Source of the DNA: an uncultured Hyphomicrobiales bacterium | Lineage (GTDB): Bacteria > Bacteroidota > Ignavibacteria > Kapaibacteriales > UBA2268 | Length of the DNA: 64,000 nucleotides | Direction: 5' to 3' | NCBI GenBank assembly: GCA_964465945.1 | Contig: CAYXMM010000002.1 | Location: forward strand, 319,098 to 383,097 | Shown: piece by piece, positions 1 through 64,000 of the stretch | How the letters are laid out: each line of letters opens with the position of its first letter | Position numbering within the stretch: the first letter of the stretch is position 1 | Program-made: the position numbers and the translations under genes | The notes under the pieces: generated by a model | Told to the model about the DNA's origin: nothing | The model's database searches: none | The model's input: only the letters and a program-made list of their open reading frames with translations

Positions 1-45
1 CGACAAAAAATTACGTGAAATGACAAAAAAATTAAAGGAATTAAA

Positions 46-525
46 ATGTTAAATAAAGAATTAATCATACAAAAATGTAAAGAAAATCAAGCATATATAA
101 GCGAATTTACAAAGCTTGTAAATTCTAAAACAGACAAAGAATTTTCAGAAGTATTGTTAGATAATTTGGGATGGTTAAATTCCAAAGATTTAATTAAATA
201 CATTGATACGAAAGAGTTATTAAAATATATAGGAAATAATAATAAATGGATTTATAATTATTGTGCATTTATCGAAGATAGACCTGAACTATGGAGTAAG
301 TTAATTAAAGATATATGGATTTATAAATATTGTAGATTTGTAAAAGATAGGAAAGAATTATGGGCTAAATTAACCAGAGATATATGGATTTATAATTATT
401 GTAGATTTGTAAAAGATAGACCTGAACTATGGGCTAATTTAACTAATAGTGAATGGATTTACTATTATTGCAGATACGTAAAAGATAGACCTGAATTAAG
501 AAAAAAATTAAAGGAGTTAAAATGA
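46..525 (+). CDS. Phage helical-repeat protein, paralog 1 (four 23-aa WIYxYCxxVKDRxELW repeats)
   Basis: ORF with AAGGA RBS; N-terminus MLNKELIIQKC shared with 730-1140. Confidence 0.85.
   Translation: MLNKELIIQKCKENQAYISEFTKLVNSKTDKEFSEVLLDNLGWLNSKDLIKYIDTKELLKYIGNNNKWIYNYCAFIEDRPELWSKLIKDIWIYKYCRFVKDRKELWAKLTRDIWIYNYCRFVKDRPELWANLTNSEWIYYYCRYVKDRPELRKKLKELK
247..522 (+). repeat. Four in-frame 69-bp tandem repeats
   Basis: Units start TGGATTTA at 247, 316, 385, 454. Confidence 0.95.
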
Positions 526-740
526 AAGTTAAAAAAATTGATTATCAAAGAGAAATTGATAATCTAGATGTTAACCCGCAGTTTGTATTTACCGAAACGG
601 AGTTATTACCAAAGTTTATTAAAACTTTGGATTTCATTAAGGAAAATTTACAATTAGAAACAGATATAGAGCCATTAAAGTCAGAGTTGAGAGCGTGGGA
701 AAAAGAATTGTATAAATGGGGTGAAAAAAATGTTAAATAA
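522..740 (+). CDS. Phage hypothetical protein (72 aa)
   Basis: ORF with AAGGAG RBS, ATGA overlap with upstream gene. Confidence 0.75.
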   Translation: MKVKKIDYQREIDNLDVNPQFVFTETELLPKFIKTLDFIKENLQLETDIEPLKSELRAWEKELYKWGEKNVK

Positions 741-1140
741 AGAATTAATCATACAAAAATGTAGAGAAAATGGAGCATGTAGAAGTGAATTTAAAAAGCT
801 TGTAAATTCTCAAAATGATAAAGAATTTTCGGAAGTTTTATTAGATAGTTTAGACTGGTTAAAATTCAAAGATTTAATTCGATATATTGATACGAAGGAA
901 TTATTAAAATATATAGGAAATAATAATTATTGGATTTATGAATTTTGCAAATTTGTCAAAGACAAAAAAGAATTATGGTCTAAATTAAATGAAGATTATT
1001 GGATTTATAATTATTGTAAATACGTAAAAGACAGAAAGGAACTATGGAGTAGATTAACTGACCCAGAGTATATAATAAGATATTGTGAGTATGTAGAAGA
1101 TAGACCAGAACTACGTATGAAATTAAAAAAACAAGATTAA
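730..1140 (+). CDS. Phage helical-repeat protein, paralog 2 (three 23-aa repeats)
   Basis: ATG at 730 gives the same first 34 nt as the gene at 46; ORF track start 721 is an upstream GTG. Confidence 0.85.
   Translation: MLNKELIIQKCRENGACRSEFKKLVNSQNDKEFSEVLLDSLDWLKFKDLIRYIDTKELLKYIGNNNYWIYEFCKFVKDKKELWSKLNEDYWIYNYCKYVKDRKELWSRLTDPEYIIRYCEYVEDRPELRMKLKKQD
931..1137 (+). repeat. Three in-frame 69-bp tandem repeats
   Basis: Units at 931, 1000, 1069, homologous to those at 247-522. Confidence 0.9.
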
Positions 1141-1150
1141 AGGGATTAAA

Positions 1151-1507
1151 ATGTTAGAAGAAATTACATTTGAAAAAATCGTAACAAATAAAGAAGAATT
1201 TATTAAAAAAATTGATACATCGAATTGCTTCATACATTCCACAATAACGGAGTATAACACACCCACTAATAAATACTTAGGTGTCTGGACTGATGAGAAT
1301 GGAGATTTTAATATAGTTCAAATAGATTTGAGTAATGATACTTATTCTGATATCATAAAAATGAAAAAAGGTAGTAAGCACGGAAGGCATCATATTTGGG
1401 TCTTGGAAGATTTTTATTCAAATCATAAGCACATTAAAGAAATTAGCAAAGAGTCATTTATGGAAAGGTTGAACAATGCGAAGGAGTTTTTAAATGATTT
1501 CAATTAA
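1151..1507 (+). CDS. Phage hypothetical protein
   Basis: ORF with conserved RBS motif. Confidence 0.75.
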   Translation: MLEEITFEKIVTNKEEFIKKIDTSNCFIHSTITEYNTPTNKYLGVWTDENGDFNIVQIDLSNDTYSDIIKMKKGSKHGRHHIWVLEDFYSNHKHIKEISKESFMERLNNAKEFLNDFN

Positions 1508-1521
1508 ATTAAAGGGAAAAA

Positions 1522-1839
1522 ATGAAAAAGATAAATAAATATTGGGTCGACAAAAATAATAATAAGTGGTCGATTTTTCTTTTCACGGAAGAAGCAGCAG
1601 AGGGGTTTTCAAAAAGTTTAATTAATTGTTATAATTGTTATAATTCTCGTAATTGCTACCAATGTAATTATTGCACCAATTGTAATGATAGCAATCAATT
1701 ATATAATTGTATTAATTGCTATCAATGTAATAATTCTCGTAATTGTAATGATAGCAATCAATTATATAATTGTTATAATTGCCATAAGTGCGAATGGCTT
1801 AATAACAAATCAAATTATTTATTTAATCAAGCATTTTAA
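1522..1839 (+). CDS. Cys/Asn-rich xNC-repeat protein, probable small beta-solenoid
   Basis: 13 Cys with 3-residue periodicity (NCYNCYNSRNCYQC...). Confidence 0.8.
   Translation: MKKINKYWVDKNNNKWSIFLFTEEAAEGFSKSLINCYNCYNSRNCYQCNYCTNCNDSNQLYNCINCYQCNNSRNCNDSNQLYNCYNCHKCEWLNNKSNYLFNQAF
1678..1773 (+). repeat. Exact 33-bp direct repeat in Cys-rich gene
   Basis: AATTGTAATGATAGCAATCAATTATATAATTGT at 1678-1710 and 1741-1773. Confidence 0.95.
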
Positions 1840-1854
1840 AAAAAAGGAGTTAAA

Positions 1855-2400
1855 ATGATATATAAATACGAACATAAAATTAAAATGTATTCATTAGGAG
1901 TTTATGTTGCAAGACAAAATCAATTAAAATATGTTGGTGATGTAAATAATGACGGAATAGGATATATAGAAAAATCTAAAATAGTTGAAACGTTATTAAT
2001 CGGCTCACCATTTCCGCCTGTTATAATATACGAAGAAAAATTTGACACAATTCTAATTAAGAATGGTGAAATAATAAAAGTATTAATTGAGTTTGTAAAT
2101 AATAAATTCAAACTTGAAAATATAAGTTGCAATGACAATTATTATTACTTTGATTTTACGGACGTTGAAAAAAGAAGATTTTTGAATAAAATAATAGTTA
2201 CATACATGCTTAATGATATACCTAACGAAGATGAAATTGAAGATATTGTTGAACGTTATGAACCAACAAAAATTCAAGATGATTATGATTTAATAAATGG
2301 TGATGATTTTAATAGTGCTCCGAAATTTTTAGAATTAATAGCCAATAACAATAAAGAAAAAGTAAAATATAAAATCGAATTTAAAACAACATCAAATTAA
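1855..2400 (+). CDS. Degenerate DUF262 (GmrSD/SspE N-terminal-like) domain protein
   Basis: SKIVETLLIGSPFPPVIIYEE, EFVNNKFKL and EIEDIVER follow the DUF262 pattern; the DGQQR position reads NGEII. Confidence 0.6.
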   Translation: MIYKYEHKIKMYSLGVYVARQNQLKYVGDVNNDGIGYIEKSKIVETLLIGSPFPPVIIYEEKFDTILIKNGEIIKVLIEFVNNKFKLENISCNDNYYYFDFTDVEKRRFLNKIIVTYMLNDIPNEDEIEDIVERYEPTKIQDDYDLINGDDFNSAPKFLELIANNNKEKVKYKIEFKTTSN

Positions 2401-2417
2401 TAAAAAAAGGAGTTAAA

Positions 2418-2501
2418 ATGAAATTAGCAAAGTGCAAAATTTGCACTTACCAAATTAAAAAGGAGTTAAATGAAAAAATTCAAAACAAATTTACATTATA
2501 A
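2418..2501 (+). CDS. 27-aa CxxC peptide or gene remnant (MKLAKCKICTYQIKKELNEKIQNKFTL)
   Basis: AAGGAGTTAAAATG start identical to that of neighbouring genes; below ORF-track cutoff. Confidence 0.4.
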   Translation: MKLAKCKICTYQIKKELNEKIQNKFTL

Positions 2502-2862
2502 TCTTGTAAATTACGATAAATATCAAAGTGAAAATACTAATATAGAAGGTGGATTTATTGCTTTACACAAAAGCATATTAGACCATGAAATTTACGACAA
2601 CAATGATGAAAAATTGATTTTCATTCATTGCTTGCTAAAAGCAGAAGGGAATAGTGAAATTGTGTTTAATGTAGAAAGAGGGCAACTAAAAACTACCATT
2701 GAAAAATTAGTTGAAGAAACAAACATAAAAAGCGAGCAAATCATTACGGCTTTAAATTCTTTGAAAGAAAAAGGAATGATTGAAATTAAAGATTTGGATT
2801 ATAGAAAAATTCAACTAATTACTATTTGCAACTATAACGACTATCAAGATGAAGAATATTAA
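2470..2862 (+). CDS. Phage replication initiator N-terminal HTH-like protein (short)
   Basis: FIALHKSILDH...LIFIHCLLKA...RGQ...ITICNYNDYQ pattern of phage replisome-organiser N-termini. Confidence 0.65.
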   Translation: MKKFKTNLHYNLVNYDKYQSENTNIEGGFIALHKSILDHEIYDNNDEKLIFIHCLLKAEGNSEIVFNVERGQLKTTIEKLVEETNIKSEQIITALNSLKEKGMIEIKDLDYRKIQLITICNYNDYQDEEY

Positions 2863-3250
2863 TAAATTAAAGGAAAATCTTATGAATGAGATAGATAATG
2901 ATATTAACCAATTAGTTAGAGACTTAACACTAGACACACACAAATTAAAGAATTTGACAAATGAATTAGAACTAAGGAAAAAACAATCATTAGAATTAGA
3001 AGAAAGAAAGGCGGAATATAATTATCTAAGTTCAATAACAACATCTATATGCAACAAAATAATCAGAGACATTGAAAACGACGAACAAATGAAAAATCAG
3101 GGGCAAGGGATTGTTATCGTTAATAATTTTCTCGACAAAAATCTTGATGAAATAGAACAAAAGTTGGAACTAATAAATGGCCAACAAACAATTTGCAATA
3201 AAAAAATAAATAAAATAAAAGAACAAATACGAGAAATATTATTATTGTGA
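2849..3250 (+). CDS. Phage coiled-coil hypothetical protein
   Basis: ORF rich in heptad L/E/K/N. Confidence 0.7.
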   Translation: MKNINKLKENLMNEIDNDINQLVRDLTLDTHKLKNLTNELELRKKQSLELEERKAEYNYLSSITTSICNKIIRDIENDEQMKNQGQGIVIVNNFLDKNLDEIEQKLELINGQQTICNKKINKIKEQIREILLL

Positions 3251-3277
3251 TATATTTTAATAAATAAAGGAATTAAA

Positions 3278-3496
3278 ATGAAACAAGATTTATTACTAAA
3301 AATTCAGATACGTAAAATATCAGACAAAAGGGCGCCTCAACTTAGAGAGATGAAAACTATTCTAACCGACGATGAAAATGTAGTTGGAGAAATCGAAGAA
3401 TATTACAAAAATAATTTACCTGAGTATTATTCATATAAAGACCACGATATTGTTTTTACGATTGAAGATAGAGCATTCAATAATTGGGAAATATGA
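3278..3496 (+). CDS. Phage hypothetical protein (72 aa)
   Basis: AAAGGAATTAAAATG RBS motif. Confidence 0.7.
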   Translation: MKQDLLLKIQIRKISDKRAPQLREMKTILTDDENVVGEIEEYYKNNLPEYYSYKDHDIVFTIEDRAFNNWEI

Positions 3497-3698
3497 TGCA
3501 AAAAAACGATTATGGAATATAGAACGGAATAATATCAATAAATATTCTAAAATATTTGGATTAATCAAAGTAAATATAGATTTACTAAAGTTTTACTTCT
3601 TATAATTGTCAGGCAATTTAAAGAAGATATACTTTTAGACAGAAAAAGGGCAAACGTTGTTAATTGTATTTTAATGAAAATTGATAAGGATTATGAAT

Positions 3699-4334
3699 AT
3701 GAATGAAAATTTAGAGTTGTTAATTAAAGATGTATATGCTGGATTAGAATTATTGCCACCCGATTTACAAGGGTGGAATGGTAATGACATCATTTTTGAA
3801 GAATTGATTGTAAAAACAGGACCTAAGTTAATTATTGAAGTTGGAACTTGGAAAGGACAATCGGCTATTAATATGGGTAAATTAATCAAACTTTATAATT
3901 TAGATTGTAAGATTATTTGTATTGATACGTGGCTCGGTTCGTTAGAGTTTATAGACGATACAAGTCAAGAGCGTAATTTACATAAGAGAAATGGTTATCC
4001 AACTATTTATTATCAATTCTTATCTAATGTAGTTCACAATGATTTGCAAGATGTAATAATTCCTTTACCTATAGACAGCCGAAATGCTTTTAGATATTTG
4101 CAAAAGATTAAGATTAAAGCCGATTTGATTTATATAGATGGTTCGCACGAGTATAATGATATTTATGATGATGTAAGTAATTATTATAAATTACTAACGG
4201 ATAAAGGCGTTATTTTTGGAGATGATTATAATAAAGCAGAATGGATTGATGTAGTAACTGCAGTTAATACATATTGTAACCAAAACTACAAAAATTTGGT
4301 AATTAAAGATAGGTTCTGGATAATCAAAAATTGA
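3699..4334 (+). CDS. Class I SAM-dependent methyltransferase (Methyltransf_24-like)
   Basis: IEVGTWKGQS, CIDTW, IYIDGSH, GDDY motifs; ATG 3699 sits 8 nt after AAGGA. Confidence 0.85.
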   Translation: MNENLELLIKDVYAGLELLPPDLQGWNGNDIIFEELIVKTGPKLIIEVGTWKGQSAINMGKLIKLYNLDCKIICIDTWLGSLEFIDDTSQERNLHKRNGYPTIYYQFLSNVVHNDLQDVIIPLPIDSRNAFRYLQKIKIKADLIYIDGSHEYNDIYDDVSNYYKLLTDKGVIFGDDYNKAEWIDVVTAVNTYCNQNYKNLVIKDRFWIIKN

Positions 4335-4793
4335 TTATCTAGTTAAGAAAGAGGCAATGACTTCATATATTTCCTCTAAATCGTCGGGTGATAATACAAT
4401 AAATGGACGTGCAGGTATTGATTTAGTTCCAAATTGATGAAATATAGAATATGGAGCATTGCTAGATATATAAATTTGATTATTTGAATGACCTACTTCT
4501 ATGTTCCTTTTAAGGTTACCTGTTCGGTATAAAATTGGAGTAATACCTAATCTGGAATTTGAGTAACTTTTAATAGTAGAATTACTTAGTTTAGCCCATT
4601 TTTCAGTACCACCTGAAAATAGGTCTATTTTAGAAGCGTTACCGTTCCAAGCACCTTGTAAATCAAAATTACGATTTATAATTTCAGAGATTAGTGCTAC
4701 TACATGAGGAAGCACTAAATTTAACTTAATATCGTCTCTAATTTCAGTAAGAGTTATATTAATTTTTTTAATAATATTATCGGAATTTAGCAT
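4335..4793 (-). CDS. Phage virion morphogenesis protein (Mu gpG-like)
   Basis: PILYRTGNLKRNI, YSIFHQFGT, IPARPF motifs; likely ATG at 4793 (the ORF-track extension to 4910 looks like shadow). Confidence 0.85.
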   Translation of the reverse strand: MLNSDNIIKKINITLTEIRDDIKLNLVLPHVVALISEIINRNFDLQGAWNGNASKIDLFSGGTEKWAKLSNSTIKSYSNSRLGITPILYRTGNLKRNIEVGHSNNQIYISSNAPYSIFHQFGTKSIPARPFIVLSPDDLEEIYEVIASFLTR

Positions 4794-4794
4794 A

Positions 4795-4971
4795 ATGGCA
4801 GAATCTTTAAATAATGAAAAAAAACCTATTTCAATGGGAGAACGTTGGCAAAGCGATATTAAAAGCATTTCCATAATGATAGAAAAGCAAGAAGAAAAAC
4901 CCAAAATCACAAAAGAGATAAGAGAATATTTTAAAAAAGAGTTTGGAGTTACTCTTTTGGATAATAAATGA
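4795..4971 (+). CDS. Unannotated 58-aa antisense ORF, candidate immunity protein of MuF-ART
   Basis: ATG 4795 to TGA 4969-4971, MAESLNNEKKPISMGERWQSDIKSISIMIEKQEEKPKITKEIREYFKKEFGVTLLDNK; A-rich plus strand unlike the T-rich flanks. Confidence 0.6.
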   Translation: MAESLNNEKKPISMGERWQSDIKSISIMIEKQEEKPKITKEIREYFKKEFGVTLLDNK

Positions 4972-6340
4972 GTGTAGCATAAAGAGTTTCAACATCTCTT
5001 TCTACTGGTTTTTTTCCTGTAATTTTAGTCATATCTGTTTTAACTTTTTTTTCTTTTATTAAATTAGTAACGTAAAAGCTTGAATTTGGTCTAAAAAGGA
5101 ACTCTTTTTCAAAATCACTTGCTACTCCTAACTTAGAACCTTTACCTACTTTAATCGTCATAAATATGCTATCCGCCCTATCATTATTAATATTAGCATA
5201 ACTTAATGAAATATCTTTTGAAGATGAGGCACTTAGAAAGGCTTTTTCTATAAATATTCCACTTTCTAAATCTTTTAAGATATTTAAATAGTCGTTAGTA
5301 AAACCTTCTGGGAAAAACATTCCACGATATAATAGTATGCTATGATTTAATTCATAACTTAAATCACCCTCTATGATTGTATTTGTTTTTTTAATATATT
5401 CATCTGTTAGTGATTGGTCGTCATTTGTTCCCCTTAACACTCTATTATATTTATCGTATGCTTCTCCCGCATATTCTTTAATACAATCTTTAACTTCTGG
5501 TTTTAAAGTTTCAAGATAATTAACACTTATATCTTTATATTCTTCATTAGACAATTCTTTAAATAAAATTTTGCTAAACATATTAATTAAATCCTCTTTA
5601 ACTTTATCTGGATACTGGCTTAAATCAGGTTTAAAATCTTCGGTAATTTTAAGTCCGTCTTTTTTGGTTTGATTTAATTGCTTCTTAAAAACATCGTCAT
5701 TACTTAAACGCTTTAAAAAATCATTTCCATTCTCAATTTTGATGCCCTCGTTATCTACTTCTTTTTGACTTAATGAACGGACAGAGCATTTGCAACCAAA
5801 TCGAGAGGGTGGATAGAATGTAGACCAGAAAGGATCATCATAAGGCAATACTTTGCCATAAAATTGTCTATGAAAATCGTTTTTTTCAGCCGATGTAGAG
5901 GCAATGTATTTCAAGTAAGGTCTAATACCAGATTTGCCTAATCTTTGTTGATGCTCATATTGTCCTTTTGCATAAGCAATATTCAAATTAGTTTCATAAA
6001 CAACTTTCAACCGATTTTCAGTTAATTTAGTTAATTTCCTTAATTCTTCGGTATCTTCTAAAAATTCGGTTAATGTTTGCCCTTTCTTTTTTGCTTCTTC
6101 AAGTTTATCATAAATTGCTTTAAGCATATCAGCCGAATGAATACCAGCCACCGTGAATGCTTGGTTGTGTGCTTTGGTGCTCATCTCTTGCCAATTAACC
6201 GTAGTTTTAAGATTTTTACCTTTATTTCGTAAATATTCAAGTTGTTTTTCGGGCTTCATTGTTAAGAGTTCTTTCATTATTTTATCTTTATCGAACTCAC
6301 TAAAAGCCAGGTTCAACATTTTTTTACTAAATATCCGCAT
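4949..6340 (-). CDS. MuF (gpF/SPP1 gp7-like) head protein fused to C-terminal VIP2-like ADP-ribosyltransferase
   Basis: N-terminal VYETN...AYAKG, YPPSRFGCKCSV; C-terminal YxxYNRVLRG, LYRG, FLSASS, FEKE (R-S-E). Probable ATG 6340 after GGGGGT. Confidence 0.9.
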   Translation of the reverse strand: MRIFSKKMLNLAFSEFDKDKIMKELLTMKPEKQLEYLRNKGKNLKTTVNWQEMSTKAHNQAFTVAGIHSADMLKAIYDKLEEAKKKGQTLTEFLEDTEELRKLTKLTENRLKVVYETNLNIAYAKGQYEHQQRLGKSGIRPYLKYIASTSAEKNDFHRQFYGKVLPYDDPFWSTFYPPSRFGCKCSVRSLSQKEVDNEGIKIENGNDFLKRLSNDDVFKKQLNQTKKDGLKITEDFKPDLSQYPDKVKEDLINMFSKILFKELSNEEYKDISVNYLETLKPEVKDCIKEYAGEAYDKYNRVLRGTNDDQSLTDEYIKKTNTIIEGDLSYELNHSILLYRGMFFPEGFTNDYLNILKDLESGIFIEKAFLSASSSKDISLSYANINNDRADSIFMTIKVGKGSKLGVASDFEKEFLFRPNSSFYVTNLIKEKKVKTDMTKITGKKPVERDVETLYATLIYYPKE

Positions 6341-7715
6341 TAAATACACCCCCTGCTTGTGAAGCCATTATTGCTGTTTTAAATAATTCTTCGATTTCAG
6401 AACTATCTAAATTTGAGTATCTATTTTCAATTAACTCTCTTGCTTCTTCGATAGTATTAGATTGTGTTATTAACTTAACTGCATAGTTCAACATTTTTTC
6501 ATTTGCTTTAAGTAATGCTTCCATTCCTGTATCGTCTATATGGTCGTGTTCTTCGTCCCCTTCAGTAAATTGAGGTGATGCTGGTGCGGATATTTCAAAT
6601 TCGTCTTCGGCTATACCATAATTTTTTTGAATGTAATTTTTATTAAATTTAATACCTACTTGTGTGGCTAATAGTCCATCTCTTTCAGCTAATATCTTAT
6701 CGACATCTTCTTGTTGATATAATCTAAAACGTGGAATATTAGATATAGTGCCGTAATTTATAGTGTATATTTTCTTAATTAATTCATTAAAAGCGGCTTC
6801 AACCATTTTTTTATCTGATTCAACTACGTCCGACCTTACTTGTAGATGTGTTTGGGACATTGCATAAGAACCGACATCACCTTGCTCCGTTGTTAATGTT
6901 TGTGATAAGATTACTTTCGATAGTTCAGAGTTCCAGAGGTGAATGAAGTCTTTAAATATCATTGGCGAGCTTGCTTTTGTTAAGTCAAGAAAAGTTACAT
7001 CGTCATCAGAATTAGTGACAACTACACCATCATGTCTGGCTTTATCTAAAGTCAATAGTAAATCTTCTGTACTTTTTTCAATAGTGGAGTTGGTTTTACC
7101 ATATAAAAACGGCATGCCATATTTTTCAATATAAGTAAGCCAAAATTTCGTTACATCTTTTTTAAATTTAACTGCCCAAAAACATTTAGAAAGCAATGCT
7201 TCACCGTAAGGATTAGTATAGGTTGCATTATGTTGAAGCAACAAAAATTTATTATTATTACAATAGACTTTTTCATTTTTAGCATTTACAAAATAACCTA
7301 AGTTATTAGAATTAAAAACGAACCAATCACATGGTTTGCCTATTATATCGACAGGTACATAAAAGCCATTGGTTAGTCGCCAATATATTTCAAGATATTT
7401 AAACCCATAAAGAGGGGCTTCCAGCATCTCTGATATTATTCGGTTTATATTAAGATTATTAAATATATTTTTAATAAATTCGTTCTCTCGACTCTCATCG
7501 TCATATAATATCTCCCATTCTAGCGAAAGTACACCAGATTTACGTGATTGAATTATACTCGATAAATGTGGGTCAGTTCTTAAATCATCGTAAGAACTAA
7601 TTCTATTACCTATTTGTCTTAATATTTTGTCTGGATTTGGCAGTTCATTATTAACAAAAGTTTTAAGCCAAGAATGCGATGTATCTCTTACAATTACATC
7701 TAATAAATTATTCAT
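6327..7715 (-). CDS. Portal protein (DUF935 / Mu gp29-like)
   Basis: NPYGEALL, IEKYGMP, ILSQTLTT, GSYAMSQTH motifs. Confidence 0.92.
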   Translation of the reverse strand: MNNLLDVIVRDTSHSWLKTFVNNELPNPDKILRQIGNRISSYDDLRTDPHLSSIIQSRKSGVLSLEWEILYDDESRENEFIKNIFNNLNINRIISEMLEAPLYGFKYLEIYWRLTNGFYVPVDIIGKPCDWFVFNSNNLGYFVNAKNEKVYCNNNKFLLLQHNATYTNPYGEALLSKCFWAVKFKKDVTKFWLTYIEKYGMPFLYGKTNSTIEKSTEDLLLTLDKARHDGVVVTNSDDDVTFLDLTKASSPMIFKDFIHLWNSELSKVILSQTLTTEQGDVGSYAMSQTHLQVRSDVVESDKKMVEAAFNELIKKIYTINYGTISNIPRFRLYQQEDVDKILAERDGLLATQVGIKFNKNYIQKNYGIAEDEFEISAPASPQFTEGDEEHDHIDDTGMEALLKANEKMLNYAVKLITQSNTIEEARELIENRYSNLDSSEIEELFKTAIMASQAGGVFNADI

Positions 7716-7723
7716 ATTTATCC

Positions 7724-9088
7724 CTAATAATTTTTATAATTATCAATTACATTATTAATTTTTCTTTCAAGATTAATTCTAGTTGGTTTATACATTTTAG
7801 ATAATACTTGGAATGCCATAGTCGTAGTATCAACAATATCGTCGTGTTTTCCAGCTGGGAATTGATTATGTTCGTTTAAGAAATCGTCTAAAAATGATTT
7901 ATTCTTGGGTAAGAACACACGACCTGCTTCAATATATGGAGTTGTTGTATGTGCTCTAACCACTTTATCCATTGGAGCAATACCTCTTACGTTTAATTTA
8001 CTCTCACGTCGGAGTATCTGTATTAATGATTTACCACTTCCAGCGTCTTCAATATAGATTACATTTGGTTTATGTTTATCATACTGGTTTTCAGAGGCAA
8101 CTTTTAACTCTGGAAATTGTAATTTGTCTCTAAATAAATCAATTAAATAAAAATTGTCATCATTCCAACCCCAGGTAGCACAAACAGAGTAATCATTTTC
8201 TTTTCCTTTTTCAAAAGCAGTGTCCCAGACTTGTATAACATTGTCAAATTTAATTTCACCTTCATTATAGTATTTCCACCAGTATTTTTGAAATATTTGA
8301 TGCTCATTGTCAACAGGTTGCTGTTGATACATTGCAGAAAAAAAGTAAGAACCGACGGACTTCTTTATTTTTTCAAGTTCAGTAATATTATAACGCTCTG
8401 GGAAAAGGGCTTCACCAACTTTACGATTTAAAACATCGTCATTAGTTGCAATAGCAGGGAAATCGACGACATGCCAGTCGGCAGAAGTTTCACTTGCTAA
8501 TATACGACCTACTAAATCGTCATGATGCCAGCGAGTCATTACTATAATCATAGAGCCGTTAGGTTCTAACCTATTAAATGCAGTAGATTGATACCACCTG
8601 TATACTTTATCTCGATAAACATTACTAAATGCTTCGTCGCTATTTTTTACTGGGTCATCTATTATAAATAAATTTGCACCTTTTCCTGTGATAGAACCTC
8701 CAACACCGACAGCAGTTAAACTACCTTTTCTGTTTTTTATAGTCCAATGGTTATTTCTATCTATACCAACTTCAAGATTTTTCAAATACGAATAATCTTT
8801 AAAGTGTAATTTAGACTTCATAGCCCATTGTTCCGCTAACTCTAATGAATATGAACTTATTATTATCTGGTCATTTGGGCGATTTAAAAGCCACCAAAAA
8901 GGCAAGTATTCTGAAATCAAATGAGATTTTCCGTGTCTTGGTGGCATTGAGACTATCAACCTTTTAATCTCACCGCTATATACTTTTAACAATTTATCTT
9001 CGAGTAATAATAAATGCTCCGCTGGAATATATTCATTATTAGTTCCTTTACTATCCAACATCGCACAATATATTGGAGTGTTTATCAT
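7724..9088 (-). CDS. Terminase large subunit
   Basis: MPPRHGKS Walker A, IIDDP Walker B, WDTA, IED, HDDIVD nuclease motifs. Confidence 0.95.
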   Translation of the reverse strand: MINTPIYCAMLDSKGTNNEYIPAEHLLLLEDKLLKVYSGEIKRLIVSMPPRHGKSHLISEYLPFWWLLNRPNDQIIISSYSLELAEQWAMKSKLHFKDYSYLKNLEVGIDRNNHWTIKNRKGSLTAVGVGGSITGKGANLFIIDDPVKNSDEAFSNVYRDKVYRWYQSTAFNRLEPNGSMIIVMTRWHHDDLVGRILASETSADWHVVDFPAIATNDDVLNRKVGEALFPERYNITELEKIKKSVGSYFFSAMYQQQPVDNEHQIFQKYWWKYYNEGEIKFDNVIQVWDTAFEKGKENDYSVCATWGWNDDNFYLIDLFRDKLQFPELKVASENQYDKHKPNVIYIEDAGSGKSLIQILRRESKLNVRGIAPMDKVVRAHTTTPYIEAGRVFLPKNKSFLDDFLNEHNQFPAGKHDDIVDTTTMAFQVLSKMYKPTRINLERKINNVIDNYKNY

Positions 9089-9516
9089 TTATCTCTTAAC
9101 GTCCTAATAAAATCTTGATATTTTGCTATCTGTTCATCGGTTTTGGGTACTAAACTCAACTCTATGTTATTCTTATTATCAAAACTAACTTCAACTTTAT
9201 CAGTATAACCTCTTTCTTTACCTTTCATCTTCAAGAAAAATTCTATTGCATTGAATTTAATTCTTTCATTTTTAGACCGCATTAGTGAATGTAAACCTTC
9301 CTCAGCCGTATCCATCGCTTCATCCATAATATCCTGTAATACTTCTGGATTATTCAAAGCCCTAATTCTTACTGCTTGTCTTGAATACTCAATATTATAC
9401 TGCTCTCTTATTTTACGAGCAGTTCTTGCAAATATTCCAACGTTTTCTCGTAATACTGAAAAGAACTGTTCGTCGCTTAATTTCACGGGTCTGGATTTAC
9501 TTTTAAGTTTTGCCAT
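9085..9516 (-). CDS. Terminase small subunit (probable)
   Basis: Directly upstream of TerL; AIEFFLKMKGKERGY motif. Confidence 0.75.
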   Translation of the reverse strand: MAKLKSKSRPVKLSDEQFFSVLRENVGIFARTARKIREQYNIEYSRQAVRIRALNNPEVLQDIMDEAMDTAEEGLHSLMRSKNERIKFNAIEFFLKMKGKERGYTDKVEVSFDNKNNIELSLVPKTDEQIAKYQDFIRTLRDK

Positions 9517-9534
9517 AAGTTGTCAATATCTCCT

Positions 9535-10965
9535 TTAAAATTCAGGGATTAACGTTTCAGTATCTAAATTTTCCAAATATGATAAATCTAAAACTGGGAA
9601 GTGTTCAGCTATTTTAGTAGTATCTCCTTTGTAAAAGACCAGTACGTTTTGGTGATGTTTGCCTGCTTTCCTTGATTTACTAAATTGACTACCTACTCTA
9701 ATTGGAAGACTTGCAAGGTGATTAACTAAAATCATTTCATTATATAATGACAAACCTGCCTTCTCAAAGCATTCAATAGTATATGAAACAAAGTTCTTAT
9801 AACTACCATTTTTATTTCTAACATCAGCAACAACGAAAACAGCAAATCTATTTTCATTCAACACCCCGCAGGATTTGTTAATAATATCAAAATAAGTCTT
9901 TTTAAATTCATCGTAAGGCATATTTGACAAATCGGCAGGGTCATCTGAATAAACTTCTAAATCCGCATAAGGAGGGCAGGAGAATAACAAATCAAACTTT
10001 TCGCCTTTAAAAATTTCATCTATGTTTTTACTATCTCCATAAGTCCAAGTTGGTCTTAAATTCTTATTCTTGATAACATCATTAACTTTACTAACTTCTT
10101 CATAATTTTTGATATTTGCCTCTACTTGTTCCTTTCTTAAATCATTACCATAATATTTAAACCCTAATTTAGAAGCAACTATACCTCTCACAGAACCACC
10201 TGCAAAAGGATCTAGTATCTTTCCATTCTGGGTGTTAAACCATAAATAAGATAACTCACATAATACTGGGTCAAAAATCGAAGTTGAGCCATTTTCACCA
10301 CCTAATAGTTTTATCCCTCTTTTCCCTGCCTCTTTAAACACTGAATCTGTATCAGCAGGCAATCCTTTTGCTTTCATCTCATTTTTTAAATCGTAATATC
10401 TTGGTGATTGAGCGGATTTGCCAAATGTCAATCCGCCTTCTCTTCCTAACTCACTTTTAATTCCTAAGTCTAACCACCAGTTCTTTCTTTGTTGCCATTG
10501 TCCTAATTTGGTGTCTAACACTGAAAATGGTGGTATTAAAAACCTGTCAATTAACTTTTTAGGTCTAGCATTAATAAAAGCATCGTCTTCAACTATAAAT
10601 TCTTTTTCTAACTCCAGTCCCCACTCATCTAACAATGTATTATCCCATTCATTTGCGAGTATATCCGTGTCCCATTCTCCATACCCAAGATTATCTTTGA
10701 TTATAAACTCTTTTTTTTGTTCTTCCGTTAAATCATCGGCTTTAATAACATACACTTTCTTATGCCCCGCTTTTTCACAAGATTTCAATCTCATATTACC
10801 ACCAAGTACCATAAAGTTGTTATCAACAACAATAGGTCGTAATTTTAACATCTCTGGGAAATCTTGAATAGATTTAACAAGTTTATCAAATCTATAATCT
10901 TTTATTATTCTTGGATTGTTAGGGTTTGGTTTGACTTGACTAATATCAATTAATTGAATATTCAT
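9535..10965 (-). CDS. ParB-like N-terminal domain fused to DNA amino-methyltransferase
   Basis: KPNPNNPR...PIVVD...GGNMR; ILDPFAGGS motif I followed by SCPPY motif IV. Confidence 0.88.
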   Translation of the reverse strand: MNIQLIDISQVKPNPNNPRIIKDYRFDKLVKSIQDFPEMLKLRPIVVDNNFMVLGGNMRLKSCEKAGHKKVYVIKADDLTEEQKKEFIIKDNLGYGEWDTDILANEWDNTLLDEWGLELEKEFIVEDDAFINARPKKLIDRFLIPPFSVLDTKLGQWQQRKNWWLDLGIKSELGREGGLTFGKSAQSPRYYDLKNEMKAKGLPADTDSVFKEAGKRGIKLLGGENGSTSIFDPVLCELSYLWFNTQNGKILDPFAGGSVRGIVASKLGFKYYGNDLRKEQVEANIKNYEEVSKVNDVIKNKNLRPTWTYGDSKNIDEIFKGEKFDLLFSCPPYADLEVYSDDPADLSNMPYDEFKKTYFDIINKSCGVLNENRFAVFVVADVRNKNGSYKNFVSYTIECFEKAGLSLYNEMILVNHLASLPIRVGSQFSKSRKAGKHHQNVLVFYKGDTTKIAEHFPVLDLSYLENLDTETLIPEF

Positions 10966-11098
10966 TATTAACTCCTTATTTTTTCAAAAATCCGAACAAA
11001 AGAACGGACGACGTGCCGTGTCGTATGGGGCGTCGTATGGTTTGAAGTCCGATATAATCCCTCGAAATTGCAAATAATAAAAATCAAATCCGAAAAAT
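10966..11098. promoter_or_regulatory. Divergent intergenic control region with repeated motifs
   Basis: AAATCCGAA at 10988 and 11086; GTCGTATGG at 11020 and 11032; locally GC-rich. Confidence 0.5.
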
Positions 11099-12775
11099 AT
11101 GTTAAAAACAATCGAAGCATTCAAAGTAGGGGAACATACTGACTCAGCAGGTAATAAAAAAGAATGGACTGCCGAAGAAGCGCAATTCATTACTAAGTAT
11201 TATAATGAAATGTTAGCAAAAGACCCTTCAATGATTGCACCTATATGCAAAGGACACCCGACAGATAATGCCCCTGCTTATGGTTGGGTTAAATCATTAA
11301 GTTTTAATAATAATATTGTAGAAGCAACTATTGACTTCAACGACTCAATGGTTGAAGAAATTAAAGATGGTCAATTTAAAAAAGTAAGTATTGCTTTATA
11401 TGATGATTTGCTATTAAGACATATCGGGATGCTTGGAGCTGCTGCACCAGCAGTTAAAGGACTTCAACCAGTGGAATTTAAAGAAAGGAAAGAAGATTAT
11501 ACGGAATGGACTTTCTCGGAAGAAGTAGAACCACCAAAGGTCAAAGATAGTAAAGAATTATTATTTGAAAGAGAGGTAAAATATGGTATTGGCAGAAAAG
11601 ATAATATTGGGTATATAGATAAACCTACGGCTTATAAAGATGTTATCGATGAAGACTTTGCTGACCCTGTTAATTATCTTTTTCCAATTAACGATGAAGA
11701 GAATTTTATTGCAAGTTATCAAACTTTTAACAATTACGAGACTAGAGAAAGATATAGTCAGATAGAGCAACAAGTTATTAAAACGAGATTGTTAAAAGGG
11801 TTAAAAAAATACAATATAGATGCTAAGGAAGATGCAAGGTTATATAGGTTTTCTGAAAATAGCAATCAATTTACAGGCATCCAATTAAATGATAAACTAA
11901 AAAGAGATAAGCCAGCAATTTACGAAAACTATGTTGAAGCAGATTTTGCTGACCCAGTCCATTTTAGATTTCCAATTAAAAATAGAAATCAAATCCTATC
12001 AAGTATTGCATTAGTTCATAAAGATAATAACGTGAAAGAATATAGCGAGAATGATATGAATATTATTCGAGCAAGGATTATTAATAATGCAATGGCAATA
12101 GGAATAAATCTTAACGGAGATAACTGGAATTATTCAGAAACTAATAATATAAATTTAAAATTTAATAAGGAGTTCAATATGAACGAATGGTTAGAGGCAT
12201 TAAAAGCCTTTGCTATTAAATGGGTAGGTAGTAATGTAAGTGAAGAGATTGCAAGTGAATTTCAAGCAGGCCTCGGGACCTATATAACTGAAAATCCTAT
12301 TCCAAGTGCTACGGCTAAACCAGAGGAAGAGAAACCGCAGTTTAGTGAAAATGAAAAAGCAATGATGAATAAAATCGAAGTTCTTGAAAAGAGAAATCGA
12401 ATTAACGAATATTCAAATTTTGCAGAGAAATTGGTCGTAGAGGGTAAAATTCTACCAGCTGAAAGAGATAATTTGATTCTAACGTTAGAGGCAGTTCATT
12501 CTACCCCTAACAAGATAGAATTTTCGGAGAGTGATAAGACGCAATCTTTAACACCAGTTGAAGCGCTTAAAAATATGTTTAATTCAAGACCAGCAATTCA
12601 CAAACTCGATGTTGAAATTAGCAAAGACGGGAAAGGTGAGGATGAGGGGTTATCTTTCAATGATAAATTAAACAATAAAGTTATTGAATATCGTAAGGAA
12701 ATGGCAAAAGCAGGTAATAACTTAACTTTTGCTGAGGCATTGAATATTGTATTAAATCAAGATAAAGGAGAATAA
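11099..12775 (+). CDS. Mu gpI-like prohead protease with tandem DFADP-domain insertion and C-terminal scaffold
   Basis: KGHPTDNAPAYGWV, KVSIAL, LRHIGMLGAAAPAVKGL; two DFADPV..FPI units; coiled C-terminus. Confidence 0.88.
   Translation: MLKTIEAFKVGEHTDSAGNKKEWTAEEAQFITKYYNEMLAKDPSMIAPICKGHPTDNAPAYGWVKSLSFNNNIVEATIDFNDSMVEEIKDGQFKKVSIALYDDLLLRHIGMLGAAAPAVKGLQPVEFKERKEDYTEWTFSEEVEPPKVKDSKELLFEREVKYGIGRKDNIGYIDKPTAYKDVIDEDFADPVNYLFPINDEENFIASYQTFNNYETRERYSQIEQQVIKTRLLKGLKKYNIDAKEDARLYRFSENSNQFTGIQLNDKLKRDKPAIYENYVEADFADPVHFRFPIKNRNQILSSIALVHKDNNVKEYSENDMNIIRARIINNAMAIGINLNGDNWNYSETNNINLKFNKEFNMNEWLEALKAFAIKWVGSNVSEEIASEFQAGLGTYITENPIPSATAKPEEEKPQFSENEKAMMNKIEVLEKRNRINEYSNFAEKLVVEGKILPAERDNLILTLEAVHSTPNKIEFSESDKTQSLTPVEALKNMFNSRPAIHKLDVEISKDGKGEDEGLSFNDKLNNKVIEYRKEMAKAGNNLTFAEALNIVLNQDKGE
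12179..12775 (+). CDS. Internal in-frame scaffold protein (Mu gpZ-like, 198 aa)
   Basis: AAGGAG 6 nt before in-frame ATG (M361 of the protease ORF). Confidence 0.6.
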   Translation: MNEWLEALKAFAIKWVGSNVSEEIASEFQAGLGTYITENPIPSATAKPEEEKPQFSENEKAMMNKIEVLEKRNRINEYSNFAEKLVVEGKILPAERDNLILTLEAVHSTPNKIEFSESDKTQSLTPVEALKNMFNSRPAIHKLDVEISKDGKGEDEGLSFNDKLNNKVIEYRKEMAKAGNNLTFAEALNIVLNQDKGE

Positions 12776-12777
12776 TA

Positions 12778-13725
12778 ATGTCAAGATTAGATTCATTAGC
12801 AATAAAAGATAATCTTTTAACCAATATTGCGAGAGGTTATAAAGATAACAAATACGTCGGCGAGAATATATTTCCTTTCGTTCAAATGGATAAAGAGACA
12901 GGAAAGTATTACATTTTTAATGATGAGCAGTTCAAACATTATTCAGTGAAGAGGGCGCCAGGAACTCAATCACAAAGAGTTACTACTGAATTAGGCACTA
13001 CTGATACTTATAAGTTAGAGCAATATTCATTAGAAGAAGCCATCGATGATAGAGAGCAAGCAGAAAGTGATGTGCTTAATTTAGAACAGCATATTACAAA
13101 TATGATGTCAAAAAGACAATTGCACGCTTTGGAAATGGAACAAGCAAGCGTAGCAACTAATTTAGCGAATTATAATTCATCTAATAAAGTTACTTTGTCC
13201 GATGATTTTTATAATGAAGCGGCTATTGATTTTGTGATTGAAATCGAAAAGAAAAAAGATATAATCAAATCTTCCATCGCTGAAAATCCTAATACGATTT
13301 TACTCCCTGAAAAGGTATGGAATTTTTTTAAGACTCACCCTATTCTTAAATCATACCTAGTCAATGATTCGACTAAGAAAATCTTAGTTGCACCCGAAGA
13401 ATTTGGCAAATTATTAGGTTTCCAGAATGTGCTTATTGCTTCAGCTTTAAACAAAGTTAGTACTGGCTTGGAGGAAGTTTGGGGTAACAATATTTGGTTA
13501 GGTTATGTAGCACCACGTCCATCAGCACTATCGGCGTCAGAAAAAGAGCCTTCTTTTGGATACACTTTAAGAAAGAAAGGTTCACCTTTAATTGACAAAT
13601 ATAGAGATGAAACTATACAATCTAATATAATTAGATCGAATGATAACTATCAAGTTAAGATAGTAGGGCAAAATGCAGGTTATTTAATTAAAAATCCTAT
13701 AGACCCTGCGGTTTATAGTGCATAA
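12778..13725 (+). CDS. Major capsid protein
   Basis: Follows protease; LTNIARGY...FPFV...GKY..F pattern; 315 aa. Confidence 0.85.
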   Translation: MSRLDSLAIKDNLLTNIARGYKDNKYVGENIFPFVQMDKETGKYYIFNDEQFKHYSVKRAPGTQSQRVTTELGTTDTYKLEQYSLEEAIDDREQAESDVLNLEQHITNMMSKRQLHALEMEQASVATNLANYNSSNKVTLSDDFYNEAAIDFVIEIEKKKDIIKSSIAENPNTILLPEKVWNFFKTHPILKSYLVNDSTKKILVAPEEFGKLLGFQNVLIASALNKVSTGLEEVWGNNIWLGYVAPRPSALSASEKEPSFGYTLRKKGSPLIDKYRDETIQSNIIRSNDNYQVKIVGQNAGYLIKNPIDPAVYSA

Positions 13726-13734
13726 GGTTAAATA

Positions 13735-13902
13735 ATGAGTGAATATAAAGTAATACACCCTTTGAAATATAAGGGTGTAACATACAAACAAGGTGAAATT
13801 ATAGATTTACCTGATGAAGTAGCGAGTAAAGTTTCAATATCAATTATTAAAATTGATGAAGTTATAGAAAATAAATCAAAAAGTAAAAAAGGAAATAAAT
13901 AA
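13735..13902 (+). CDS. Small head-associated protein (55 aa)
   Basis: MSEYKVIHPLKYKGVTYKQGEIIDLP; fills the capsid-to-cement gap, TAATG coupling. Confidence 0.75.
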   Translation: MSEYKVIHPLKYKGVTYKQGEIIDLPDEVASKVSISIIKIDEVIENKSKSKKGNK

Positions 13903-14318
13903 TGAATACATATACAGCAGGATTAATCGACTCGTTCCTTGCTGGAACTGGACACGTAAAAAACAGGTTCTTAGCATTAAACTCAAGCCAAGAAGTTGTA
14001 TTGTGCGGAAGTGGTAAGAAGTCCATAGGCGCAAGCATATTTACTACGACAGCAGGCGACCAAGCACCTGTTATTTTATCAGGGATAGTTCCTATTGAAG
14101 TAGGAGCAGGTGGAATAACAGCAGGCGATTTAGTTACATCTGATGCTTCTGGCAAAGCAATCACAAGAGCGGCTCTATCATTAACCGCAGGTGCAACGGC
14201 AGTAACTTCAAATGCAGCAGCTCCGACTTTACTGGGTGGTAATCTACCGCAAGAGTTAAATGGAATCGCGTTAGAAACAGGTGATGCTGGTGATATTGTA
14301 AGGATATTGCTTAAATAA
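13902..14318 (+). CDS. Capsid cement/decoration protein (DUF2190-like)
   Basis: G/A-rich, GDLVTSDASGKA, GIALE..GDAGDIV pattern. Confidence 0.75.
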   Translation: MNTYTAGLIDSFLAGTGHVKNRFLALNSSQEVVLCGSGKKSIGASIFTTTAGDQAPVILSGIVPIEVGAGGITAGDLVTSDASGKAITRAALSLTAGATAVTSNAAAPTLLGGNLPQELNGIALETGDAGDIVRILLK

Positions 14319-14713
14319 TGTTTATCGAAGTATCCGATATTACGAATTATATCAATGCAGACCGCTTGGCTGAAATAACGAGTGGGTCTGCTACGATTAC
14401 TGAAAGAGCAGTAGAATATGCGAATAGTTTAGTAAAAGTATCACTTGAAGATAGATACGATTTACCCTTAATCATAACACCTGGTGTAATTAAAGATATA
14501 GCATTGACTATTACTAAGTATAAATTATACGAGTATGTAGATGCCGTAACGGACGATATAAGCAACCAATATAAATTAGCATTGAGTATTTTAAATGATT
14601 TTACAACAGGTAAAAGAGTATTAAGTGATATTGAAACGAGTAAAAGACCGACTTTTACAAAGGTTAATGAAAGGGAGCAGATATACACAAAAGATTTACT
14701 TGATAGATATTAA
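14318..14713 (+). CDS. Head-tail connector (DUF1320 / Mu gp36-like)
   Basis: RYDLPL...KYKLY...QYKLALSIL pattern and position. Confidence 0.8.
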   Translation: MFIEVSDITNYINADRLAEITSGSATITERAVEYANSLVKVSLEDRYDLPLIITPGVIKDIALTITKYKLYEYVDAVTDDISNQYKLALSILNDFTTGKRVLSDIETSKRPTFTKVNEREQIYTKDLLDRY

Positions 14714-14783
14714 GCGGGAATGTTCTAATGTAAGAAGCGTTACTGCCAGTAACGAGATGGGAGTTCAAGTCTTTCTTTCCGCT
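14714..14783 (+). tRNA. Phage tRNA-Gly(GCC)
   Basis: Acceptor GCGGGAA/TTTCCGC, D stem TTCT/AGAA, anticodon stem CGTTA/TAACG with loop CTGCCAG, T loop TTCAAGT, U discriminator; no CCA. Confidence 0.8.
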
Positions 14784-14785
14784 CT

Positions 14786-15232
14786 ATGAATGAAAAAGCG
14801 TTATTACAGCATATTATTAATGGCTTATCTGACGATATTAATATAACTTATGATGTAAAAGAATCAAAGTTAAATTTAATCAATTACAAGCCAATAAATA
14901 ATGAAATTTTGGTTAAATCCTTAGGCGATAATCCTGTGGAGTATATTGATAGAGGTGGCTTTGTAGATAAATTAACACTAGGGAACTTTGTCATTCAACA
15001 ATACAAATTTAGACTATTATTAATATCAAAAAAATTAGAAAGTCAATCTGAATTATTAGAAATAACTAGTATCGTTGAAAATGCTATGCTAGAATTAGAT
15101 AATTTAACTAATGAAGATGAAGGTAAATTTATTTTAATATCGAAGGGTGAACCTTCGTTCGAGGAAAATAAAAATTTCTATTTCAGAGAATTAATATTTA
15201 TCAAATTAGTATATAAATACATAGGGACATAA
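14786..15232 (+). CDS. Putative neck/tail-completion protein
   Basis: Size and position after gp36-like gene. Confidence 0.5.
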   Translation: MNEKALLQHIINGLSDDINITYDVKESKLNLINYKPINNEILVKSLGDNPVEYIDRGGFVDKLTLGNFVIQQYKFRLLLISKKLESQSELLEITSIVENAMLELDNLTNEDEGKFILISKGEPSFEENKNFYFRELIFIKLVYKYIGT

Positions 15233-15564
15233 TGCAAGCAGATGGAGTTACGATGTATGTATTGACTGGTATTATATCAGTATTTGGAATACTTGCGTTT
15301 TTCTTTTTTAAAGCATATCTAAGCAGAATTGACAATACTTTTAAAAGGGTGGAAGAAACATTGGCAGAATTAGAAGATAGCATTAAAAAAATTAGTGAAT
15401 TTATAGCAAGACAAGATGAAAAGAATAGAAATCAGAGTAACATTAATTTAACGGCAGAAAGTAAATATACAAATTTGTCGGACTGGGTAGGGCGACTTGA
15501 AAAGCAAGTAACAAAATTAGAAAATAGATTATTAATTGTAGAAAGGTTAAACAATGTTAAATAA
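15232..15564 (+). CDS. Holin/antiholin-like protein (one TM plus coiled coil)
   Basis: N-terminal TM helix, upstream of endolysin. Confidence 0.55.
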   Translation: MQADGVTMYVLTGIISVFGILAFFFFKAYLSRIDNTFKRVEETLAELEDSIKKISEFIARQDEKNRNQSNINLTAESKYTNLSDWVGRLEKQVTKLENRLLIVERLNNVK

Positions 15565-15952
15565 AATAAAAGAAATAATTAGTGATATTAGCATTAAAAA
15601 TATTTTAAATGATATTGGGATTTTTACTTATAGAAATTCAATATGGTTAGGCATATTATTAATTGTGATTTATGTATTTAATCCGACTAGTCGAGAGTGG
15701 AACACTGGATTACTAATAATTGCAAATGAAATGATAGCAATATCATTATCTTTAATCATAACTGCAATATTCACAAAATTGAAATTCTTACAGAAAAGCA
15801 CAGCAGGTGCTGATATGAAGTATAGCGTTTATGAAAGGCAAGCATTAACTCAAACGATAGGGTTGCTATGGCTAGCGGTTCATATATTGGTAGGTTTATG
15901 TGTGTTCTCTGTTTATTTAGCTCAATTTTCAGGTGCTGGGTATGCAAAATAG
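15554..15952 (+). CDS. Holin-like three-TM protein
   Basis: Three hydrophobic segments, directly upstream of endolysin. Confidence 0.6.
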   Translation: MLNKIKEIISDISIKNILNDIGIFTYRNSIWLGILLIVIYVFNPTSREWNTGLLIIANEMIAISLSLIITAIFTKLKFLQKSTAGADMKYSVYERQALTQTIGLLWLAVHILVGLCVFSVYLAQFSGAGYAK

Positions 15953-16559
15953 ATTTGAACCAGAACATAATCGGCTACTTGTCGCTTTTGCAGTAATAAT
16001 ATCATTTATTGCTATACTCTTGCTTTCATTTAGTATATGCAATGCTCAAACTAAATATGTATTAAAAGCCGATGCTAATATATTGATAGCATCTGAATTA
16101 ATAGCGAAAACACAAGTAGGAATAGAGGAAAAGAAAGGAAATAAGGGTGGCAACGTAGAGGATTATTTACGTTCTGTTGGAATATATAAACCCGCTCCTT
16201 ATTGTATGGCAGGGCAATACTGGTGCTTTTGGATAGCCAGTAAATTAACTTCAATTCAAAATCCGATTAAAAAGACTGCTGGCGCAATAGACCAATATAA
16301 TTTTTTCAAAGCCAGAGGAAAAAGAAGTGCTTATGTACCAGCGGTCAATGATTTTGTTTTCTGGCAAAAAAGCAACTCTTGGGCTGGTCATGTAGAAAGG
16401 ATAATTGAAGTAGGCGAGAAAGGTTGGGTTACAACTATTGGTTTCAACACTGGGAGTGATGATAGAGATGGCGAAGGTGTTTATATAAGAAAGAGACATA
16501 TATTAAACCCTTTATCAATGTTGCTAATTAAAGGTCTCGGTGGCTATGAATTCAAGTAA
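15942..16559 (+). CDS. CHAP-type endolysin with N-terminal signal/TM segment
   Basis: PYC, GHV, IGFNT catalytic-like motifs; hydrophobic N-terminus ending ..CNAQ. Confidence 0.75.
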   Translation: MQNRFEPEHNRLLVAFAVIISFIAILLLSFSICNAQTKYVLKADANILIASELIAKTQVGIEEKKGNKGGNVEDYLRSVGIYKPAPYCMAGQYWCFWIASKLTSIQNPIKKTAGAIDQYNFFKARGKRSAYVPAVNDFVFWQKSNSWAGHVERIIEVGEKGWVTTIGFNTGSDDRDGEGVYIRKRHILNPLSMLLIKGLGGYEFK

Positions 16560-17028
16560 AATCATAACAGGTATAATAACTATATTAATTGCTTTTTTAC
16601 TTGGTTATTGTAGCAATGAAAATGAAGTAAAAATACAGAATAAAACTATTGAAAAAGTGATAGTTAAGTATGATACTTTATTAATTACTCACAACAAACC
16701 TGTAATTAAATATAGAGATAGACTTATAATTGATACATTGATTTTAGACAAAGGTATTAAACAAGTAGATAGTATTACATTCAGTTCTAAGCCATTCACG
16801 GCTATTGATAGCGTGGAAGGTAATTTTGGTAAGATAATAACTAAATTTAATTATCCTGAACTATTGTTTGACTATGATATTTATGCAATGGATACTACTT
16901 ATGAACGAACAATTTATATAAATAAAGAGCAAAAACTACATTGGACACAGCAAGAGTGGTTTATTTATACTACAAATGCAATAAGTTTAATAACTGGTGT
17001 AATCGTAGGTTCAAAGGCAACAAGGTAA
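16540..17028 (+). CDS. Spanin-like protein (N-terminal TM/lipoprotein-like signal, C-terminal TM)
   Basis: IAFLLGYC at N-terminus, hydrophobic C-terminus, last gene of lysis cassette. Confidence 0.5.
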   Translation: MAMNSSKIITGIITILIAFLLGYCSNENEVKIQNKTIEKVIVKYDTLLITHNKPVIKYRDRLIIDTLILDKGIKQVDSITFSSKPFTAIDSVEGNFGKIITKFNYPELLFDYDIYAMDTTYERTIYINKEQKLHWTQQEWFIYTTNAISLITGVIVGSKATR

Positions 17029-17029
17029 A

Positions 17030-17371
17030 ATGATGTTTAAAAAAGATACTGAAATTATTGATTTAGCAAGCAATCTAACTACTTCTTGGATATACTTAGA
17101 TGATTACAAATCACTTATAGATGAAGTAACAATTAATCTAAGTTATTCAGGTGTAACTGGAACTCTAAACGGAACTATTGATGTAGAATTGTTGTTTGAT
17201 GGCAATACAACAGAGGATTATTCAACGATAGGTAGTTTTACGATTGACTCAGCAAGTGGAAGGAGCGGGATAAGGACATCAACGGATTGTATGGCTATTA
17301 GGTTTAAATATACTAAAAATAGCGTTACAGGTGGAACTGCAAGAGTGAATTATATTATAGCAGGGAAGTGA
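17030..17371 (+). CDS. Phage structural hypothetical protein
   Basis: Beta-rich T/S/G composition in virion operon. Confidence 0.6.
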   Translation: MMFKKDTEIIDLASNLTTSWIYLDDYKSLIDEVTINLSYSGVTGTLNGTIDVELLFDGNTTEDYSTIGSFTIDSASGRSGIRTSTDCMAIRFKYTKNSVTGGTARVNYIIAGK

Positions 17372-17889
17372 TTATGAGTATAAAGAATTTAGATAATGCT
17401 GTTAGTTGGGATGATATTACAGATAAGCCAGCCGAATTAGGTGGCGATATTGCTTTCTCAGATTTAACTGACGGGTTTGCATTAACAGGAAATGCGAATA
17501 AAGTAGTTGGAGTTAATTCTGCTGGAAACGCCCTTGAACCTAAGACTATAAGCACAGGTGCAGAAACAATACAAACTAAGACGGCTTCAAGCGAGTCGGC
17601 TGGTTCAGTCGATTTAAGTTTAGGTCATTGGCTTGAATTAAACTGCGATGCAGATTTTAGTTTCTCAATAATTGACACAACTAAGATGACGGCTGGATAT
17701 ACTTATAAGGTGGATTGTAAAAATACAAAAAGTCCATCGGGGGTTGTAACTGGGAGCATTCCAACTGGTTGGTGGAGTAATGTTGGCTCAAGTTTGCCAC
17801 TGGCTACCGGCGAGAGTGCTCCTGCGTTTCTAACAAAAAATAGTGCAGGTGTCATTAATATTTTATTTGGAATTCAGCAGGTAGTATAA
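17368..17889 (+). CDS. Tail fibre-associated protein
   Basis: VSWDDITDKP and FSDLTD...NANKVVGVNS motifs typical of fibre proteins. Confidence 0.55.
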   Translation: MIMSIKNLDNAVSWDDITDKPAELGGDIAFSDLTDGFALTGNANKVVGVNSAGNALEPKTISTGAETIQTKTASSESAGSVDLSLGHWLELNCDADFSFSIIDTTKMTAGYTYKVDCKNTKSPSGVVTGSIPTGWWSNVGSSLPLATGESAPAFLTKNSAGVINILFGIQQVV

Positions 17890-18566
17890 TGTTTATAACA
17901 AAAAGACCATATTTGAACTTAAAACTGAATGGGAATATAACTGATAGCGGAACTGGACAAAACTCTGGGACAAACTCAGGAGTGACTTTTACAGCTGATG
18001 AATTTGGGCGTAGTAATATGGCGGCTGACTTTGATAGTAGAAATGACTATATTTCATTTAGTTCAGCTGTAGCGGAACAAGTAGCTATCTATCGTAATAG
18101 TGCTTCGACAATTTCATTTTTTATAAATATATCGTCACTTAATGCAAGCGCTAATAATATTGTATCTGCTTACAATAGCGGAGCGACAATAGGATTTCAG
18201 CATTATATCACAAGTACAAATTCAGCAAATTTGATAAGCGCTTCAGGCACAGGCGGAGTATATAATAATACAGCCACCACGGGAACTTGGATGTTTATAG
18301 TTGCTACAACAAAAGATTTTGATGCGACTCAAGTATCGGTGGAAATGTATAAAAATAGTACCCTTTCGGCTTTAAGCTCAGGTAGTGATAAAAATGCAAA
18401 AGTAACACCTACCACGGGGCTTAATTCATTGCGGATAGGCAACACTTCATTCGCGAGTACCTCTGGTATGACAGCTAAATTAAATAATTTTAAAATTTAT
18501 GACAAAAATTTAAGTTTAGCACAAATAAAAGTATTAAATATTGGAAAAGGGCGATTAGCATCGTAA
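17889..18566 (+). CDS. LamG/concanavalin-like domain virion protein
   Basis: DEFGRSNMAADFD, TISFFI, WMFIVAT, NNFKIYDKNLS pattern. Confidence 0.8.
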   Translation: MFITKRPYLNLKLNGNITDSGTGQNSGTNSGVTFTADEFGRSNMAADFDSRNDYISFSSAVAEQVAIYRNSASTISFFINISSLNASANNIVSAYNSGATIGFQHYITSTNSANLISASGTGGVYNNTATTGTWMFIVATTKDFDATQVSVEMYKNSTLSALSSGSDKNAKVTPTTGLNSLRIGNTSFASTSGMTAKLNNFKIYDKNLSLAQIKVLNIGKGRLAS

Positions 18567-18581
18567 AAAAGGAATAATAAA

Positions 18582-19118
18582 ATGATATATGATAAAATAA
18601 GCAAGCAATTTATAAATATGAATCCCAATCAAATCGGTTCAGAGACGGATAGATTTGTAATATTAAATGAAGAACAAATTCAACGTGCAAATGAAATGAT
18701 TAGTGCAGGTCATTTTAATGAAGATTATGTGCTTGAAGGCACTATCACACCTCCTACTTTGGAGTATTTAAAAGGAATTGCTACAGAAACAGTAAAAAAT
18801 AATTTCTATTTATTGATTAAAGACGGATGCGCGTATAATGGATTTGTGTTTAATTACGATGAAAATACGATGAATAACATTTTATTGCAAAAAAACAGAT
18901 ATGAGTTTGAAGGTGGTGATATATTTAAAATTTCGGACAGAACAAAGACACAAAGACAATTTACTAAAAATCAGTTATGGGCTTTTGGCGCTGAATTTAG
19001 TGGGTATTTAGCACCGAGAAAAGAATGGTATTCTGACATAATGAATGAGATTGAAAAAGCAGAAACGATTGAAGCATTAAATTTAATCAACTTAGAATAC
19101 CCAACAGAAGAAGAATGA
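18582..19118 (+). CDS. Tail fibre assembly-like protein (DUF4376-like)
   Basis: C-terminal EIEKAETIEALNLINLEY motif. Confidence 0.6.
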   Translation: MIYDKISKQFINMNPNQIGSETDRFVILNEEQIQRANEMISAGHFNEDYVLEGTITPPTLEYLKGIATETVKNNFYLLIKDGCAYNGFVFNYDENTMNNILLQKNRYEFEGGDIFKISDRTKTQRQFTKNQLWAFGAEFSGYLAPRKEWYSDIMNEIEKAETIEALNLINLEYPTEEE

Positions 19119-19555
19119 AATTAGCATTTTATAAATATGAATTTGGAAACTGGAAAGATTGGTTAATTGCTAAATTAACTAATTCAAAATATAGTCATAT
19201 TGAGTTAATATTTGATAGTGGGTCTAGTTTAAGTTCAAGCCCACGCGATGGTGGTGTTAGATTCAAGAAAATTGAATATAAACCTGAACGTTGGGACTTT
19301 TTGAATATAGACAGCGAAATAGACAGAGAAAGAGATGAGTATTTAGACCGTGCATTTGACTTGATTAACCATAGGCATCGATACGACTGGCTTTCAATCT
19401 TCTTAGGGTGGGCTGGTATTAAGTCATACAATAGATTTAATTGCGTTAATGCTTGTATGTATGTTATAGATGCAGATTTTAAGTATTACACTCCGCAAGG
19501 AGTTTATGAAAAATTACAGCGGGGTGGAGCAGTAGGTAGCTCGCTGGTTTCATAA
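19115..19555 (+). CDS. Permuted papain-like (NlpC/P60) amidase-family phage protein
   Basis: YSHIEL precedes RYDW...FNC (His before Cys); last 38 nt overlap the tRNA. Confidence 0.7.
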   Translation: MKLAFYKYEFGNWKDWLIAKLTNSKYSHIELIFDSGSSLSSSPRDGGVRFKKIEYKPERWDFLNIDSEIDRERDEYLDRAFDLINHRHRYDWLSIFLGWAGIKSYNRFNCVNACMYVIDADFKYYTPQGVYEKLQRGGAVGSSLVS

Positions 19556-19590
19556 GCCAGAGGTCGCAGGTTCAAATCCTGCTTCCGCAA
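19518..19590 (+). tRNA. Phage initiator-type tRNA-fMet(CAU)
   Basis: AGCGGGGTGGAGCAG...TTCATAA...GGTTCAAATCCTGCTTCCGCAA; 1:72 mismatch and A11-U24 pair typical of initiators. Confidence 0.88.
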
Positions 19591-19613
19591 CTAAAAAAAG
19601 AGAGAGCAGTATT

Positions 19614-19751
19614 ATGCAACAAAAAAAATGTAGAGTATATAGAACTTATACAAATAGCACAGGTGATATCGTTATTGAGTATGAAGATGGTTCAACTCTC
19701 ATAGTAAAACCTAGACAAAACGATGGTTTGTTTGGGAAAAAATGCTTCTAA
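19614..19751 (+). CDS. Small hypothetical protein (45 aa)
   Basis: MQQKKCRVYRTYTNSTGDIVIEYEDGSTLIVKP; fills the gap after the tRNA. Confidence 0.55.
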   Translation: MQQKKCRVYRTYTNSTGDIVIEYEDGSTLIVKPRQNDGLFGKKCF

Positions 19752-19764
19752 ATAAGAGGTAAAA

Positions 19765-19959
19765 ATGATTGTATTAACTAATTTAGATGGTTTGAAGGTT
19801 TATATAAAGCATGAGAAAATCAGTGTAATAAATGAAGTTAAAGATGATGGTGATATAAAAGATTTTACTTTAATTTGGTGCGACGGGTGTTTAATTGAAG
19901 TCAAAGAAAGTGTAAAAGAAATATTAACTAAAATAGCATACAAGGACAGGTTAAATTGA
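19765..19959 (+). CDS. FlbD-like small protein
   Basis: MIVLTNLDG.KVYI...I..I.E....VKESVKEI resembles the FlbD pattern. Confidence 0.5.
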   Translation: MIVLTNLDGLKVYIKHEKISVINEVKDDGDIKDFTLIWCDGCLIEVKESVKEILTKIAYKDRLN

Positions 19960-20984
19960 GTATTAATTATAAAATATTATGGAATGAGAATAATGATTTT
20001 TTAGAGCAGGAGGTACCCGCTCCAACTAATACATTCTTTGTAAGTTATGCTTATAATGGATACCAAAGCCCTTATTTTTCAAATATTCAAGACGCAATAA
20101 ATGAATGCGATGGAGTTAGTTACTACGATATCATTGTTTTTGCTGGAACTTATATAGAAACTCTAACATTAAAAGATAGAGTTCATTTACATTTTGAGAA
20201 TAATACAAGATTGCACCCTGTTACTGGTAATAGTGGAATTATATTCCCAGATAGTTCAACTAATATAAGTATAACTGGCAACTTAGATATACTTAGCGAT
20301 TTAACTACAGCACATACTGGTAAATATACGATAGAAACAAAGGGTGGGCTTCATAAAATAGAATTAAAATCCATTAGTAATACTGGTAATGCAACTTATC
20401 CAATAAGATTGAATGGGAATATAAATCTAAATGTAATGAATGTAACTTGTCCGATTGAATTAGTTTCTGATTCAACAGGTGAAATTAAAGCAAGAATAGT
20501 AAATAAGATTAAGAATAATGGTGCAGTTTATACACTAAAATCTGAATATATAGACGGGCAGATTTGGAATTATGCAGGTAATTTATATGTGTATGATTGT
20601 ATCTCAAAGGTTACTAATGGTGTCGCTTTTAAAGTTGAAAGTGGGGAGCTAGTATTAAATGGATGTACTGCAAAAGAATATAGTGAGTCTAGCACAGCAA
20701 TAGTTGAAATTAAAGGTGGATTAACAAGGATTAAAAATTGTTATTTAAAGCATACTTCGGATTTTGGCTCAACAATATTGCAGAATTACAATTCAACTAA
20801 TACTAATTTAATACTGGTAGCAAGCACATTGATTTCGGGTTCTCATACAACAGCGTTTAGCATAAAGAGTAATTTTTTAACTTATTATTCTTGCTATGGT
20901 AGTAATGTATATACGAATAGACCGACTGACTTAAACACAAATTATAAGATAAATTCAATAGTAGTAAGCACAGATGTAATTTAA
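19956..20984 (+). CDS. Pectin-lyase-like beta-helix protein (tailspike/depolymerase candidate)
   Basis: NIQDAIN...IIVFAGTYIETLTLK start followed by N/I/T-rich rungs. Confidence 0.65.
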   Translation: MSINYKILWNENNDFLEQEVPAPTNTFFVSYAYNGYQSPYFSNIQDAINECDGVSYYDIIVFAGTYIETLTLKDRVHLHFENNTRLHPVTGNSGIIFPDSSTNISITGNLDILSDLTTAHTGKYTIETKGGLHKIELKSISNTGNATYPIRLNGNINLNVMNVTCPIELVSDSTGEIKARIVNKIKNNGAVYTLKSEYIDGQIWNYAGNLYVYDCISKVTNGVAFKVESGELVLNGCTAKEYSESSTAIVEIKGGLTRIKNCYLKHTSDFGSTILQNYNSTNTNLILVASTLISGSHTTAFSIKSNFLTYYSCYGSNVYTNRPTDLNTNYKINSIVVSTDVI

Positions 20985-21007
20985 TAATTAATAAAGGAGA
21001 TAGAGTA

Positions 21008-21736
21008 ATGGCTCTTTCAATGAAAAACAACATAATCCTAAACCAAGTTCCAGTAGCTTGGTTATTTAAAGCATCAGGCACTTCGGGAGGTGCCGCTAGT
21101 TTAGAAATAGTATATAAATTTGATAATACTGCATCAGCTAAGGTAAATATACCATTAGCAAGTGCAGCTGCTTCGTCAGATTCAAAAAACGTTCAAATAA
21201 CAAGAGGAGATGGTGCAATTATACAATTTCCTGCCGTTGATCTAACATTAGACGGGACTGACGAAACAGTTATTGCGGCTTCGTCTGGGTCAGGGGACGC
21301 AGGTAAAGGTACTATTGAACTGGTGGTGAATGAAGCACCAATTGGGTTATCTTCATTTACAGCGTTTATCGGAGATTTAGTTGCTAATAAAGATACTATG
21401 TTTTTGGTTATTATACCTACTGGTTACTCTTATTCAAGAAAAGGGACTGGTACATCAAAAGAACCAGACGGCTTTATTTTTGCTTGGGCTAAATTTAGTG
21501 CGAATATAGATTTGAACTATAATAACCAACATAACCCTTTAACTTTATCTTTTGCGGTTCAAAAGAATACAGAGTTTATAGGTGATTTAACCAGTGACCC
21601 TTTTACAGGGCAAGGAATTGCTATTAAACTTGGTGGTTCAGATATTTCAGCCACTTTAAATATACCACCTGCTTTAACAAGTGAACAACAAACATTATTA
21701 AATTCTGGTGGAATTGTGGTTGTAGAAAATGACTAA
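21008..21736 (+). CDS. Probable major tail protein
   Basis: Strong RBS, A/S/G/T-rich, 242 aa; no defining motif recognised. Confidence 0.45.
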   Translation: MALSMKNNIILNQVPVAWLFKASGTSGGAASLEIVYKFDNTASAKVNIPLASAAASSDSKNVQITRGDGAIIQFPAVDLTLDGTDETVIAASSGSGDAGKGTIELVVNEAPIGLSSFTAFIGDLVANKDTMFLVIIPTGYSYSRKGTGTSKEPDGFIFAWAKFSANIDLNYNNQHNPLTLSFAVQKNTEFIGDLTSDPFTGQGIAIKLGGSDISATLNIPPALTSEQQTLLNSGGIVVVEND

Positions 21737-22508
21737 TGATATAGTTTTATTTAGAACACATAAGTTTAATAACATTATTGATAATAACTTAAAGCACCTC
21801 AAAAAGAGCAAAAAGCAAGTAGAGGTGCTTTTTGACTATTCGAATAGTAGTAAGCAAGATAATTGTGTGAACTTTAGTTTAGAGGATATAAAAGCGTCTG
21901 GGTATTCGATTGGGAATATATCTCAATTATATAGAACTTTTATGAATAATCCAGATAGGAGTTTAATTAAGAGATTTCCTACTTTAAGGATGCAACAGAT
22001 ATGGTATAATATCGGGCATTATATAGTTCTGTTTTACGATAAATATCCAAATTATAAATACTATTGGTCGGTCGAGTATGATGTAAAATTTAAAGGTGAT
22101 TGGGACGATTTTTTTAGTATTTATAATAATTCAAAAATAGATTATTTAGGTGTAGATATTCAAGAAACAAAAATAGATGATACTAAAGGGTATTGGGGAT
22201 TATTTGATTTTGATGTACCTTATAAAAAGAGATTACGTTGTTTCGGGACAATACAAAGATTAAGTAATAGATTGCTTAAAGCAGTATCTGACGAATTAAA
22301 GCAAGGTAGACATACTTATTTCGAGCAATTATTCCCGAGTGTTGCAAAACATTATAATTATACAGTGAAAGACTTAAACGAAATTGCAGTTAATAAAACA
22401 GGACAACAGATTTATACTGGTTCAACGATGACTTATGAAGATATAACTTTAAATCAATACGTGCATTTGGCAAATAGTAAAAATAAATTATTTCACCCAG
22501 TAAGATGA
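21729..22508 (+). CDS. DUF3405-like, glycosyltransferase-fold candidate
   Basis: YKYYWSVEYDVKFKGDWDDFF, RCFGTIQRLSNRLL, HTYFEQLFPSVA. Confidence 0.6.
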   Translation: MTNDIVLFRTHKFNNIIDNNLKHLKKSKKQVEVLFDYSNSSKQDNCVNFSLEDIKASGYSIGNISQLYRTFMNNPDRSLIKRFPTLRMQQIWYNIGHYIVLFYDKYPNYKYYWSVEYDVKFKGDWDDFFSIYNNSKIDYLGVDIQETKIDDTKGYWGLFDFDVPYKKRLRCFGTIQRLSNRLLKAVSDELKQGRHTYFEQLFPSVAKHYNYTVKDLNEIAVNKTGQQIYTGSTMTYEDITLNQYVHLANSKNKLFHPVR

Positions 22509-24994
22509 AGATAAAACAAACATATTCAATTAATGAAAATATTTATGGAAATCAAACTATAAATATAATTCTTACAGATGTTTATACCGAGTTATTTACT
22601 TCAACGAGTGTAGATTATAATACAGATATTTTACAGATTGAAACAATTAAAGAGGATTTAGAAGCCAGTAATTTTGCTTTAGCAGTTGATGAGCTTCAAT
22701 TTACAATTAACGGAGCAAGTGTTAATACAGAAGACGATAAGAATGTTATGTTTTTTTGTTTAGATGCTTCTGAACCAAAAATTAAAAGGTACATATCCGT
22801 TTATTTAGGCGACATAAATATTGATAATCTGTTATTTACAGGAATGATTGAAAGTAAAATAAGCGGTGAGGATATAGTGCATCATAAAGCCGACTGGGTA
22901 GATAATTTAGGAGTAGTAAGAGATTATAAATTTACTGCTTTAAGTATAGATTTTGCTTTATTAGAAGAATGCGTTTTTAAAGGTGATATATTTGATAAAA
23001 ATGGAACAAAGATAGACAATATATATGATAGAATTTCAAGCGGTAGTTATTCCGCTTTAAATTTTATATCGAATAATTATAAATGCTATGATTTAATAGA
23101 CACACGGAAACAAGTTAATTTATATGATGCCTTAAATTTATATTTAGAAAAAGCAAATGATTTATTAAATGAGTTATATGGTATAAATGTAGAATTTTCG
23201 TTCGACGAGTGCGAATTAGGATTTGAAGCAACACCTTTACATATTACTTATAATAGTCACCAACACGTAGGAGCATTAAAACCCGATACAAATCAAGTTC
23301 TACGTATAAAACTTATGTCTACTCCAAGTTCAACGATTGACGGAGTAAATTATTCTACTTTCTTTATACATCGAGGATTAATAACATCAATGGTTTATTA
23401 TTCAGATGACAAAGATAATATAGAATGGGAAAAGGAACGTAGTTTCTCTTGGGAGTTTAGGTTCAAAAACGTTGCAGAATTGTTGTATAATTTAGCAAGA
23501 AATTATGGTTGTATTGTTACTAAAACAATAACAGAAACTTCAATTAATATTAAATTCAAGCCAAAAAAGGACATTAGTTTAAATAATTCAATTAAAGTAA
23601 TTGGCGCAAATCAAGCAAGTTTAGACTTAGATAATGAAGAAACCGAAGAAAAGGTTATATACAAAGAAGAAGCGAATTATATGTATTTTTCCAGCCCGCT
23701 TATTTATAGACTTACAATTAGTCATCTAAATTTGATGACTATATATGACAATAAAAAAAGTCCAGCAGGTTATGGTCGTGAAAAATTAGGGAATGAAAAT
23801 TATAAATTTTATAATGACAAAACGAAAATATGGGAAACAATAAGTTTTGCATCTTCAACGAGTGCTTATCTCTTAAATAAAGATTTCATAAAAGAAAGAG
23901 AAGAAAACAATAAAGACATTAAAATCTACGATTTTCCAACGTCATCGGCTGAACTTATTGTATTAAAATGTAATACAGGAATTAATTATATACCTCTTCA
24001 GACTATTTTAGAACAACCTATGTTATTTAATACTAAAATAGCAACAAACCCAGAAGACGATACTTATTCTAAATTTATTAAACTTCAAGATGAACGTGTT
24101 ACATCAATGGTGCAAGTTTATTGTAAAGAGCCAGTCGATGAATTCAATAGCACAGAAGATAATTGTTTAAGACCTATTGCAAGAATATTGTCTAAATATA
24201 ATGACGAAAATATTGAAGTCGGAAATTTTACGGAATATTTAGGAGTGACCAATCAAATTGCAAATGAGAAATATAATACTAAATACACTTTTAAGGTCCC
24301 TTACTTAAATTCATTTTCAGAAAATGTAGATGGGAGTAATCCAAGTTGGAGCAATATAAAATTAGGTGCTAATATAACTATAAAAGAAGATGTAAAAAGA
24401 TATAATGGGACTACGTTTGAAAGCCAGACCATTACAAATGATTTTATGATTGTAGGAATTGAGAGAGATTTAAAAGGAATTGCAACAAACCTTACATTAG
24501 TATTACAATCTAAATACGCTTATGGGTACAATGATAGTTTAACTTATGACGATACCGAAGTTAGCATGATTGCAGGTGATGAAACTTATAATGATGTTTT
24601 AGATATTGATGGTGCTATAATTGAAAATTATCCAATTCAAGCAGGAGAAACAATAATACCAGGCGACCCAGTAAGTATTAAAACATCAGGAGAAATAGTT
24701 TTAGCAAAATTAAAAGCAAGTGATGATGCAAGATTTTTAGGTATATGTTTCAGAATAAATGATGGCTTTGCAGATGTAGCAGTAGAAGGCAGTATCGGTT
24801 CAGACGATTGGAACTTTAATATTGGTGATAAAATTTACGTAAGAAAAAATCCAACATTGCAAATAACAAATAGCAGATTAGCATCCCCAAATATTGATGA
24901 AGATTTAGTTATTTATGTAGGTGAAGCAATAACCGAACATAAATTAATTATTAATAAATATCAGATTAAATATGGGAGGTATATAATAGCATGA
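22505..24994 (+). CDS. Large tail/baseplate protein with C-terminal cement-like beta-clip domain
   Basis: 829 aa in tail operon; AGETIIPGDPVSI...FLGIC...GDKIYV C-terminus. Confidence 0.55.
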   Translation: MKIKQTYSINENIYGNQTINIILTDVYTELFTSTSVDYNTDILQIETIKEDLEASNFALAVDELQFTINGASVNTEDDKNVMFFCLDASEPKIKRYISVYLGDINIDNLLFTGMIESKISGEDIVHHKADWVDNLGVVRDYKFTALSIDFALLEECVFKGDIFDKNGTKIDNIYDRISSGSYSALNFISNNYKCYDLIDTRKQVNLYDALNLYLEKANDLLNELYGINVEFSFDECELGFEATPLHITYNSHQHVGALKPDTNQVLRIKLMSTPSSTIDGVNYSTFFIHRGLITSMVYYSDDKDNIEWEKERSFSWEFRFKNVAELLYNLARNYGCIVTKTITETSINIKFKPKKDISLNNSIKVIGANQASLDLDNEETEEKVIYKEEANYMYFSSPLIYRLTISHLNLMTIYDNKKSPAGYGREKLGNENYKFYNDKTKIWETISFASSTSAYLLNKDFIKEREENNKDIKIYDFPTSSAELIVLKCNTGINYIPLQTILEQPMLFNTKIATNPEDDTYSKFIKLQDERVTSMVQVYCKEPVDEFNSTEDNCLRPIARILSKYNDENIEVGNFTEYLGVTNQIANEKYNTKYTFKVPYLNSFSENVDGSNPSWSNIKLGANITIKEDVKRYNGTTFESQTITNDFMIVGIERDLKGIATNLTLVLQSKYAYGYNDSLTYDDTEVSMIAGDETYNDVLDIDGAIIENYPIQAGETIIPGDPVSIKTSGEIVLAKLKASDDARFLGICFRINDGFADVAVEGSIGSDDWNFNIGDKIYVRKNPTLQITNSRLASPNIDEDLVIYVGEAITEHKLIINKYQIKYGRYIIA

Positions 24995-25410
24995 GTTGGA
25001 TAGCAATAAGAAAATCTACATCAAAACTATCTGTATTAACATTTGATAGTGGAATTGAAGATAGCGAACAAAAGATTTATAATAATATAGCGCCTCGGAA
25101 AACCTATATAAACCGAAGTGTAGAAGAGGGTATTTTGCTAAACGGAAGACAATATCAGCATACTTTATATAGGCATAGAGAATGGGATTTGATAATTAGT
25201 GCAAATGAAATAGACCAGTCAGATATTAATTTTTTAGATGATTTTAATAATAGTCTGTTTAAATACATATCTTTATATAATGGCTCAGATTGGTCTGATT
25301 ATATTGAAGTATTAACGACAGACGGGCGATTATCTATTGAATATATTGAAGGACTTGAAGATTTGCCAGAAGTATCATTGAATTTACGTGAGGTTAATAA
25401 ATATGCCTAA
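24991..25410 (+). CDS. Phage tail hypothetical protein
   Basis: Translationally coupled ORF in tail operon. Confidence 0.6.
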   Translation: MSWIAIRKSTSKLSVLTFDSGIEDSEQKIYNNIAPRKTYINRSVEEGILLNGRQYQHTLYRHREWDLIISANEIDQSDINFLDDFNNSLFKYISLYNGSDWSDYIEVLTTDGRLSIEYIEGLEDLPEVSLNLREVNKYA

Positions 25411-25885
25411 TTATATTTATAGAGAAATAGCAGGAGCAATAAACCTTTTACCTATACGCTCACTTTCAGTATATCTTAATTCGACTACTGATTATATTGC
25501 GTTCGAGCAATTAGAAAAGGAAAGTTCGTATAATATAACTCCTATTACTAAATCTAACTCACTTGGTGAAACAATTACATTAGGATATAAAATTGAGGTA
25601 ACTTGTTACTTGCCTTATAATTTATATCATAATAATAATTTAATAAGCCATATCAATTTAATAAATGAGAACCCAGATAACTCTGGAATATTAAGACTTG
25701 GGAATAGTAGTGATATAGCATATACACAACCAGAAATAATAAATTCTACGGCAAGTATGCGAATAATAATTAACAATATTAAATTATCATTTGAGATAGA
25801 AAGTGTTGAATTACGTCCTCGAATGATTTTAAAATTCTCAAAAATCATTAAAAATTCAGAAATTGAAAATATATTTTATAATTAA
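25403..25885 (+). CDS. Phage tail hypothetical protein
   Basis: ATG 25403 after GAGG; tail operon. Confidence 0.6.
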   Translation: MPNYIYREIAGAINLLPIRSLSVYLNSTTDYIAFEQLEKESSYNITPITKSNSLGETITLGYKIEVTCYLPYNLYHNNNLISHINLINENPDNSGILRLGNSSDIAYTQPEIINSTASMRIIINNIKLSFEIESVELRPRMILKFSKIIKNSEIENIFYN

Positions 25886-25894
25886 AGGGAAAAA

Positions 25895-26425
25895 ATGGAA
25901 AACAAAATAATAGGAATTGAGATGCTCTTTAAATTCTCAAACGAGATTGAAGCAACTAATAAACTTTTTGTTTATGACTTCAATAATATAGAATTAGAAC
26001 AAGGTGAATTAGCGAGAGAAGTAGCAGAATTTAAGTATAATCAAAATGAAGCACAAGCAACGAGTATAAGTGATATATTGCGTTCAAAAGGTGGAGAATG
26101 GCTTATTATTATATCCAGTTATTTGTTTAAACAAAAGGTAAATGGAGATATATTACCTTTTGACAGGGCAAAATCTGAAACGGAGTATGATAGATTTTTC
26201 AGGAGAATTTCATTTGCAAAAAGGAAATTACTAAAAGGAGCGGTAGAAGATTTTTTGTTGAATATGGGAGAAACTGGGATTGCATCAAAGATATTCTCCA
26301 GCACAAACAACAGGCAAAACACATTGAAATTATTGGAGATGATTACGGCGATACAATCGCTCAACGAGACGAATACTTCAACAAACAAATTAAGAAGCAA
26401 AACATCTTCAACATCGGAGAATTAG
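25895..26425 (+). CDS. Tail assembly chaperone (gpG-like)
   Basis: Immediately upstream of tape measure; contains slippery site. Confidence 0.75.
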   Translation: MENKIIGIEMLFKFSNEIEATNKLFVYDFNNIELEQGELAREVAEFKYNQNEAQATSISDILRSKGGEWLIIISSYLFKQKVNGDILPFDRAKSETEYDRFFRRISFAKRKLLKGAVEDFLLNMGETGIASKIFSSTNNRQNTLKLLEMITAIQSLNETNTSTNKLRSKTSSTSEN

Positions 26426-26568
26426 ACAGATTATTATCTAATGTTCGTAGTAAAATATGGTATATGGATGTTTTAGCGAATGGTGATGTTACTAAATATA
26501 AAGAGATTCGCCAGTGTTATTTAGTAGATGTTTTTGATGTTATAATTAATAAAGTTAAGAGAATATAA
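26233..26568 (+). other. Programmed -1 frameshift (T TTT TTG at 26251-26257) and gpGT-like extension
   Basis: -1 frame open from the slip site to TAA 26566-26568, overlapping the TMP ATG; no ATG in that frame until 26464; AGGAG 10 nt upstream of the heptamer. Confidence 0.8.
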
Positions 26569-29500
26569 TGGATAAAAGTTTTAAGTTTTTATTAGATTTT
26601 ATTGTAGATATAAAATCGGACCCGAGCAAAATAAAATCCACCTCAAAGCAAATTTCTGAAATGTTAGGAGAATTTGCTATTGATGTTAATTTTGATAAAA
26701 AAGACGTTGAAAAAGAAATAACTACTTTCTTAAAGCAATTATCTAAATTAGATACTAATAAATTAAAATTGCAGATAGAAACGGGCGAGGCATCAAAGGA
26801 ATTGAAAGATTTATTTGGGAGTTTTGACGGATTAGGTGATTTTGAAGATGCTTTTAAAAATATTGATTACTCAGAATTAAATAATTTAAAATCTAAAATA
26901 GATGATTTATTTAGCGATTTTGATAGTGATAAAATTAGTGAAGGATTGAATGAACTTGGAAATGAATTTAATAAATTCAAAAGTAAAGTTGAAGGTCAGG
27001 AGATTAATATTGGGATTGATAAAAATGAATTTCTCAAAAGCGTTAATACTATTACAAATGAATTAGATGAAATTGAGAAAAATAAGATTGAAGTAGATTT
27101 TGACGCAGGGAAAGCAAAAGAGCAATTTAAAGAATTATCGAATGTTTTAAGTAATTCAGGTGTTGAAGGATTTCAGGAAGCAATAGATAATATTGATTTT
27201 TCTGAAATAGAGAAGATGGCAAAATCAATGAATTTAGATTTTGATGTTGATGGCATTAAAAAATTAGCAAAAGAAATTGACAATGTTGGTAACAATACTA
27301 CAGGGTTTAAAACGATTGATGATTTAATCGAAAATTTAGAACAAAATGTAAATTCAACCGATTTTAGTAAGTTTAAGAATGGTATTGGTGACATTGATGA
27401 TGCGGTAAAAAAAGCCAAGAATGAATTAAATGATATGATTTCTAAAAATAAGAACGTTTTAAGTGTTCTTGAAGCAACTGGCAAAAGCGGAAGTGAAGCA
27501 TATAACAAAATCGAAGCAGAAATTAAAGAAGCAGAAGCAGCGCTTGGTAAATTAGGAGCAAAACAAGATGACTTTCAAAAAAGCACTAAATCAATTGGCG
27601 ATAAAATGGCTACGTTTGGTATGGCTTATCAAGGTATTTCAGCAATATCAGATACTTTCAGTCAATTCATAGAACCATACAAAGAATTTGACGTTCAGAT
27701 TAGGAATATTGGAACGTTAGGGATTAAGAATTTTGAAGAATTTAGAAGTAAAGCAATCGAATTATCAACTGAAATTCCTGAAAGCGTAGCAGGTATTACA
27801 GCCGCTATTTATGACGGGATTGGAGCAGGTGCTATTAGTGTTACAGATGATATGGCTGATGTTGATGATGCAATCCAAGCTGTAACTGCAGCTAATAAAT
27901 TAGCAGTTGCGGGTGTAACAACAACAAGCGCTGCAATGCAAGGTTTATCGGCTGTAACAAATGCTTACGGAAGAGATACGCTTTCAATGGCGAAAGCAAG
28001 TGATACAATGTTTGGTATAGTAAATTATGGAGTTGCTTCGGTTGAAGAGTTAAACGCTTCATTATCGAATGTTGTTCCTATTGCAGGCGCCGCAGGTGTT
28101 ACATTTGACCAAGTAGGTGGTGCTATTGCAACGATGACAAAACAAGGGACACCAGCAGCGCAAGCAACTACTAAAATAAGGTCAGCAATAGCTGAAATAA
28201 TGAAACCAGGTGCTAATCTTAAAAAGGTTATGGACGAAGCAGGAGTTTCGATGGAAAGTTTAAAATCCGAAGGGCTTCAAGCGACATTCAAGAAGCTTGG
28301 AGAGACGATGACTAAAATGGGGACTGATTCAGCTAATACATTTTCTTCCATTGAAACTATAAGCTTTGCTCTTGCTGTTACAGGGGATAATGCTTCAAAA
28401 GCACAAGCCGATTTAGAGGATGTTCAAAATGCTACAGGTTCAGTAGATAAAGCGTTTAAGATTGCTGGTGCTGGTGTGAAAGGGACCGCAGAAGCTATTA
28501 TGAATGATATTCAAGCAACTGCATTTAAGGTGTTTGGGACTATTGGAGATGGTACAGTTGCATTTTTAGACACTACAAATAAACTTGCACCTGCTATTGC
28601 TTCATTTGCGGGACTGAGTACAATAGTCCCTGATGGGTTTGGTGCTAAATTAAAAGGATTTAGTTCAACGATTAGTACTGAATTAGGATTAGCATCTAAT
28701 AAGGTTAATGAATTTACTAAAAATTTCAAATTATCAAATATTGAATTTAGTAAATTAGGTTCAATAGATACGTATAAAAAAGGAATTAGCAGTATTGGTG
28801 GTAGTGTTGGAGGATTGGGTAGTAAATTAAAATCAGTTGCTCCAATGCTAACTAATCCTTATTTACTCGGTGCAGCTGCAATCACTTTATATTTAACTCA
28901 AACGGAACAAGGCAATAAAATATTAGATAAACTTGGAGAAAGTGCGAAAGCATTATTTGAGAAGTTCAAACCATTTGTAGAGTTAATAGTTAATGTCTTT
29001 GGTGTCGTGATTGAGAATTTAAGCGGTTATATTATGGGTATGGTTGATGCTATTGGTGTATTGATTAGTTCTGTTATTGATGTTTATGGTGCATTTTTCG
29101 AAATGACTGGTATCTCAGACATATTGAGTTCAATATTTGGTGATTCGATAAGTTCAACCGAGGAATTTTCTGAACAATTAGATAGTATTTTAAAATATAT
29201 AATGTTAGTACCAGCATCAATTAAAATATTAGCATTAGCTTTTAAAGGGTTCTTTACTAATTTACCAGCAATAGCAATAGCATTTTTTGATTTAATGAAG
29301 GAAGTTATTAACCCAGTAAATTGGTTTGATGATGGAGATGCTATATCAAAAGCAAAAGATAAATTTGCTAATGTAGTTAGCAATGCAATGGACGAAGCAA
29401 CTAATGAGGTAATTAAAACAGCAAAAGACCTTGCAATAGACGATTTTATTAGATTTAAAGAAAAAGATACTAGGATTAAAGCATTAGATAATTTAGTTAG

Positions 29501-32500
29501 TCAATTTGAGGATACGAAAGATGAGGTTGCAAAAAATAATATTGCTATGGAAATTGCAAAAGATATGCCTGAGGCAGTAAAAGGATATAAAATGGTAGCC
29601 GATGCTAATGGTAATTTAATTAAAGTATTAGATATTAATATTGACAAAGTCAAGGAATTAAATAAAGCGAGGGGAAGTTCAAATTCTGCGGATATGGTTG
29701 AGAAAGAAAAACAAATTGCTAATGCTATTTTATTACAAGCAAAGTCTTACGATAAAGTAAAACAACAAAGTAAAGATTTGTCTAAGCAAATCATAGAAGC
29801 ACAAAAGAAAGGAGATACTGGATTAGTCAATTCACTTAAAAAAGATTATGATAAGGTTCAAGAACAAATCATTACAAAATCGAAAGATTTAAAAACTCAA
29901 TTAGATAAGGCAACTGAAATGGGAATAACGATGAAAGATGTTAAAATCCCACCTAATTTTGAAAATGATTTCACAAATGAATTGCTTAAACTTCAAGATA
30001 TTGCAGACGAGAAGGAAATTGGTAAAAAAATTACTGAAAGTATACAACTTAAAGAAAGTATTGATAAAAACGGAGAACTTAATAAACTTGTAGAAGATTA
30101 CAAGAAGGCAGGCAATGATTTCGAAAAAGAAAGTATTGCAAAGAAAATAGCAAAAACTGCCCCTGAATTAGTTCAAGCTACTGGCTCAATGGTAGCAAGT
30201 AACGGGCAGTTAGTCAAAACTTACGAAGTAGCAACCAATAAAGTTAATGAATATGTTGCGAGCAAGAAAAAATCATTGAGTAGCGAATTAACTAATAAAC
30301 AAAATGAAGTTTTGAATGGTATTAAAAATGAAGGTAAAGAATACGAAGCCCTTAAATCCAAAATTCAACTTAAAAATAAAGAGATTAGTGAAGCAATAGC
30401 AAAAGGTCAGGATACAAGTGAATTAGAGAAACAATTTAATACTTTAACTCAAAAAGCAGAGCAAAGTAAAAACTCTATTGTTAGTAGCATGGGTAAGGCA
30501 AAAGAAGGAGGTATTGATGTAACTAAAGTTTATGGTGATGTATCTAAAAGTATTGGAGTGAGTAAGGACGAAGTAGCTAAAATGACCGACGCACAAAATA
30601 AGTCAAAAGACTTAACTAAGGAGCAAAAAACTGAAACAGAGGATTTAGCTGCGGCTTGGAGTAATGTAAAATCTCAATTAGATGATACAATCAATAAGCA
30701 GGTTTCTACTTTATCCGAAATGAGGAGACAAAGAGCGGAAGGTAAGTTAACTAAGGAACAAAAAGCAGAAAGTTTAGCAAAAGAAAAAGAAATTTTATCT
30801 ACACTAAAAGATAATGCAAAGGAGCAAAAAAATCTCGAAAAGATTAATGAGAATGTATTAATTCAGGCAGGACTTAAAGAAGTATCTGGGAAAAGCGCTT
30901 GGGAACTTGCAAAAGCAGAATACGATTTAAAGAAATCTAAAACAGAATTAGAATATGCTGATTTTGAAATATCACAAACTCAATTAGTTATGCAAGGTAA
31001 AATTAAAGATGAAGATGTGGCACAATTAAATCTGTTGAATGAAAAAAATAAAACTGCGAAGATTAATAAAGATAATTTACTTGAAGTATTAAAGACGAAA
31101 AGATTGATTACAGGGGTCGACGATAAAGGCGAGGTAGTGTTTAATTCTAAAATTAAAGATGTAGATAAAGTTGATATTCAGAAGTTAATAAATGATGTGA
31201 ATAAAGAAATTATTTCTAATGAAAAGTCTGTTAAAGATATTCAAGTTAAGGTTAATAAAGATAGTGAACAAATAAATAAAGAGATTACTGAATTAAATAA
31301 ACAAAGGATAGACTGGCAAATAAGTTTAAATGTTCCTAAGTCTGATATATTAGAACGAGAAGTAGATAGAATAAAAAGTAGTTTAGACATTGCATCAAAA
31401 GAAGCACTAAATTACAGCAATCAAATCAAAGTTATTGAAACTAAAATTTTAAATGAAAAAAATGAAACTACTAAGGTTGAATTACAAAAAGAATTAAATA
31501 TTATTAAAGGTAAATATTTAGAAAAAGCAAAATTAGAGTTTGATACTAATAAACAATTATTAGAAGCGACTAATAATTTTTACGAAGAAAAAGCAAGAAT
31601 TGCTTCCGAACAAATTCAAAAAGCAAAGGACGGCGTTAATAATGAATTTGATATAGCAATATCTGAGTTGGAGAAATATAATACGAAACTTAATGAGTTA
31701 AATTCGAATAAAGAGAATGAAGAAGCTGATAATAAACTAAGTAAGATTGATAAAAATCAAGAAAAAGAATTGAAGAAATTAGAAGATTGGCAAGGGATGC
31801 AGTTACTATCTACTTCTGAATTTGAAAAGAAAAAAACTCAAATCGAAAAAGAAGCAGAAGAAGAGAGGGCTAAAATAAGGGAAGGACTACGAAAGAATGA
31901 AGAACTAAGACAAAATGTTTATGATGGCGAGCAACTCCAACTTCAAAATCAGAAAGCAATATTATTAGCTGAAATCGACAAAAAAGGAGCCGACGAGCAA
32001 TTAAACATAGTAGCAGAAAAATATAAATCAATGGGAAAAGTAATAGATTTTGATACTATAAAAAAGGCTCAACTAGAAATTATTGAAGCAGAAAAAAAAT
32101 TAGAACAAAATAAATATGATACAAAAGCACAACTACAAAAAGAGAATGCTGATAAGATAATAAAAGAAAATATAAAATTATTAGATGAAGGTAGTAGAAA
32201 ATCAGTATTGGAATCTTCTAAATTATGGGCTTCAGCTCAAAAAACAACAGAAGAAAAAGCTGATTTATTAAAAACTTCAATGGATATGTTTAATGGGTCT
32301 ATGCTGAAAGGAATAGAAGGAATGTTTGAGGGCGACCCAGAAGCTATGAAAGATAATATGCGGTCTTTTATGCAAAACATTGCTGGTTTTTTAAAGAAAC
32401 AATTAGAAGCAACAATCTTGCAATTAGTATTATCAAAAGGAGTTCTGGCACAGGTGAATTTATTACCATTTCCAGCAAATACTTTAGCCCTGGGAGCAAT

Positions 32501-32840
32501 TACACTTGCAATTAAAGCTGCAGTTAATGCTATCGCCAACCCAGTTATATCTTCATTAACTTCATTTGCCACTGGGGGTAGAATAGACCAGCCAACGCTT
32601 GCAGTTATAGGTGATGGTGCAAAACTTGGTAGTAATAATAAAGAATGGATTTTTAGGGACGAGCAACTCAAAAAAACTATTAATATGGCTAACAATCAAA
32701 GCAATAGAGAAGTAGTAGCAGAATTGAAATATTTAAGAGAAGCATTCCATACTTTAAAACTCGAAACTACATTACGTGGTGAAGATATTTACATTTCAAA
32801 TAAAAAAGTAAGCAATAGAATAAACCGACGACAAATGTAA
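26568..32840 (+). CDS. Tail tape measure protein (TP901-family core)
   Basis: 2090 aa; AANKLAVAGVTT, GVTFDQVGGAIATMT core; C-terminal FATGG. Confidence 0.95.
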   Translation: MDKSFKFLLDFIVDIKSDPSKIKSTSKQISEMLGEFAIDVNFDKKDVEKEITTFLKQLSKLDTNKLKLQIETGEASKELKDLFGSFDGLGDFEDAFKNIDYSELNNLKSKIDDLFSDFDSDKISEGLNELGNEFNKFKSKVEGQEINIGIDKNEFLKSVNTITNELDEIEKNKIEVDFDAGKAKEQFKELSNVLSNSGVEGFQEAIDNIDFSEIEKMAKSMNLDFDVDGIKKLAKEIDNVGNNTTGFKTIDDLIENLEQNVNSTDFSKFKNGIGDIDDAVKKAKNELNDMISKNKNVLSVLEATGKSGSEAYNKIEAEIKEAEAALGKLGAKQDDFQKSTKSIGDKMATFGMAYQGISAISDTFSQFIEPYKEFDVQIRNIGTLGIKNFEEFRSKAIELSTEIPESVAGITAAIYDGIGAGAISVTDDMADVDDAIQAVTAANKLAVAGVTTTSAAMQGLSAVTNAYGRDTLSMAKASDTMFGIVNYGVASVEELNASLSNVVPIAGAAGVTFDQVGGAIATMTKQGTPAAQATTKIRSAIAEIMKPGANLKKVMDEAGVSMESLKSEGLQATFKKLGETMTKMGTDSANTFSSIETISFALAVTGDNASKAQADLEDVQNATGSVDKAFKIAGAGVKGTAEAIMNDIQATAFKVFGTIGDGTVAFLDTTNKLAPAIASFAGLSTIVPDGFGAKLKGFSSTISTELGLASNKVNEFTKNFKLSNIEFSKLGSIDTYKKGISSIGGSVGGLGSKLKSVAPMLTNPYLLGAAAITLYLTQTEQGNKILDKLGESAKALFEKFKPFVELIVNVFGVVIENLSGYIMGMVDAIGVLISSVIDVYGAFFEMTGISDILSSIFGDSISSTEEFSEQLDSILKYIMLVPASIKILALAFKGFFTNLPAIAIAFFDLMKEVINPVNWFDDGDAISKAKDKFANVVSNAMDEATNEVIKTAKDLAIDDFIRFKEKDTRIKALDNLVSQFEDTKDEVAKNNIAMEIAKDMPEAVKGYKMVADANGNLIKVLDINIDKVKELNKARGSSNSADMVEKEKQIANAILLQAKSYDKVKQQSKDLSKQIIEAQKKGDTGLVNSLKKDYDKVQEQIITKSKDLKTQLDKATEMGITMKDVKIPPNFENDFTNELLKLQDIADEKEIGKKITESIQLKESIDKNGELNKLVEDYKKAGNDFEKESIAKKIAKTAPELVQATGSMVASNGQLVKTYEVATNKVNEYVASKKKSLSSELTNKQNEVLNGIKNEGKEYEALKSKIQLKNKEISEAIAKGQDTSELEKQFNTLTQKAEQSKNSIVSSMGKAKEGGIDVTKVYGDVSKSIGVSKDEVAKMTDAQNKSKDLTKEQKTETEDLAAAWSNVKSQLDDTINKQVSTLSEMRRQRAEGKLTKEQKAESLAKEKEILSTLKDNAKEQKNLEKINENVLIQAGLKEVSGKSAWELAKAEYDLKKSKTELEYADFEISQTQLVMQGKIKDEDVAQLNLLNEKNKTAKINKDNLLEVLKTKRLITGVDDKGEVVFNSKIKDVDKVDIQKLINDVNKEIISNEKSVKDIQVKVNKDSEQINKEITELNKQRIDWQISLNVPKSDILEREVDRIKSSLDIASKEALNYSNQIKVIETKILNEKNETTKVELQKELNIIKGKYLEKAKLEFDTNKQLLEATNNFYEEKARIASEQIQKAKDGVNNEFDIAISELEKYNTKLNELNSNKENEEADNKLSKIDKNQEKELKKLEDWQGMQLLSTSEFEKKKTQIEKEAEEERAKIREGLRKNEELRQNVYDGEQLQLQNQKAILLAEIDKKGADEQLNIVAEKYKSMGKVIDFDTIKKAQLEIIEAEKKLEQNKYDTKAQLQKENADKIIKENIKLLDEGSRKSVLESSKLWASAQKTTEEKADLLKTSMDMFNGSMLKGIEGMFEGDPEAMKDNMRSFMQNIAGFLKKQLEATILQLVLSKGVLAQVNLLPFPANTLALGAITLAIKAAVNAIANPVISSLTSFATGGRIDQPTLAVIGDGAKLGSNNKEWIFRDEQLKKTINMANNQSNREVVAELKYLREAFHTLKLETTLRGEDIYISNKKVSNRINRRQM

Positions 32841-32861
32841 AATTAATTTTTTACATTAACG

Positions 32862-32900
32862 AAAAAAGCAGTAAGTCCGCACCAACTTACTGCTTTTTTT
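32862..32900 (+). terminator. Intrinsic terminator, probably bidirectional
   Basis: GCAGTAAGT/ACTTACTGC stem with 8-nt loop, A-run before and T-run after. Confidence 0.9.
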
Positions 32901-32919
32901 TATAGATAAATTAGAGTTT

Positions 32920-32953
32920 CGTATGTAATTTGTATGTAAAAATTTAACATACG
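32920..32953. repeat. Candidate integrase arm-type sites
   Basis: GTATGTAA at 32921 and 32932; inverted ACATACG at 32947-32953; about 45 bp from the tRNA 3' end. Confidence 0.5.
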
Positions 32954-32995
32954 CTTCTAACCTATTGGATTAGAATAATCTATAATTTAGTCTTG

Positions 32996-33069
32996 TGGGC
33001 CTGGAGGGACTTGAACCCCCGACAAACGGATTATGAGTCCGCTGCTCTAACCGACTGAGCTACAAGCCC
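32996..33069 (-). tRNA. Host tRNA with CAU anticodon, probably tRNA-Ile2; prophage attachment site
   Basis: GGGCTTGTAGCTCAGTCGGTTAGAGCAGCGGACTCATAATCCGT...GGTTCAAGTCCCTCCAGGCCCA; TAATTTTG promoter-like element at 33107-33114. Confidence 0.92.
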
Positions 33070-33122
33070 ATTTATAAAATTTAATTCTGTGTTCCAGAAC
33101 AGACTCCAAAATTAAAAAAAAA

Positions 33123-33896
33123 TTAGTAATTAAACAAGCCCAAAAATATTCCGAACTCAAAATTTATTCCACTATTGGTTAACTTGCTGGGAGTATTAGA
33201 TATAGTTGTTACATTATTTAGTCGCCAACTCTTATCTTCTGCCCCTGAAAATGGATTATCAAAAGCTAAGTTATAACTTGCCATAAACCTAAACATTAAA
33301 AAACTTGTTGCAGCCCATTCAATAGAAGCATGAGGACTAAAGTAAGCAAAGTTTTTATCTAATGAAAAGTTATATGTGGAATCATCTAATTGAGGGTTTA
33401 AACTACCCCAATCTTTATTTTGCAATCCCTTTGAAAGATGTAAATTAGTACTTCCCCAGCCAACCTCTGCTCCTAACAATAAAGCAAGGTGATTTGTTAT
33501 TATATAACCATAATCAATAGTAATCCCAGTCATATTTAAGCTTAAAGTCTGGTCAATGCTATATTTATCTTTATTCGTGGTGATTTGGTTACTTCCACCA
33601 ACACTTCGAACTCCAACTCTCAAATTTTTCGTAATTGGCAACCCAGTGAAGCCAACGCCTCCTTGCATAACCATACCACTTTTAAACTCGCCAAGTCCGA
33701 ACTGATTCTGCATTAATTTATTATACTCATCAACGTTAAGCATATAATAATTAATAGAAAAGCCCCCGCCAATAACAAAGTAATTTCTACTTTGTTGTTC
33801 AACAGGGGTATCATTATAAGGTAATTTATCTAAATCTTCATCTTGTGAAAACAAAATGAAGTTAGATATAAAAATCAAACATAAAATTCTAAACAT
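33123..33896 (-). CDS. Outer-membrane beta-barrel hypothetical protein
   Basis: Signal peptide, alternating G/aromatic strands. Confidence 0.7.
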   Translation of the reverse strand: MFRILCLIFISNFILFSQDEDLDKLPYNDTPVEQQSRNYFVIGGGFSINYYMLNVDEYNKLMQNQFGLGEFKSGMVMQGGVGFTGLPITKNLRVGVRSVGGSNQITTNKDKYSIDQTLSLNMTGITIDYGYIITNHLALLLGAEVGWGSTNLHLSKGLQNKDWGSLNPQLDDSTYNFSLDKNFAYFSPHASIEWAATSFLMFRFMASYNLAFDNPFSGAEDKSWRLNNVTTISNTPSKLTNSGINFEFGIFLGLFNY

Positions 33897-33899
33897 TTT

Positions 33900-34361
33900 T
33901 TACCAATAATATTTAATACCTAAACCACCACTCCAGTATAAAAAGTTTGAATTAGAACCTAATGTATACATCGGAGTTATATCTACTGAAATTACAAATG
34001 GAACTTCCTTAAAAGCATATTCTAAACCAGCAAGTCCATTAACACCAACAATAGTAGCATCAGAACTACCACCAAATCCACTTGTACCAGTGCTTATATT
34101 AAAGGCGTGTGCACCAACACCTAAATACCATTCAAATTGCTTTGCAGAAGTAGTGAAGTGCCATTGGTAGTTACCTAACAAAAACAACCAACCATCTCCG
34201 AAAGACAAATCAAATTCAATAGGATTTGTATTTGTGAAGAAATGTTTATAAGTAATACCACCACCAGCGCCACCTTTTAAGCCAATAGCGTTAGTATAAT
34301 TCTTCGCATCTGCCATCTGAAATGCAAGAAGTAACGCAAAAATAACAACAATTCTTTTCAT
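33900..34361 (-). CDS. Small outer-membrane beta-barrel protein
   Basis: Signal peptide, C-terminal GGLGIKYYW. Confidence 0.75.
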   Translation of the reverse strand: MKRIVVIFALLLAFQMADAKNYTNAIGLKGGAGGGITYKHFFTNTNPIEFDLSFGDGWLFLLGNYQWHFTTSAKQFEWYLGVGAHAFNISTGTSGFGGSSDATIVGVNGLAGLEYAFKEVPFVISVDITPMYTLGSNSNFLYWSGGLGIKYYW

Positions 34362-34415
34362 AAAAGCACCTTATATTAATTTAAAAATATATAATTATGA
34401 AAGCAAATTAATAAA

Positions 34416-37400
34416 TTATTTGAAAATAAAAAATTTGTCTTTTTTATTTACTAAACCATTTCTGTAATAAATAAAATAAGCACCAGTATTCAAAGAATTT
34501 ATGTTAAATTTAAAATTACCTAAGTTTAATTCATCTTCAAATTTTTCATAAACTTTGTTGCCTAATAAATCATAAATCACTAATGAAAAGTTCTCTTTAT
34601 TTACAATTTCATAAGCAATTTCAACTGATGAAGAAGAATTTTGATTAATCTTTAAAATGTCAGAACTACCAAATTGAAACTTCATTTCCTCAAAATCACA
34701 AATTCCAGTCAATTTAATATTTAGAGAATCTTTGATTATATTAATCACTGCATTAGACAGATAAGAAACATTTACAATATTAAATTTTGTAAAAGCATCA
34801 TTACCAACTAATGGACGCATTCTATAATCTATCACACATTCATTTAACTCTAAAAGTTCTATATACATTTTGTTATTTTCGACATCAAAATCAACTCTAA
34901 GTTTATTCGGGTCATAGCCAGAAACTGAAATTAAATCCAAGACAAAAGTATTCAATTCAATTTCAATTTTAAAATTCTTAATTTCAATAGTATCTAAATC
35001 ATAATTTTCGGCTGAAATCTGCATTTCTAATTCAAGTATATCATTAGCATTATGACTAAAACTATTAGGTAAAATTAAATTAATATCAATCATATCTTTA
35101 GGTTTAGCTTCTGCTATTAAAACAATATCCTTAGTAATTAAACAAGGATAGTTAGTTGAAATAGTTAAAATTGTCGTGTCGTGTGAAACTTCATTAGAAA
35201 CATAAGACAAGTCAAATATATGCTCTTTTTCACTTGACTTAATTAAGATGTCATTTGAGTTATTAATACTAAACTTAGAGTTTGAAAGCGGAGTAATGTG
35301 CATATTATAATCACTTAAAGAATTATTTGTCAATGTAACACTTGCCGTGCTTAATACATTTTCTTTAGTAACTGGAAAATAAATTGTATCAGGAACATCA
35401 AAACTAATGTCGGAGTAATATCCACTCAGTTCAATTGAATCTCGCTTACCACATGGATGAAAAATAAAATATATTTTTTCATTATAAAATCCTAATGTGT
35501 CAGGAGTAAAAGTAACTTTAAAATTATTTGAACTAAACAACTCTGTCCCTTTTTCTAAATCAATTTTGAAATACTTTGATGTAGAGATTGAATCTATATG
35601 AGTATAAAGAGTATTATTACTATTAATTTTCAACTTGTTACTAATAATCTTGCTTAATTCAGAATTACATTTAAAAATTGTATCAAAATCAATTTTTCCA
35701 TCATCAAAAATATAATCAATATGTGTTTTAAAACCTGTTATACTAATTTCTTTTTGCAAATCACAATCAGTATAAGTGAAATATGGTTTAAAATTAAAAG
35801 CACCAATAGTTTGAGTGCTAATTCTGATAGGAACAATAATAGAATCTTTTGCAGGAATTGTAAATGGAATTATGGCAAATTGAACACTTTCATTAAATTG
35901 ATTATCTATTGTCATATCAACTAGACCAGTATTAGTAATTTTTAAAGTTGTATCAATGAAATCTTTACATTCTTCTATTTTTCCGACATCAAACTTTTCA
36001 GGATAAACAGATATAGCTTGATTTTTTATTCTTACTTCAATTGGCACTTTAAAACTATAAGTAGAACCTGTGCGAGTATAATAGACAACTAAAGTATCAA
36101 CAATATCTGTTGACAATTTCGCATTTAAAGAAATTTTAATTGAATCAGAAGTAAATTTATATAAATTAAGAGGTAAAGGAGTATCAATTACAAATGGTGG
36201 CTTAATTACAGGATTAATACTAACGTAATCTTTTTCAAAATTACTATTAGAATATGAAATTTTAATTGTTGTATCTAATTTTATTGTATCACATGTATTT
36301 ATAGTTCCAAAATCAATTTCCTTTGGCTCATATTCTACACCCAATCCTTTGTTAGTTACTCTTAAAGTTATAACTTTTTCATCAATACAAGGAGATTGTA
36401 TTCTAAGAAAATAATCTTTGTTTTCAATATTATCACTATTCAATAAAATTGTAATATCATAAGATTCACCTGGTTTAAATGTTTGTGGAAATAAATATAA
36501 CTTTTCAATTGTAAATGGAAACTCAATATTAAAATCAGTCCTATCAATTGTTAGGTTTCTATTTGAAGTATTTGTTATTCTTAATGATTGCTTCCATTGA
36601 ACTCCTGAATACTTATCAACAAGAATAAGTGTTTTATCTACTTCAAAAGGGATAATTTCATTTTTCAATTCAATTACAAAAGAAGTATCAGCGCATTCTC
36701 CATTTGAAGCAATAGCGATGAATTTTCCATATTTGGAAGGGACAAAATCAATCTTACTACTTATTTTTTTATAAATCCCATTTTCAAATTCAAACCATTC
36801 AACAATACCATTGTCATTCTCACCAGTTAACTTGATAACATCATAGATACAGCCAGAAATAATAGTATCAGAAGTAATTAATTTTCCGTTAAATTTTACT
36901 GAAATCTTAGGTTTTAAATTAATTTGTAAATTAATAAGATTAGAATTTTTAAAACAACCCTCTTCATTGCTAGCTTGAACAAAATAATTTCCTGTTGAGT
37001 TAACATTTATTGATTTATTTTCACCATAATCTCCGCTTGCTAAAAATATTAACCCGTCTTTATACCAAGTGTATTTATACTTTTCAGGATTTGTAAAATC
37101 AGTCGAAATTGAAATTGACGTATCTTGTTGAACGCAGAACACTCGCTCATTATTTGGAGTTTTAATACTAAAATTTTCTACTGCTTCTTTCTTAATTTTC
37201 CCAGATAAAAACTTTGAAGTATTATAGCAAATCCCATTACTTGAATATTGATTATTATTTTGCAATAAATCTCTAAATCTTCCTACGACTGCTGAGACTG
37301 TATAATCCGCACCGCAATTTAAAGATGTGTTAATTTTAAAAGAATAAGTAGAATTTGTATTAAACACATTTATTACTTTTGAATTTCCAATTATATCTCC

Positions 37401-38339
37401 AACTTTGTAATTTGTTCCATTTTTTGGTAAATCGTTTTGAGTAACATTCCCGCTTGTAAGAAGAAATAAAATAGTATAATAATCATCTGGTTCAGTTGTG
37501 CCTGTTACTTTCTCCCAAGTAACATGAAATTCATTACTAATTTCAGTAATAGTCAAATTATTTGACTCGGTCCATTCAGGCTTCCTTAAACCATCTATGA
37601 AACTAAAATTAATAGGTGTACCTGTAGTTTTTCTATTAGCAGATCCTAAAGTTGCAAAGTTATTTACAAAAAGAAAATCACCATTTTGGTCATATCCTCC
37701 GAAGTATTTGTTAACACCATCACCTGGAATAACCGATAGACATAAATTGCCACTTAAAATTGAACTAAGCAAAGTTCCCCAAGAATTATTAAAAAATCCA
37801 ATCCCATTTGAACTATGTCCTATTGAATGAATAATTGTATTACCATTCTTTATTGTGAATAACTCAGCAGAATTATCAATATTAAGTGCCTCATTATCCC
37901 AATTTGCAATATCACATGTTTCGCAATATTTATCGAAATACCAAATATCACTCGCTTCTAAAACTAATCTACCTTCTACTAAGTTTAAACTTAACAAATT
38001 ATTTATTACATCATTGAGATATATAGTTATAATTGTGCCTTTTGGAAGATTTTTCCATAAAGGAGCATCTTTAAATTTAATTCCACCATTGAAGCCAGAA
38101 GGAGCATTGTCAGCTATGATAGCGTCGCAAAGAGTAAAACCAGAAATATCAACATTATCTTCAGTGACTACTAATTCGACCCATTCATCCAAATTATTTT
38201 CTGTATTATAATATTCGTTGATTAATATTTGAGAGAATAAGTTAATTTTGAAATTAAAAAAAAGCAAAATTAAAAATACAATGAAATTTAATCTCTTAAA
38301 CAAATCTGAAAATTTAGTATTTTCTCTTTTTTTAACCAT
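34416..38339 (-). CDS. Large secreted protein: lamin-tail domain, Ig/ASH-like repeats, T9SS C-terminal domain
   Basis: ILINE...DEWVEL; repeated IDFG..ITNTG units; IYDLLGNKV...GAYFI C-terminus; start uncertain. Confidence 0.8.
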   Translation of the reverse strand: MVKKRENTKFSDLFKRLNFIVFLILLFFNFKINLFSQILINEYYNTENNLDEWVELVVTEDNVDISGFTLCDAIIADNAPSGFNGGIKFKDAPLWKNLPKGTIITIYLNDVINNLLSLNLVEGRLVLEASDIWYFDKYCETCDIANWDNEALNIDNSAELFTIKNGNTIIHSIGHSSNGIGFFNNSWGTLLSSILSGNLCLSVIPGDGVNKYFGGYDQNGDFLFVNNFATLGSANRKTTGTPINFSFIDGLRKPEWTESNNLTITEISNEFHVTWEKVTGTTEPDDYYTILFLLTSGNVTQNDLPKNGTNYKVGDIIGNSKVINVFNTNSTYSFKINTSLNCGADYTVSAVVGRFRDLLQNNNQYSSNGICYNTSKFLSGKIKKEAVENFSIKTPNNERVFCVQQDTSISISTDFTNPEKYKYTWYKDGLIFLASGDYGENKSINVNSTGNYFVQASNEEGCFKNSNLINLQINLKPKISVKFNGKLITSDTIISGCIYDVIKLTGENDNGIVEWFEFENGIYKKISSKIDFVPSKYGKFIAIASNGECADTSFVIELKNEIIPFEVDKTLILVDKYSGVQWKQSLRITNTSNRNLTIDRTDFNIEFPFTIEKLYLFPQTFKPGESYDITILLNSDNIENKDYFLRIQSPCIDEKVITLRVTNKGLGVEYEPKEIDFGTINTCDTIKLDTTIKISYSNSNFEKDYVSINPVIKPPFVIDTPLPLNLYKFTSDSIKISLNAKLSTDIVDTLVVYYTRTGSTYSFKVPIEVRIKNQAISVYPEKFDVGKIEECKDFIDTTLKITNTGLVDMTIDNQFNESVQFAIIPFTIPAKDSIIVPIRISTQTIGAFNFKPYFTYTDCDLQKEISITGFKTHIDYIFDDGKIDFDTIFKCNSELSKIISNKLKINSNNTLYTHIDSISTSKYFKIDLEKGTELFSSNNFKVTFTPDTLGFYNEKIYFIFHPCGKRDSIELSGYYSDISFDVPDTIYFPVTKENVLSTASVTLTNNSLSDYNMHITPLSNSKFSINNSNDILIKSSEKEHIFDLSYVSNEVSHDTTILTISTNYPCLITKDIVLIAEAKPKDMIDINLILPNSFSHNANDILELEMQISAENYDLDTIEIKNFKIEIELNTFVLDLISVSGYDPNKLRVDFDVENNKMYIELLELNECVIDYRMRPLVGNDAFTKFNIVNVSYLSNAVINIIKDSLNIKLTGICDFEEMKFQFGSSDILKINQNSSSSVEIAYEIVNKENFSLVIYDLLGNKVYEKFEDELNLGNFKFNINSLNTGAYFIYYRNGLVNKKDKFFIFK

Positions 38340-38976
38340 TTTCTTAGTCTTTTTCTCACAACTTATCGTCATTTTCTTTTTAGAAAATCAAAGTGATATT
38401 TTGTTATTATTATTTTTCAGCCAATTTTTATTTTTGTTTATCCCAGCTTTATTTCTAATTTATCATCAGAAATATTTAACAATAAACAAAAATTCCGTTA
38501 ATAGTTACAAATTTAGTAAATTTGATGTAATTATAACCATTGGAACAATAATTTTTACTCAATCAATTGGCGTTTTAACAAGTTTAACTTATGAATATTT
38601 CATTCCTGAACACATTTTAAAAATAATTAAAGATTTCGGTGGACAAGAAGAATTAATAAAAATGTTATCTTTTGAAAACGGCAACATTTTTATTATTATT
38701 CTAAGTATTTGCATAGGTCCAGCCATTGCAGAGGAGTTTATTTTTAGAGGATATTTACAAAAAAATCTCACTAAATTTTATTCACCTAAAAAATCAATTA
38801 TACTTACATCGGTAGTATTTTCACTAATACATTTGAATGTTTTTGGTGTCTTTGGAATATTTTTGTTAAGTTGTGTAATTGGTTATTACAAAGAGAAAAC
38901 AAATAGTTTACTTATGCCAATAATAATCCATTTTTCAAATAATTTATTTTCAGTTATTTTAAGCAGTTTTATATAG
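38281..38976 (+). CDS. CPBP family intramembrane metalloprotease
   Basis: IAEEFIFRG, FSLIH, PIIIHFSNN. Confidence 0.9.
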   Translation: MKFNLLNKSENLVFSLFLTIFLVFFSQLIVIFFLENQSDILLLLFFSQFLFLFIPALFLIYHQKYLTINKNSVNSYKFSKFDVIITIGTIIFTQSIGVLTSLTYEYFIPEHILKIIKDFGGQEELIKMLSFENGNIFIIILSICIGPAIAEEFIFRGYLQKNLTKFYSPKKSIILTSVVFSLIHLNVFGVFGIFLLSCVIGYYKEKTNSLLMPIIIHFSNNLFSVILSSFI

Positions 38977-38977
38977 T

Positions 38978-39709
38978 ATGCAAGAAGTTGTCTATCACAG
39001 CAATTATGAAATTGAAGAAACCTATTTTTGGTTTCTTGCAAGAAATGAAATTTTAAAAAAAATAATAAAAACCCAAACCTCAATTACTAAAGGCGACAAA
39101 GTAATTGATATAGGATGCGGAACCGGTGGCTTTGCTAAAGTTTTAGAGTATGAAGGGTATGACGTAACATGTTTAGATACACAAGAGTTAGCAATAGAGT
39201 ATTGCAAGAAGCGAGGAATTAAAAACTTACACTTAGGAGATATAAAATCATATTTAGAAACTCATAACGGAAGATTTAAAGCTGCATTTATGCTCGATGT
39301 TATTGAGCATATTCCAGATGACCAAGATGTCGTAAGTGATGTTTATAAAATATTAGATGATGGGGCTTATTTCATAGCAGCAGTTCCAGCATATCAATGG
39401 TTATGGAGCAAGCACGACGAAATACACATGCACTATCGCAGATATAATATTTCAAATTTCATCCCACTTTTTAAAAACGCTGGGTTCAAAATTGAGTATG
39501 TCTCATACTTTAATTCATTTTTATTTCCACCAGCTGTTTTAAAAAGATTTGTGGATAAGTTAACTAAAAATGAAAGTAATAAACCCGTTGATGAAGTTTC
39601 AAGCTTTATTAATAAATTATTTTTTAAAATATTCAAATTTGAACAGAACTTTTTGGGCAAAATTAAATTCCCTTTTGGATTATCAATTTTATTAATCGCA
39701 AGAAAATAA
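38978..39709 (+). CDS. Class I SAM methyltransferase
   Basis: IDIGCGTG, DVIEH, LWSKHDEIHMHYRRY. Confidence 0.9.
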   Translation: MQEVVYHSNYEIEETYFWFLARNEILKKIIKTQTSITKGDKVIDIGCGTGGFAKVLEYEGYDVTCLDTQELAIEYCKKRGIKNLHLGDIKSYLETHNGRFKAAFMLDVIEHIPDDQDVVSDVYKILDDGAYFIAAVPAYQWLWSKHDEIHMHYRRYNISNFIPLFKNAGFKIEYVSYFNSFLFPPAVLKRFVDKLTKNESNKPVDEVSSFINKLFFKIFKFEQNFLGKIKFPFGLSILLIARK

Positions 39710-39710
39710 T

Positions 39711-41954
39711 ATGAAAAACATTCTAAACGCTATCAAAGAAAATAAACTAATTCTAATTATTTCCTTAGTTACAACATTTATTTTCTTTCATGAACAAATA
39801 CTTGGAACATCATTTTTCTGGGATGATTTTGTAGAGTATGTTTATCCAACTCAAACTTTTGCCGCAAGAGAATCAGGTTTATTTGACATACCTTTCTGGA
39901 ATCCATATATTTATAATGGAATGCCATTTTTTGCAGATATTCAAGTTGGATTCTTCTATCCATTTCATAGAATTTTAAACTTATTTGTGTCAAATGACGG
40001 CACTTTACCTGTTGGTATATTACAGCTTATAATTATTATTCACTTTATAATTTCTCAAATTAATACTTATATTCTTGCGAAATCACTCGGTATAAGCAAA
40101 GAAGCATCAATATTCTCAGCGATTTCTTACTCATTTTCAATGATTCTGGTCGTTCATGTTATTCACCCGATGATGCTATACCATTTAGTCTGGTTTCCAC
40201 TAATTTTTCACTTTTTCAGGAAAGGAATTTTGGATTTAAACTATAAGTATTCAGTTATTTCTGGTTTGATTTTTGGATTCACAATGCTTTCAGGTCATCC
40301 ACAAATGACATTATATATTGCATTTTTCCTTTTTCTTTATGCTATTTATACATTAATTTTTGAAAGAAGCAATCTAATATATAAAATTATAACTGCTACT
40401 TTACCTATAATTATTGCATCTGGAATTTTCGCAGTACAATTCCTACCTTCAAGTGAACTAGCTGGCTTATCACAAAGAGAAGAAAATACTTATGAGTTTA
40501 TATCAGAGGGCTCATTACAATTAAAACAAGCTGTAACAATGATATTACCAGAAGTATTTGGTAAGATAACAGGCGACCCAACAGCAAACACAAACACATT
40601 TTACTTACATATTGGTGAAGTTTTCAAGACATATCATTATTGGGAAACTGCATTTTACTTTGGAGTTATAACATTAATTTTAGGAATTTATGCTTTACTT
40701 GTTAATTTTAAAGACAAAAAAATATTATTCTTATTTATAGTGTCAATTTTTGCTTTATTTTTTAGTTTTGGTTCAAATTTCTTTTTACATAAATTGTTTT
40801 ACAACTTGCCATTCTTCAATACATTCAGAATGCCCGGTAGAATTTTATTCTATCTAACTTTATCATTTAGTTTATTAGCAGGATTTGGTTTAGATAAATT
40901 AAACAAAAAGAATTTTAAACTAATTTACATTCCATTTAGCATAGTTTTAATAATAATTTTCTTAGGGATGTCTGATAAATTTTTTAATACTGATAATGTT
41001 CAACAAAACATAATTGACATAATTTCAAAGTCATTCAACACATCGCTCATTATAGTAATTTTATCTTTCGGATTAATTTTCTTAACAAATATCAAATCTA
41101 TTAAAAAAGCTTATGTAATTTTAGCACTTGCTTCGCTTAGTTTTATTGATTTATACTTGGCAGGAAGTGAATTTAATCAAAGCCCTATAAATCCTAAAGA
41201 TAAATTTCAGATAAATAACGAGTTAAAAGAATTATTCAAAATTCACCCCCCAAATGATATTTTTAGGGTTAATATGAGAATGTATAATCCTTCTTATATG
41301 GCTTTGAACCGAAGTCAAGGAATGCTTGATGGCATTATGCTTGTCGAAGGGTATAATCCTTTATTACTCCAAAGACCAGTGCCTCGCTTGAAAGACAAAG
41401 AGAAAATCCATGATATACTAAATGTTAAATACGAAATTGGAATTGACAGACAACAAAATCAACCAAGATTTTACGAAAGATTCGACAGATATAAACACGT
41501 TTGGGCGACAAACAAAGTTAAAATTGTGAATGAAAATAATATTTTAAATGAAATAAGTCAAACAGAAGATAACTTAAGGTATATAACTTGGTTAGAGAAA
41601 ACGCCAAATCTTTCTTTAACTGAGAATGATTCACTTGATTTCAGTTTCGGTATGCAAAAATATCAAAATGATGTCCTCGAAATCAAAACAAAGTCAAATA
41701 CAAATTCGATGATGGTGCTAAGTGAAATTTTTTACCCTGCTTGGAAAGCTTTTATTGATGGAAAAGAAACAGAGATTTTCAGAGCTGATTTCGCACTCCG
41801 AGCAATCGAACTTCCAAAAGGAGAACATACGGTAACTTTTGAATATAACTCAGATAAATTTAAAACTGGAATGACAATTTCAGTTTTAACATTACTTTTG
41901 AGTACAATGATTTTATCTATAAAAAAGTTTCCAATTATTAACAAAATAAAATAG
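39711..41954 (+). CDS. YfhO-family GT-C membrane glycosyltransferase
   Basis: WDD, PFWNPYIYNGMPF, multiple TMs, EIFYPAWKAFIDGKE. Confidence 0.85.
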   Translation: MKNILNAIKENKLILIISLVTTFIFFHEQILGTSFFWDDFVEYVYPTQTFAARESGLFDIPFWNPYIYNGMPFFADIQVGFFYPFHRILNLFVSNDGTLPVGILQLIIIIHFIISQINTYILAKSLGISKEASIFSAISYSFSMILVVHVIHPMMLYHLVWFPLIFHFFRKGILDLNYKYSVISGLIFGFTMLSGHPQMTLYIAFFLFLYAIYTLIFERSNLIYKIITATLPIIIASGIFAVQFLPSSELAGLSQREENTYEFISEGSLQLKQAVTMILPEVFGKITGDPTANTNTFYLHIGEVFKTYHYWETAFYFGVITLILGIYALLVNFKDKKILFLFIVSIFALFFSFGSNFFLHKLFYNLPFFNTFRMPGRILFYLTLSFSLLAGFGLDKLNKKNFKLIYIPFSIVLIIIFLGMSDKFFNTDNVQQNIIDIISKSFNTSLIIVILSFGLIFLTNIKSIKKAYVILALASLSFIDLYLAGSEFNQSPINPKDKFQINNELKELFKIHPPNDIFRVNMRMYNPSYMALNRSQGMLDGIMLVEGYNPLLLQRPVPRLKDKEKIHDILNVKYEIGIDRQQNQPRFYERFDRYKHVWATNKVKIVNENNILNEISQTEDNLRYITWLEKTPNLSLTENDSLDFSFGMQKYQNDVLEIKTKSNTNSMMVLSEIFYPAWKAFIDGKETEIFRADFALRAIELPKGEHTVTFEYNSDKFKTGMTISVLTLLLSTMILSIKKFPIINKIK

Positions 41955-42012
41955 TTAGACAAGAGAATTACAACTAATTTCTTCAAATATTTATTTTTGT
42001 TAATATTTTGCT

Positions 42013-42043
42013 TTTGAAATGAGTAAAAATTACTTTATATTTG
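42013..42043 (+). promoter_or_regulatory. Bacteroidota-type primary sigma promoter
   Basis: TTTG (42013-16), 19 nt, TATATTTG (42036-43); TAAATTTG also at 59366 and 61686. Confidence 0.65.
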
Positions 42044-42078
42044 AAATTGTGGAATTACAAATTCAAAAAGGATAGTAA

Positions 42079-42450
42079 ATGCCAGAAATCAACATACTAT
42101 GGGAATACATACCACTAATTGTAATGGTTCTTCTTGGACTATTCTTTGGTGTACAATTTGTATTTTTATCCGAAATACTCGGTGCAAAAAGAACTACTAA
42201 AGGAAAACAAACAACCTATGAATCTGGAATGGTGCCTGTTGGAACAGCACAAGAAAGATTCTCAATCAAATTCTATATGACAGCGATAAGTTTTATCGTC
42301 TTTGATATCGAAGTTGTCTTTTTATACCCTTGGGCAGTACAGGTTCGCGAACTTGGAATACCTGCACTTATTGCAGCAAGTATTTTTATTGTGATTCTAC
42401 TTATTGGATTATACTACGAGATTAAGAAAGGAGGATTGAAATGGGATTAG
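42079..42450 (+). CDS. nuoA: NADH-quinone oxidoreductase subunit A
   Basis: [24 protein letters not shown]. Confidence 0.96.
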
Positions 42451-43016
42451 GAACAGAAACATCTTCTGAACAAAATAGTTATTTTACCACTTCAATTGAA
42501 GCAGTTGTCAAATGGGCTCAAAAGAATGCTTTATGGCCTATGCCACTTGGTATCTCTTGTTGTGCTATTGAAATGATGGCTATGGGGGCACCAAGATTTG
42601 ATGTCGCACGCTTTGGCTCAGAAGTTATGCGTATGACACCGCGACAAGCTGATATCTTACTTGTTGCAGGAACTGTTACTTATAAAATGGCTCATGTTGT
42701 TAGAAAAATTTATGACCAAATGCCTGACCCAAAATGGGTAATTGCAATGGGTGTTTGCGCTTCTTCTGGTGGAATGTTTAGGTCTTATTCGGTCGTGCAA
42801 GGTATTGATAAATTCTTACCTGTAGATGCATATATTTCCGGTTGTCCGCCAAGACCAGAAGCAGTTATTAAAGCGATTATGGCTATTCAAGATAAAGTAG
42901 AGCATAGACATCATCCACCACTTATTAACTTAGGTAAAGATGTATCTCACACTCCTAAACAAGAGTTCTTTAACTCAAAATATCATGGAGTAAAAGATCA
43001 AGATAGTATGAATTAA
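42441..43016 (+). CDS. nuoB: NADH-quinone oxidoreductase subunit B
   Basis: [22 protein letters not shown]. Confidence 0.97.
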
Positions 43017-43046
43017 TATCTTTCCGCTCATAACTTTAATATTTTT

Positions 43047-43077
43047 AAAAGTCGTATATAAAATATGCGACTTTTTT
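43047..43077 (+). terminator. Intrinsic terminator after nuoB
   Basis: AAAAGTCGTATAT/ATATGCGACTTTT stem followed by T-run. Confidence 0.75.
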
Positions 43078-43116
43078 ATTTAAGAATTAACCATTTTAGC
43101 CCGATAATTAAATAGT

Positions 43117-43866
43117 ATGACAGAATATCTAAATTTAATATATAAATACTTATCTTACATAGATTGGGTCAATCTTACTTTGCTTTATTCAATAATTCTA
43201 ATTTTTTGGAATTGGTTCACTCTTATTTCAAACTTTCACGCAAGAGCAAATAGTGCCTTTGAATTTTATTTAAGACACTTGACAATTATACCTTTTTGGA
43301 TAATATTTATTATATATTTATTTAATTTTACTTCACCAATAAATTTTAATTCTCTTACTAAAACCTTTCCAAAAGAAATAATAATAGAAAATAATTTAAA
43401 GAACGACTTAGAACTTAATTTTTATGGAAAAGGAAAGAAAGGCTATTATCAACTATTTAATAATTACGAAAATTACTTAAACCCTGTATTTTCGTTTGAT
43501 AAAAAAACAAAAAATAAACTGACATTTGAAATTGACACAAGCTTAATAAAATACATCTATGTTACAAAAAACATAGACAATCTAAATTTTAGCTACACCC
43601 AAGCATTTGAAGTAAATAACACAAAGTTAATTCTATACGGTGATGAGTTTGTTAAAAACCCATCAAGGAAAGTTGACCTAGATTATAGCTACTATTATAA
43701 ATTAATGTTAATATTTTTGTTAGCAGTCACAAGCTCTTGGTATTATTACTTTTTGTCATTTATGAAGAAAAACAAAAAACTATTTATGATTATATCAATT
43801 TCAATTTCATCAATAGTTTTTATAGCACTATTCTTAATTTTTAGAATATTTTATCTCAACTTGTAA
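43117..43866 (+). CDS. Hypothetical membrane protein
   Basis: TM segments at both ends around a soluble domain. Confidence 0.65.
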   Translation: MTEYLNLIYKYLSYIDWVNLTLLYSIILIFWNWFTLISNFHARANSAFEFYLRHLTIIPFWIIFIIYLFNFTSPINFNSLTKTFPKEIIIENNLKNDLELNFYGKGKKGYYQLFNNYENYLNPVFSFDKKTKNKLTFEIDTSLIKYIYVTKNIDNLNFSYTQAFEVNNTKLILYGDEFVKNPSRKVDLDYSYYYKLMLIFLLAVTSSWYYYFLSFMKKNKKLFMIISISISSIVFIALFLIFRIFYLNL

Positions 43867-44321
43867 GTAAAATTCAAACCTACTTTATTATTAATAACAC
43901 CAAAGTTCATGCTTGTATCCTCATTAATATCAAAATGATACAAATAAGCACCTGTGTAAGCATCTAAAATACTCACAACATAAACAGCTACTAAATATAA
44001 ATAAAATTGGTCGCGACTATCTCTATAAAACTCACGTCTCTGCTTTAATTGATAAACATAAGATTGATTATCAGAATTTTGCTTAATTAATTTTTCAATT
44101 TCAGTAAATTCATTATTATAATACAATGCTAAACCTAACATTGTCCCAGCAGAGCCAAACAAAATAGGCGCCTTCCAATAATCTTCATTATAGACTTGCC
44201 CAAGCCCCGGAACAACACTCAAAGCCATAGCAGTAGTAGGCGACTTCGTAGAAGATTCTTGTGAAAGAACTACTTTAATATTAAGGACTACAAATAAAAA
44301 TATTGTGATGATATATTTCAT
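43851..44321 (-). CDS. DUF5683-like membrane protein
   Basis: KSPTTAMALSVVPGLGQVYN..YWKAP, ILDAY. Confidence 0.8.
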   Translation of the reverse strand: MKYIITIFLFVVLNIKVVLSQESSTKSPTTAMALSVVPGLGQVYNEDYWKAPILFGSAGTMLGLALYYNNEFTEIEKLIKQNSDNQSYVYQLKQRREFYRDSRDQFYLYLVAVYVVSILDAYTGAYLYHFDINEDTSMNFGVINNKVGLNFTYKLR

Positions 44322-44324
44322 AAA

Positions 44325-44702
44325 TTAAATTACAGCAATAGCTTCAATTTCAATCATTGCATCTTTTGGTAATCTCGAAACTTCAAAAGTAGCCCTTGCT
44401 GGTTTTGTTTCACCAAAAAACTCAGCATAAACCTTATTCATATCGGTAAATAAAGATAAATCCTGCATCAAAACAGTAGTTTTAACTATATTTTCAATTT
44501 TTCCTCCAGCAGTTTCTACAACTGATTTTAAATTCTCTAATGCTTTCAATGTCTGAGATTGAATATCCTCTCCAATTAAATTGCCAAAACTATCCATTGA
44601 AACCTGACCTGATAAAAATAAAAACTTCCCTTCTGCCATTACAGAATGGGAATATGGTCCAATTGCTTTTGCAATTTCATTACAATTTATTTCTTTTCTC
44701 AT
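44325..44702 (-). CDS. ridA: RidA/YjgF family deaminase
   Basis: AIGPYSH, PARATFEVSRLPKDAMIEIEAIA. Confidence 0.92.
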   Translation of the reverse strand: MRKEINCNEIAKAIGPYSHSVMAEGKFLFLSGQVSMDSFGNLIGEDIQSQTLKALENLKSVVETAGGKIENIVKTTVLMQDLSLFTDMNKVYAEFFGETKPARATFEVSRLPKDAMIEIEAIAVI

Positions 44703-44844
44703 TATATCTCCATTTTTTTAACAAAAATAACTATAAATATTGTTTAAAAGAAATACGAAAAATGAAAATATAAAGATACAATAATCGTCTCAAACCATTT
44801 GAATAGCAAATTTCTAAAAAAAAATATTTTGAAATGAGGAGTTA

Positions 44845-45549
44845 ATGGATAATAATCAAGGAAAAAAACCACTTAGGCAAGCAGCTAACGCAGCAAAAGA
44901 TATTTATAATACTTATGTAAAAAATTCAGACAGAAATATTCCAATTGATAGCGATGAAGACAAAATTGATGATTTAGATGAAAAAATCAGCGCTGCCTTT
45001 GCTGATGATTTTGTTGATAATGAAGAAACAGACACTTTATATAATACAAATAACGAAGCAAAATTCGAAGAGTTTAATAGTTCAAATAATAATGAAGAAA
45101 TAGAAAGATTAAACACTGAAATTGCCTTTTTGAAAGATTCTCTCGCGCGTAAAACAGCTGAAATGGAAAATATGCGAAGAAGAATGGATAAGGAAAAGTC
45201 AGACCTCATTAATTATGCAAATGAAAAATTAATAAATAATTTGTTAGAAATTCCAGATACAATTGCTCAAGCATTAAGTTCTGCAAATTCAACTAATGAT
45301 TTAGAATCCCTAAAAAAAGGCGTTGAACTTATATATCAAAAAACTATGAAATTATTTGAAAATGCTGGTGTTAAACTGATGGAAGACCCAACGGGTAAAG
45401 AATTTGATGTTGATTTCCATGATGCTCTAATGCAAGCCCCAAGTGATATTGTACCAGAAGGACATATCATTCAAGTTCTACAAGACGGCTATTTATTAAA
45501 AGATAAAGTTATACGCCATGCCAAAGTTATCACTTCAGCAGGTAATTAA
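44845..45549 (+). CDS. grpE: Nucleotide exchange factor GrpE
   Basis: AEMENMRRR, FDVDFHDAL, GYLLKDKVIRHAKV. Confidence 0.95.
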   Translation: MDNNQGKKPLRQAANAAKDIYNTYVKNSDRNIPIDSDEDKIDDLDEKISAAFADDFVDNEETDTLYNTNNEAKFEEFNSSNNNEEIERLNTEIAFLKDSLARKTAEMENMRRRMDKEKSDLINYANEKLINNLLEIPDTIAQALSSANSTNDLESLKKGVELIYQKTMKLFENAGVKLMEDPTGKEFDVDFHDALMQAPSDIVPEGHIIQVLQDGYLLKDKVIRHAKVITSAGN

Positions 45550-45594
45550 AAATTATATTAATTGAACAAAATTTAAAAAACCAAAATTAAAAAA

Positions 45595-46740
45595 ATGAGT
45601 AAAAGAGATTATTACGAAGTATTAAGTGTAAATAAAACATCAAGTAAAGATGAACTAAAAACTGCATACAGAAAACTTGCTATAATGTATCATCCTGATA
45701 AAAACCCAGGCAATGCAGAAGCAGAAGAGAAATTTAAAGAAGCTTCCGAAGCTTATGATGTTTTATCAAATGACGACAAAAGAGCACGTTATGATAGATT
45801 CGGACACGATGGACTAAGAGGTGCCGGAGCAAGTGGATTTAATAACACAGATGATATTTTCTCTGCATTCTCCGATATATTTGGTGGAGGAATATTTGAT
45901 GATTTCTTTGGTGGTAGCTCTCGTGGAAGAAGAAGAGAAAAAGGACAACGTGGCTCTGATATAAAAATTCCTATGCCACTTACATTAGAAGAAATTGCCA
46001 AAGGTACAACTAAAACAATTAGTTTGAAAAAATGGGTGAATTGTAATTCTTGCTCTGGCACAGGAGCTAAACACGGAACTGGAACAAACACTTGTTTGTC
46101 TTGCGCTGGCACAGGCGAAATCAGACAAGTTTCAAAATCTCTATTCGGACAATTTGTAAATGTTTCCACTTGTCCACACTGTAACGGTTCAGGTGAAGTA
46201 ATCAAAGAAAAATGTAACGATTGCCATGGCGAAGGCAGAGTAAGAGGTGAAGAAGAAATTAAAATTGATATTCCGGCTGGCGTCGAAGAAGGAAATTATT
46301 TACCACTTCAAGGTAAAGGTAACGCTGGAAAAAACGGAGGCATTGCTGGAAACTTAATAGTTGTAATGGAAGAAAAAGAACACGATATGTTTATCCGTGA
46401 AGGTAATCATATTATTTACAAACTAACCATTAGCTTCCCTGATGCAGTATTAGGAAACACCTTGGAAGTTCCAACTCTTTGGGGTGAAGAAATGCTTACT
46501 ATAGAACCTGGTATTCAACCAGGAACTACTCTTACATTACGTGACAAAGGAATCCCCAACCTAAACTCTTATGGCAAAGGCAATCAATATGTTATGATTA
46601 ACATCTTCGTTCCGAATAAATTAGCAAATAAAGAAAAAGAAATAATCAAAGAATTAAGTGAAGTTGAAGCATTTTACCCAGAAAACAAAAAATCCTCAAA
46701 ATCAGGATTCTTTGAAAAAGTTTGGGATAAGATTTTTTAA
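45595..46740 (+). CDS. dnaJ: Chaperone DnaJ
   Basis: HPD motif, four CxxCxGxG repeats. Confidence 0.98.
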   Translation: MSKRDYYEVLSVNKTSSKDELKTAYRKLAIMYHPDKNPGNAEAEEKFKEASEAYDVLSNDDKRARYDRFGHDGLRGAGASGFNNTDDIFSAFSDIFGGGIFDDFFGGSSRGRRREKGQRGSDIKIPMPLTLEEIAKGTTKTISLKKWVNCNSCSGTGAKHGTGTNTCLSCAGTGEIRQVSKSLFGQFVNVSTCPHCNGSGEVIKEKCNDCHGEGRVRGEEEIKIDIPAGVEEGNYLPLQGKGNAGKNGGIAGNLIVVMEEKEHDMFIREGNHIIYKLTISFPDAVLGNTLEVPTLWGEEMLTIEPGIQPGTTLTLRDKGIPNLNSYGKGNQYVMINIFVPNKLANKEKEIIKELSEVEAFYPENKKSSKSGFFEKVWDKIF

Positions 46741-46772
46741 AAAAGCAAAATAGAAGAAGTAATAGAAAATAT

Positions 46773-47516
46773 ATGGATATATCAAATAAAGTTGTAATAA
46801 TAACAGGTGCTTCCAGTGGAATTGGCGAAGCAACTGCAAAATTACTTTCACAAAAAGGCGCCAAATTAGTTTTAGGAGCAAGAAGATTAACTAATCTTGA
46901 AAATCTTGTCAAAGAAATCAAAGCAAATGGTGGAGATGCTGTTGCCATCAAAGCCGATGTAACAAATAGGGAAGACTGCAAACATCTTGCAAACATAGCA
47001 ATAGAAAAATATGGTAAAATTGATGTTCTTGTTAATAATGCAGGTCTTATGCCACTTTCCTTTCTTGATAAACTTAAAATTGACGAATGGGATAGAATGA
47101 TTGACACAAACATAAAGGGCGTGCTATATTGCTTTGCTGCAGTTTTACCTTCAATGAAATCTCAAAAATCTGGTCATATAATCAATATTTCATCTATCGC
47201 TGGAAGAAGAGTAATGAAAGGTGGATCCGTATATTGTGCAACAAAGTTCGCTGTTACAGCCCTTAGCGAAGGAATGAGACAAGAACTCTCACCAAGAGAT
47301 AATATCAAAGTAACTTGTATAGAGCCAGGTGCAGTAACAACAGAACTAAGAAACACAATAACAGACCAAGACATAATCAACAACTTAGCAAAACGCAAAG
47401 AAGAATTTGAATATTTAGAAGCAATCGATATAGCAGAATCAATTTTATACGCAATTTCCCAACCAAGCAGAGTAAACATAAATGAAATTTTAGTATTACC
47501 AACAGGGCAAGGATAA
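46773..47516 (+). CDS. Short-chain dehydrogenase/reductase
   Basis: TGASSGIG, NNAG, YCATK. Confidence 0.95.
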   Translation: MDISNKVVIITGASSGIGEATAKLLSQKGAKLVLGARRLTNLENLVKEIKANGGDAVAIKADVTNREDCKHLANIAIEKYGKIDVLVNNAGLMPLSFLDKLKIDEWDRMIDTNIKGVLYCFAAVLPSMKSQKSGHIINISSIAGRRVMKGGSVYCATKFAVTALSEGMRQELSPRDNIKVTCIEPGAVTTELRNTITDQDIINNLAKRKEEFEYLEAIDIAESILYAISQPSRVNINEILVLPTGQG

Positions 47517-47522
47517 ATTATA

Positions 47523-48059
47523 TTAATCTATTTTATAAATCAAAAATCTACTTGATGAAATAACTTTTTCTTTAATTAAATTAAATTCCCAATTAATTTT
47601 CTTCGATAAATCTGATTCGACAACAATAATTTTATCTAAAAATTTAGATTTGTTAATTGATAAAACCTTTTCAATAATTTGATACTCATTACTAAAGTAG
47701 GGTGGGTCAATATAAATTAAATCAAATTCTTTTCCAATATCATCTAAAATAATACTTGAATTTGCTTTACTTATCTTATAATTTTCAACCTTTAAATCAT
47801 CAAGAATTCGTTTTATATACTTAGTAGAATTTATATTCTTATCATTAAAATGCACAAATCCTGCTCCACGAGATAGAAATTCTATACCTATACTTCCTGA
47901 ACCAGAATATAAGTCTAACACACGTAAATTTCTATATTCTAAGATATTATCAAAAATATTAAATAAAGTTTCTTTTGACATATCAGTAGTTGGTCTAATA
48001 CCATCTGGCAATTTGTAGTTAAACCTTCTTGATTTGAATTGACCTGAGATAATTCGCAT
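47523..48059 (-). CDS. rsmD: 16S rRNA m2G966 methyltransferase
   Basis: IRPTT...KETLFNI, LDLYSGSG, IDPPY. Confidence 0.9.
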   Translation of the reverse strand: MRIISGQFKSRRFNYKLPDGIRPTTDMSKETLFNIFDNILEYRNLRVLDLYSGSGSIGIEFLSRGAGFVHFNDKNINSTKYIKRILDDLKVENYKISKANSSIILDDIGKEFDLIYIDPPYFSNEYQIIEKVLSINKSKFLDKIIVVESDLSKKINWEFNLIKEKVISSSRFLIYKID

Positions 48060-49000
48060 TATAAAAGTCGAATTCTATCGTGATACGCAGGGATTGCAGC
48101 TCCAACACATGGTGGAAAAACGTGTTGCATAATTTTGCAATAATTTTTCAAACGTTCCTCAACATTTGGTTTTACCATTCTGAAAGCATTAAGTCTGCCT
48201 GACTCTACTCCAAACCCATCAGCCATATTATAACCTGCTAAAAATACTCTTTTTGTTAAGCCAGTACCAAAAAAATAAATTCCATCAATTGTATCAACTA
48301 CTTCATTAAGTACTTTTTTATATTCCGCTTCTACAATACTTCCAAATTTTTCTTTATCAATATCCGAAAACGAAAGTAAATTATAGTATGCAGGCATCGA
48401 GTTTTTAATTATACTAACATCAATAAATTGGTCTTGAACACCTAAAATCATAACTGTTTTTTCAAGAGATTCAGGATAATTATAAATAAATGCAGTATGA
48501 GCATTCATCTGAGAAACTTCAATGTTAGTAATAGGTAAATAATCCTTGAAAATTTCCTTACAAGTCTCAACAATATCTTTTTGCATAATTGATGCAAGCA
48601 TCATCTCCATTCCATTTTTTCTCTTTTCTAACGGAATCACATTAGACACAAACTCATCTGTGTTGAATTGAGGATAAGCTTGTTTAATCTCTAAATTTAC
48701 TAATTTGTTTAATTGGTCTTCATCCATTCCTTTTTTACCAGGAAACTGAGCTACGAAAACACTCTCAGCAGGAATAGTAACTGATACTCTATTTATTTGA
48801 TTACTTACAGAATTAATAAATTCCCGAAGTTCAATAACGCCTTCATCGTTATTAACATCAAATATATTTTCTAAATCAATTCTCTTTCGAGTAGCTTCAA
48901 CATAATCTAAGCTTAATGAGTTCTCATGAGGAGAGAGTATAGCCATATATGTTCTATCTATATTAAAAAAGACTGATATTGCTGATTTCATAAATTTCAA
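48059..49000 (-). CDS. PilM-like actin-fold protein (orphan)
   Basis: VSVTIPAE, LEIKQAYP, IDVSIIKN, YFFGTG pattern. Confidence 0.6.
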   Translation of the reverse strand: MKFMKSAISVFFNIDRTYMAILSPHENSLSLDYVEATRKRIDLENIFDVNNDEGVIELREFINSVSNQINRVSVTIPAESVFVAQFPGKKGMDEDQLNKLVNLEIKQAYPQFNTDEFVSNVIPLEKRKNGMEMMLASIMQKDIVETCKEIFKDYLPITNIEVSQMNAHTAFIYNYPESLEKTVMILGVQDQFIDVSIIKNSMPAYYNLLSFSDIDKEKFGSIVEAEYKKVLNEVVDTIDGIYFFGTGLTKRVFLAGYNMADGFGVESGRLNAFRMVKPNVEERLKNYCKIMQHVFPPCVGAAIPAYHDRIRLL

Positions 49001-49096
49001 ATTATTTAAAAATTAATTTACTAATTTATAAATAATTAATCAAATATCCGAAGAAATACTTAAAATTATGATAAAATCATGTTATTTAAGTATTTT

Positions 49097-49124
49097 AAAA
49101 AAAAATCGGGGAGAACCCGATTTT
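49097..49124 (-). terminator. Intrinsic terminator
   Basis: AAAATCGGG/CCCGATTTT stem, T-run on minus strand. Confidence 0.8.
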
Positions 49125-49506
49125 ATGCTAAAAACTCAATTTGATCTTCAAACAAATGTAGTATATCACTTGGAGTTATATTCGCCTGAGCTTTCTCCAT
49201 AAATTCTTTATTATTTGCACGAACAACTTTTCTCAATTCATCTAATGCTTCTTTATATGATTCGATTGGAGCATTATTTTCATTAAATAGGGGACTACTA
49301 TTATCCACCTGAATATTATTCTCCAAGTTGTCTAAAGCGGAAAGTAAGACATTTTGTTGCCATTTTACTTTATCAAAATCAGAACTTTTAGTTGCAATAT
49401 TATTTTCTATCTTTTTTGAAGTCTTTGTTTTACCTATATTTAAAGCATCAACTAAAAAAGAATCATATTGAGCATTTATGCTGTTTTGTATATTTTTGAC
49501 ATCCAT
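49123..49506 (-). CDS. Hypothetical protein with flagellin-C-terminus-like motif
   Basis: KAQANITPSDILHLF. Confidence 0.6.
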   Translation of the reverse strand: MDVKNIQNSINAQYDSFLVDALNIGKTKTSKKIENNIATKSSDFDKVKWQQNVLLSALDNLENNIQVDNSSPLFNENNAPIESYKEALDELRKVVRANNKEFMEKAQANITPSDILHLFEDQIEFLA

Positions 49507-49564
49507 TTCTAAAACCCTTTTATAATATGGTAATTTAAAATGTCAAATTCAATGCCAAAGTTAT

Positions 49565-51724
49565 TTACTCACACGTTAATGTACAATAAACAACATCACC
49601 ATCTTTAGACCACTTTTGTGATTTAACTATACCTGTTCCATGAACTTTTGTCAACACATTTGAAGTATGTAGTAAATTTAAAGCTCTTCTTAAAGGCATG
49701 CCAGTAACATCAAAAATTTTAAAGTCAGTTAGTTTTTTATTACGGCTAATCAGCTGAACTAAAATTTTACTATTTTTAGCAACAACATCACCAGCTTTAG
49801 GATTTTGAAAGAAAATCATACCAGATTTTTTATTTCCTTCAATTTCAAGATGAAAATAGCTTTTTAGATTCTCAACATCTGTATAATTCATACCAATTAA
49901 GTTAGGAACCAAAACACTATCTTTACCTTCTTCTTTTACTGGAATATTCATTTTACCAGAACGAAGTTGTAACCAACGAGTTGCAATTTCTTTAAAAATT
50001 GGAGCAGCATTAACACCACCATATATACTTTTTGTAGGTGTATCAACAATTATAAGCATAGCAACTTCCGGATTATTAGCAGGGAAGAAGCCAGCAAATG
50101 AAGCATAATACTCACTTTTACTATACTTACCAAATTCATTAATTCTCTGCGAAGTTCCAGTTTTTCCAGCAATTTTCATCCCTTCAACCCTTGCCCTTTT
50201 TCCAGAACCACTATCAACAACCCCAATAAAAAGCTTTCTAACTCGATTAGCAATCTCCTCATCAATAACTTTTCTAATTCTAATTGGCTCTTTATTAATT
50301 AAATCATGTTCTTTATCATAAACCCTTTTTAACAAATATGGTTGCATCATAACACCATTATTAGCGACAGTTGCATAAGCATTTACAACTTGTAAAGGAG
50401 TAGCAGTCATATCATATCCATGCCCCATATATCTTTTACTACTTTTATAAAATTGCTCTGGTTTCTTAACTTTTCCAGCAATTTCCCCCGGCAAGTCAAT
50501 ATCTAACTCATTACCAAAACCAAAATTACGAACATAAGAATAAAATTTCCCATCAGAAATTTTATCTGCCACACTTGACATCACTATATTGCTTGAATAC
50601 CAGACTGCTTCTTTGAATGTTGCCTTTGAAAATTTATGAACATCCCTAATTGTTCCCCAACTAAAATTTAATTCACCATTATGTCCATTAACTGTATCAG
50701 TTTCTGATATAACACCTTCTTGGAGACCAGCAGCCGTTGTAATCAGTTTAAAAGTAGAGCCAGGCGCATATTCATCAGTAATTGCTTTAAGCTTTGTATT
50801 TTCAAATTTAATCGAACTCCTATCGTTTGGATTATAAAGCGGGAAATTCGCAATCGCTAAAACCTCACCAGTTTGTGGTTTAATTGCAACACCAATTCCA
50901 CCTTTTGCAGCCGACCATTCAATCCCTTTTGAAAGTTCATACTCTAATATCCTTTGTAATTCCACATCTAAAGCTAATTGAATATTATATCCATTATGTG
51001 GTTCAACCTTTGGCATTTCAGCACTCGCATATTCCCTTTGCCTTGCATCACGTTGAAGCATAATAAAGCCGTCTTTACCTTTAAGAGATGAATCATTCAA
51101 AAACTCAATCCCGCTAATACCTTTATTGTCAATATTAGTATAACCAATAATTTGGCTTGCGACCTCACCATAAGGATAATATCTGCGTGGTTCATCAACA
51201 AGAATCAAACCCTTATCTTTTAAATCAAACAATTCTTCTACTAAATCAGGATTAACACCACGAACCAACCAAACAAACCTTTTTTTTGCACTCACTTTAC
51301 GAGTTAATACATTTTTATTCAAATTTAGATTTTTACTCAGAATTTCAATTATTTTAGTTTTTTTAGTCGAGACTTTTGGATCAATCGCAATTGAAAGTGT
51401 CATTATATTCGTAGCAAGGACTTTCCCATTTCTATCATAAATAATTCCCCTCTGAGCAGGTAGAACCATTTTACTTTCATGCTGCCTCTTTGCCATTTCC
51501 GAATATTTATCACCATTAACGACTTGAACAACGAAAAGTCGGATAATTACAGCAACAATTCCAAGAGCAACTAATGATACAATAAGTAAAAACTTCCAAT
51601 GTTTATTTTTATTACGTGGGTGTTCTTTTTCATCAATGCTTGGATCAGCACTTAACAATTCATTCAAATATGGAAGTAATTTATTCGACATTTTTCTTTG
51701 GAAGTATAGTTGGGAACTCTTCAC
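49565..51724 (-). CDS. ftsI: Penicillin-binding protein with PASTA domain
   Basis: PGSTFK, SSN, KTGT motifs; RGIIYDRNG; PASTA. Confidence 0.92.
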   Translation of the reverse strand: MKSSQLYFQRKMSNKLLPYLNELLSADPSIDEKEHPRNKNKHWKFLLIVSLVALGIVAVIIRLFVVQVVNGDKYSEMAKRQHESKMVLPAQRGIIYDRNGKVLATNIMTLSIAIDPKVSTKKTKIIEILSKNLNLNKNVLTRKVSAKKRFVWLVRGVNPDLVEELFDLKDKGLILVDEPRRYYPYGEVASQIIGYTNIDNKGISGIEFLNDSSLKGKDGFIMLQRDARQREYASAEMPKVEPHNGYNIQLALDVELQRILEYELSKGIEWSAAKGGIGVAIKPQTGEVLAIANFPLYNPNDRSSIKFENTKLKAITDEYAPGSTFKLITTAAGLQEGVISETDTVNGHNGELNFSWGTIRDVHKFSKATFKEAVWYSSNIVMSSVADKISDGKFYSYVRNFGFGNELDIDLPGEIAGKVKKPEQFYKSSKRYMGHGYDMTATPLQVVNAYATVANNGVMMQPYLLKRVYDKEHDLINKEPIRIRKVIDEEIANRVRKLFIGVVDSGSGKRARVEGMKIAGKTGTSQRINEFGKYSKSEYYASFAGFFPANNPEVAMLIIVDTPTKSIYGGVNAAPIFKEIATRWLQLRSGKMNIPVKEEGKDSVLVPNLIGMNYTDVENLKSYFHLEIEGNKKSGMIFFQNPKAGDVVAKNSKILVQLISRNKKLTDFKIFDVTGMPLRRALNLLHTSNVLTKVHGTGIVKSQKWSKDGDVVYCTLTCE

Positions 51725-52082
51725 TTTTCACCATTTGGAGATTTTCTTCGGCAATTTTACAAATCCTTTCTGCGCTTTGCAACTTAATAACATCTGCTTC
51801 AACCATTCTTTTACGAAACTCAATTCTTTTCTCTCTTTTTTCAAGAATACGAATTTCTTCGGCAAGTTTATTTATTGAAAGCACATTATAGACATAAAAT
51901 ATCATCATAGCAGAAGTAAATATTAAAAATAAAAATATACTCCATCTATTCAATGATACCCAAGATTTAGCAAACTGCTGAACTTGTTTATCGGTTAGTA
52001 ATTTCGATAATTCTTTTTCCTTTAGATTATCTTTAAATCCCCCAAACAAGCATTTCCCCCTAATGCAAATTATATAATGCAA
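51681..52082 (-). CDS. ftsL: Cell division protein FtsL-like
   Basis: One TM plus coiled coil, upstream of ftsI; start uncertain. Confidence 0.65.
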   Translation of the reverse strand: MHYIICIRGKCLFGGFKDNLKEKELSKLLTDKQVQQFAKSWVSLNRWSIFLFLIFTSAMMIFYVYNVLSINKLAEEIRILEKREKRIEFRKRMVEADVIKLQSAERICKIAEENLQMVKSEEFPTILPKKNVE

Positions 52083-52129
52083 ACTTATGAAAAATATATT
52101 ATTTATTAAATTATTTAAAGAAAATAATT

Positions 52130-52774
52130 TTATGAAAAATGATTTATAAGTTTCATTAATTCATCATTACTTAAATTTCTTTCATCTTCTTTCTTTTTAA
52201 TTTGAGGTTTAGCGTCATCTGACTTTTCTTCTAATATTGGTGAAATGTTTAATGTAGGTATTATTTCTTCAAAAGTATCAGGATTAATTGGATTGTCATT
52301 AAAATACTTTAAAAGTAAATCTGTTGGTTTTGTTTCATCTTTTTGAATATTATTATAAATTTCTAACTCTTGTTCAATGACATTAGATTTATTAAACATC
52401 CTTAGTTCAAGAATAAATTGCTCTGAAAGGTAATAATCTGATGAATAAAGCTTTGCATAACTAAGTATTTCTCTATCTGAACTAACAATTACATAGTCTT
52501 TAGAATTAACAGCATTACTAATATATGACTTAATAATATCATCTGCTTTCAGCTTTCCAGAACCTTCTACATACACATTAACAAAAGGGGAGTGTATATC
52601 AAATGGATCACCATCAAATATGAGCGTGAATTTCTTCTTTTGATTATGAAATGCAAATTTTGCCAACAACTTAAAAAGTTTTTCAGATGCAATCCTTGGC
52701 GAACTATTCAAAGAAAATAACAAATCAGAATCTTGATGAATTAGATTATATGCATCTATAAGATAGTGCTTCAT
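52130..52774 (-). CDS. YacP-like NYN domain protein
   Basis: LIDAYN, IFDG, KADD, VSSDRE. Confidence 0.88.
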   Translation of the reverse strand: MKHYLIDAYNLIHQDSDLLFSLNSSPRIASEKLFKLLAKFAFHNQKKKFTLIFDGDPFDIHSPFVNVYVEGSGKLKADDIIKSYISNAVNSKDYVIVSSDREILSYAKLYSSDYYLSEQFILELRMFNKSNVIEQELEIYNNIQKDETKPTDLLLKYFNDNPINPDTFEEIIPTLNISPILEEKSDDAKPQIKKKEDERNLSNDELMKLINHFS

Positions 52775-55700
52775 TACCAGTCAAACCCTAAAGAGAATAA
52801 ATATTTTGGCTGTGTCCAACCTGAATAAGTCTTCTGCCAAGCAATATCTACTTTAAGAGGAAGACCAAGTAAAAAACTTCTTATTCCAATTCCAGAACTC
52901 ATCAATAAATCTTTATACTGCGTAGTTCCATTTACGTCTTTGCTTGTCATCATAAGATCATCATCAAAAGCAGTACCAATATCAAAGAAGAATGAACCCA
53001 TAACTCCTTGAATCAAAATAGGAACAGGTCCGGCAACTAATGCTTGGAAGAGAGGAAACCGCATTTCTGCATTTAAAACCCCAAATTTTGAACCTGAAAT
53101 TGCATTAATTTGAGGTCCCCTAATTGGCATTTCAAACTGCATAAAAGCAAAATCTTCTGGGTCATAAAATGGTAAAAAACCCGAACTAAATGAACGATTT
53201 ATCCAATTTTCTGTTCCTCCTAACCTAAATTTCAATGGATTTGCACCCACAGAAGCACCGCCAGTTAATCTAAAAGCTAAATTTATCCAAGATGTTACCG
53301 GAAGATATTGTCTAAAATCGAATTTCGCAGTAAAAAACTCAGTTCCTGAACTTCCAAGTTTTGGTGTCCCAAATAAATGAATATAATATCTATTTCCAAT
53401 AGTTGGAGCATACATATAACCTAAAGTATTATCATGAACATATTTAACCTGTGGAACAATTAAATTCCTTTCAATTCCTGCTTCAATAGGATTTTGAATG
53501 TTTGTTCTTGAAATGTTTTTATATGTAACCCCAAACTCAAACCTATTAAACAAATCAAATGGATAAGAGCCATTTGCTCCAAACCCCCAATCTCTATATC
53601 TATATAATTGAGGATTATAAAGGTTGTCCTGCGGAGTAAAATCTTGAGAAACCCATGCTGCTGTATGATAACCACTAAAATTATAATCAATAATTTCAGG
53701 CAAATAAGAATATTGAGCAAAAAAAGTAGAATTTCTTAAATCAAGCAACAAATTTGCTTGTAAAAATATCTTATGATTACCAAGCATATCACTAAACTGC
53801 GCTTGCGTAACACCTTGAACACCTAAAAAAGTGTTATACCCAGGGTTACCAAGTATAATATCAGGTGTGAATTTTAATTTATAATCTTTTACTTCAAAAG
53901 TCGTATCAATTCCATTTTTACTTTTTCTTTCATTCAAATCTAAATTTTTAATAGCATCAGGGTTCGGTTCCACTAGCTTTTCATTATCAAAACTAACTTC
54001 AAATTCACCATAACTAAGTTGCTCTTCATTTATACTATCATTTTGATTTTCTATTATACTACTAATAATTTTATTAGTTGTATCAGAACCCTTCAACTCT
54101 TGTTTAAATCTTGTTAATGGCAATTCATTTTTGCCTAAATCTATATCAAAAGGATAACGCAACATAAATATCTCATACCCACCTTCTGTTTGAATACCAA
54201 ATAATAACTTTGAATCATCATAAGATAACGAAATATGATTAATTGCAGATAGTGAATTTGTTTTTGGTTGAATTTTATTACTTTTCAAATCAAGTGAATA
54301 CAAATTTGAAATTCCATTCCTATCAGATACAAAAAGTATCCGTTTGTCATCTTTTGACACTGCAATTGAAGTTTTCTTATTATCTGGGTCGAAAGTTAAT
54401 CGCTCAATATTTTGAGTTTCAAGATTAACTCTATAAATATCACTTTGATGCACATTCTCGTCCCACATTGAAATATCATCAGATTTTAATTTATACTTAA
54501 AATGGTTAGATCTATCCGAAATAAAATAAACCTCATTAGAATTTGGACTCCAAATAGGCATCATATCCGAAAAAATATCTTTAGTTAGATTAACAACTTC
54601 TTTACTTTGAATAGTGTAATAATAAATATCAGACTGCGAATTTTTCGAAGCAACAAAAGCAAGTTTTGACCCATCAGGTGACCAACTCACTGATCCAATA
54701 AAATGAAAGCCTAATTTAATTTTTTGGTAATCCTTTGTTCTTGTGTCTATAATAAAAATAGCATCTTCACCACCGGCCTTTGCTGAAACTGCAATATGTG
54801 TCCCGCTTGGATTCCAAGAAATTCCTGGAGTAAGCATATTCAAATCTTCAAAATCCTGTTGTCTAAATGAACTAATTAAAAACTTCTTAGTTTCTGGCTT
54901 ATCAATATCCATTATAGCAATTCCCAAAACGCCATCATCATCAGTTATAAACGCCATTTTATTTCCATCAGATGAAATAGAAGGGGAGGAGTTATAAAAA
55001 TTACTCATCTTCTTTCTGTCAGTTACTTGTACCGCATAATCTTTTGGCGAATCAAACTTATCAAGCTCTGGGAAATAATACTTCTTAATTTCACGTTGCC
55101 ACATATCAGAAAACTCAGACAAATTCATTTGAAACGTTGCCTGAAACGCCCTATCTACATTCCGATGAATTTTCAACTTATTAATAAAATCACCAACACG
55201 TTCCTTCCCATACTTCTGAGATATATACCAATAAAAAGTCTGCCCAGCTCTATAAGATAAATAACCATCAATACCATCTAAACTTGGTAAATTTTCATTG
55301 ATAGTCAAATCCCTCATAAACATATCAGTTTCAGTGTCAAACCCATTCAAACTCGAGTATTCAGCAAAACCCTCATTCAGCCAAGTTGGAATAAAATACC
55401 CACCCTGTGAAATAGAATTTTGCAAACTTCCACCATGAAACATATCATTTAAGACCCCGTGAACAAGTTCATGATGAATAACATGTTTGAAATTATAATA
55501 ATCGCCACTAAAAGGAAGCACAACCCTGTTTTTAAATAGTTGAGTAACTCCACCAATTCCTTCTGAAAGAAACTGGTCTATTACATTATTTTGTTGAAAT
55601 TGATTATGCGAGTTAAAAAGAATTATAGGTATTCTATTTTGTATATTATAATTTAGTTGTGACTCAATTGTTAATAATGCTTTCTCAGCTTCTATAGCAC

Positions 55701-55872
55701 AATATCTTGCAATATAGTCGCCACCTTCATGAAAATAAACATCAAAGTTTTCACTTGAAATATACTTCCATTTGAATTCCTGATATTGAACCTTGTTTTT
55801 ACCAAACTGGGCAAAAATAGAAATAGGAAGAATAAGAAATAGATAAAATAACTTACGCATTAAATTTCCCAA
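52774..55872 (-). CDS. BamA/TamA-family outer-membrane protein with peptidase-MA-like and PD40 domains
   Basis: FGKNKVQY, HELVH, WLNEG, WSPDG repeats, C-terminal FSLGFDW. Confidence 0.88.
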   Translation of the reverse strand: MGNLMRKLFYLFLILPISIFAQFGKNKVQYQEFKWKYISSENFDVYFHEGGDYIARYCAIEAEKALLTIESQLNYNIQNRIPIILFNSHNQFQQNNVIDQFLSEGIGGVTQLFKNRVVLPFSGDYYNFKHVIHHELVHGVLNDMFHGGSLQNSISQGGYFIPTWLNEGFAEYSSLNGFDTETDMFMRDLTINENLPSLDGIDGYLSYRAGQTFYWYISQKYGKERVGDFINKLKIHRNVDRAFQATFQMNLSEFSDMWQREIKKYYFPELDKFDSPKDYAVQVTDRKKMSNFYNSSPSISSDGNKMAFITDDDGVLGIAIMDIDKPETKKFLISSFRQQDFEDLNMLTPGISWNPSGTHIAVSAKAGGEDAIFIIDTRTKDYQKIKLGFHFIGSVSWSPDGSKLAFVASKNSQSDIYYYTIQSKEVVNLTKDIFSDMMPIWSPNSNEVYFISDRSNHFKYKLKSDDISMWDENVHQSDIYRVNLETQNIERLTFDPDNKKTSIAVSKDDKRILFVSDRNGISNLYSLDLKSNKIQPKTNSLSAINHISLSYDDSKLLFGIQTEGGYEIFMLRYPFDIDLGKNELPLTRFKQELKGSDTTNKIISSIIENQNDSINEEQLSYGEFEVSFDNEKLVEPNPDAIKNLDLNERKSKNGIDTTFEVKDYKLKFTPDIILGNPGYNTFLGVQGVTQAQFSDMLGNHKIFLQANLLLDLRNSTFFAQYSYLPEIIDYNFSGYHTAAWVSQDFTPQDNLYNPQLYRYRDWGFGANGSYPFDLFNRFEFGVTYKNISRTNIQNPIEAGIERNLIVPQVKYVHDNTLGYMYAPTIGNRYYIHLFGTPKLGSSGTEFFTAKFDFRQYLPVTSWINLAFRLTGGASVGANPLKFRLGGTENWINRSFSSGFLPFYDPEDFAFMQFEMPIRGPQINAISGSKFGVLNAEMRFPLFQALVAGPVPILIQGVMGSFFFDIGTAFDDDLMMTSKDVNGTTQYKDLLMSSGIGIRSFLLGLPLKVDIAWQKTYSGWTQPKYLFSLGFDW

Positions 55873-55930
55873 TTATATAAGCAAAATAGTAAAGTTGCAT
55901 AAGTTTATACGGAATTGTGATTAATTTGGT

Positions 55931-56803
55931 TTAAATTCGTTTAGAATATTCTTTTAGGAAATTTTGTTCAGTAAAAGTTAGCGAATCATAACCAAAACTA
56001 TTTATTTTATCTAAAATATCATTCATTTTTTCTTCATCTGAATAAGAATTTCCCGTAAAAATATTTGGCTCCTCATTTTTATATTTTACCTGATTAACCC
56101 GCATATTTGATTCGCTAAACTTAGAATATGAATGAGAATGCTCTAATTCATCAAAAACTTTTTCTCTTTGTTGAGCAACTACTTTTCTTTTACTTTTCAA
56201 CTTTTTAATCAAATAAATCTGAAAATAAACAACTAATGCATTCAGCGTTCCAAACCCTGCAAGAAAAAAAGAATTCAATACAAAATTTTCTTCATAAGCA
56301 TAATAATTTAATAATTGAGCAAAAACCCAAAGTGATATAATTGCCCCAATCACCACCTTATTCACACTAAAAACAAATGAAGCAATAGTAAGCCGTTGAT
56401 TCTTATTAAGTAAAAAATAAAGAGTAATTATAAAAAACGATAATCCATCAGTTCCACTTACAAATTGCTTCGAATTCGAATAAATCAAAGTAAATAAAGT
56501 AGAATGACAAAGAACAATTAATAAATATACAAAAGGAATGATATTAGACTTATAAACTCTTTCTAATTTCTTAGAAATAATACCCATCGCAAACATAAAA
56601 ATAAGCAACGAAGCAAAACTTGTGAATTTCAATGGATATGTTAATAAACTCCACAAATTATTATAATTAGTAGTTTCATTAGTATTTAAAATAAAAATAT
56701 GAGATAATTTATACCCAGTTATAAAGTCTAAAAAATAGACTGATATTACAAGGAATAAAATATAACTTGACTTGTTTTTAATATTTAGAAACTCAAAACT
56801 CAT
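55931..56803 (-). CDS. Rhomboid-like membrane protein with DUF6576-like tail; catalytic motifs degenerate
   Basis: WSLLTYP; GTDG at the GxSG site; ILDKINSFGYDSLT..E..FL C-terminus. Confidence 0.7.
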   Translation of the reverse strand: MSFEFLNIKNKSSYILFLVISVYFLDFITGYKLSHIFILNTNETTNYNNLWSLLTYPLKFTSFASLLIFMFAMGIISKKLERVYKSNIIPFVYLLIVLCHSTLFTLIYSNSKQFVSGTDGLSFFIITLYFLLNKNQRLTIASFVFSVNKVVIGAIISLWVFAQLLNYYAYEENFVLNSFFLAGFGTLNALVVYFQIYLIKKLKSKRKVVAQQREKVFDELEHSHSYSKFSESNMRVNQVKYKNEEPNIFTGNSYSDEEKMNDILDKINSFGYDSLTFTEQNFLKEYSKRI

Positions 56804-57276
56804 TTTAAATTATTAATTAAATCATCCACTTTTTGAATATTTATATTTTCGTAAAAAACTTCATTAATAGCAATCATTGGAGCGCCACCACAAGCACCCA
56901 TACACTCTGTCTCTTCCAACGAGAACAAACCATCAGGAGTAGTTTCATTATGTTTAATATTCAGTTTATTAGAAACATGATCATAAATTTCTTCACCATT
57001 ACGAAGCATACAAGAAACATTCGTGCATACCTGAATATGATGCTTACCCATTGGCTTTTTAAAATACATAGTATAAAAGCTTGCTACACCATAAACATGA
57101 GAATATGGCAAACTTAAAAGTTCGGCAACATATTCCATAACCTCTTTAGAAAGCCAACCGAATTTATTTTGAGCCATCCACAAAACAGGCATTATAGCTG
57201 CTTTTTGATTAGGGTATTTAGCTTTATGATACTCAACTTTTTCAAGTTCTTCAGAGTTAAATTTAATTTCTTCCAT
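56800..57276 (-). CDS. nuoE: NADH-quinone oxidoreductase subunit E
   Basis: CTNVSC, ECMGACGGAP. Confidence 0.95.
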   Translation of the reverse strand: MEEIKFNSEELEKVEYHKAKYPNQKAAIMPVLWMAQNKFGWLSKEVMEYVAELLSLPYSHVYGVASFYTMYFKKPMGKHHIQVCTNVSCMLRNGEEIYDHVSNKLNIKHNETTPDGLFSLEETECMGACGGAPMIAINEVFYENINIQKVDDLINNLK

Positions 57277-57584
57277 TTTTACCTAAATAAAAAGTTTAAA
57301 GTCCTCAAAATTACAAAAATTTATGATATATTCATAAACCAAAAATAAATATATCTAAGTATAACGAAGTATTTGTCCTAATAATATTATATTATTAACA
57401 AAAAAAGTTCTAAACAAAAATAATTATCATTTTTCAACGCAAATTTAAAATAATAATATAATTAAATTCACTTAATCATAACAATAAATTATAACAATTA
57501 TTTTTATTTGAATACAATTATTTAAAAAGTATAAATATATATAAATAATATACTTAACAACCAGTAAAAGTTAATTTTTTACAA

Positions 57585-58430
57585 TTACATAAAATAATTA
57601 TTAACATGATTGTAATTTAGTTCATCAACAAATAACGAATCCCAGTTATCTGTTCCCTTGATTTCAGTTGCAACATTTTTAATATTATTCATTGCTGATA
57701 AAATGAGTTTACCACCAATACTTATCCTATTTACTTTTAATCTTTTTAATTCAACAACTTCCATAGTGTTAGTTATTAGTATATTCAGAGGTAAATTTAT
57801 AAACGCTTTGAGTTCGGCAACTGTTTCAATTTCACTAACAAAAGGAACAAAAATTCCATTTGCACCTGCTTTTTCGTAGAATTTTGCCCTATTGATACAA
57901 ATATTTATTTTATCTTGTAAAGATTCATTTTGCAAAGTAAAACCATCAACTCTTGCGTTAATAAATAAATTGACTTTCATTTCATTACTTACCTTACGAG
58001 CAATTTCAATAAGTTTTACTTGATGTTCAATATCATTAAGTATATTCGTTTTAGGATTACTATCTTCTAAGTTAATACCGACAGCTCCTACTTCAATAAC
58101 ACTACTAATAAAATTAGCGAAACTTTCTAAATCATCTCGGTAATATCCTCCTTCTATATCAGCAGTAACAGGCACACTCACAACCCTTGCAATTCTGCCA
58201 ATCGCTTCAATCATTAGTTCTGGTGGAATATTCTCCCCATCTTGATACCCAAGAGACCAAGCCATCCCAGCACTTGTTGTCGCAACAGCACTAAACCCAA
58301 CTTCTTCAATCATTTTCGCCGAAACACAATCCCAAGCATTTGCAAGAAGTAAAGCCCTCCCAGTTATATGCAATGAATGAAACTGCTCGGCTAAATTATT
58401 TTGCTTAAAAGCATCAAACCTTTTATACAT
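57585..58430 (-). CDS. Isocitrate lyase / PEP mutase family protein
   Basis: NAWD, ATTSAG, ADIEGGY, GINLED, INARVD. Confidence 0.92.
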   Translation of the reverse strand: MYKRFDAFKQNNLAEQFHSLHITGRALLLANAWDCVSAKMIEEVGFSAVATTSAGMAWSLGYQDGENIPPELMIEAIGRIARVVSVPVTADIEGGYYRDDLESFANFISSVIEVGAVGINLEDSNPKTNILNDIEHQVKLIEIARKVSNEMKVNLFINARVDGFTLQNESLQDKINICINRAKFYEKAGANGIFVPFVSEIETVAELKAFINLPLNILITNTMEVVELKRLKVNRISIGGKLILSAMNNIKNVATEIKGTDNWDSLFVDELNYNHVNNYFM

Positions 58431-58443
58431 GTGTTATCCTATT

Positions 58444-59193
58444 TTAATTAATAATTTTAGTTACCCTTACTTTCCATTCTTCTGGACCTTTAATTAAATA
58501 TTCCCAACGGAATGGCTCATTGCTCTCTGCTTCCATCTGATAATAAAGTGGTTTTGGGTCATGGTCATTTATGAACTCAAATGCCTCGCCCGGCTTTATA
58601 TCGGCAAATGCTTGATAAAACATCTCGTGTCTCTCTGTCGGAGGAAATGGTCGCACATCAAACTCATTAACAACTGAAAACCCAATATCGCCCAAACCAC
58701 TATCTTTAATCTTAGTGATATGAACGATATACTCACCCGGAACTTCTTTCTTATACACCCATTTATGCATACCTGAAAATTTCTTGTTAAACAATTCTTG
58801 CACTTCGATTGGCACATCTTTCGTTAATATTTCCATTGTTGTGTTAGTCTTCATCATACCATAGCGGTGAAAAACCACCTTTTTCCATTCTTTATTATCT
58901 ACTTTTCGTAAGTCTAACATTGTGGCAATATCCTTAAAATCTCTTCCAGTTGATGCTTGAATTTTAGTAACCTTAACTTTCCACTCCCTTCCACCTCTAT
59001 TAAGATATTCCCAACCAACAACATCGCCATAAATAGAGCAAAACTCATAGTAAAGTGGAATTGGATCATGATCATTAACAAAAGTGAAATCACTCTTTAC
59101 TGGCAATTCCTTAAATAATTTCAACAATAACTCGTGGCGTTTAATTGGAATTAGAGTTCTAACATCTAATTCATCATAATTTATATTATCCAT
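58444..59193 (-). CDS. Triple DUF2249 domain protein
   Basis: LDVR...RHE...NDHDP.PLYY twice plus a degenerate middle copy. Confidence 0.88.
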   Translation of the reverse strand: MDNINYDELDVRTLIPIKRHELLLKLFKELPVKSDFTFVNDHDPIPLYYEFCSIYGDVVGWEYLNRGGREWKVKVTKIQASTGRDFKDIATMLDLRKVDNKEWKKVVFHRYGMMKTNTTMEILTKDVPIEVQELFNKKFSGMHKWVYKKEVPGEYIVHITKIKDSGLGDIGFSVVNEFDVRPFPPTERHEMFYQAFADIKPGEAFEFINDHDPKPLYYQMEAESNEPFRWEYLIKGPEEWKVRVTKIIN

Positions 59194-59401
59194 TTTGGAC
59201 TTTCAATTGTTATTAAAAAGTTGTTTGAAAAAAGTAATTTACATTTTCCAAATTATTTAATACAAAAGTAAGGAGATACTTTTATTATGGCAAATGAAAT
59301 ATAGAAATAACTAAATTTAAGTATTTTTGTTAATAAGATATTTATAAATGTAAATATATAATTTGTAAATTTGTAAAGTTAATGAAACTAATTTATATAA
59401 A

Positions 59402-61654
59402 ATGATTAAAGAACAATTATTTGGAAATTTAGACTTTCACAAAATTGAAAATGATAATGATTTTAAAGAAGATAGTGTACGTGAAGTAATAATTCTTCCA
59501 ATTCTTCAATATTTAGGATATGAAAATAAAAACATCGTTAGAAGTAAATCTTTAGAACATCCTTTTCTTAAAATTGGTAGTAAAAAGAAAATTCCAATTA
59601 AACTTATTCCCGATTATTTATTAAAAGTTGAAGAAAACTACGCTTGGGTTTTAGATGCGAAATCACCCATTCAAGATGTGAATAATAGTGATAATGTAGA
59701 ACAAGTTTACTCTTATGCTACTCACCCAGAAGTTAGAAGTACATATTTTGCTTTATGCAATGGGATTGAATTTTCACTTTATAGAAGAGAGCAAACAAAT
59801 GAGCCAATTTTATTTTTTGGGTTAGATGAAATTGAATATTATTGGGATAGATTAAAAATGTTTTTATCTCCAAGTAGCTTTCAAATTGGGAAAAATTTCA
59901 CTTACGATAATATTGCAACAACAAACAATAATAAAGGGTTTGACTACATATCAAGACCGCTTCTTGAAGAAATAGTCGTTAAAAAGCAACAAGCTAAAAG
60001 GCATTTCGGAGTTCACGGCTACTTTACAAAACAAGCATGGAATGTTGTTGCTGAGTATATTAAAAACTTCACGAAACCCGGCGATTTAGTTCTTGACCCT
60101 TTTGGTGGTAGTGGAGTTACCCTTGTTGAGGCATTGATGAATAACAGAAGTGGGATTCACATTGACATTAACCCTATGGCTGTATTTCTTGTTCAATCGC
60201 TGCTAAATCCCGTTGTTAAAGCAGATTTAGCTATCAGCTATGACAATATTATAAAAGAATATAGCGAAAATGAACCAAAAACCGAAAGTGAAATTAAAAA
60301 AGCAATTAAAATTTATCCGCAACCCAAACCTTTACCACTCCCTAATGGCTCGGACGTTGATACTGTCGATAAACTTTTTAGTCCTAAACAATTAGCACAA
60401 TTAGGATTCTTGAAACATTTAATCTTAAAGCAAGAAAACTCACATATTAGAGATACTTTTTTATTAGCATTTTCTGGTGTTGTTACAAGAGTTAATCTTA
60501 CGTATCATATAAGTACTTCTATAAAAGCAAAGTCTGGATTTGGTGGCAATGCAAGCGCTTTTATGTATTATCGATATAGAATAGCAAAAGAACCGACAGA
60601 GGTAGATGTTTTAGAATGTTTTAACCTAAGATACAAAGCAATATTAAAAGCAAAAAAGGAAATTGAATATTTTATAAATGAAAACACAATAAATAATGCG
60701 CAAATAATTAAGGGTTCAGCAACAAATTTAAGTTTTATACCAAAGGAAAGCGTAGATTATATATACACCGACCCCCCTTATGGTAAAAAAATACCATATT
60801 TAGATTTATCTTCAATGTGGAATGCTTGGTTAGATTTAGAAGTAACTGAGGAAGATTACAAACAAGAAGCAATAGAAGGTGGCGAGCATAACAAAAGTAA
60901 AAACGATTACAATAACTTAATTTCTCAAAGCATAAAAGAAATGTATAGAGTATTAAAATTTGATAGATGGCTTTCCTTTGTTTTCGCTCACAAAGACCCA
61001 GAATTTTGGCATTTGATAATAGAAACTTCTGAAAATTGTGGATTTGAATATATAGGCGCTGTGTCCCAAAATAATGGGCAGACAAGTTTTAAGAAAAGAC
61101 AAAACCCATTTACAGTGCTTTCAGGGCAATTAATAGTAAATTTCCGCAAAGTTCGCAATCCTAAAGCCATTTTAAAAGCAAATTTAGGGGTCGACATTTT
61201 TGAAATAATTATGCAAACTATTGAAGGGATTATTGCTAAAAATAATGGTGCAACACTGGAGCAAATAAATGATGAATTAATTATTAAGGGATTAGAACTT
61301 GGCTTCCTTGATTTACTTAAAAAAGAGTATACTGACCTAACACCTATTTTACTTAGTAACTTTGATTATGACGACGCAACGGAACAATTTAAAATTAAAA
61401 ATGATGCAAAATTCAGAACTCATATTGATGTTAAATTAAGGATAAGATATTATTTAATTAGTTATTTAAGACGCTCGGAAAGAGAAGGCAAAAATCCACA
61501 TTTTAATGATATTATTTTAGCAATTTTGCCATTGCTAAAAAATGGAATAACCCCAGAAAACCAAACTATACTTAGCGTTTTAGAGGACATTGGTGAAAGA
61601 GTCGGCGAAGATAGTTGGAAACTGAAACAAGAAGGACAAAACACGTTATTCTAA
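59402..61654 (+). CDS. HsdR-N-like PD-(D/E)xK nuclease fused to amino-methyltransferase (single-chain R-M candidate)
   Basis: IPDY...LDAK...EQVYSYA...LCNG; HGYFTK, LDPFGGSG, YTDPPY. Confidence 0.85.
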   Translation: MIKEQLFGNLDFHKIENDNDFKEDSVREVIILPILQYLGYENKNIVRSKSLEHPFLKIGSKKKIPIKLIPDYLLKVEENYAWVLDAKSPIQDVNNSDNVEQVYSYATHPEVRSTYFALCNGIEFSLYRREQTNEPILFFGLDEIEYYWDRLKMFLSPSSFQIGKNFTYDNIATTNNNKGFDYISRPLLEEIVVKKQQAKRHFGVHGYFTKQAWNVVAEYIKNFTKPGDLVLDPFGGSGVTLVEALMNNRSGIHIDINPMAVFLVQSLLNPVVKADLAISYDNIIKEYSENEPKTESEIKKAIKIYPQPKPLPLPNGSDVDTVDKLFSPKQLAQLGFLKHLILKQENSHIRDTFLLAFSGVVTRVNLTYHISTSIKAKSGFGGNASAFMYYRYRIAKEPTEVDVLECFNLRYKAILKAKKEIEYFINENTINNAQIIKGSATNLSFIPKESVDYIYTDPPYGKKIPYLDLSSMWNAWLDLEVTEEDYKQEAIEGGEHNKSKNDYNNLISQSIKEMYRVLKFDRWLSFVFAHKDPEFWHLIIETSENCGFEYIGAVSQNNGQTSFKKRQNPFTVLSGQLIVNFRKVRNPKAILKANLGVDIFEIIMQTIEGIIAKNNGATLEQINDELIIKGLELGFLDLLKKEYTDLTPILLSNFDYDDATEQFKIKNDAKFRTHIDVKLRIRYYLISYLRRSEREGKNPHFNDIILAILPLLKNGITPENQTILSVLEDIGERVGEDSWKLKQEGQNTLF

Positions 61655-61721
61655 TATAAGTAATCTTAGTTTCTCTAATTTTTCATAAATTTGCAAGTTT
61701 GAACCTAAAAATTTAATAATA

Positions 61722-62762
61722 ATGAACAAAGATATTCAACTTCTCGGACTTGGAAATGCACTTATTGATTTACAATACCTTGTAAGCGACCAAGAACTAA
61801 TCGACCTAAAATTTGAAAAAGGCACAATGACTCTTGTCGATTTCGACAAGCAAAAAGAAATAATGGAAAAGTTCTCCGATAGGGGACAACACAAAATGAG
61901 CGGTGGCTCTGCGGCTAATACTATTATCTCGTTTGCAAATCTTGGAGGGAAAGCCGCTTACGAAAGTTATCTTGGAAATGATGAATTAGGTGAATTTTAC
62001 TCAAATGAATTTAATGAACTTGGCATTAAACTCAGTGCCACAAAAACTAATGATGATTTAACTGGAACAAGTTTTGTATTAATAACACCAGACTCCGAAA
62101 GAACTATGGTTACTGCATTAGGCGCAAACACAAAGCATAACAAAAATGACATTAATGAAGAATTAATCAAAAGAAGTGAATGGCTATATATCGAAGGATA
62201 CAAACTCACAGACCCACAATCAGCAGAAGCCGTTTTCCATTCTATTGATATTGCAAATAACAACAACACCAAAATTGCACTTTCATTTTCAGATAAATTT
62301 ATAGTAGACTTTTTCCGAGACCCACTTGATAAAGTAATCAAACACTCAAACCTAATTTTCTGCAATGAATTAGAAGCAAAATCTTATACCGGCTCAGAAA
62401 AAACAATTTACACTTTTGAAAAACTAAAAGATATTGTGCCAAATCTTGCCTTAACATTAGGAGCAAATGGCTCATTAATTCATTGGGGTAAAGATAATTT
62501 ACATATACCCTCGTATTCGGCTAATCTGATAGACACAACAGGAGCAGGGGATATGTATGCAGGTGCGTTTTTATATGGGATAATAAATTCTGGCAATCCA
62601 CTTTACGCTGGTCATCTTGCTTCAAGGGCTTCTGCATCTATCGTTAGCCAACTTGGTGCGCGATTAAAAGACGATATTAAAATATTAAAAGAAGAAATTG
62701 ACAATAAAGAAAAGATTGGCGAGTTAAAAGAATTTTTCTCAACATTTTCTGAATTAAATTAA
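61722..62762 (+). CDS. PfkB family (adenosine kinase-like) kinase
   Basis: GGSAAN, DTTGAGD. Confidence 0.93.
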   Translation: MNKDIQLLGLGNALIDLQYLVSDQELIDLKFEKGTMTLVDFDKQKEIMEKFSDRGQHKMSGGSAANTIISFANLGGKAAYESYLGNDELGEFYSNEFNELGIKLSATKTNDDLTGTSFVLITPDSERTMVTALGANTKHNKNDINEELIKRSEWLYIEGYKLTDPQSAEAVFHSIDIANNNNTKIALSFSDKFIVDFFRDPLDKVIKHSNLIFCNELEAKSYTGSEKTIYTFEKLKDIVPNLALTLGANGSLIHWGKDNLHIPSYSANLIDTTGAGDMYAGAFLYGIINSGNPLYAGHLASRASASIVSQLGARLKDDIKILKEEIDNKEKIGELKEFFSTFSELN

Positions 62763-62828
62763 CATTTCAAATTTAGACAATGTTTAATTTACTTTTTCGT
62801 TAATGTCCTAAATTAAAAATGAGAGTTT

Positions 62829-64000
62829 ATGAATTTATTATTAAAATTTACAATAGTAATTAGCTTATTAACAACTTCACTTTTTGCAACATCCGAACAT
62901 TTAAGAATAAAAGGAAACACGACAAACCTTAACCCAAAAGCAGGTGAGGAATTTGAAATTCAACTAGATTTCGAACTTGACAAATATTGGCATGCTTACA
63001 CTACAGAAGTTCAAATAAGTAAAGAAGGCATTGGACCTCAGACAACAGAAATAATTATGTATCCTGAAAATATGGTTGAATTGATAGGTGAAATCCAATT
63101 CCCAGAACCATCACATAAATATGATGAAGGATTTGAAATGAATGTTAATTACTTTAATAACAAACATAGCTACGTATTAAAGTTAAAAGCATTAAAAAAC
63201 ATAGATATAATCAAAGATAGTTTATTTGCAGAAGTGTATATTCAAATCTGTGACACAGCAAGATGTCTGCCCGCTGAACCTTATAATGTATATCTTACTA
63301 ATAAAATCGAAAAAACCGAACTCTACTACGTGCCAGCAGAACACGGAAAAAAAGATGCAAAATCTACAACCGAAAACGTAACAGAATCTGCAAAAGAAAT
63401 AGCAAATGCTAAAAGCGAAGGAATTTGGAGCTTCCTTTGGCTTGCTATAACCTCCGGTGCCTTAGCCCTTTTAACTCCTTGCGTTTTTCCAATGATTCCA
63501 ATCACAGTTTCATTCTTCACAAAACGTTCCGAAAAAGCAAACGCAAAGGGCTTACGAGATTCATTATTATTCGCTTTTGGAATCATCTCCACATTCACAA
63601 TTTTTGGCTTTGCAATGGCGCTTATTGTAGGTCCAACCGGTATTAGAGACTTTGCAACAAACCCATTCGTGAATTTATTCATAGCCACAATATTTATTGT
63701 ATTTGCTTTAAACTTATTCGGTGCTTTTGAAATCCAAGTTCCCACAGGCATAATGAATAAATTAAATGCAAAATCACAAGGTAGCGGAGTAGGAAGTATA
63801 TTATTGATGGGCTTAGTTTTCTCTTTGACCTCATTTACCTGCACAGTACCTTTTGTTGGAACTGCACTAATTTCTTCAACAGGAGGAGAATGGTTCTACC
63901 CTGTAATTGGAATGCTCGGCTTTTCCGCTACATTTGCAATTCCATTCTTTTTATTCGCTTTATTCCCAAGTTTATTGAAAAACTTACCGAAAGCAGGTGG
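62829..64000 (+). CDS. dsbD: Protein-disulfide reductase DsbD (runs off window end)
   Basis: WHAY, QICDTARCLP, LTPCVFPMIPITV, SFTCTVPFVG; missing from ORF track because it has no stop in the window. Confidence 0.92.
   Translation, partial: MNLLLKFTIVISLLTTSLFATSEHLRIKGNTTNLNPKAGEEFEIQLDFELDKYWHAYTTEVQISKEGIGPQTTEIIMYPENMVELIGEIQFPEPSHKYDEGFEMNVNYFNNKHSYVLKLKALKNIDIIKDSLFAEVYIQICDTARCLPAEPYNVYLTNKIEKTELYYVPAEHGKKDAKSTTENVTESAKEIANAKSEGIWSFLWLAITSGALALLTPCVFPMIPITVSFFTKRSEKANAKGLRDSLLFAFGIISTFTIFGFAMALIVGPTGIRDFATNPFVNLFIATIFIVFALNLFGAFEIQVPTGIMNKLNAKSQGSGVGSILLMGLVFSLTSFTCTVPFVGTALISSTGGEWFYPVIGMLGFSATFAIPFFLFALFPSLLKNLPKAG

Follow-up and report, generated by a model that had tools for sequence, protein, structure and literature searches.

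A conserved small gene encoded against the late operon beside a MuF-ART gene of a Mu-like-head prophage: a candidate immunity gene

The window, by which we mean the whole stretch of 64,000 nucleotides that was analysed, is AT-rich (G+C about 28%), and the locus described here belongs to a temperate phage with a Mu-like head, present as a prophage in an FCB-group bacterium. Phage genes extend to about 32.9 kb and end at a tRNA-Met gene, after which bacterial genes for a PBP, a T9SS-sorted protein and peptidases follow. The genomes closest to this PBP are Kapaibacteriales/Ignavibacteriota MAGs, at 69-70% identity, so that the host resembles members of that group. The structural genes form two divergent operons, split at 10965/11099. 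The minus-strand operon leads from a ParB-MTase gene through a 143-aa ORF, the large terminase and the portal gene to a MuF-ART fusion gene and then to gpG, the final gene of this packaging and head operon. The plus-strand operon opens with DUF6582 (558 aa), followed by the capsid genes and then the tail genes. As a result of this division gpG lies apart from the remaining head and tail genes, and a plus-strand block of small genes converges on it. The genes and domains that matter for what follows are these:

46-4334, plus strand: block of small genes converging on gpG
3681-4334, plus strand: second methyltransferase gene (Methyltransf_24), which ends the converging block beside gpG
4335-4793, minus strand: gpG-like virion morphogenesis/tail completion gene, 152 aa (PF05069; phrog_26)
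4795-4971, plus strand: small ORF of 58 aa, ATG at 4795 and TGA at 4969-4971, candidate for an ART immunity protein
4949-6349, minus strand: MuF-ART fusion gene, 466 aa from GTG 6349 (PF04233, 3.8e-13; PF03496, 1.7e-7)
about 4952-5521, minus strand: ART domain (PF03496 ADPrib_exo_Tox, aa 277-433)
5093-5335, minus strand: ART catalytic R / S-x-S / E-x-E motifs, all intact
5093-5113, minus strand: E-x-E motif, FEKEFLF
5219-5239, minus strand: S-x-S motif, FLSASSS
5321-5335, minus strand: R motif, LLYRG
about 5780-6118, minus strand: MuF domain (PF04233), aa 78-190
6327-7715, minus strand: Portal_Mu, directly upstream of MuF-ART
7724-9088, minus strand: TerL (large terminase), upstream of the portal gene
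9535-10965, minus strand: fusion of ParB-N with an N6/N4 DNA methyltransferase, 476 aa, which heads the packaging operon
26568-32840, plus strand: tape-measure-like protein (PhageMin_Tail), 2090 aa, last large phage gene before tRNA-Met
32995-33069: tRNA-Met at the apparent phage/host boundary, a possible integration site

Two further tRNA genes, Gly-GCC and Met-CAT (14714-14784 and 19518-19591), lie within the phage structural region. In close relatives gene callers give the MuF-ART protein 463 aa. Besides the two Pfam domains it matches phrog_220 (minor head protein) and phrog_802 (Alt-like ART, 1.3e-6), and the sole PDB sequence match of its ART domain is a weak one to the arginine-specific ART Vis (4xzj, E = 0.002). 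The R, S-x-S and E-x-E motifs are kept in the homologues L007, L009, L010 and L013.

The preliminary description of this DNA held that the apparent gap between MuF-ART and gpG is filled by a plus-strand ORF running from ATG 4795 to TGA 4971, and these coordinates, together with the overlap of 23 nt with the toxin gene, are confirmed. The junctions of the ORF with its two neighbours are compact:

4782-4785, plus strand: weak Shine-Dalgarno-like GGAA, 9 nt 5' of the ATG of the small ORF
4791-4797: back-to-back start codons CAT-A-ATG, with the gpG ATG at 4793-4791 (minus strand), the ORF ATG at 4795-4797 (plus strand) and one base between them
4949-4971: convergent overlap of the 3' ends of the small ORF and MuF-ART, 23 nt

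Since the start codons stand back-to-back, the translation-initiation region of each gene lies inside the coding sequence of the other, and the GGAA at 4782-4785 reads as Ser-Asp codons of gpG on the opposite strand. The same slot reads GGAG or AGGA in L001, L002/3/6, L010 and L014, and in most members of the small-ORF family GGAG, GGAA or AGGA stands 9 nt 5' of the ATG; AAAGGAG is often used by the phage genes of the window. The earlier statement that the ORF lacks a clear ribosome-binding site is softened by this motif, weak as it is in the window itself. On the other strand gpG has no Shine-Dalgarno motif, and the 155-nt untranslated spacer that lies 5' of it (4794-4948 in the minus-strand view) is antisense to the small ORF. 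A scan found no terminator between the ORF and the upstream plus-strand block, and sigma-70-like promoter matches occur at chance level (6 against 6.9 expected) in a scan that used no promoter model for the FCB group.

In base composition the ORF has 47% A and 24% T, and the AT skew, which is +0.17 to +0.27 over 4701-5000, is mostly negative on either side, in agreement with the preliminary account of an A-rich plus strand between T-rich flanks. That account also called the peptide soluble-looking; it is indeed hydrophilic (GRAVY -0.96) and contains no hydrophobic segment. Two other frames in this interval were considered and rejected. A minus-strand frame opening at GTG 4910, which would extend gpG at its N-terminus, contains stops in other lineages and would encode a hydrophobic antisense product, and both gene callers and homologues place the start of gpG at the conserved ATG, identically in the gene calls of L002-L006. 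A 54-aa minus-strand ORF (4831-4995) is likewise interrupted by stops in other lineages and is regarded as an antisense artefact.

Spurious ORFs of 40-70 aa are numerous in the window, so that the length of the ORF is by itself within chance, and its standing as a gene is better judged from its relatives. Gene callers predict the identical 58-aa protein on five metagenome contigs, all of which share this gene order. In four other phage lineages (L007/8, L009, L010 and L013), whose MuF-ART is only 42-49% identical to that of the window, the slot likewise contains a counter-oriented homologue, of 56-72 aa, so the ORF is conserved beside homologous ARTs, the absence of which the preliminary description had named as grounds for abandoning its proposal. 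The homologues measure 71 aa in L007/L008, 64 aa in L009 and 56 aa in L010, that of L013 being cut by the contig end; they are 33-47% identical to the window protein and share the motifs P-x-S-x-x-E-R-x-x-x-D and T-x-E-x-x-x-x-x-K-x-E-F-G. An exhaustive census with HMMER on 1.8 billion representatives and a profile word search gives about 14 clusters of 56-77 aa. The layout CAT-N-ATG of the start codons recurs in L007, L009 and L010, making four lineages with the window, and the 3'-end overlap with MuF-ART varies from 32 nt in L007 to 23 nt in L010 and the L014 remnant and 4 nt in L009 and L013. Substitutions between the window and L001 fall 11:5:10 by codon position, a count to be read with the knowledge that the plus frame and the minus frame in gpG phase share third positions; because the third positions of both frames coincide, gene status was judged by frame openness and dN/dS instead. 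The frame of the small ORF is the sole one without internal stops in 8/8 loci, and its dN/dS of 0.18-0.43 resembles that of neighbouring genes, with 0.27-0.34 for MuF, 0.34-0.41 for gpG and 0.28 for the portal. In sum, these comparisons indicate that the small ORF is a genuine conserved protein-coding gene, which bears out the earlier claim that the gap holds a counter-oriented gene. An open frame that arose by chance in an A-rich stretch between genes and was wrongly called as a gene would be in keeping with the many spurious ORFs and with the two partly open antisense frames of the window, but it is effectively refuted by a frame that stays open in 8/8 loci while all others gain stops, by motifs kept at 33-47% identity, by a dN/dS below 0.45 and by the decayed L001 remnant, which keeps the ORF at 85% identity against 43-67% in its flanks.

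The encoded protein belongs to an apparently new family without described relatives. It has no match in Pfam, PHROGs, the PDB sequence profile search or Rfam. The AlphaFold2 model built from the family alignment is a two-helix hairpin (helices at aa 14-31 and 40-50, mean pLDDT 76) for which Foldseek returned no significant neighbour, and neither Pfam, PDB-sequence nor Foldseek comparison gave an above-chance match to a type II antitoxin, to RHH or HTH proteins or to another DNA-binding family or fold. The predicted pI ranges from 4.5 to 8.9 across the family, and net charge is not conserved. Searches for the locus itself were similarly unproductive: among phage records, blastn with the interval 4300-6400 found nothing and tblastn with the peptide (50,697 records) returned only noise, a conserved 23-mer was not found in GTDB genomes or IMG/VR, and single-protein locus searches with MuF-ART found nothing in these two collections.

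Several lines of evidence link the small gene to the ART. Six-frame translations of all fetched loci were scanned with two HMMs, one for the small protein and one for the ART domain. With MuF-ART set against toxin-less MuF, as the preliminary description had suggested, the small ORF is found in 5/5 lineages that carry the ART and in 0/4 MuF-gpG junctions that do not (L035, L034, L038 and L039/L051), a small sample in which the five lineages with both genes form one clade. In L035, from IMG/VR, the portal is 41% identical to that of the window, and a MuF protein of 254 aa without ART is followed by a 108-nt gap before gpG; in L034, L038 and L039/L051 gpG comes directly after MuF. L035 was the one useful locus from a portal-alignment scan of IMG/VR, and the same scan of metagenomes found no relative. 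The small ORF and the ART are both absent from distant gpG loci obtained in gpG-alignment scans (0/36), which serve as a negative control only. Among these loci the family is limited to those with an ART or a C-terminal ART remnant, plus one stand-alone chromosomal set, and the ART remnants beside the small ORF retain the last roughly 40-50 codons. A distant MuF-ART in L011/12, 25-26% identical to that of the window, is followed by an unrelated, co-oriented ORF (L011:7386-7634, plus strand) whose 82-aa, very acidic product is a candidate for a conventional immunity protein; gpG lies 2.6 kb beyond it.

The divergence of the ORF also tracks that of the ART. Over pairwise comparisons among five lineages the two identities correlate with r = 0.96 (Mantel 1/120), and the partial correlation is 0.94 given either the portal or MuF-N, for a set of five taxa that amounts to effectively three ART/ORF types. 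ORF divergence does not follow gpG, though gpG is equally adjacent. Between the window and L007, gpG is 65% and MuF-N 61% identical while the ART is 38% and the ORF 40%; between L007 and L009 the corresponding values are 58%, 59%, 56% and 64%. At a finer scale the ORF and the ART domain share a single block:

4791-5623, no strand: low-divergence block of 833 nt, ORF plus ART domain, with 0-1 differences between window/L005 and L002/L003/L004/L006

This block is flanked by a patch in gpG (4300/4500-4790) with 31-48 differences and by a patch in the middle of MuF (5624-5846) with about 50. Within these patches, in gpG and in the MuF domain and linker, divergence reaches 7-20%; the haplotypes are otherwise roughly 99% identical. 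The divergent patches are mosaic tracts left by recombination, and their limits coincide exactly with the two edges of the ORF+ART unit. Co-occurrence, co-divergence and the linkage block all agree, as circumstantial evidence from five taxa of one clade and from two haplotypes. Together with the chromosomal copies described below, they uphold the earlier proposal that the ORF is linked to the ART.

Members of the family are also found in bacterial chromosomes where the phage has decayed or is absent. In L001 the ORF is intact (74% aa and 85% nt identity) and adjoins a bacterial aminotransferase gene, while gpG is frameshifted and internally deleted (64-67% nt identity) and the MuF tail contains stop codons and a deletion (43-50%). 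In L014-17 and L036-37 a 59-aa member, 45% identical to the window protein, lies in a 477-bp remnant between genes for a cation-efflux protein and a ClC channel:

L036:1018-1588: 477-bp remnant with its flanking repeats
L014:1050-1613: the equivalent interval

The remnant contains gpG codons 8-63, the intact small ORF and the last 46 ART codons, with the E-x-E motif included in L014. On either side of it stands a 47-nt copy of the 3' end of the cation-efflux gene, the two copies being direct repeats with 89% identity. These repeats look like an attL/attR scar, as would be left by near-complete deletion of a site-specifically integrated phage. An orphan of the L014 type was found in the same sample as a phage contig identical to the window (SRR32005135; the phage is also contained in run SRR27197495), and the host of the window probably carries both a prophage copy and the 45%-identical orphan. 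A third setting is provided by L030-33, in which a 64-aa member, 60% identical to that of L009, is surrounded by housekeeping genes, a SecB-like gene on one side and EF-G on the other, and has no phage or ART remnant beside it. In L030 (7346-8527) the family member stands 197 nt downstream of the SecB-like gene, and a bidirectional terminator hairpin at 8496-8527, common to it and EF-G, follows the small ORF. That the small ORF is kept while its surroundings decay argues that the gene benefits the cell without the phage, and the pattern of retention resembles, by analogy, the behaviour of orphan immunity genes. The orphan of the L030 type could serve a function unrelated to ART, as a toxin remnant is missing there.

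On balance, the comparisons tip towards the small ORF encoding the cognate immunity protein of the ART domain of MuF-ART. The catalytic motifs of the ART are intact, so there is presumably an activity to neutralise. A precedent is provided by the Bacteroides prophage MuF-ART Bxa, a lethal protein that is neutralised through binding of the small protein Bsi, which modelling and mutagenesis place at the Bxa active site; an ADP-ribosylhydrolase (BAH) also reverses the modification made by Bxa (PMC11699363). Following this precedent we take the ORF product to be an immunity protein of the binding type: a small, cytoplasmic, non-enzymatic helical hairpin that would probably bind and block the C-terminal arginine-type ART. 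Encoded on the strand opposite to the late packaging and head operon, the gene would not be co-transcribed with the toxin. Its transcript would come instead from a promoter of its own within the 5' region of gpG, or from read-through out of the plus-strand block that converges on it. In that case cells would already be immune when the late operon starts to make MuF-ART, and uninduced lysogens would be immune too; lysogens, like bacteria in which an orphan copy is all that is left, would have protection against ART delivered in the virions of related phages.

Several points count against the immunity reading. Immunity genes of polymorphic toxins are normally co-oriented with the toxin gene. ARTs that phages inject, T4 Alt among them, are not known to require immunity, and the ART here also matches an Alt-like PHROG. 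The five lineages with ART and ORF are one clade, and their co-occurrence could be shared ancestry; co-divergence could reflect physical linkage within one recombination tract. No above-chance promoter was found, a length of 56-72 aa is smaller than that of most immunity proteins, and net charge is not conserved across the range of pI from 4.5 to 8.9.

A broader reading, which we put forward tentatively and regard as improbable in its full form, is that the system serves kin discrimination. The small proteins would be ART-type-specific immunity proteins independent of the late operon, such that lysogens of the same type and cells with an orphan remnant of roughly 0.5 kb, probably including the host of the window, survive injected MuF-ART, and antisense pairing would add a switch between immunity and virion production. 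If this were true, bacteria would be taking individual immunity genes from phages and using them as a minimal defence against phages or toxins.

Among the alternatives in which the gene has another task, a lysogenic-conversion moron is unlikely but fares best. Here the gene would help the host or block superinfecting phages, for example by interfering with the assembly or DNA entry of an incoming phage, and its proximity to the ART would be historical. A gene running counter to the late operon around it is typical of morons, intact orphans persist under purifying selection in three unrelated chromosomal contexts, and the L030-33 copy lacks an ART remnant, all of which this explanation would accommodate. 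It leaves unexplained, however, why ORF divergence follows the ART and neither gpG nor the portal, why the ORF is absent from relatives without ART, and why recombination patches leave the ORF+ART block between them undisturbed.

Less likely still is a chaperone or packaging adaptor for the ART, which would hold that domain in an inactive or unfolded state until it is loaded into the procapsid and then be stripped off or co-packaged. Such a role overlaps with immunity, the primary function being assembly, and would suit both the tight linkage and co-divergence with the ART and the location of MuF proteins, which lie inside the capsid and are believed to be injected (PMC5576092). A factor with this task would be expected, however, to be co-transcribed with the late operon and not antisense to it, and chromosomal orphans without a phage make no sense for such a factor.

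We give similarly little credence to a regulator of the late operon, in which the protein (possibly a ribbon-helix-helix-like dimer) or the mRNA would control gpG translation or the stability of MuF-ART mRNA. The conservation of CAT-N-ATG start codons in four lineages and a gpG gene without Shine-Dalgarno sequence after a long untranslated spacer are compatible with it, and any plus-strand transcript would be antisense to the late mRNA over the 3' end of MuF, the entire spacer of 155 nt and the initiation region of gpG. Against it, the peptide itself is under selection (dN/dS 0.18-0.43, motifs kept at 33-47% identity), no RHH, HTH or DNA-binding family matches it, Rfam has no match in the region, and orphans without a late operon are still conserved. 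Because the constraint on the small ORF acts at the protein level, an antisense effect alone is an insufficient explanation, although a regulatory effect of this kind may coexist with a protein function.

To our knowledge MuF-toxin fusions are widespread in temperate phages, and immunity has been characterised for two toxin types only, Apk2 and Bxa. If the small ORF is an immunity protein, it represents a new and very small family directed at an ART that is delivered by virions, in a phylum that has been little studied (Ignavibacteriota/Kapabacteria), and it would mean that immunity to a phage toxin can be encoded against the late operon, as it is in pore-forming colicins. Surveys restricted to co-oriented downstream ORFs would miss genes placed in this way. 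With its repeated lone survival in chromosomes the gene offers a concrete example on which orphan immunity to toxins injected by phages can be tested, and it bears on the purpose of MuF toxins, which may lie in kin selection among lysogens or in host takeover.

The closest comparison is with MuF toxin-immunity modules, of which Bxa-Bsi from a B. stercoris prophage is an example. Here, as there, the portal gene adjoins a gene whose product has a MuF domain at its N-terminus and, at its C-terminus, an arginine-type ART in which the R/S/ExE motifs are intact; directly after the toxin domain comes a small ORF without assignment to a known family, and the prophage is that of an FCB-group bacterium. 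The small gene of the present locus differs in being inverted, with a tail-to-tail overlap with the toxin gene and a start-to-start junction with the next head gene. Its products of 56-72 aa are shorter than Bsi, which has at least 92 residues, and the locus has no partner resembling the ADP-ribosylhydrolase BAH of the Bxa locus. The presence of a small ORF only alongside a toxin domain is in line with MuF modules more generally, since in the survey of Jamet et al. (2017) a small ORF follows 89% of MuF toxin genes versus 25% of short MuF genes (PMC5576092). The R-S-E type ART delivered with DNA also recalls Alt of phage T4, as reflected in the phrog_802 match, with the difference that the ART here is fused to MuF, is carried by a temperate phage and has a small co-evolving partner gene. 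Alt itself comes from a virulent phage, stands alone as a protein and is not known to have an immunity partner.

In its layout the locus is closest to the operons of pore-forming colicins. The immunity genes of ionophoric colicins lie on the opposite strand under their own promoter (PMC9517006), and the candidate immunity gene described here is likewise found 3' of an inducible toxin gene, just downstream of it on the other strand and not co-transcribed with it. This layout permits immunity in uninduced cells against toxin that arrives from outside. The likeness is architectural only, without sequence relationship: colicin immunity proteins are integral to the membrane and their toxins are secreted pore-formers, whereas the ORF product is hydrophilic and predicted to be cytoplasmic (GRAVY -0.96) and the toxin is an enzyme packaged in the virion. 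The chromosomal copies can be compared with the orphan immunity genes of polymorphic toxin systems (CDI, Rhs and T6SS) mentioned in PMC11699363, in that an intact gene is kept without a functional toxin, in some cases with a C-terminal toxin fragment (L014, L001). They differ from these in being single remnants of decayed prophages at scattered sites and not arrays downstream of an active toxin gene. In sum, MuF-ART toxins and adjacent small genes for binding-type immunity proteins are already known from Bxa and Bsi; what the present locus adds is an apparently new family, its conserved inverted placement, tail-to-tail with the toxin gene and head-to-head with gpG, and its scattered chromosomal orphans.

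Follow-up and report, generated by a model that had tools for sequence, protein, structure and literature searches.

The locus described here raises the question of why a phage minor head protein should end in an ADP-ribosyltransferase (ART), and of how a cell that makes such a protein might be protected from it. The gene lies on the minus strand of the window, by which we mean the whole 64,000-nucleotide stretch of DNA that was analysed, in a run of genes with the order TerS-TerL-portal-MuF-ART-gpG that constitutes a head-packaging module. The features of this region are as follows.

9085-9516, minus strand: terminase small subunit, putative (PHROG 2538, weak match)
7724-9088, minus strand: terminase large subunit (PHROG 38 at 3.5e-110)
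6327-7715, minus strand: portal gene, Mu type (PHROG 113 at 3.4e-93), directly upstream of the MuF-ART gene
4949-6340, minus strand: MuF-ART gene, 463 amino acids from the ATG at 6340, stop codon at 4949-4951
5780-6118, minus strand: Phage_Mu_F/SPP1 gp7 domain (PF04233), residues 78-190
4952-5566, minus strand: C-terminal ADP-ribosyltransferase module, residues 262-466, a helical N-terminal part followed by a beta core
4335-4793, minus strand: Mu gpG-like virion morphogenesis gene (Phage_tail_S; PF05069, E 7.7e-7; PHROG 26)

The coordinates 4949-6340 given in the first-pass annotation correspond exactly to the 463-amino-acid version of the gene. ORF calling and translation place the minus-strand open reading frame (ORF) at 4949-6349, with a GTG start; judged from sequence, the true start is likely the ATG at 6340, because the 97%-identical relative P0002 starts at the same codon. 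Residue numbers here are nonetheless counted from the GTG (466-amino-acid numbering). The start at 6340 overlaps the portal stop by 14 nucleotides, and within the packaging module the gene comes directly after the portal gene, the position that characterizes Phage_Mu_F/SPP1 gp7 minor head proteins. A Portal_Mu annotation is found in related loci too.

The fusion of a MuF domain to a VIP2-like ART that had been proposed for this protein is borne out by both Pfam domains, which score above their curated cutoffs, and by Foldseek and profile searches, which agree. The MuF half matches PF04233 over residues 78-190 (E 3.8e-13, 50.6 bits versus a cutoff of 29.6), and the protein matches PHROG 220, “minor head protein and DNA pilot,” at E 1.9e-55. 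Its TIGR01641 score, 39.4 bits, is slightly below the cutoff of 39.65, and the AlphaFold model of the MuF part has low confidence. In a viral structure library, the best matches are Alt-like ARTs and proteins of two domains labeled “head morphogenesis” or “minor capsid.” The layout is MuF, linker, and ART and nothing else; signal peptide, receptor-binding, and translocation domains are all absent.

The C-terminal module of 205 residues is modeled with a confident fold of the VIP2/C3/Vis type (AlphaFold pLDDT of ~80 to 90 for residues 260-466). Pfam ADPrib_exo_Tox (PF03496) matches residues 277-433 with E 1.7e-7 and 31.2 bits, compared to a cutoff of 23.4; PHROG 802, “Alt-like ART,” matches at E 1.3e-6, and PHROG 26651 also matches, as an Alt-like RNA polymerase ADP-ribosyltransferase. 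In a profile search with the ART domain, VIP2 (1qs2) was found at E 1.3e-34, Vis at 4e-31, and Tre1 (6drh) at 4e-22. Foldseek with the ART model returned Certhrax, Vis, Plx2A, VIP2, and C3 at E values from 5e-10 to 1e-7 and probability 1.00, with target TM-scores of 0.55 to 0.66 for single-domain chains of ~200 residues and ~0.3 for the two-domain chains of Certhrax and VIP2. These profile and fold matches are far above chance level.

The motifs quoted in the first-pass annotation are all present in the translation: LYRG at residues 340-343 (5321-5332), FLSASS at 371-376 (5222-5239), FEKE at 413-416 (5102-5113), and the basic stretch KKVKTDMTKITGKKPVERD at 434-452 (4994-5050). The first three contain the catalytic positions, and the fourth contains a short insertion.

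5324-5326, minus strand: codon of Arg342, the NAD-binding arginine of the YRG motif (R in 32/32 ART-domain relatives)
5225-5233, minus strand: Ser373-Ala-Ser375, the S-T-S motif (S373 in 31/32; at 375, S in 28/32 and T in 4/32)
5102-5110, minus strand: Glu414-Lys-Glu416, the ExE of the ARTT loop, arginine-specific type (E414 in 31/32, E416 in 32/32)
5003-5041, minus strand: insertion of ~13 residues, KTDMTKITGKKPV, the core of KKVKTDMTKITGKKPVERD

The counts refer to 32 ART-domain relatives with identities of only 23 to 40%, among which Y293, N302, and R306 of a helix motif are conserved too. The R-S-E set that had been called intact-looking is thus intact as read from the sequence, and conserved. 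Since the site is of the R-S-ExE type, we read the ART as arginine-specific and place it, from sequence, in the VIP2/Alt family. The possibility that the domain is catalytically dead, a structural extension of the head protein, finds nothing specific in its favor beyond the modest Pfam score and is barely credible, given intact, conserved catalytic positions and a confidently predicted fold.

The basic insertion near the C terminus, to which the first-pass annotation had drawn attention, is present there, but it amounts to a low-confidence loop (pLDDT of ~52 in the AlphaFold model) at the tip of the last beta hairpin, with no sign of importance. The KTDMTKITGKKPV insertion is specific to one lineage, being limited to the window protein and P0002/L008 and missing in relatives of 42 to 48% identity. 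A role as a nucleic-acid-binding or targeting motif is unsupported, as the insertion occurs in only two 97%-identical proteins.

The MuF-ART gene is carried by an integrase-bearing prophage of 53 kb (53.3 kb) inserted at a tRNA-Met gene, one end of which lies in the window.

32995-33069, minus strand: tRNA-Met gene (tRNA search)
32993-33011: attR core at the tRNA-Met 3' end, consisting of the 19-bp direct repeat TTGTGGGCCTGGAGGGACT (repeat search)

The attL copy of TTGTGGGCCTGGAGGGACT is located 20.3 kb before the window and adjoins the integrase gene; integrase, HTH repressor, and DnaB/replication genes are found in L089. The element is a temperate prophage. The host DnaJ is closest to those of “Ca. 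Kapabacteria,” Kapaibacteriota, and Ignavibacteria, and the host is therefore a member of the FCB group, as had been supposed. Against 50,697 phage records, neither megablast with positions 4000-14000 of the window nor tblastn with the ART domain gave a match, and the full MuF-ART protein matched phage records through its MuF half only. The ART subfamily is rare, with 40 matches among 1.84 billion representatives and, within the class, occurrence in 2 of 201 genomes.

Between the ART gene and gpG is a small ORF that runs in the opposite direction.

4795-4971, plus strand: 58-amino-acid ORF, candidate immunity (ART inhibitor) gene

The ORF shares 23 nucleotides with the 3' end of the ART gene and starts 1 nucleotide from the gpG start codon. 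Its place and orientation are kept in six loci (the window, L002/L003, L004/L009, L005, L008, and L093) that represent five distinct phages, so that every one of the five phages recovered from the clade has a homologous ORF at its MuF-ART locus. Its dN/dS is 0.2 to 0.5, and the protein is predicted to form two helices. Searches with it of Pfam, NCBIfam, PADLOC, and PDB sequences gave no match, and no known immunity protein was detectable among them. Orphan copies of the gene are found elsewhere in chromosomes, for example, at L092. From these sequence comparisons, the ORF is probably the immunity gene of the ART.

The published criterion for MuF immunity genes is a downstream ORF of <150 amino acids (Jamet et al. 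2017, PMC5576092); the 58-amino-acid ORF is immediately downstream and co-varies with the ART, but it is on the opposite strand. A promoter scan found the Bacteroidota -7 motif TAnnTTTG neither enriched nor present just upstream of the ORF, and a scan for sigma-70-type promoters gave chance-level results; no terminator was found between the plus-strand methyltransferase gene and the ORF. The arrangement, on the opposite strand, back to back with gpG, and without a recognizable promoter, is atypical for immunity genes. In other MuF-ART lineages (L016 and L006), this slot is taken by a small ORF that shares the strand of the toxin gene, and these two ORFs are only weakly alike (E 0.006). A faint T-x-E-E/Q...EF resemblance raised the possibility that they are homologs of the Kapaibacterial ORF, for which hhalign gave no support (probability of <2%).

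Comparison of loci suggests that the ART and the small ORF move together. Across five distinct loci their identities co-vary (100/100, 57/64, and otherwise 31 to 39/27 to 45% for ART/ORF), and the identities of the portal, the MuF N-domain, and gpG remain at 46 to 66% across the loci compared. The window and L008 have 0 mismatches over the 58-amino-acid ORF and ART (4800-5599), a block bordered on both sides by hyper-divergent sequence.

5600-5999: hyper-divergent tract in the MuF/ART linker, 50 mismatches versus L008, left border of the identical block
4400-4799: hyper-divergent tract in gpG, 30 mismatches versus L008, right border of the identical block

The closest relative with MuF only, L010 (Kapabacteria), stops at the ART junction; a small ORF is lacking there, and the stop codon overlaps the start of gpG. 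The ORF is missing where the MuF protein has no ART domain. A related MuF protein, L012, has a different C-terminal extension of 320 amino acids, and P0009 and P0017 are examples of other Pfam domains on related MuF proteins. Related phages therefore show the polymorphism expected of MuF toxins, with alternative C-terminal domains or none. The ART and the 58-amino-acid gene would then form one exchangeable toxin-antidote cassette, set between the MuF core and gpG.

The architecture, the fold, the active site, and the portal-adjacent prophage context together thus make the locus a member of the MuF polymorphic-toxin class. Our preferred explanation, which we hold to be reasonably probable, is that the protein is a minor head protein of a temperate tailed phage bearing an arginine ART and accompanied by a 58-amino-acid inhibitor. 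By analogy with the literature on MuF/gp7 and T4 Alt, the MuF domain would dock a few copies on the portal within the procapsid, and, by extension from SPP1 gp7, Mu F, and T4 Alt, it is expected that the protein would exit the capsid together with the DNA. Once inside a newly infected cell, the ART, if it behaves like its analogs, would use NAD+ to ADP-ribosylate arginines of one or more host proteins. An effector ejected with the DNA, as in the first-pass annotation, is what the literature commonly proposes for MuF toxins (PMC5576092, PMC9503650). Comparative genomics suggests that the small two-helix protein may be a non-enzymatic, Bsi-like inhibitor. It could protect the producing or lysogenic cell, a role we propose for it because the genome has no enzyme that would reverse the modification: neither ADP-ribosyl hydrolase (PF03747) nor macrodomain (PF01661) was found in the whole 2.94-Mb genome, in searches whose positive controls fired in 7 and 8 of 14 genomes.

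The MuF-ART architecture has already been described (Jamet 2017; Iyer 2022; EFV; Bxa with Bsi and BAH). In the survey of Jamet et al. 2017, ARTs made up 14% of 191 MuF toxins (PMC5576092). Like the toxins of that survey, including EFV of Enterococcus faecalis V583, the protein described here has MuF1 (PF04233) followed by a toxin domain, and the phage is temperate, with the gene just after the portal gene and a small ORF downstream. Unlike them, it has a small ORF that is convergent and fills the slot before gpG, and it belongs to a Kapaibacteria-like FCB host, whereas those toxins were overwhelmingly from Firmicutes. Bxa, from a Bacteroides stercoris prophage, is an antibacterial MuF-ART neutralized by Bsi and BAH (PMC11699363). 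It too is a head-module protein of a Bacteroidota-group host, with an N-terminal MuF domain, a C-terminal ART with a catalytic glutamate, and small adjacent genes. Bxa, however, has 869 amino acids and a middle domain, compared to 463 amino acids and only a linker here, and its two-immunity system includes BAH, with no BAH-like hydrolase in the present genome. Bsi is a small non-enzymatic inhibitor, a role that we propose for the 58-amino-acid ORF; the candidate inhibitor here is on the opposite strand.

The protein has its fold and R/S-T-S/ExE site in common with R-S-E clade ARTs of solved structure, namely VIP2, Vis, Certhrax, Plx2A, C3, and the enzymatic components of iota toxin and CDT, at sequence identities of only 14 to 21%. 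The ExE version found here is that of arginine-specific members such as Vis, VIP2, and iota Ia. Those proteins, in contrast, are secreted, act on eukaryotic cells, and have their own delivery domains or partner proteins. In the Serratia type VI secretion (T6SS) pair Tre1-Tri1 (6drh), an antibacterial arginine ART that belongs to the profile family of the present domain is neutralized by a dedicated immunity protein, but Tre1 is delivered by a PAAR/T6SS route rather than in a phage head. Tri1 is a large ARH-type protein, compared to the 58-amino-acid helical protein here.

Fusion to MuF, with probable packaging in heads, is seen in many Alt/VIP2 ARTs (Iyer et al. 2022, PMC9503650), and T4 Alt itself falls, by profile and fold, in the ART family of the present protein and shares the proposed logic of a head-packaged enzyme injected with the DNA. 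The MuF-ART could be an Alt-like takeover enzyme rather than a toxin. [quoted passage not shown] The matches to PHROGs 802 and 26651 and the Alt-like proteins among the structural neighbors speak for this, as does the suggestion of Jamet et al. that MuF toxins of the ART type may have only moderate toxicity and may help to steer the choice of lysogeny (PMC5576092). We judge it unlikely, since T4 Alt has no partner gene and the small gene here is linked to, co-varies with, and is co-inherited with the ART and also exists as orphan copies, and since Bxa, a MuF-ART of Bacteroidota, is promiscuous and lethal to bacteria (PMC11699363). T4 Alt also differs in being packaged by a capsid-targeting sequence, with no MuF fusion, and in belonging to a virulent myovirus.

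Release by prophage lysis of an exotoxin that acts on neighboring organisms and not on the newly infected cell, with MuF merely its historical carrier, is very unlikely. Bxa has been reported to act on host epithelial cells once released (PMC11699363), and the closest solved structures (VIP2, Vis, Certhrax, and C3) are secreted toxins; against this, the protein lacks a signal peptide and receptor-binding and translocation domains, and its gene is embedded, with overlap, in the portal-gpG late operon. Slighter still are the chances that the domain works mainly as an NAD+ glycohydrolase or counter-defense enzyme that destroys NAD+ or NAD-derived immune signals on entry and does not modify a protein. 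ART-fold NADases such as Tne5 are known in polymorphic toxins (PMC13285283) and phage NAD/ADP-ribose enzymes frequently counter host immunity (PMC9503650), but the full R/S-x-S/ExE set, like the VIP2/Vis/Tre1-like profile, is characteristic of enzymes that modify protein arginines, and no feature of the MuF-ART specifically suggests NADase activity.

Returning to the preferred reading of a MuF toxin with a small inhibitor, we put forward tentatively an extension of it that we consider possible but doubtful: that the ART and its antisense 58-amino-acid gene are a mobile toxin-antidote cassette, which would give Kapaibacteria a kin-discrimination or superinfection system delivered by the capsid. 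The antidote would be read against the late operon and could therefore be produced in a lysogen while the head genes are silent. If this is correct, resident prophages and chromosomes with orphan copies, such as that of L092, would neutralize only the matching virion-delivered ART of incoming related phages, and the 58-amino-acid proteins would be a new family of very small ART inhibitors that need no hydrolase as backup.

The main value of these results is one of annotation. They extend the MuF-toxin class, known at first mostly from Firmicutes and later from Bacteroides, to prophages of uncultured Kapaibacteria, and they define a rare, divergent ART subfamily of the VIP2/Alt type. The more useful lead is the tightly linked 58-amino-acid gene on the opposite strand. 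If its product is an inhibitor, it would be among the smallest known ART immunity proteins, and it would mean that immunity genes for phage toxins can hide antisense within late operons, a position that evades searches for a small ORF downstream as well as many gene callers.

The MuF-ART gene is a single open frame with a GTG at its 5' end; the ATG at 6340, which also serves as the start in the 97%-identical relative P0002 and overlaps the portal stop by 14 nt, is the probable true start and yields 463 aa, exactly the extent (4949-6340) given by the first-pass annotation. Its proposed order, a MuF domain followed by a VIP2-like ADP-ribosyltransferase (ART) domain, was borne out by Pfam searches, in which Phage_Mu_F (residues 78-190, E 3.8e-13, 50.6 bits against a cut-off of 29.6) and ADPrib_exo_Tox (residues 277-433, E 1.7e-7, 31.2 bits against 23.4) both exceeded their thresholds. 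In PHROGs, the protein matched phrog_220, "minor head protein and DNA pilot" (1.9e-55), and phrog_802, "Alt-like RNA polymerase ADP-ribosyltransferase" (1.3e-6). The three motifs and the basic stretch quoted earlier were all located in the translated protein, numbered here from the GTG at 6349 (466-aa numbering):

4949..6349, minus strand: MuF-ART open frame, GTG at 6349
residues 340-343 of MuF-ART: LYRG
residues 371-376: FLSASS
residues 413-416: FEKE
residues 434-452: basic stretch

On the minus strand lie, in order, a putative TerS, TerL, a Mu-type portal, MuF-ART, and a Mu gpG-like morphogenesis gene (Phage_tail_S); the plus strand then carries protease-scaffold, major head, neck, tail, and tape-measure genes. 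The bacterial genome measures 2.94 Mb, and the window is part of its contig 2; chromosomal genes, including DnaJ and a PBP, are found from ~33 kb on. Upstream of the window, at a distance of 20 kb, are a tyrosine integrase, an HTH repressor, and AAA_24, helicase, and DnaB replication genes. A 19-bp direct repeat, TTGTGGGCCTGGAGGGACT, present at the tRNA-Met 3' end (window 32993-33011) and again beside the integrase (G000:C2:298806 in the host genome, locus L090, 20.3 kb before the window), delimits a 53.3-kb prophage, whose last gene before attR is the 2090-aa tape-measure gene. The putative small terminase gene contains another sharp mosaic junction of the head module, at 9200-9399, with 45 mismatches in 200 nt relative to L008, the locus of the 97% relative. 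The FCB-group host proposed earlier is supported, since the host DnaJ is nearest to Ca. Kapabacteria, Kapaibacteriota, or Ignavibacteria proteins (55-64% identity) and the nearest MuF-only relatives from named genomes come from Kapabacteria and Ignavibacteria.

The ART fold on which the earlier reading depends is predicted with confidence. AlphaFold, given eight homologues, modelled residues 260-466 well (pLDDT ~80-90) and the MuF half poorly. Every Foldseek match in the PDB was an R-S-E clade ADP-ribosyltransferase (Certhrax, Vis, Plx2A, VIP2, C3bot, C2-I, or CDTa; E-values 5e-10 to 1e-7), with target TM-scores of 0.55-0.66 for single-domain chains of ~200 residues and ~0.3 for Certhrax and VIP2, whose chains have two domains. 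A profile of the window domain and eleven stand-alone relatives, run against solved structures, matched VIP2 (1qs2, 1.3e-34), Lmo0066 (1e-31), the arginine-specific Vis (4e-31), and the antibacterial T6SS effector Tre1 (6drh, 4e-22). We aligned 32 ART domains with a mutual identity of just 23-40%: R342 and E416 are kept in all 32, S373 and E414 in 31 each, and residue 375 is S in 28 and T in 4; the Y293, N302, R306 helix motif typical of the ART family is also kept. The ExE form, as opposed to QxE, marks the arginine-specific type. Since the catalytic positions of the predicted R-S-E site are conserved in this form, the domain looks catalytically competent.

The basic insertion noted earlier near the C-terminus is present, and evidence that it is anything more than a lineage-specific loop was not seen. 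It comprises ~13 residues (KTDMTKITGKKPV, 437-449) that are extra relative to 42-48% identical relatives and common only to the window protein and P0002, and in the model it caps the last beta hairpin (pLDDT ~52).

The window locus is not a new system, because the MuF-ART architecture is common and known from earlier work. The definition of temperate-phage MuF toxins comes from Jamet et al., who took EFV of E. faecalis as the studied example and counted ARTs as 14% of 191 toxins (PMC5576092), and Iyer et al. reported that many Alt/VIP2 ARTs carry a MuF fusion and are probably packaged in the head (PMC9503650). The nearest ART-domain relatives tested are also MuF-ART fusions, and the top matches in a viral structure library are two-domain "head morphogenesis" or "minor capsid" proteins. 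The window's ART subfamily itself is rare: we found 5 close full-length relatives among 5.8 billion clusters, 40 matches to the ART domain among 1.84 billion representatives, one full-length relative in 185,579 species genomes, and, in a sample of 201 genomes from the class, 2 that carry the subfamily, both of the host's own genus. Among ART-domain relatives (P0026, P0034, P0040, and P0045), several carry a tandem ART pair within a single polypeptide, some after a MuF-like N-terminus, and others sit inside giant polyvalent proteins of 3,000-7,000 aa. In an Ignavibacteria prophage (L012:5899-7599), a related 566-aa MuF protein has a different C-terminal extension of ~320 aa, with no Pfam match and no small ORF after the gene; this may be another divergent toxin domain, since it contains CYRGL and a GTYAA-like stretch.

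Between the MuF-ART gene and gpG lies a small gene, copies of which occur elsewhere as follows:

4795-4971, plus strand: small ORF, 58 aa, filling the 157-nt gap from the ART stop to the gpG start
L002/L003, L004/L009, L005, L008, and L093: loci with the small ORF in this slot, opposite strand
L092:1103-1321: intact orphan copy, followed closely by a conserved lipoprotein gene (~215 aa)
L091:2084-2254: frameshifted orphan copy, followed closely by a conserved lipoprotein gene (~215 aa)

It overlaps the 3' end of the ART gene by 23 nt, and a distance of 1 nt separates its start from the gpG ATG. In the window's clade, all recovered MuF-ART loci have an opposite-strand ORF of 56-72 aa in the same slot. 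The encoded proteins are homologous (34-49% identity among distinct phages, with invariant positions; the window protein is 100% identical to that of L008 and 74% to that of L093), the dN/dS is 0.2-0.5, and the prediction is of two helices without a membrane segment. Slot conservation, homology, dN/dS, and predicted helices are evidence that this is a real gene. L093:1153-1800 holds an ART 3' end, the small ORF, and a gpG that matches as two pieces in different frames directly adjoining a host aminotransferase gene; this arrangement may reflect a prophage end in decay or a faulty assembly. In the window, a Methyltransf_24 gene (3681-4334, plus strand) closes the plus-strand small-gene block and converges on gpG (4335-4793, minus strand) with no spacer, as also in L004, L005, and L008; a terminator-like site was looked for between the Methyltransf_24 gene and the small ORF and none was detected, and transcripts reading through would be antisense to gpG and continue into the small ORF.

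The small ORF goes with the ART. In the nearest MuF-only phage (L010, Kapabacteria) the MuF stop overlaps the gpG start, leaving neither gap nor small ORF, and tblastn found the ORF in 0 of 80 other MuF loci. Identities of the ART and small-ORF proteins move together (100/100, 57/64, otherwise 31-39/27-45%), while those of the portal, MuF N-domain, and gpG remain at 46-66%. The tract 4800-5599, covering the small ORF and the complete ART domain, is identical to L008 at every nucleotide and lies between divergent tracts (30 mismatches in 4400-4799 and 50 in 5600-5999), so that the two form one inherited block with its edges at the domain junction. In more distant MuF-ART lineages (L006 and L016), the slot is likewise occupied by a small ORF, there encoded on the same strand.

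On these comparisons, we consider the chances that the small ORF is an immunity gene to be evenly balanced. The orphan copies are in other contigs, with no MuF-ART or gpG remnants near them, and immunity genes are known to occur as orphans. Neither an ADP-ribosyl glycohydrolase (PF03747) nor a macrodomain (PF01661) was detected in the whole 100%-complete host genome, although about half of the control genomes carry them, so a binder would be the sole antidote. Against this reading stand the unusual opposite orientation, the failure to recognise a promoter at the small ORF, the lack of similarity to known immunity proteins and to the same-strand ORFs of other MuF-ART lineages, and a sample of five distinct loci.

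Judged by its sequence, then, this MuF protein of a temperate phage carries an intact ART of the arginine type, and a small conserved gene belongs to the same cassette. The first-pass annotation's observation of this protein is confirmed, and its interpretation as an effector injected with the DNA is supported to the extent that sequence analysis allows. If it behaves as the literature on gp7/Mu F and Alt suggests, the protein would enter the procapsid in a few copies through a MuF-portal interaction, exit the capsid with the DNA, and use NAD+ to ADP-ribosylate arginines of host proteins; the comparative data suggest that the 58-aa protein would block the ART in the producing cell or the lysogen. 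The nearest rival is a non-lethal, Alt-like takeover enzyme, in line with the phrog_802 match. Next is an exotoxin freed by lysis, as proposed for Bxa, and acting on eukaryotic cells; Bxa itself, from a Bacteroides stercoris prophage, is a bacteria-killing MuF-ART with two antidotes, the binder Bsi and the hydrolase BAH (PMC11699363). A NADase or counter-defence enzyme fits the conserved active site of the arginine type less well, and a dead ART domain is hard to reconcile with that conservation. The antisense small gene is the most useful lead.

Follow-up and report, generated by a model that had tools for sequence, protein, structure and literature searches.

An initiator-type tRNA with a variant anticodon arm overlaps a protein gene in a prophage late operon

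A prophage late operon with embedded tRNA genes

The window, by which we mean the whole 64,000-nucleotide stretch of DNA that was analysed, lies at C2:319098-383097 of a host genome of 2.94 Mb with 30% G+C assembled in 24 contigs (G000 in the coordinates of other contigs). It carries prophage genes, and the host genes adjoining the prophage encode T9SS sorting domains, which places the host in Bacteroidota. Most of the sequencing runs containing this DNA are metagenomes of bioreactors and activated sludge; some sampled soil or wastewater. The following features were assigned:

4335-10965, minus strand: prophage genes for a MuF/ART protein, the portal, the large terminase and a ParB-methyltransferase
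11099-32840, plus strand: late (head-tail) operon with almost no intergenic space, in which the tRNA(CAU) at 19518 is embedded
14714-14784, plus strand: second prophage tRNA, Gly(GCC), with ORFs directly adjoining at either end
17401-19598, plus strand: 2.2-kb module shared at 99.5% identity with a second copy at G000:C5:52237-50040
19115-19555, plus strand: 146-aa ORF P0001 (phrog_1128), with its final 12 codons and stop inside the tRNA
19518-19555, plus strand: 38-nt overlap of ORF and tRNA, coding for the run-on tail (Q)RGGAVGSSLVS and the stop
19518-19590, plus strand: prophage initiator-type tRNA(CAU), assigned by ARAGORN, Rfam and base reading; CCA not encoded
about 32993-33069, minus strand: elongator-type tRNA(CAU) of the host, marking the right end of the prophage

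The products of the late operon include a protease/scaffold protein, the major head protein, an adaptor, a CHAP lysin, large tail proteins and a 2090-aa protein. The 3' 19 nt of the elongator-type tRNA(CAU) at the right end (32993-33011) recur at G000:C2:298806-298824; the two repeats are probably attL and attR, and their spacing gives a prophage of approximately 53 kb. Among the head genes, a MuF domain is fused to an ADP-ribosyltransferase toxin domain (PF04233 + PF03496; 4949-6349, minus strand). A BLAST search of the phage collection with positions 18000-21500 revealed no related phage, only matches of tRNA length.

Packing of tRNA genes without spacers is not confined to the tRNA(CAU) of this phage, as the tRNA-Gly(GCC) gene shows it likewise: it begins one base past the stop of the adaptor ORF (14713) and ends two bases short of an ATG (14786). 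This tRNA has an odd D arm (UUCU/AGAA); a first Rfam run with gathering thresholds missed it, whereas it scored 48.3 bits in the genome-wide search. Its anticodon loop reads CUGCCAG, that of the host tRNA-Gly(GCC) UUGCCAA. Directly 3' of the tRNA(CAU) lies a small ORF of about 45 codons (19614-19752, plus strand), which is missing from the second prophage described below, where the next gene follows about 20 nt past the tRNA. Inspection by eye of the region upstream of the tRNA(CAU) revealed no motif of the TAnnTTTG type. Contigs from RNA libraries covered parts of 17401-19524 at low depth, with DNA carry-over possible, and none extended beyond. As the tRNA is repeated, contigs of DNA runs break there as well, and the ends of the RNA contigs thus give no firm information on transcription or processing.

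Structure of the tRNA and its overlap with the upstream gene

ARAGORN assigned a tRNA-Met(CAT) to 19518-19591 on the plus strand, and 19518-19590 matched Rfam model RF00005 with 58.7 bits (E 3.9e-10). The acceptor stem consists of G2-C71, C3-G70, G4-C69, G5-C68, G6.U67 and G7.U66 below an A1xA72 mismatch, followed by A73. The D stem is GAGC/GCUC, which places A11:U24 in the tRNA; elongator tRNAs carry Y11:R24. The anticodon stem is formed by C27-G43, U28-A42, G29-C41, G30-C40 and U31.G39 and encloses the loop UUCAUAA, so that position 32 is U; the variable loop has 5 nt and the T arm is normal. The cloverleaf is also the minimum free energy fold, in which U32 pairs with A38 and closes the loop. 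This predicted pairing might impair decoding or recognition by MetRS.

Position 1:72 is without a Watson-Crick pair both in the window copy (A1xA72) and in the copy of the second prophage (A1xC72). The formylation determinants G2-C71, C3-G70, G4-C69 and A73 are all found in the window copy, the second copy having G4.U69. Of the three consecutive G-C pairs characteristic of initiators (29:41, 30:40 and 31:39) two are present, the third being U.G. The retained G30-C40 is the pair that is essential in E. coli (PMC5389676). An Ile2 (lysidine) identity of this CAU tRNA was considered and is ruled out by the initiator-type acceptor and D stems. The first-pass annotation, made from the letters alone, had described initiator hallmarks, U31.G39, U32 and a 38-nt overlap with the ORF; every one of these details agrees with the sequence, ARAGORN and Rfam. 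Its claim of a phage gene of initiator type also holds, the tRNA being embedded in the prophage late operon. We therefore regard 19518-19590, with high confidence, as a real initiator-type tRNA.

The tRNA resembles bacterial tRNA-fMet, including the host copy on contig C7 and E. coli metZ/metY, in CAU, the 1x72 mismatch, G2-C71/C3-G70, A73, A11:U24, G29-C41, G30-C40 and the 5-nt variable loop. It is unlike the host initiator in having U31.G39 for G31-C39, U32 for C32 and A1 for C1, in its 27:43 and 28:42 pairs, and in its place within a late operon, overlapping a protein gene.

The ORF at 19115-19555 ends in YEKLQRGGAVGSSLVS before its stop, and its TAA (19553-19555) is U36-A37-A38 of the anticodon loop. 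The position of the stop in the loop is automatic and no second coincidence, because UAA is in-frame in any CAU tRNA with A37-A38. Residues 1-135 of the encoded protein P0001 match phrog_1128, and one homologue is named YycO in its source. The first-pass annotation had proposed checking where homologues end relative to the YE residues. Those without a tRNA tail end 3-8 residues past the conserved TPQ..YE motif; a homologue from the same genus, where the tRNA is absent, terminates in YELVQKKK. The last 12 codons of P0001 thus represent a run-on extension that is non-functional or dispensable. None of 112 loci with distant homologues (identity at most 48%) had an adjacent tRNA, and among the 36 metagenome contigs with the same anticodon arm (see below) none had the P0001 ORF upstream and none a long frame entering the tRNA. 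We consider it highly probable that the overlap is incidental. It may be a by-product of tight packing: the gene would have lost its own stop and would read on to the UAA of the anticodon loop.

The overlap nevertheless has a logical consequence. RNase P cleavage between 19517 and 19518 would strip the ORF mRNA of its stop, so that tRNA and protein would be exclusive products of any one transcript. A transcript matured into tRNA would leave a non-stop mRNA for the upstream gene; a tmRNA is encoded in the host genome (tag ANDNYALAA). As in the tRNA punctuation of animal mitochondria, tRNA excision would set the 3' end of the upstream mRNA. Unlike in animal mitochondria, where polyadenylation completes the stop, excision would here remove the stop and yield a non-stop mRNA for rescue by tmRNA.

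The same ORF-tRNA pair is present in a second prophage of the same genome, on contig C5 (tRNA at G000:C5:50047-50120; protein 99% identical). The two prophages are otherwise dissimilar and have only the 2.2-kb module in common. Their tRNAs differ at ten positions (9, 17, 52, 57, 59, 62, 66, 67, 69 and 72), and in its T arm the C5 copy almost matches the host initiator. The difference at 52:62 is compensatory, those in the acceptor stem are swaps between G.U and G-C, and the 1x72 mismatch is found in both copies. Since the ORF does not extend into the 3' half of the tRNA, it is the structure of the tRNA that the retained pairing reflects. The location of the differences at positions 9, 17 and 52-72 places a mosaic junction in or just after the tRNA, which has the appearance of a site where mosaic phage genomes recombined. 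Metagenome contigs branch at the tRNA, too.

Such a junction raises the question whether the tRNA is a non-functional relic, that is, a remnant of recombination or of a former attachment site kept as the 3' end of the ORF. The end of the inter-prophage identity in or just after the tRNA, the branching of metagenome contigs there and the acceptor-stem bulges of some class members (see below) are in line with this explanation. However, compensatory changes preserve the pairing of the T arm and of the 3' acceptor strand, neither of which is part of the ORF, every initiator identity element is intact, and the Rfam score is 58.7 bits. We consider a relic very unlikely, and the initiator-type tRNA is probably functional.

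Distribution of the variant anticodon arm

Five CAU tRNAs are encoded in the host genome, namely two of elongator type (at C1:277117 and at the att site), one canonical initiator and the two variant initiator-type copies of the prophages. The canonical initiator is

G000:C7:48143-48216: host initiator tRNA with C1xU72 and the arm UCGGG-CUCAUAA-CCCGA

It is chromosomal, as it is flanked by a PAP2 gene and a gene for an AddA-like helicase. Among the host tRNAs it is nearest to the phage tRNAs (55-58 of 73 positions identical, compared with 44-49 of 73 for the two elongator-type CAU tRNAs); 15-18 positions differ, seven of them within the 17-nt anticodon arm. A pattern scan detected initiator-type arms in 98 of 130 genomes of the host family, and all were GGGCUCAUAACCC save the two prophage copies. 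An identical stem in the host initiator had been named as a finding that would contradict the idea of a nuclease-resistant spare initiator; the C7 copy turned out to be canonical, as did the other copies found in the family.

The exact U31/U32/G39 arm was searched for with the pattern AGCUC-N3-GGUUUCAUAAGCC-N3-GGU. It occurs on 13 IMG/VR viral contigs and on 36 metagenome contigs of 27-63% G+C; among 185,579 reference species genomes it was found once, on a 4-kb contig of a Saccharibacteria MAG. Covariation among the 34 distinct tRNAs that carry this arm extends over 27:43, 28:42, the entire T stem and the acceptor stem; the acceptor stem is clean in 22 of them, and in 17 of these position 1:72 has no Watson-Crick pair. 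In a soil metagenome (run X6), a contig with a near-identical upstream region carries a tRNA with C27U and G43A together with U28C and A42G, a double compensatory exchange, and with G7A, which creates A7-U66; U31, U32 and G39 are unaltered. Judged by these sequences, the variant arm recurs, almost exclusively in viral sequence collections, and is no one-off lesion. Phrase searches of the literature retrieved no published description of a virus-associated GC/GC/UG initiator arm with U32. Phage-encoded tRNA-Met and tRNA-fMet genes as such are ordinary; what is new is the stem and position 32 of a phage initiator tRNA, while the anticodon stays the standard CAU.

The proteins P0003 (92% identity), P0004 (73%) and P0007 (48%) also end in G(S/G)S(L/S)VS before the stop. 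The overlap with a tRNA is inferred in these cases from the protein tails, not from DNA. The valine codon in the tails implies G30-U31, since the canonical G31 would give glycine.

These distributions bear on the question whether the arm has any special function. Under tolerated drift the tRNA would be a working or semi-working spare in which the third pair and position 32 have changed with no special function attached to the arm. The essential load would be borne by the host copy, and of the three G-C pairs the third is under the least constraint: E. coli survives on initiators mutated in it (3rd AU, CG or GU), G30 being the essential base (PMC5389676). Moreover, the non-G31 initiator-like tRNAs sampled here show many states at 31:39, in viral and in cellular DNA: C-G, U.G and A-U, and also U/U, C/C and A/C mismatches. 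These scans of both collections covered a sample of the matches, and the proportions they give are those of the sample and no counts. However, a change from G-C to U31.G39 demands a mismatch intermediate, U31.G39 is retained while neighbouring pairs covary as well as in homologues down to 48% identity, and the exact arm is strongly skewed to viruses (13 viral contigs versus one in 185,579 species genomes). Drift is thus an explanation which we consider rather unlikely, and the covariation around an unchanged core suggests, with moderate confidence, that the variant arm is maintained by selection.

The specialness of the arm is limited by its relatives. Among the non-G31 initiator-like tRNAs listed, both the sister arm with C32, GGUCUCAUAAGCC (U31.G39), and the flipped C31-G39 are frequent, in viral and cellular sequences alike. 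In two CPR MAGs, of Saccharibacteria (L275/L363) and Azambacteria (L310/L362), GGUCUCAUAAGCC was the sole initiator-type CAU arm found, which suggests that U31.G39 can serve in a cellular initiator. It may be the normal cellular initiator pair of these two genomes, outside the R:Y rule described in PMC5389676, according to which natural cellular third-pair variants keep the order purine:pyrimidine (GC/GC/gu) and do not include U31.G39. Because cellular assemblies often contain the sister arm with C32, U31.G39 alone is consistent with normal cellular initiation and calls for no explanation by defence.

Several initiator-like tRNAs with Y31:G39 from phages or prophages (L118 12702-12778; L203 and L304, Devosia; L130) have an apparent extra, bulged base in the 5' acceptor strand, of which CGCGGUGG and UGCGUGGG are examples. 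One such bulged tRNA is common to a viral contig and a Devosia chromosome.

The phage arm is similar to the 3GC variants studied by Shetty et al. 2017 (au/GC/GC, GC/GC/gu, 3rd CG; PMC5389676) in that the third pair alone of the three is altered and G30-C40 is kept. It differs from them in being pyrimidine:purine, U31.G39 combined with U32, and the U.G form is outside the mutants tested there. The 3GC pairs govern the 30S-to-70S transition and the release of IF3 (PMC5389676), and one may thus ask whether the arm shifts IF3/P-site proofreading or start-site choice in favour of phage late mRNAs. Yet the anticodon is the standard CAU, and the late genes begin with ordinary ATG, GTG and TTG codons, no unusual start codons being seen among them. 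Altered initiation is an improbable explanation.

A possible spare initiator resistant to anticodon-arm nucleases

The explanation which we favour is that the tRNA would be transcribed within the late operon, excised by RNase P and 3' nucleases, and then, after addition of CCA, be charged, formylated and used in initiation; CCA is encoded by no tRNA gene of the host genome. It would act as a spare tRNA-fMet which keeps what initiation needs, namely CAU, the 1x72 mismatch, G2-C71/C3-G70/G4-C69/A73, A11:U24, and G29-C41 and G30-C40 as the two stem pairs in contact with the P site. The replacement of G31-C39 by U31.G39 and of C32 by U32 would have the effect of hiding the phage copy from enzymes that recognise the invariant host arm. 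A known example of such enzymes would be the VapC-type PIN toxins, which cut between A38 and C39.

Enteric and leptospiral VapC cut tRNA-fMet between A38 and C39 (PMC4105405). The phage tRNA has G39 for C39 directly 3' of this bond, besides U31 for G31 and U32 for C32. The host genome harbours two VapBC-like pairs, in each of which the PIN-domain ORF (123 and 137 aa, respectively) is overlapped by a small upstream ORF:

L124 1236-1866 (G000:C1): putative VapBC-like pair
L125 1432-2044 (G000:C10): putative VapBC-like pair

The two host PIN/VapC-like proteins are encoded at G000:C1:375001-375330 and C10:1779-2117, and one of them resembles solved VapC chains (7by2, E 8e-10). Changes in the anticodon loops of phage tRNAs were previously proposed to evade anticodon nucleases (PMC10264068). 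Speaking against evasion here, the same survey reported that phages facing VapC-LT2, a VapC that cleaves tRNA-fMet, mostly avoid encoding tRNA-fMet. Like the phage tRNAs of van den Berg et al. 2023 (PMC10264068), the tRNA described here is a phage copy of a nuclease target that differs at or next to the cleavage site; unlike those, it has one of its changes in the stem (31:39) and not in the loop alone. By analogy with these systems, nuclease evasion may tentatively be put forward as the reason for the variant arm, at a probability well below even.

A related possibility is self-protection, in which a phage factor would inactivate the host initiator while the phage initiator is immune to it by virtue of the variant arm. 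The prophage encodes the MuF-fused ADP-ribosyltransferase toxin at 4949-6349, and ADP-ribosyltransferase toxins that modify tRNA anticodon loops are described (PMC13617354). A link between this toxin and the tRNA is absent, however, and the reading is pure inference; it is extremely unlikely.

Concerning the interpretation given in the first-pass annotation as a whole, the prophage initiator, the difference from the host stem and the near confinement of the arm to viral DNA stand, and nuclease resistance keeps the tentative status given above. The complete statement, comprising a functional spare initiator, a maintained virus-associated arm, the evasion rationale and an incidental overlap, is one we advance with reservation, its chances being somewhat short of even. 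Going further, the U31.G39/U32 arm, perhaps together with the wider Y31:G39 group, could define a virus-restricted class of initiators orthogonal to attack, whether the attacker is a VapC-like toxin of the host or a shut-off factor of the phage, and provide a private initiator pool during host shut-down; this generalisation is speculative and we consider it unlikely.

How translation and RNase P compete for a single transcript could be studied in a simple natural setting at the ORF-tRNA overlap. All translation depends on the initiator tRNA as a single point of failure, and as its anticodon arm is invariant in the host family it would be an ideal target for abortive-infection toxins. The phage variant retains the elements of initiation and alters nucleotides at the known VapC cut site. 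If evasion is indeed its function, such tRNAs would provide natural sequences for the engineering of nuclease-resistant or orthogonal initiators, and the idea of counter-defence by phage tRNAs would extend from elongator tRNAs to the initiator.
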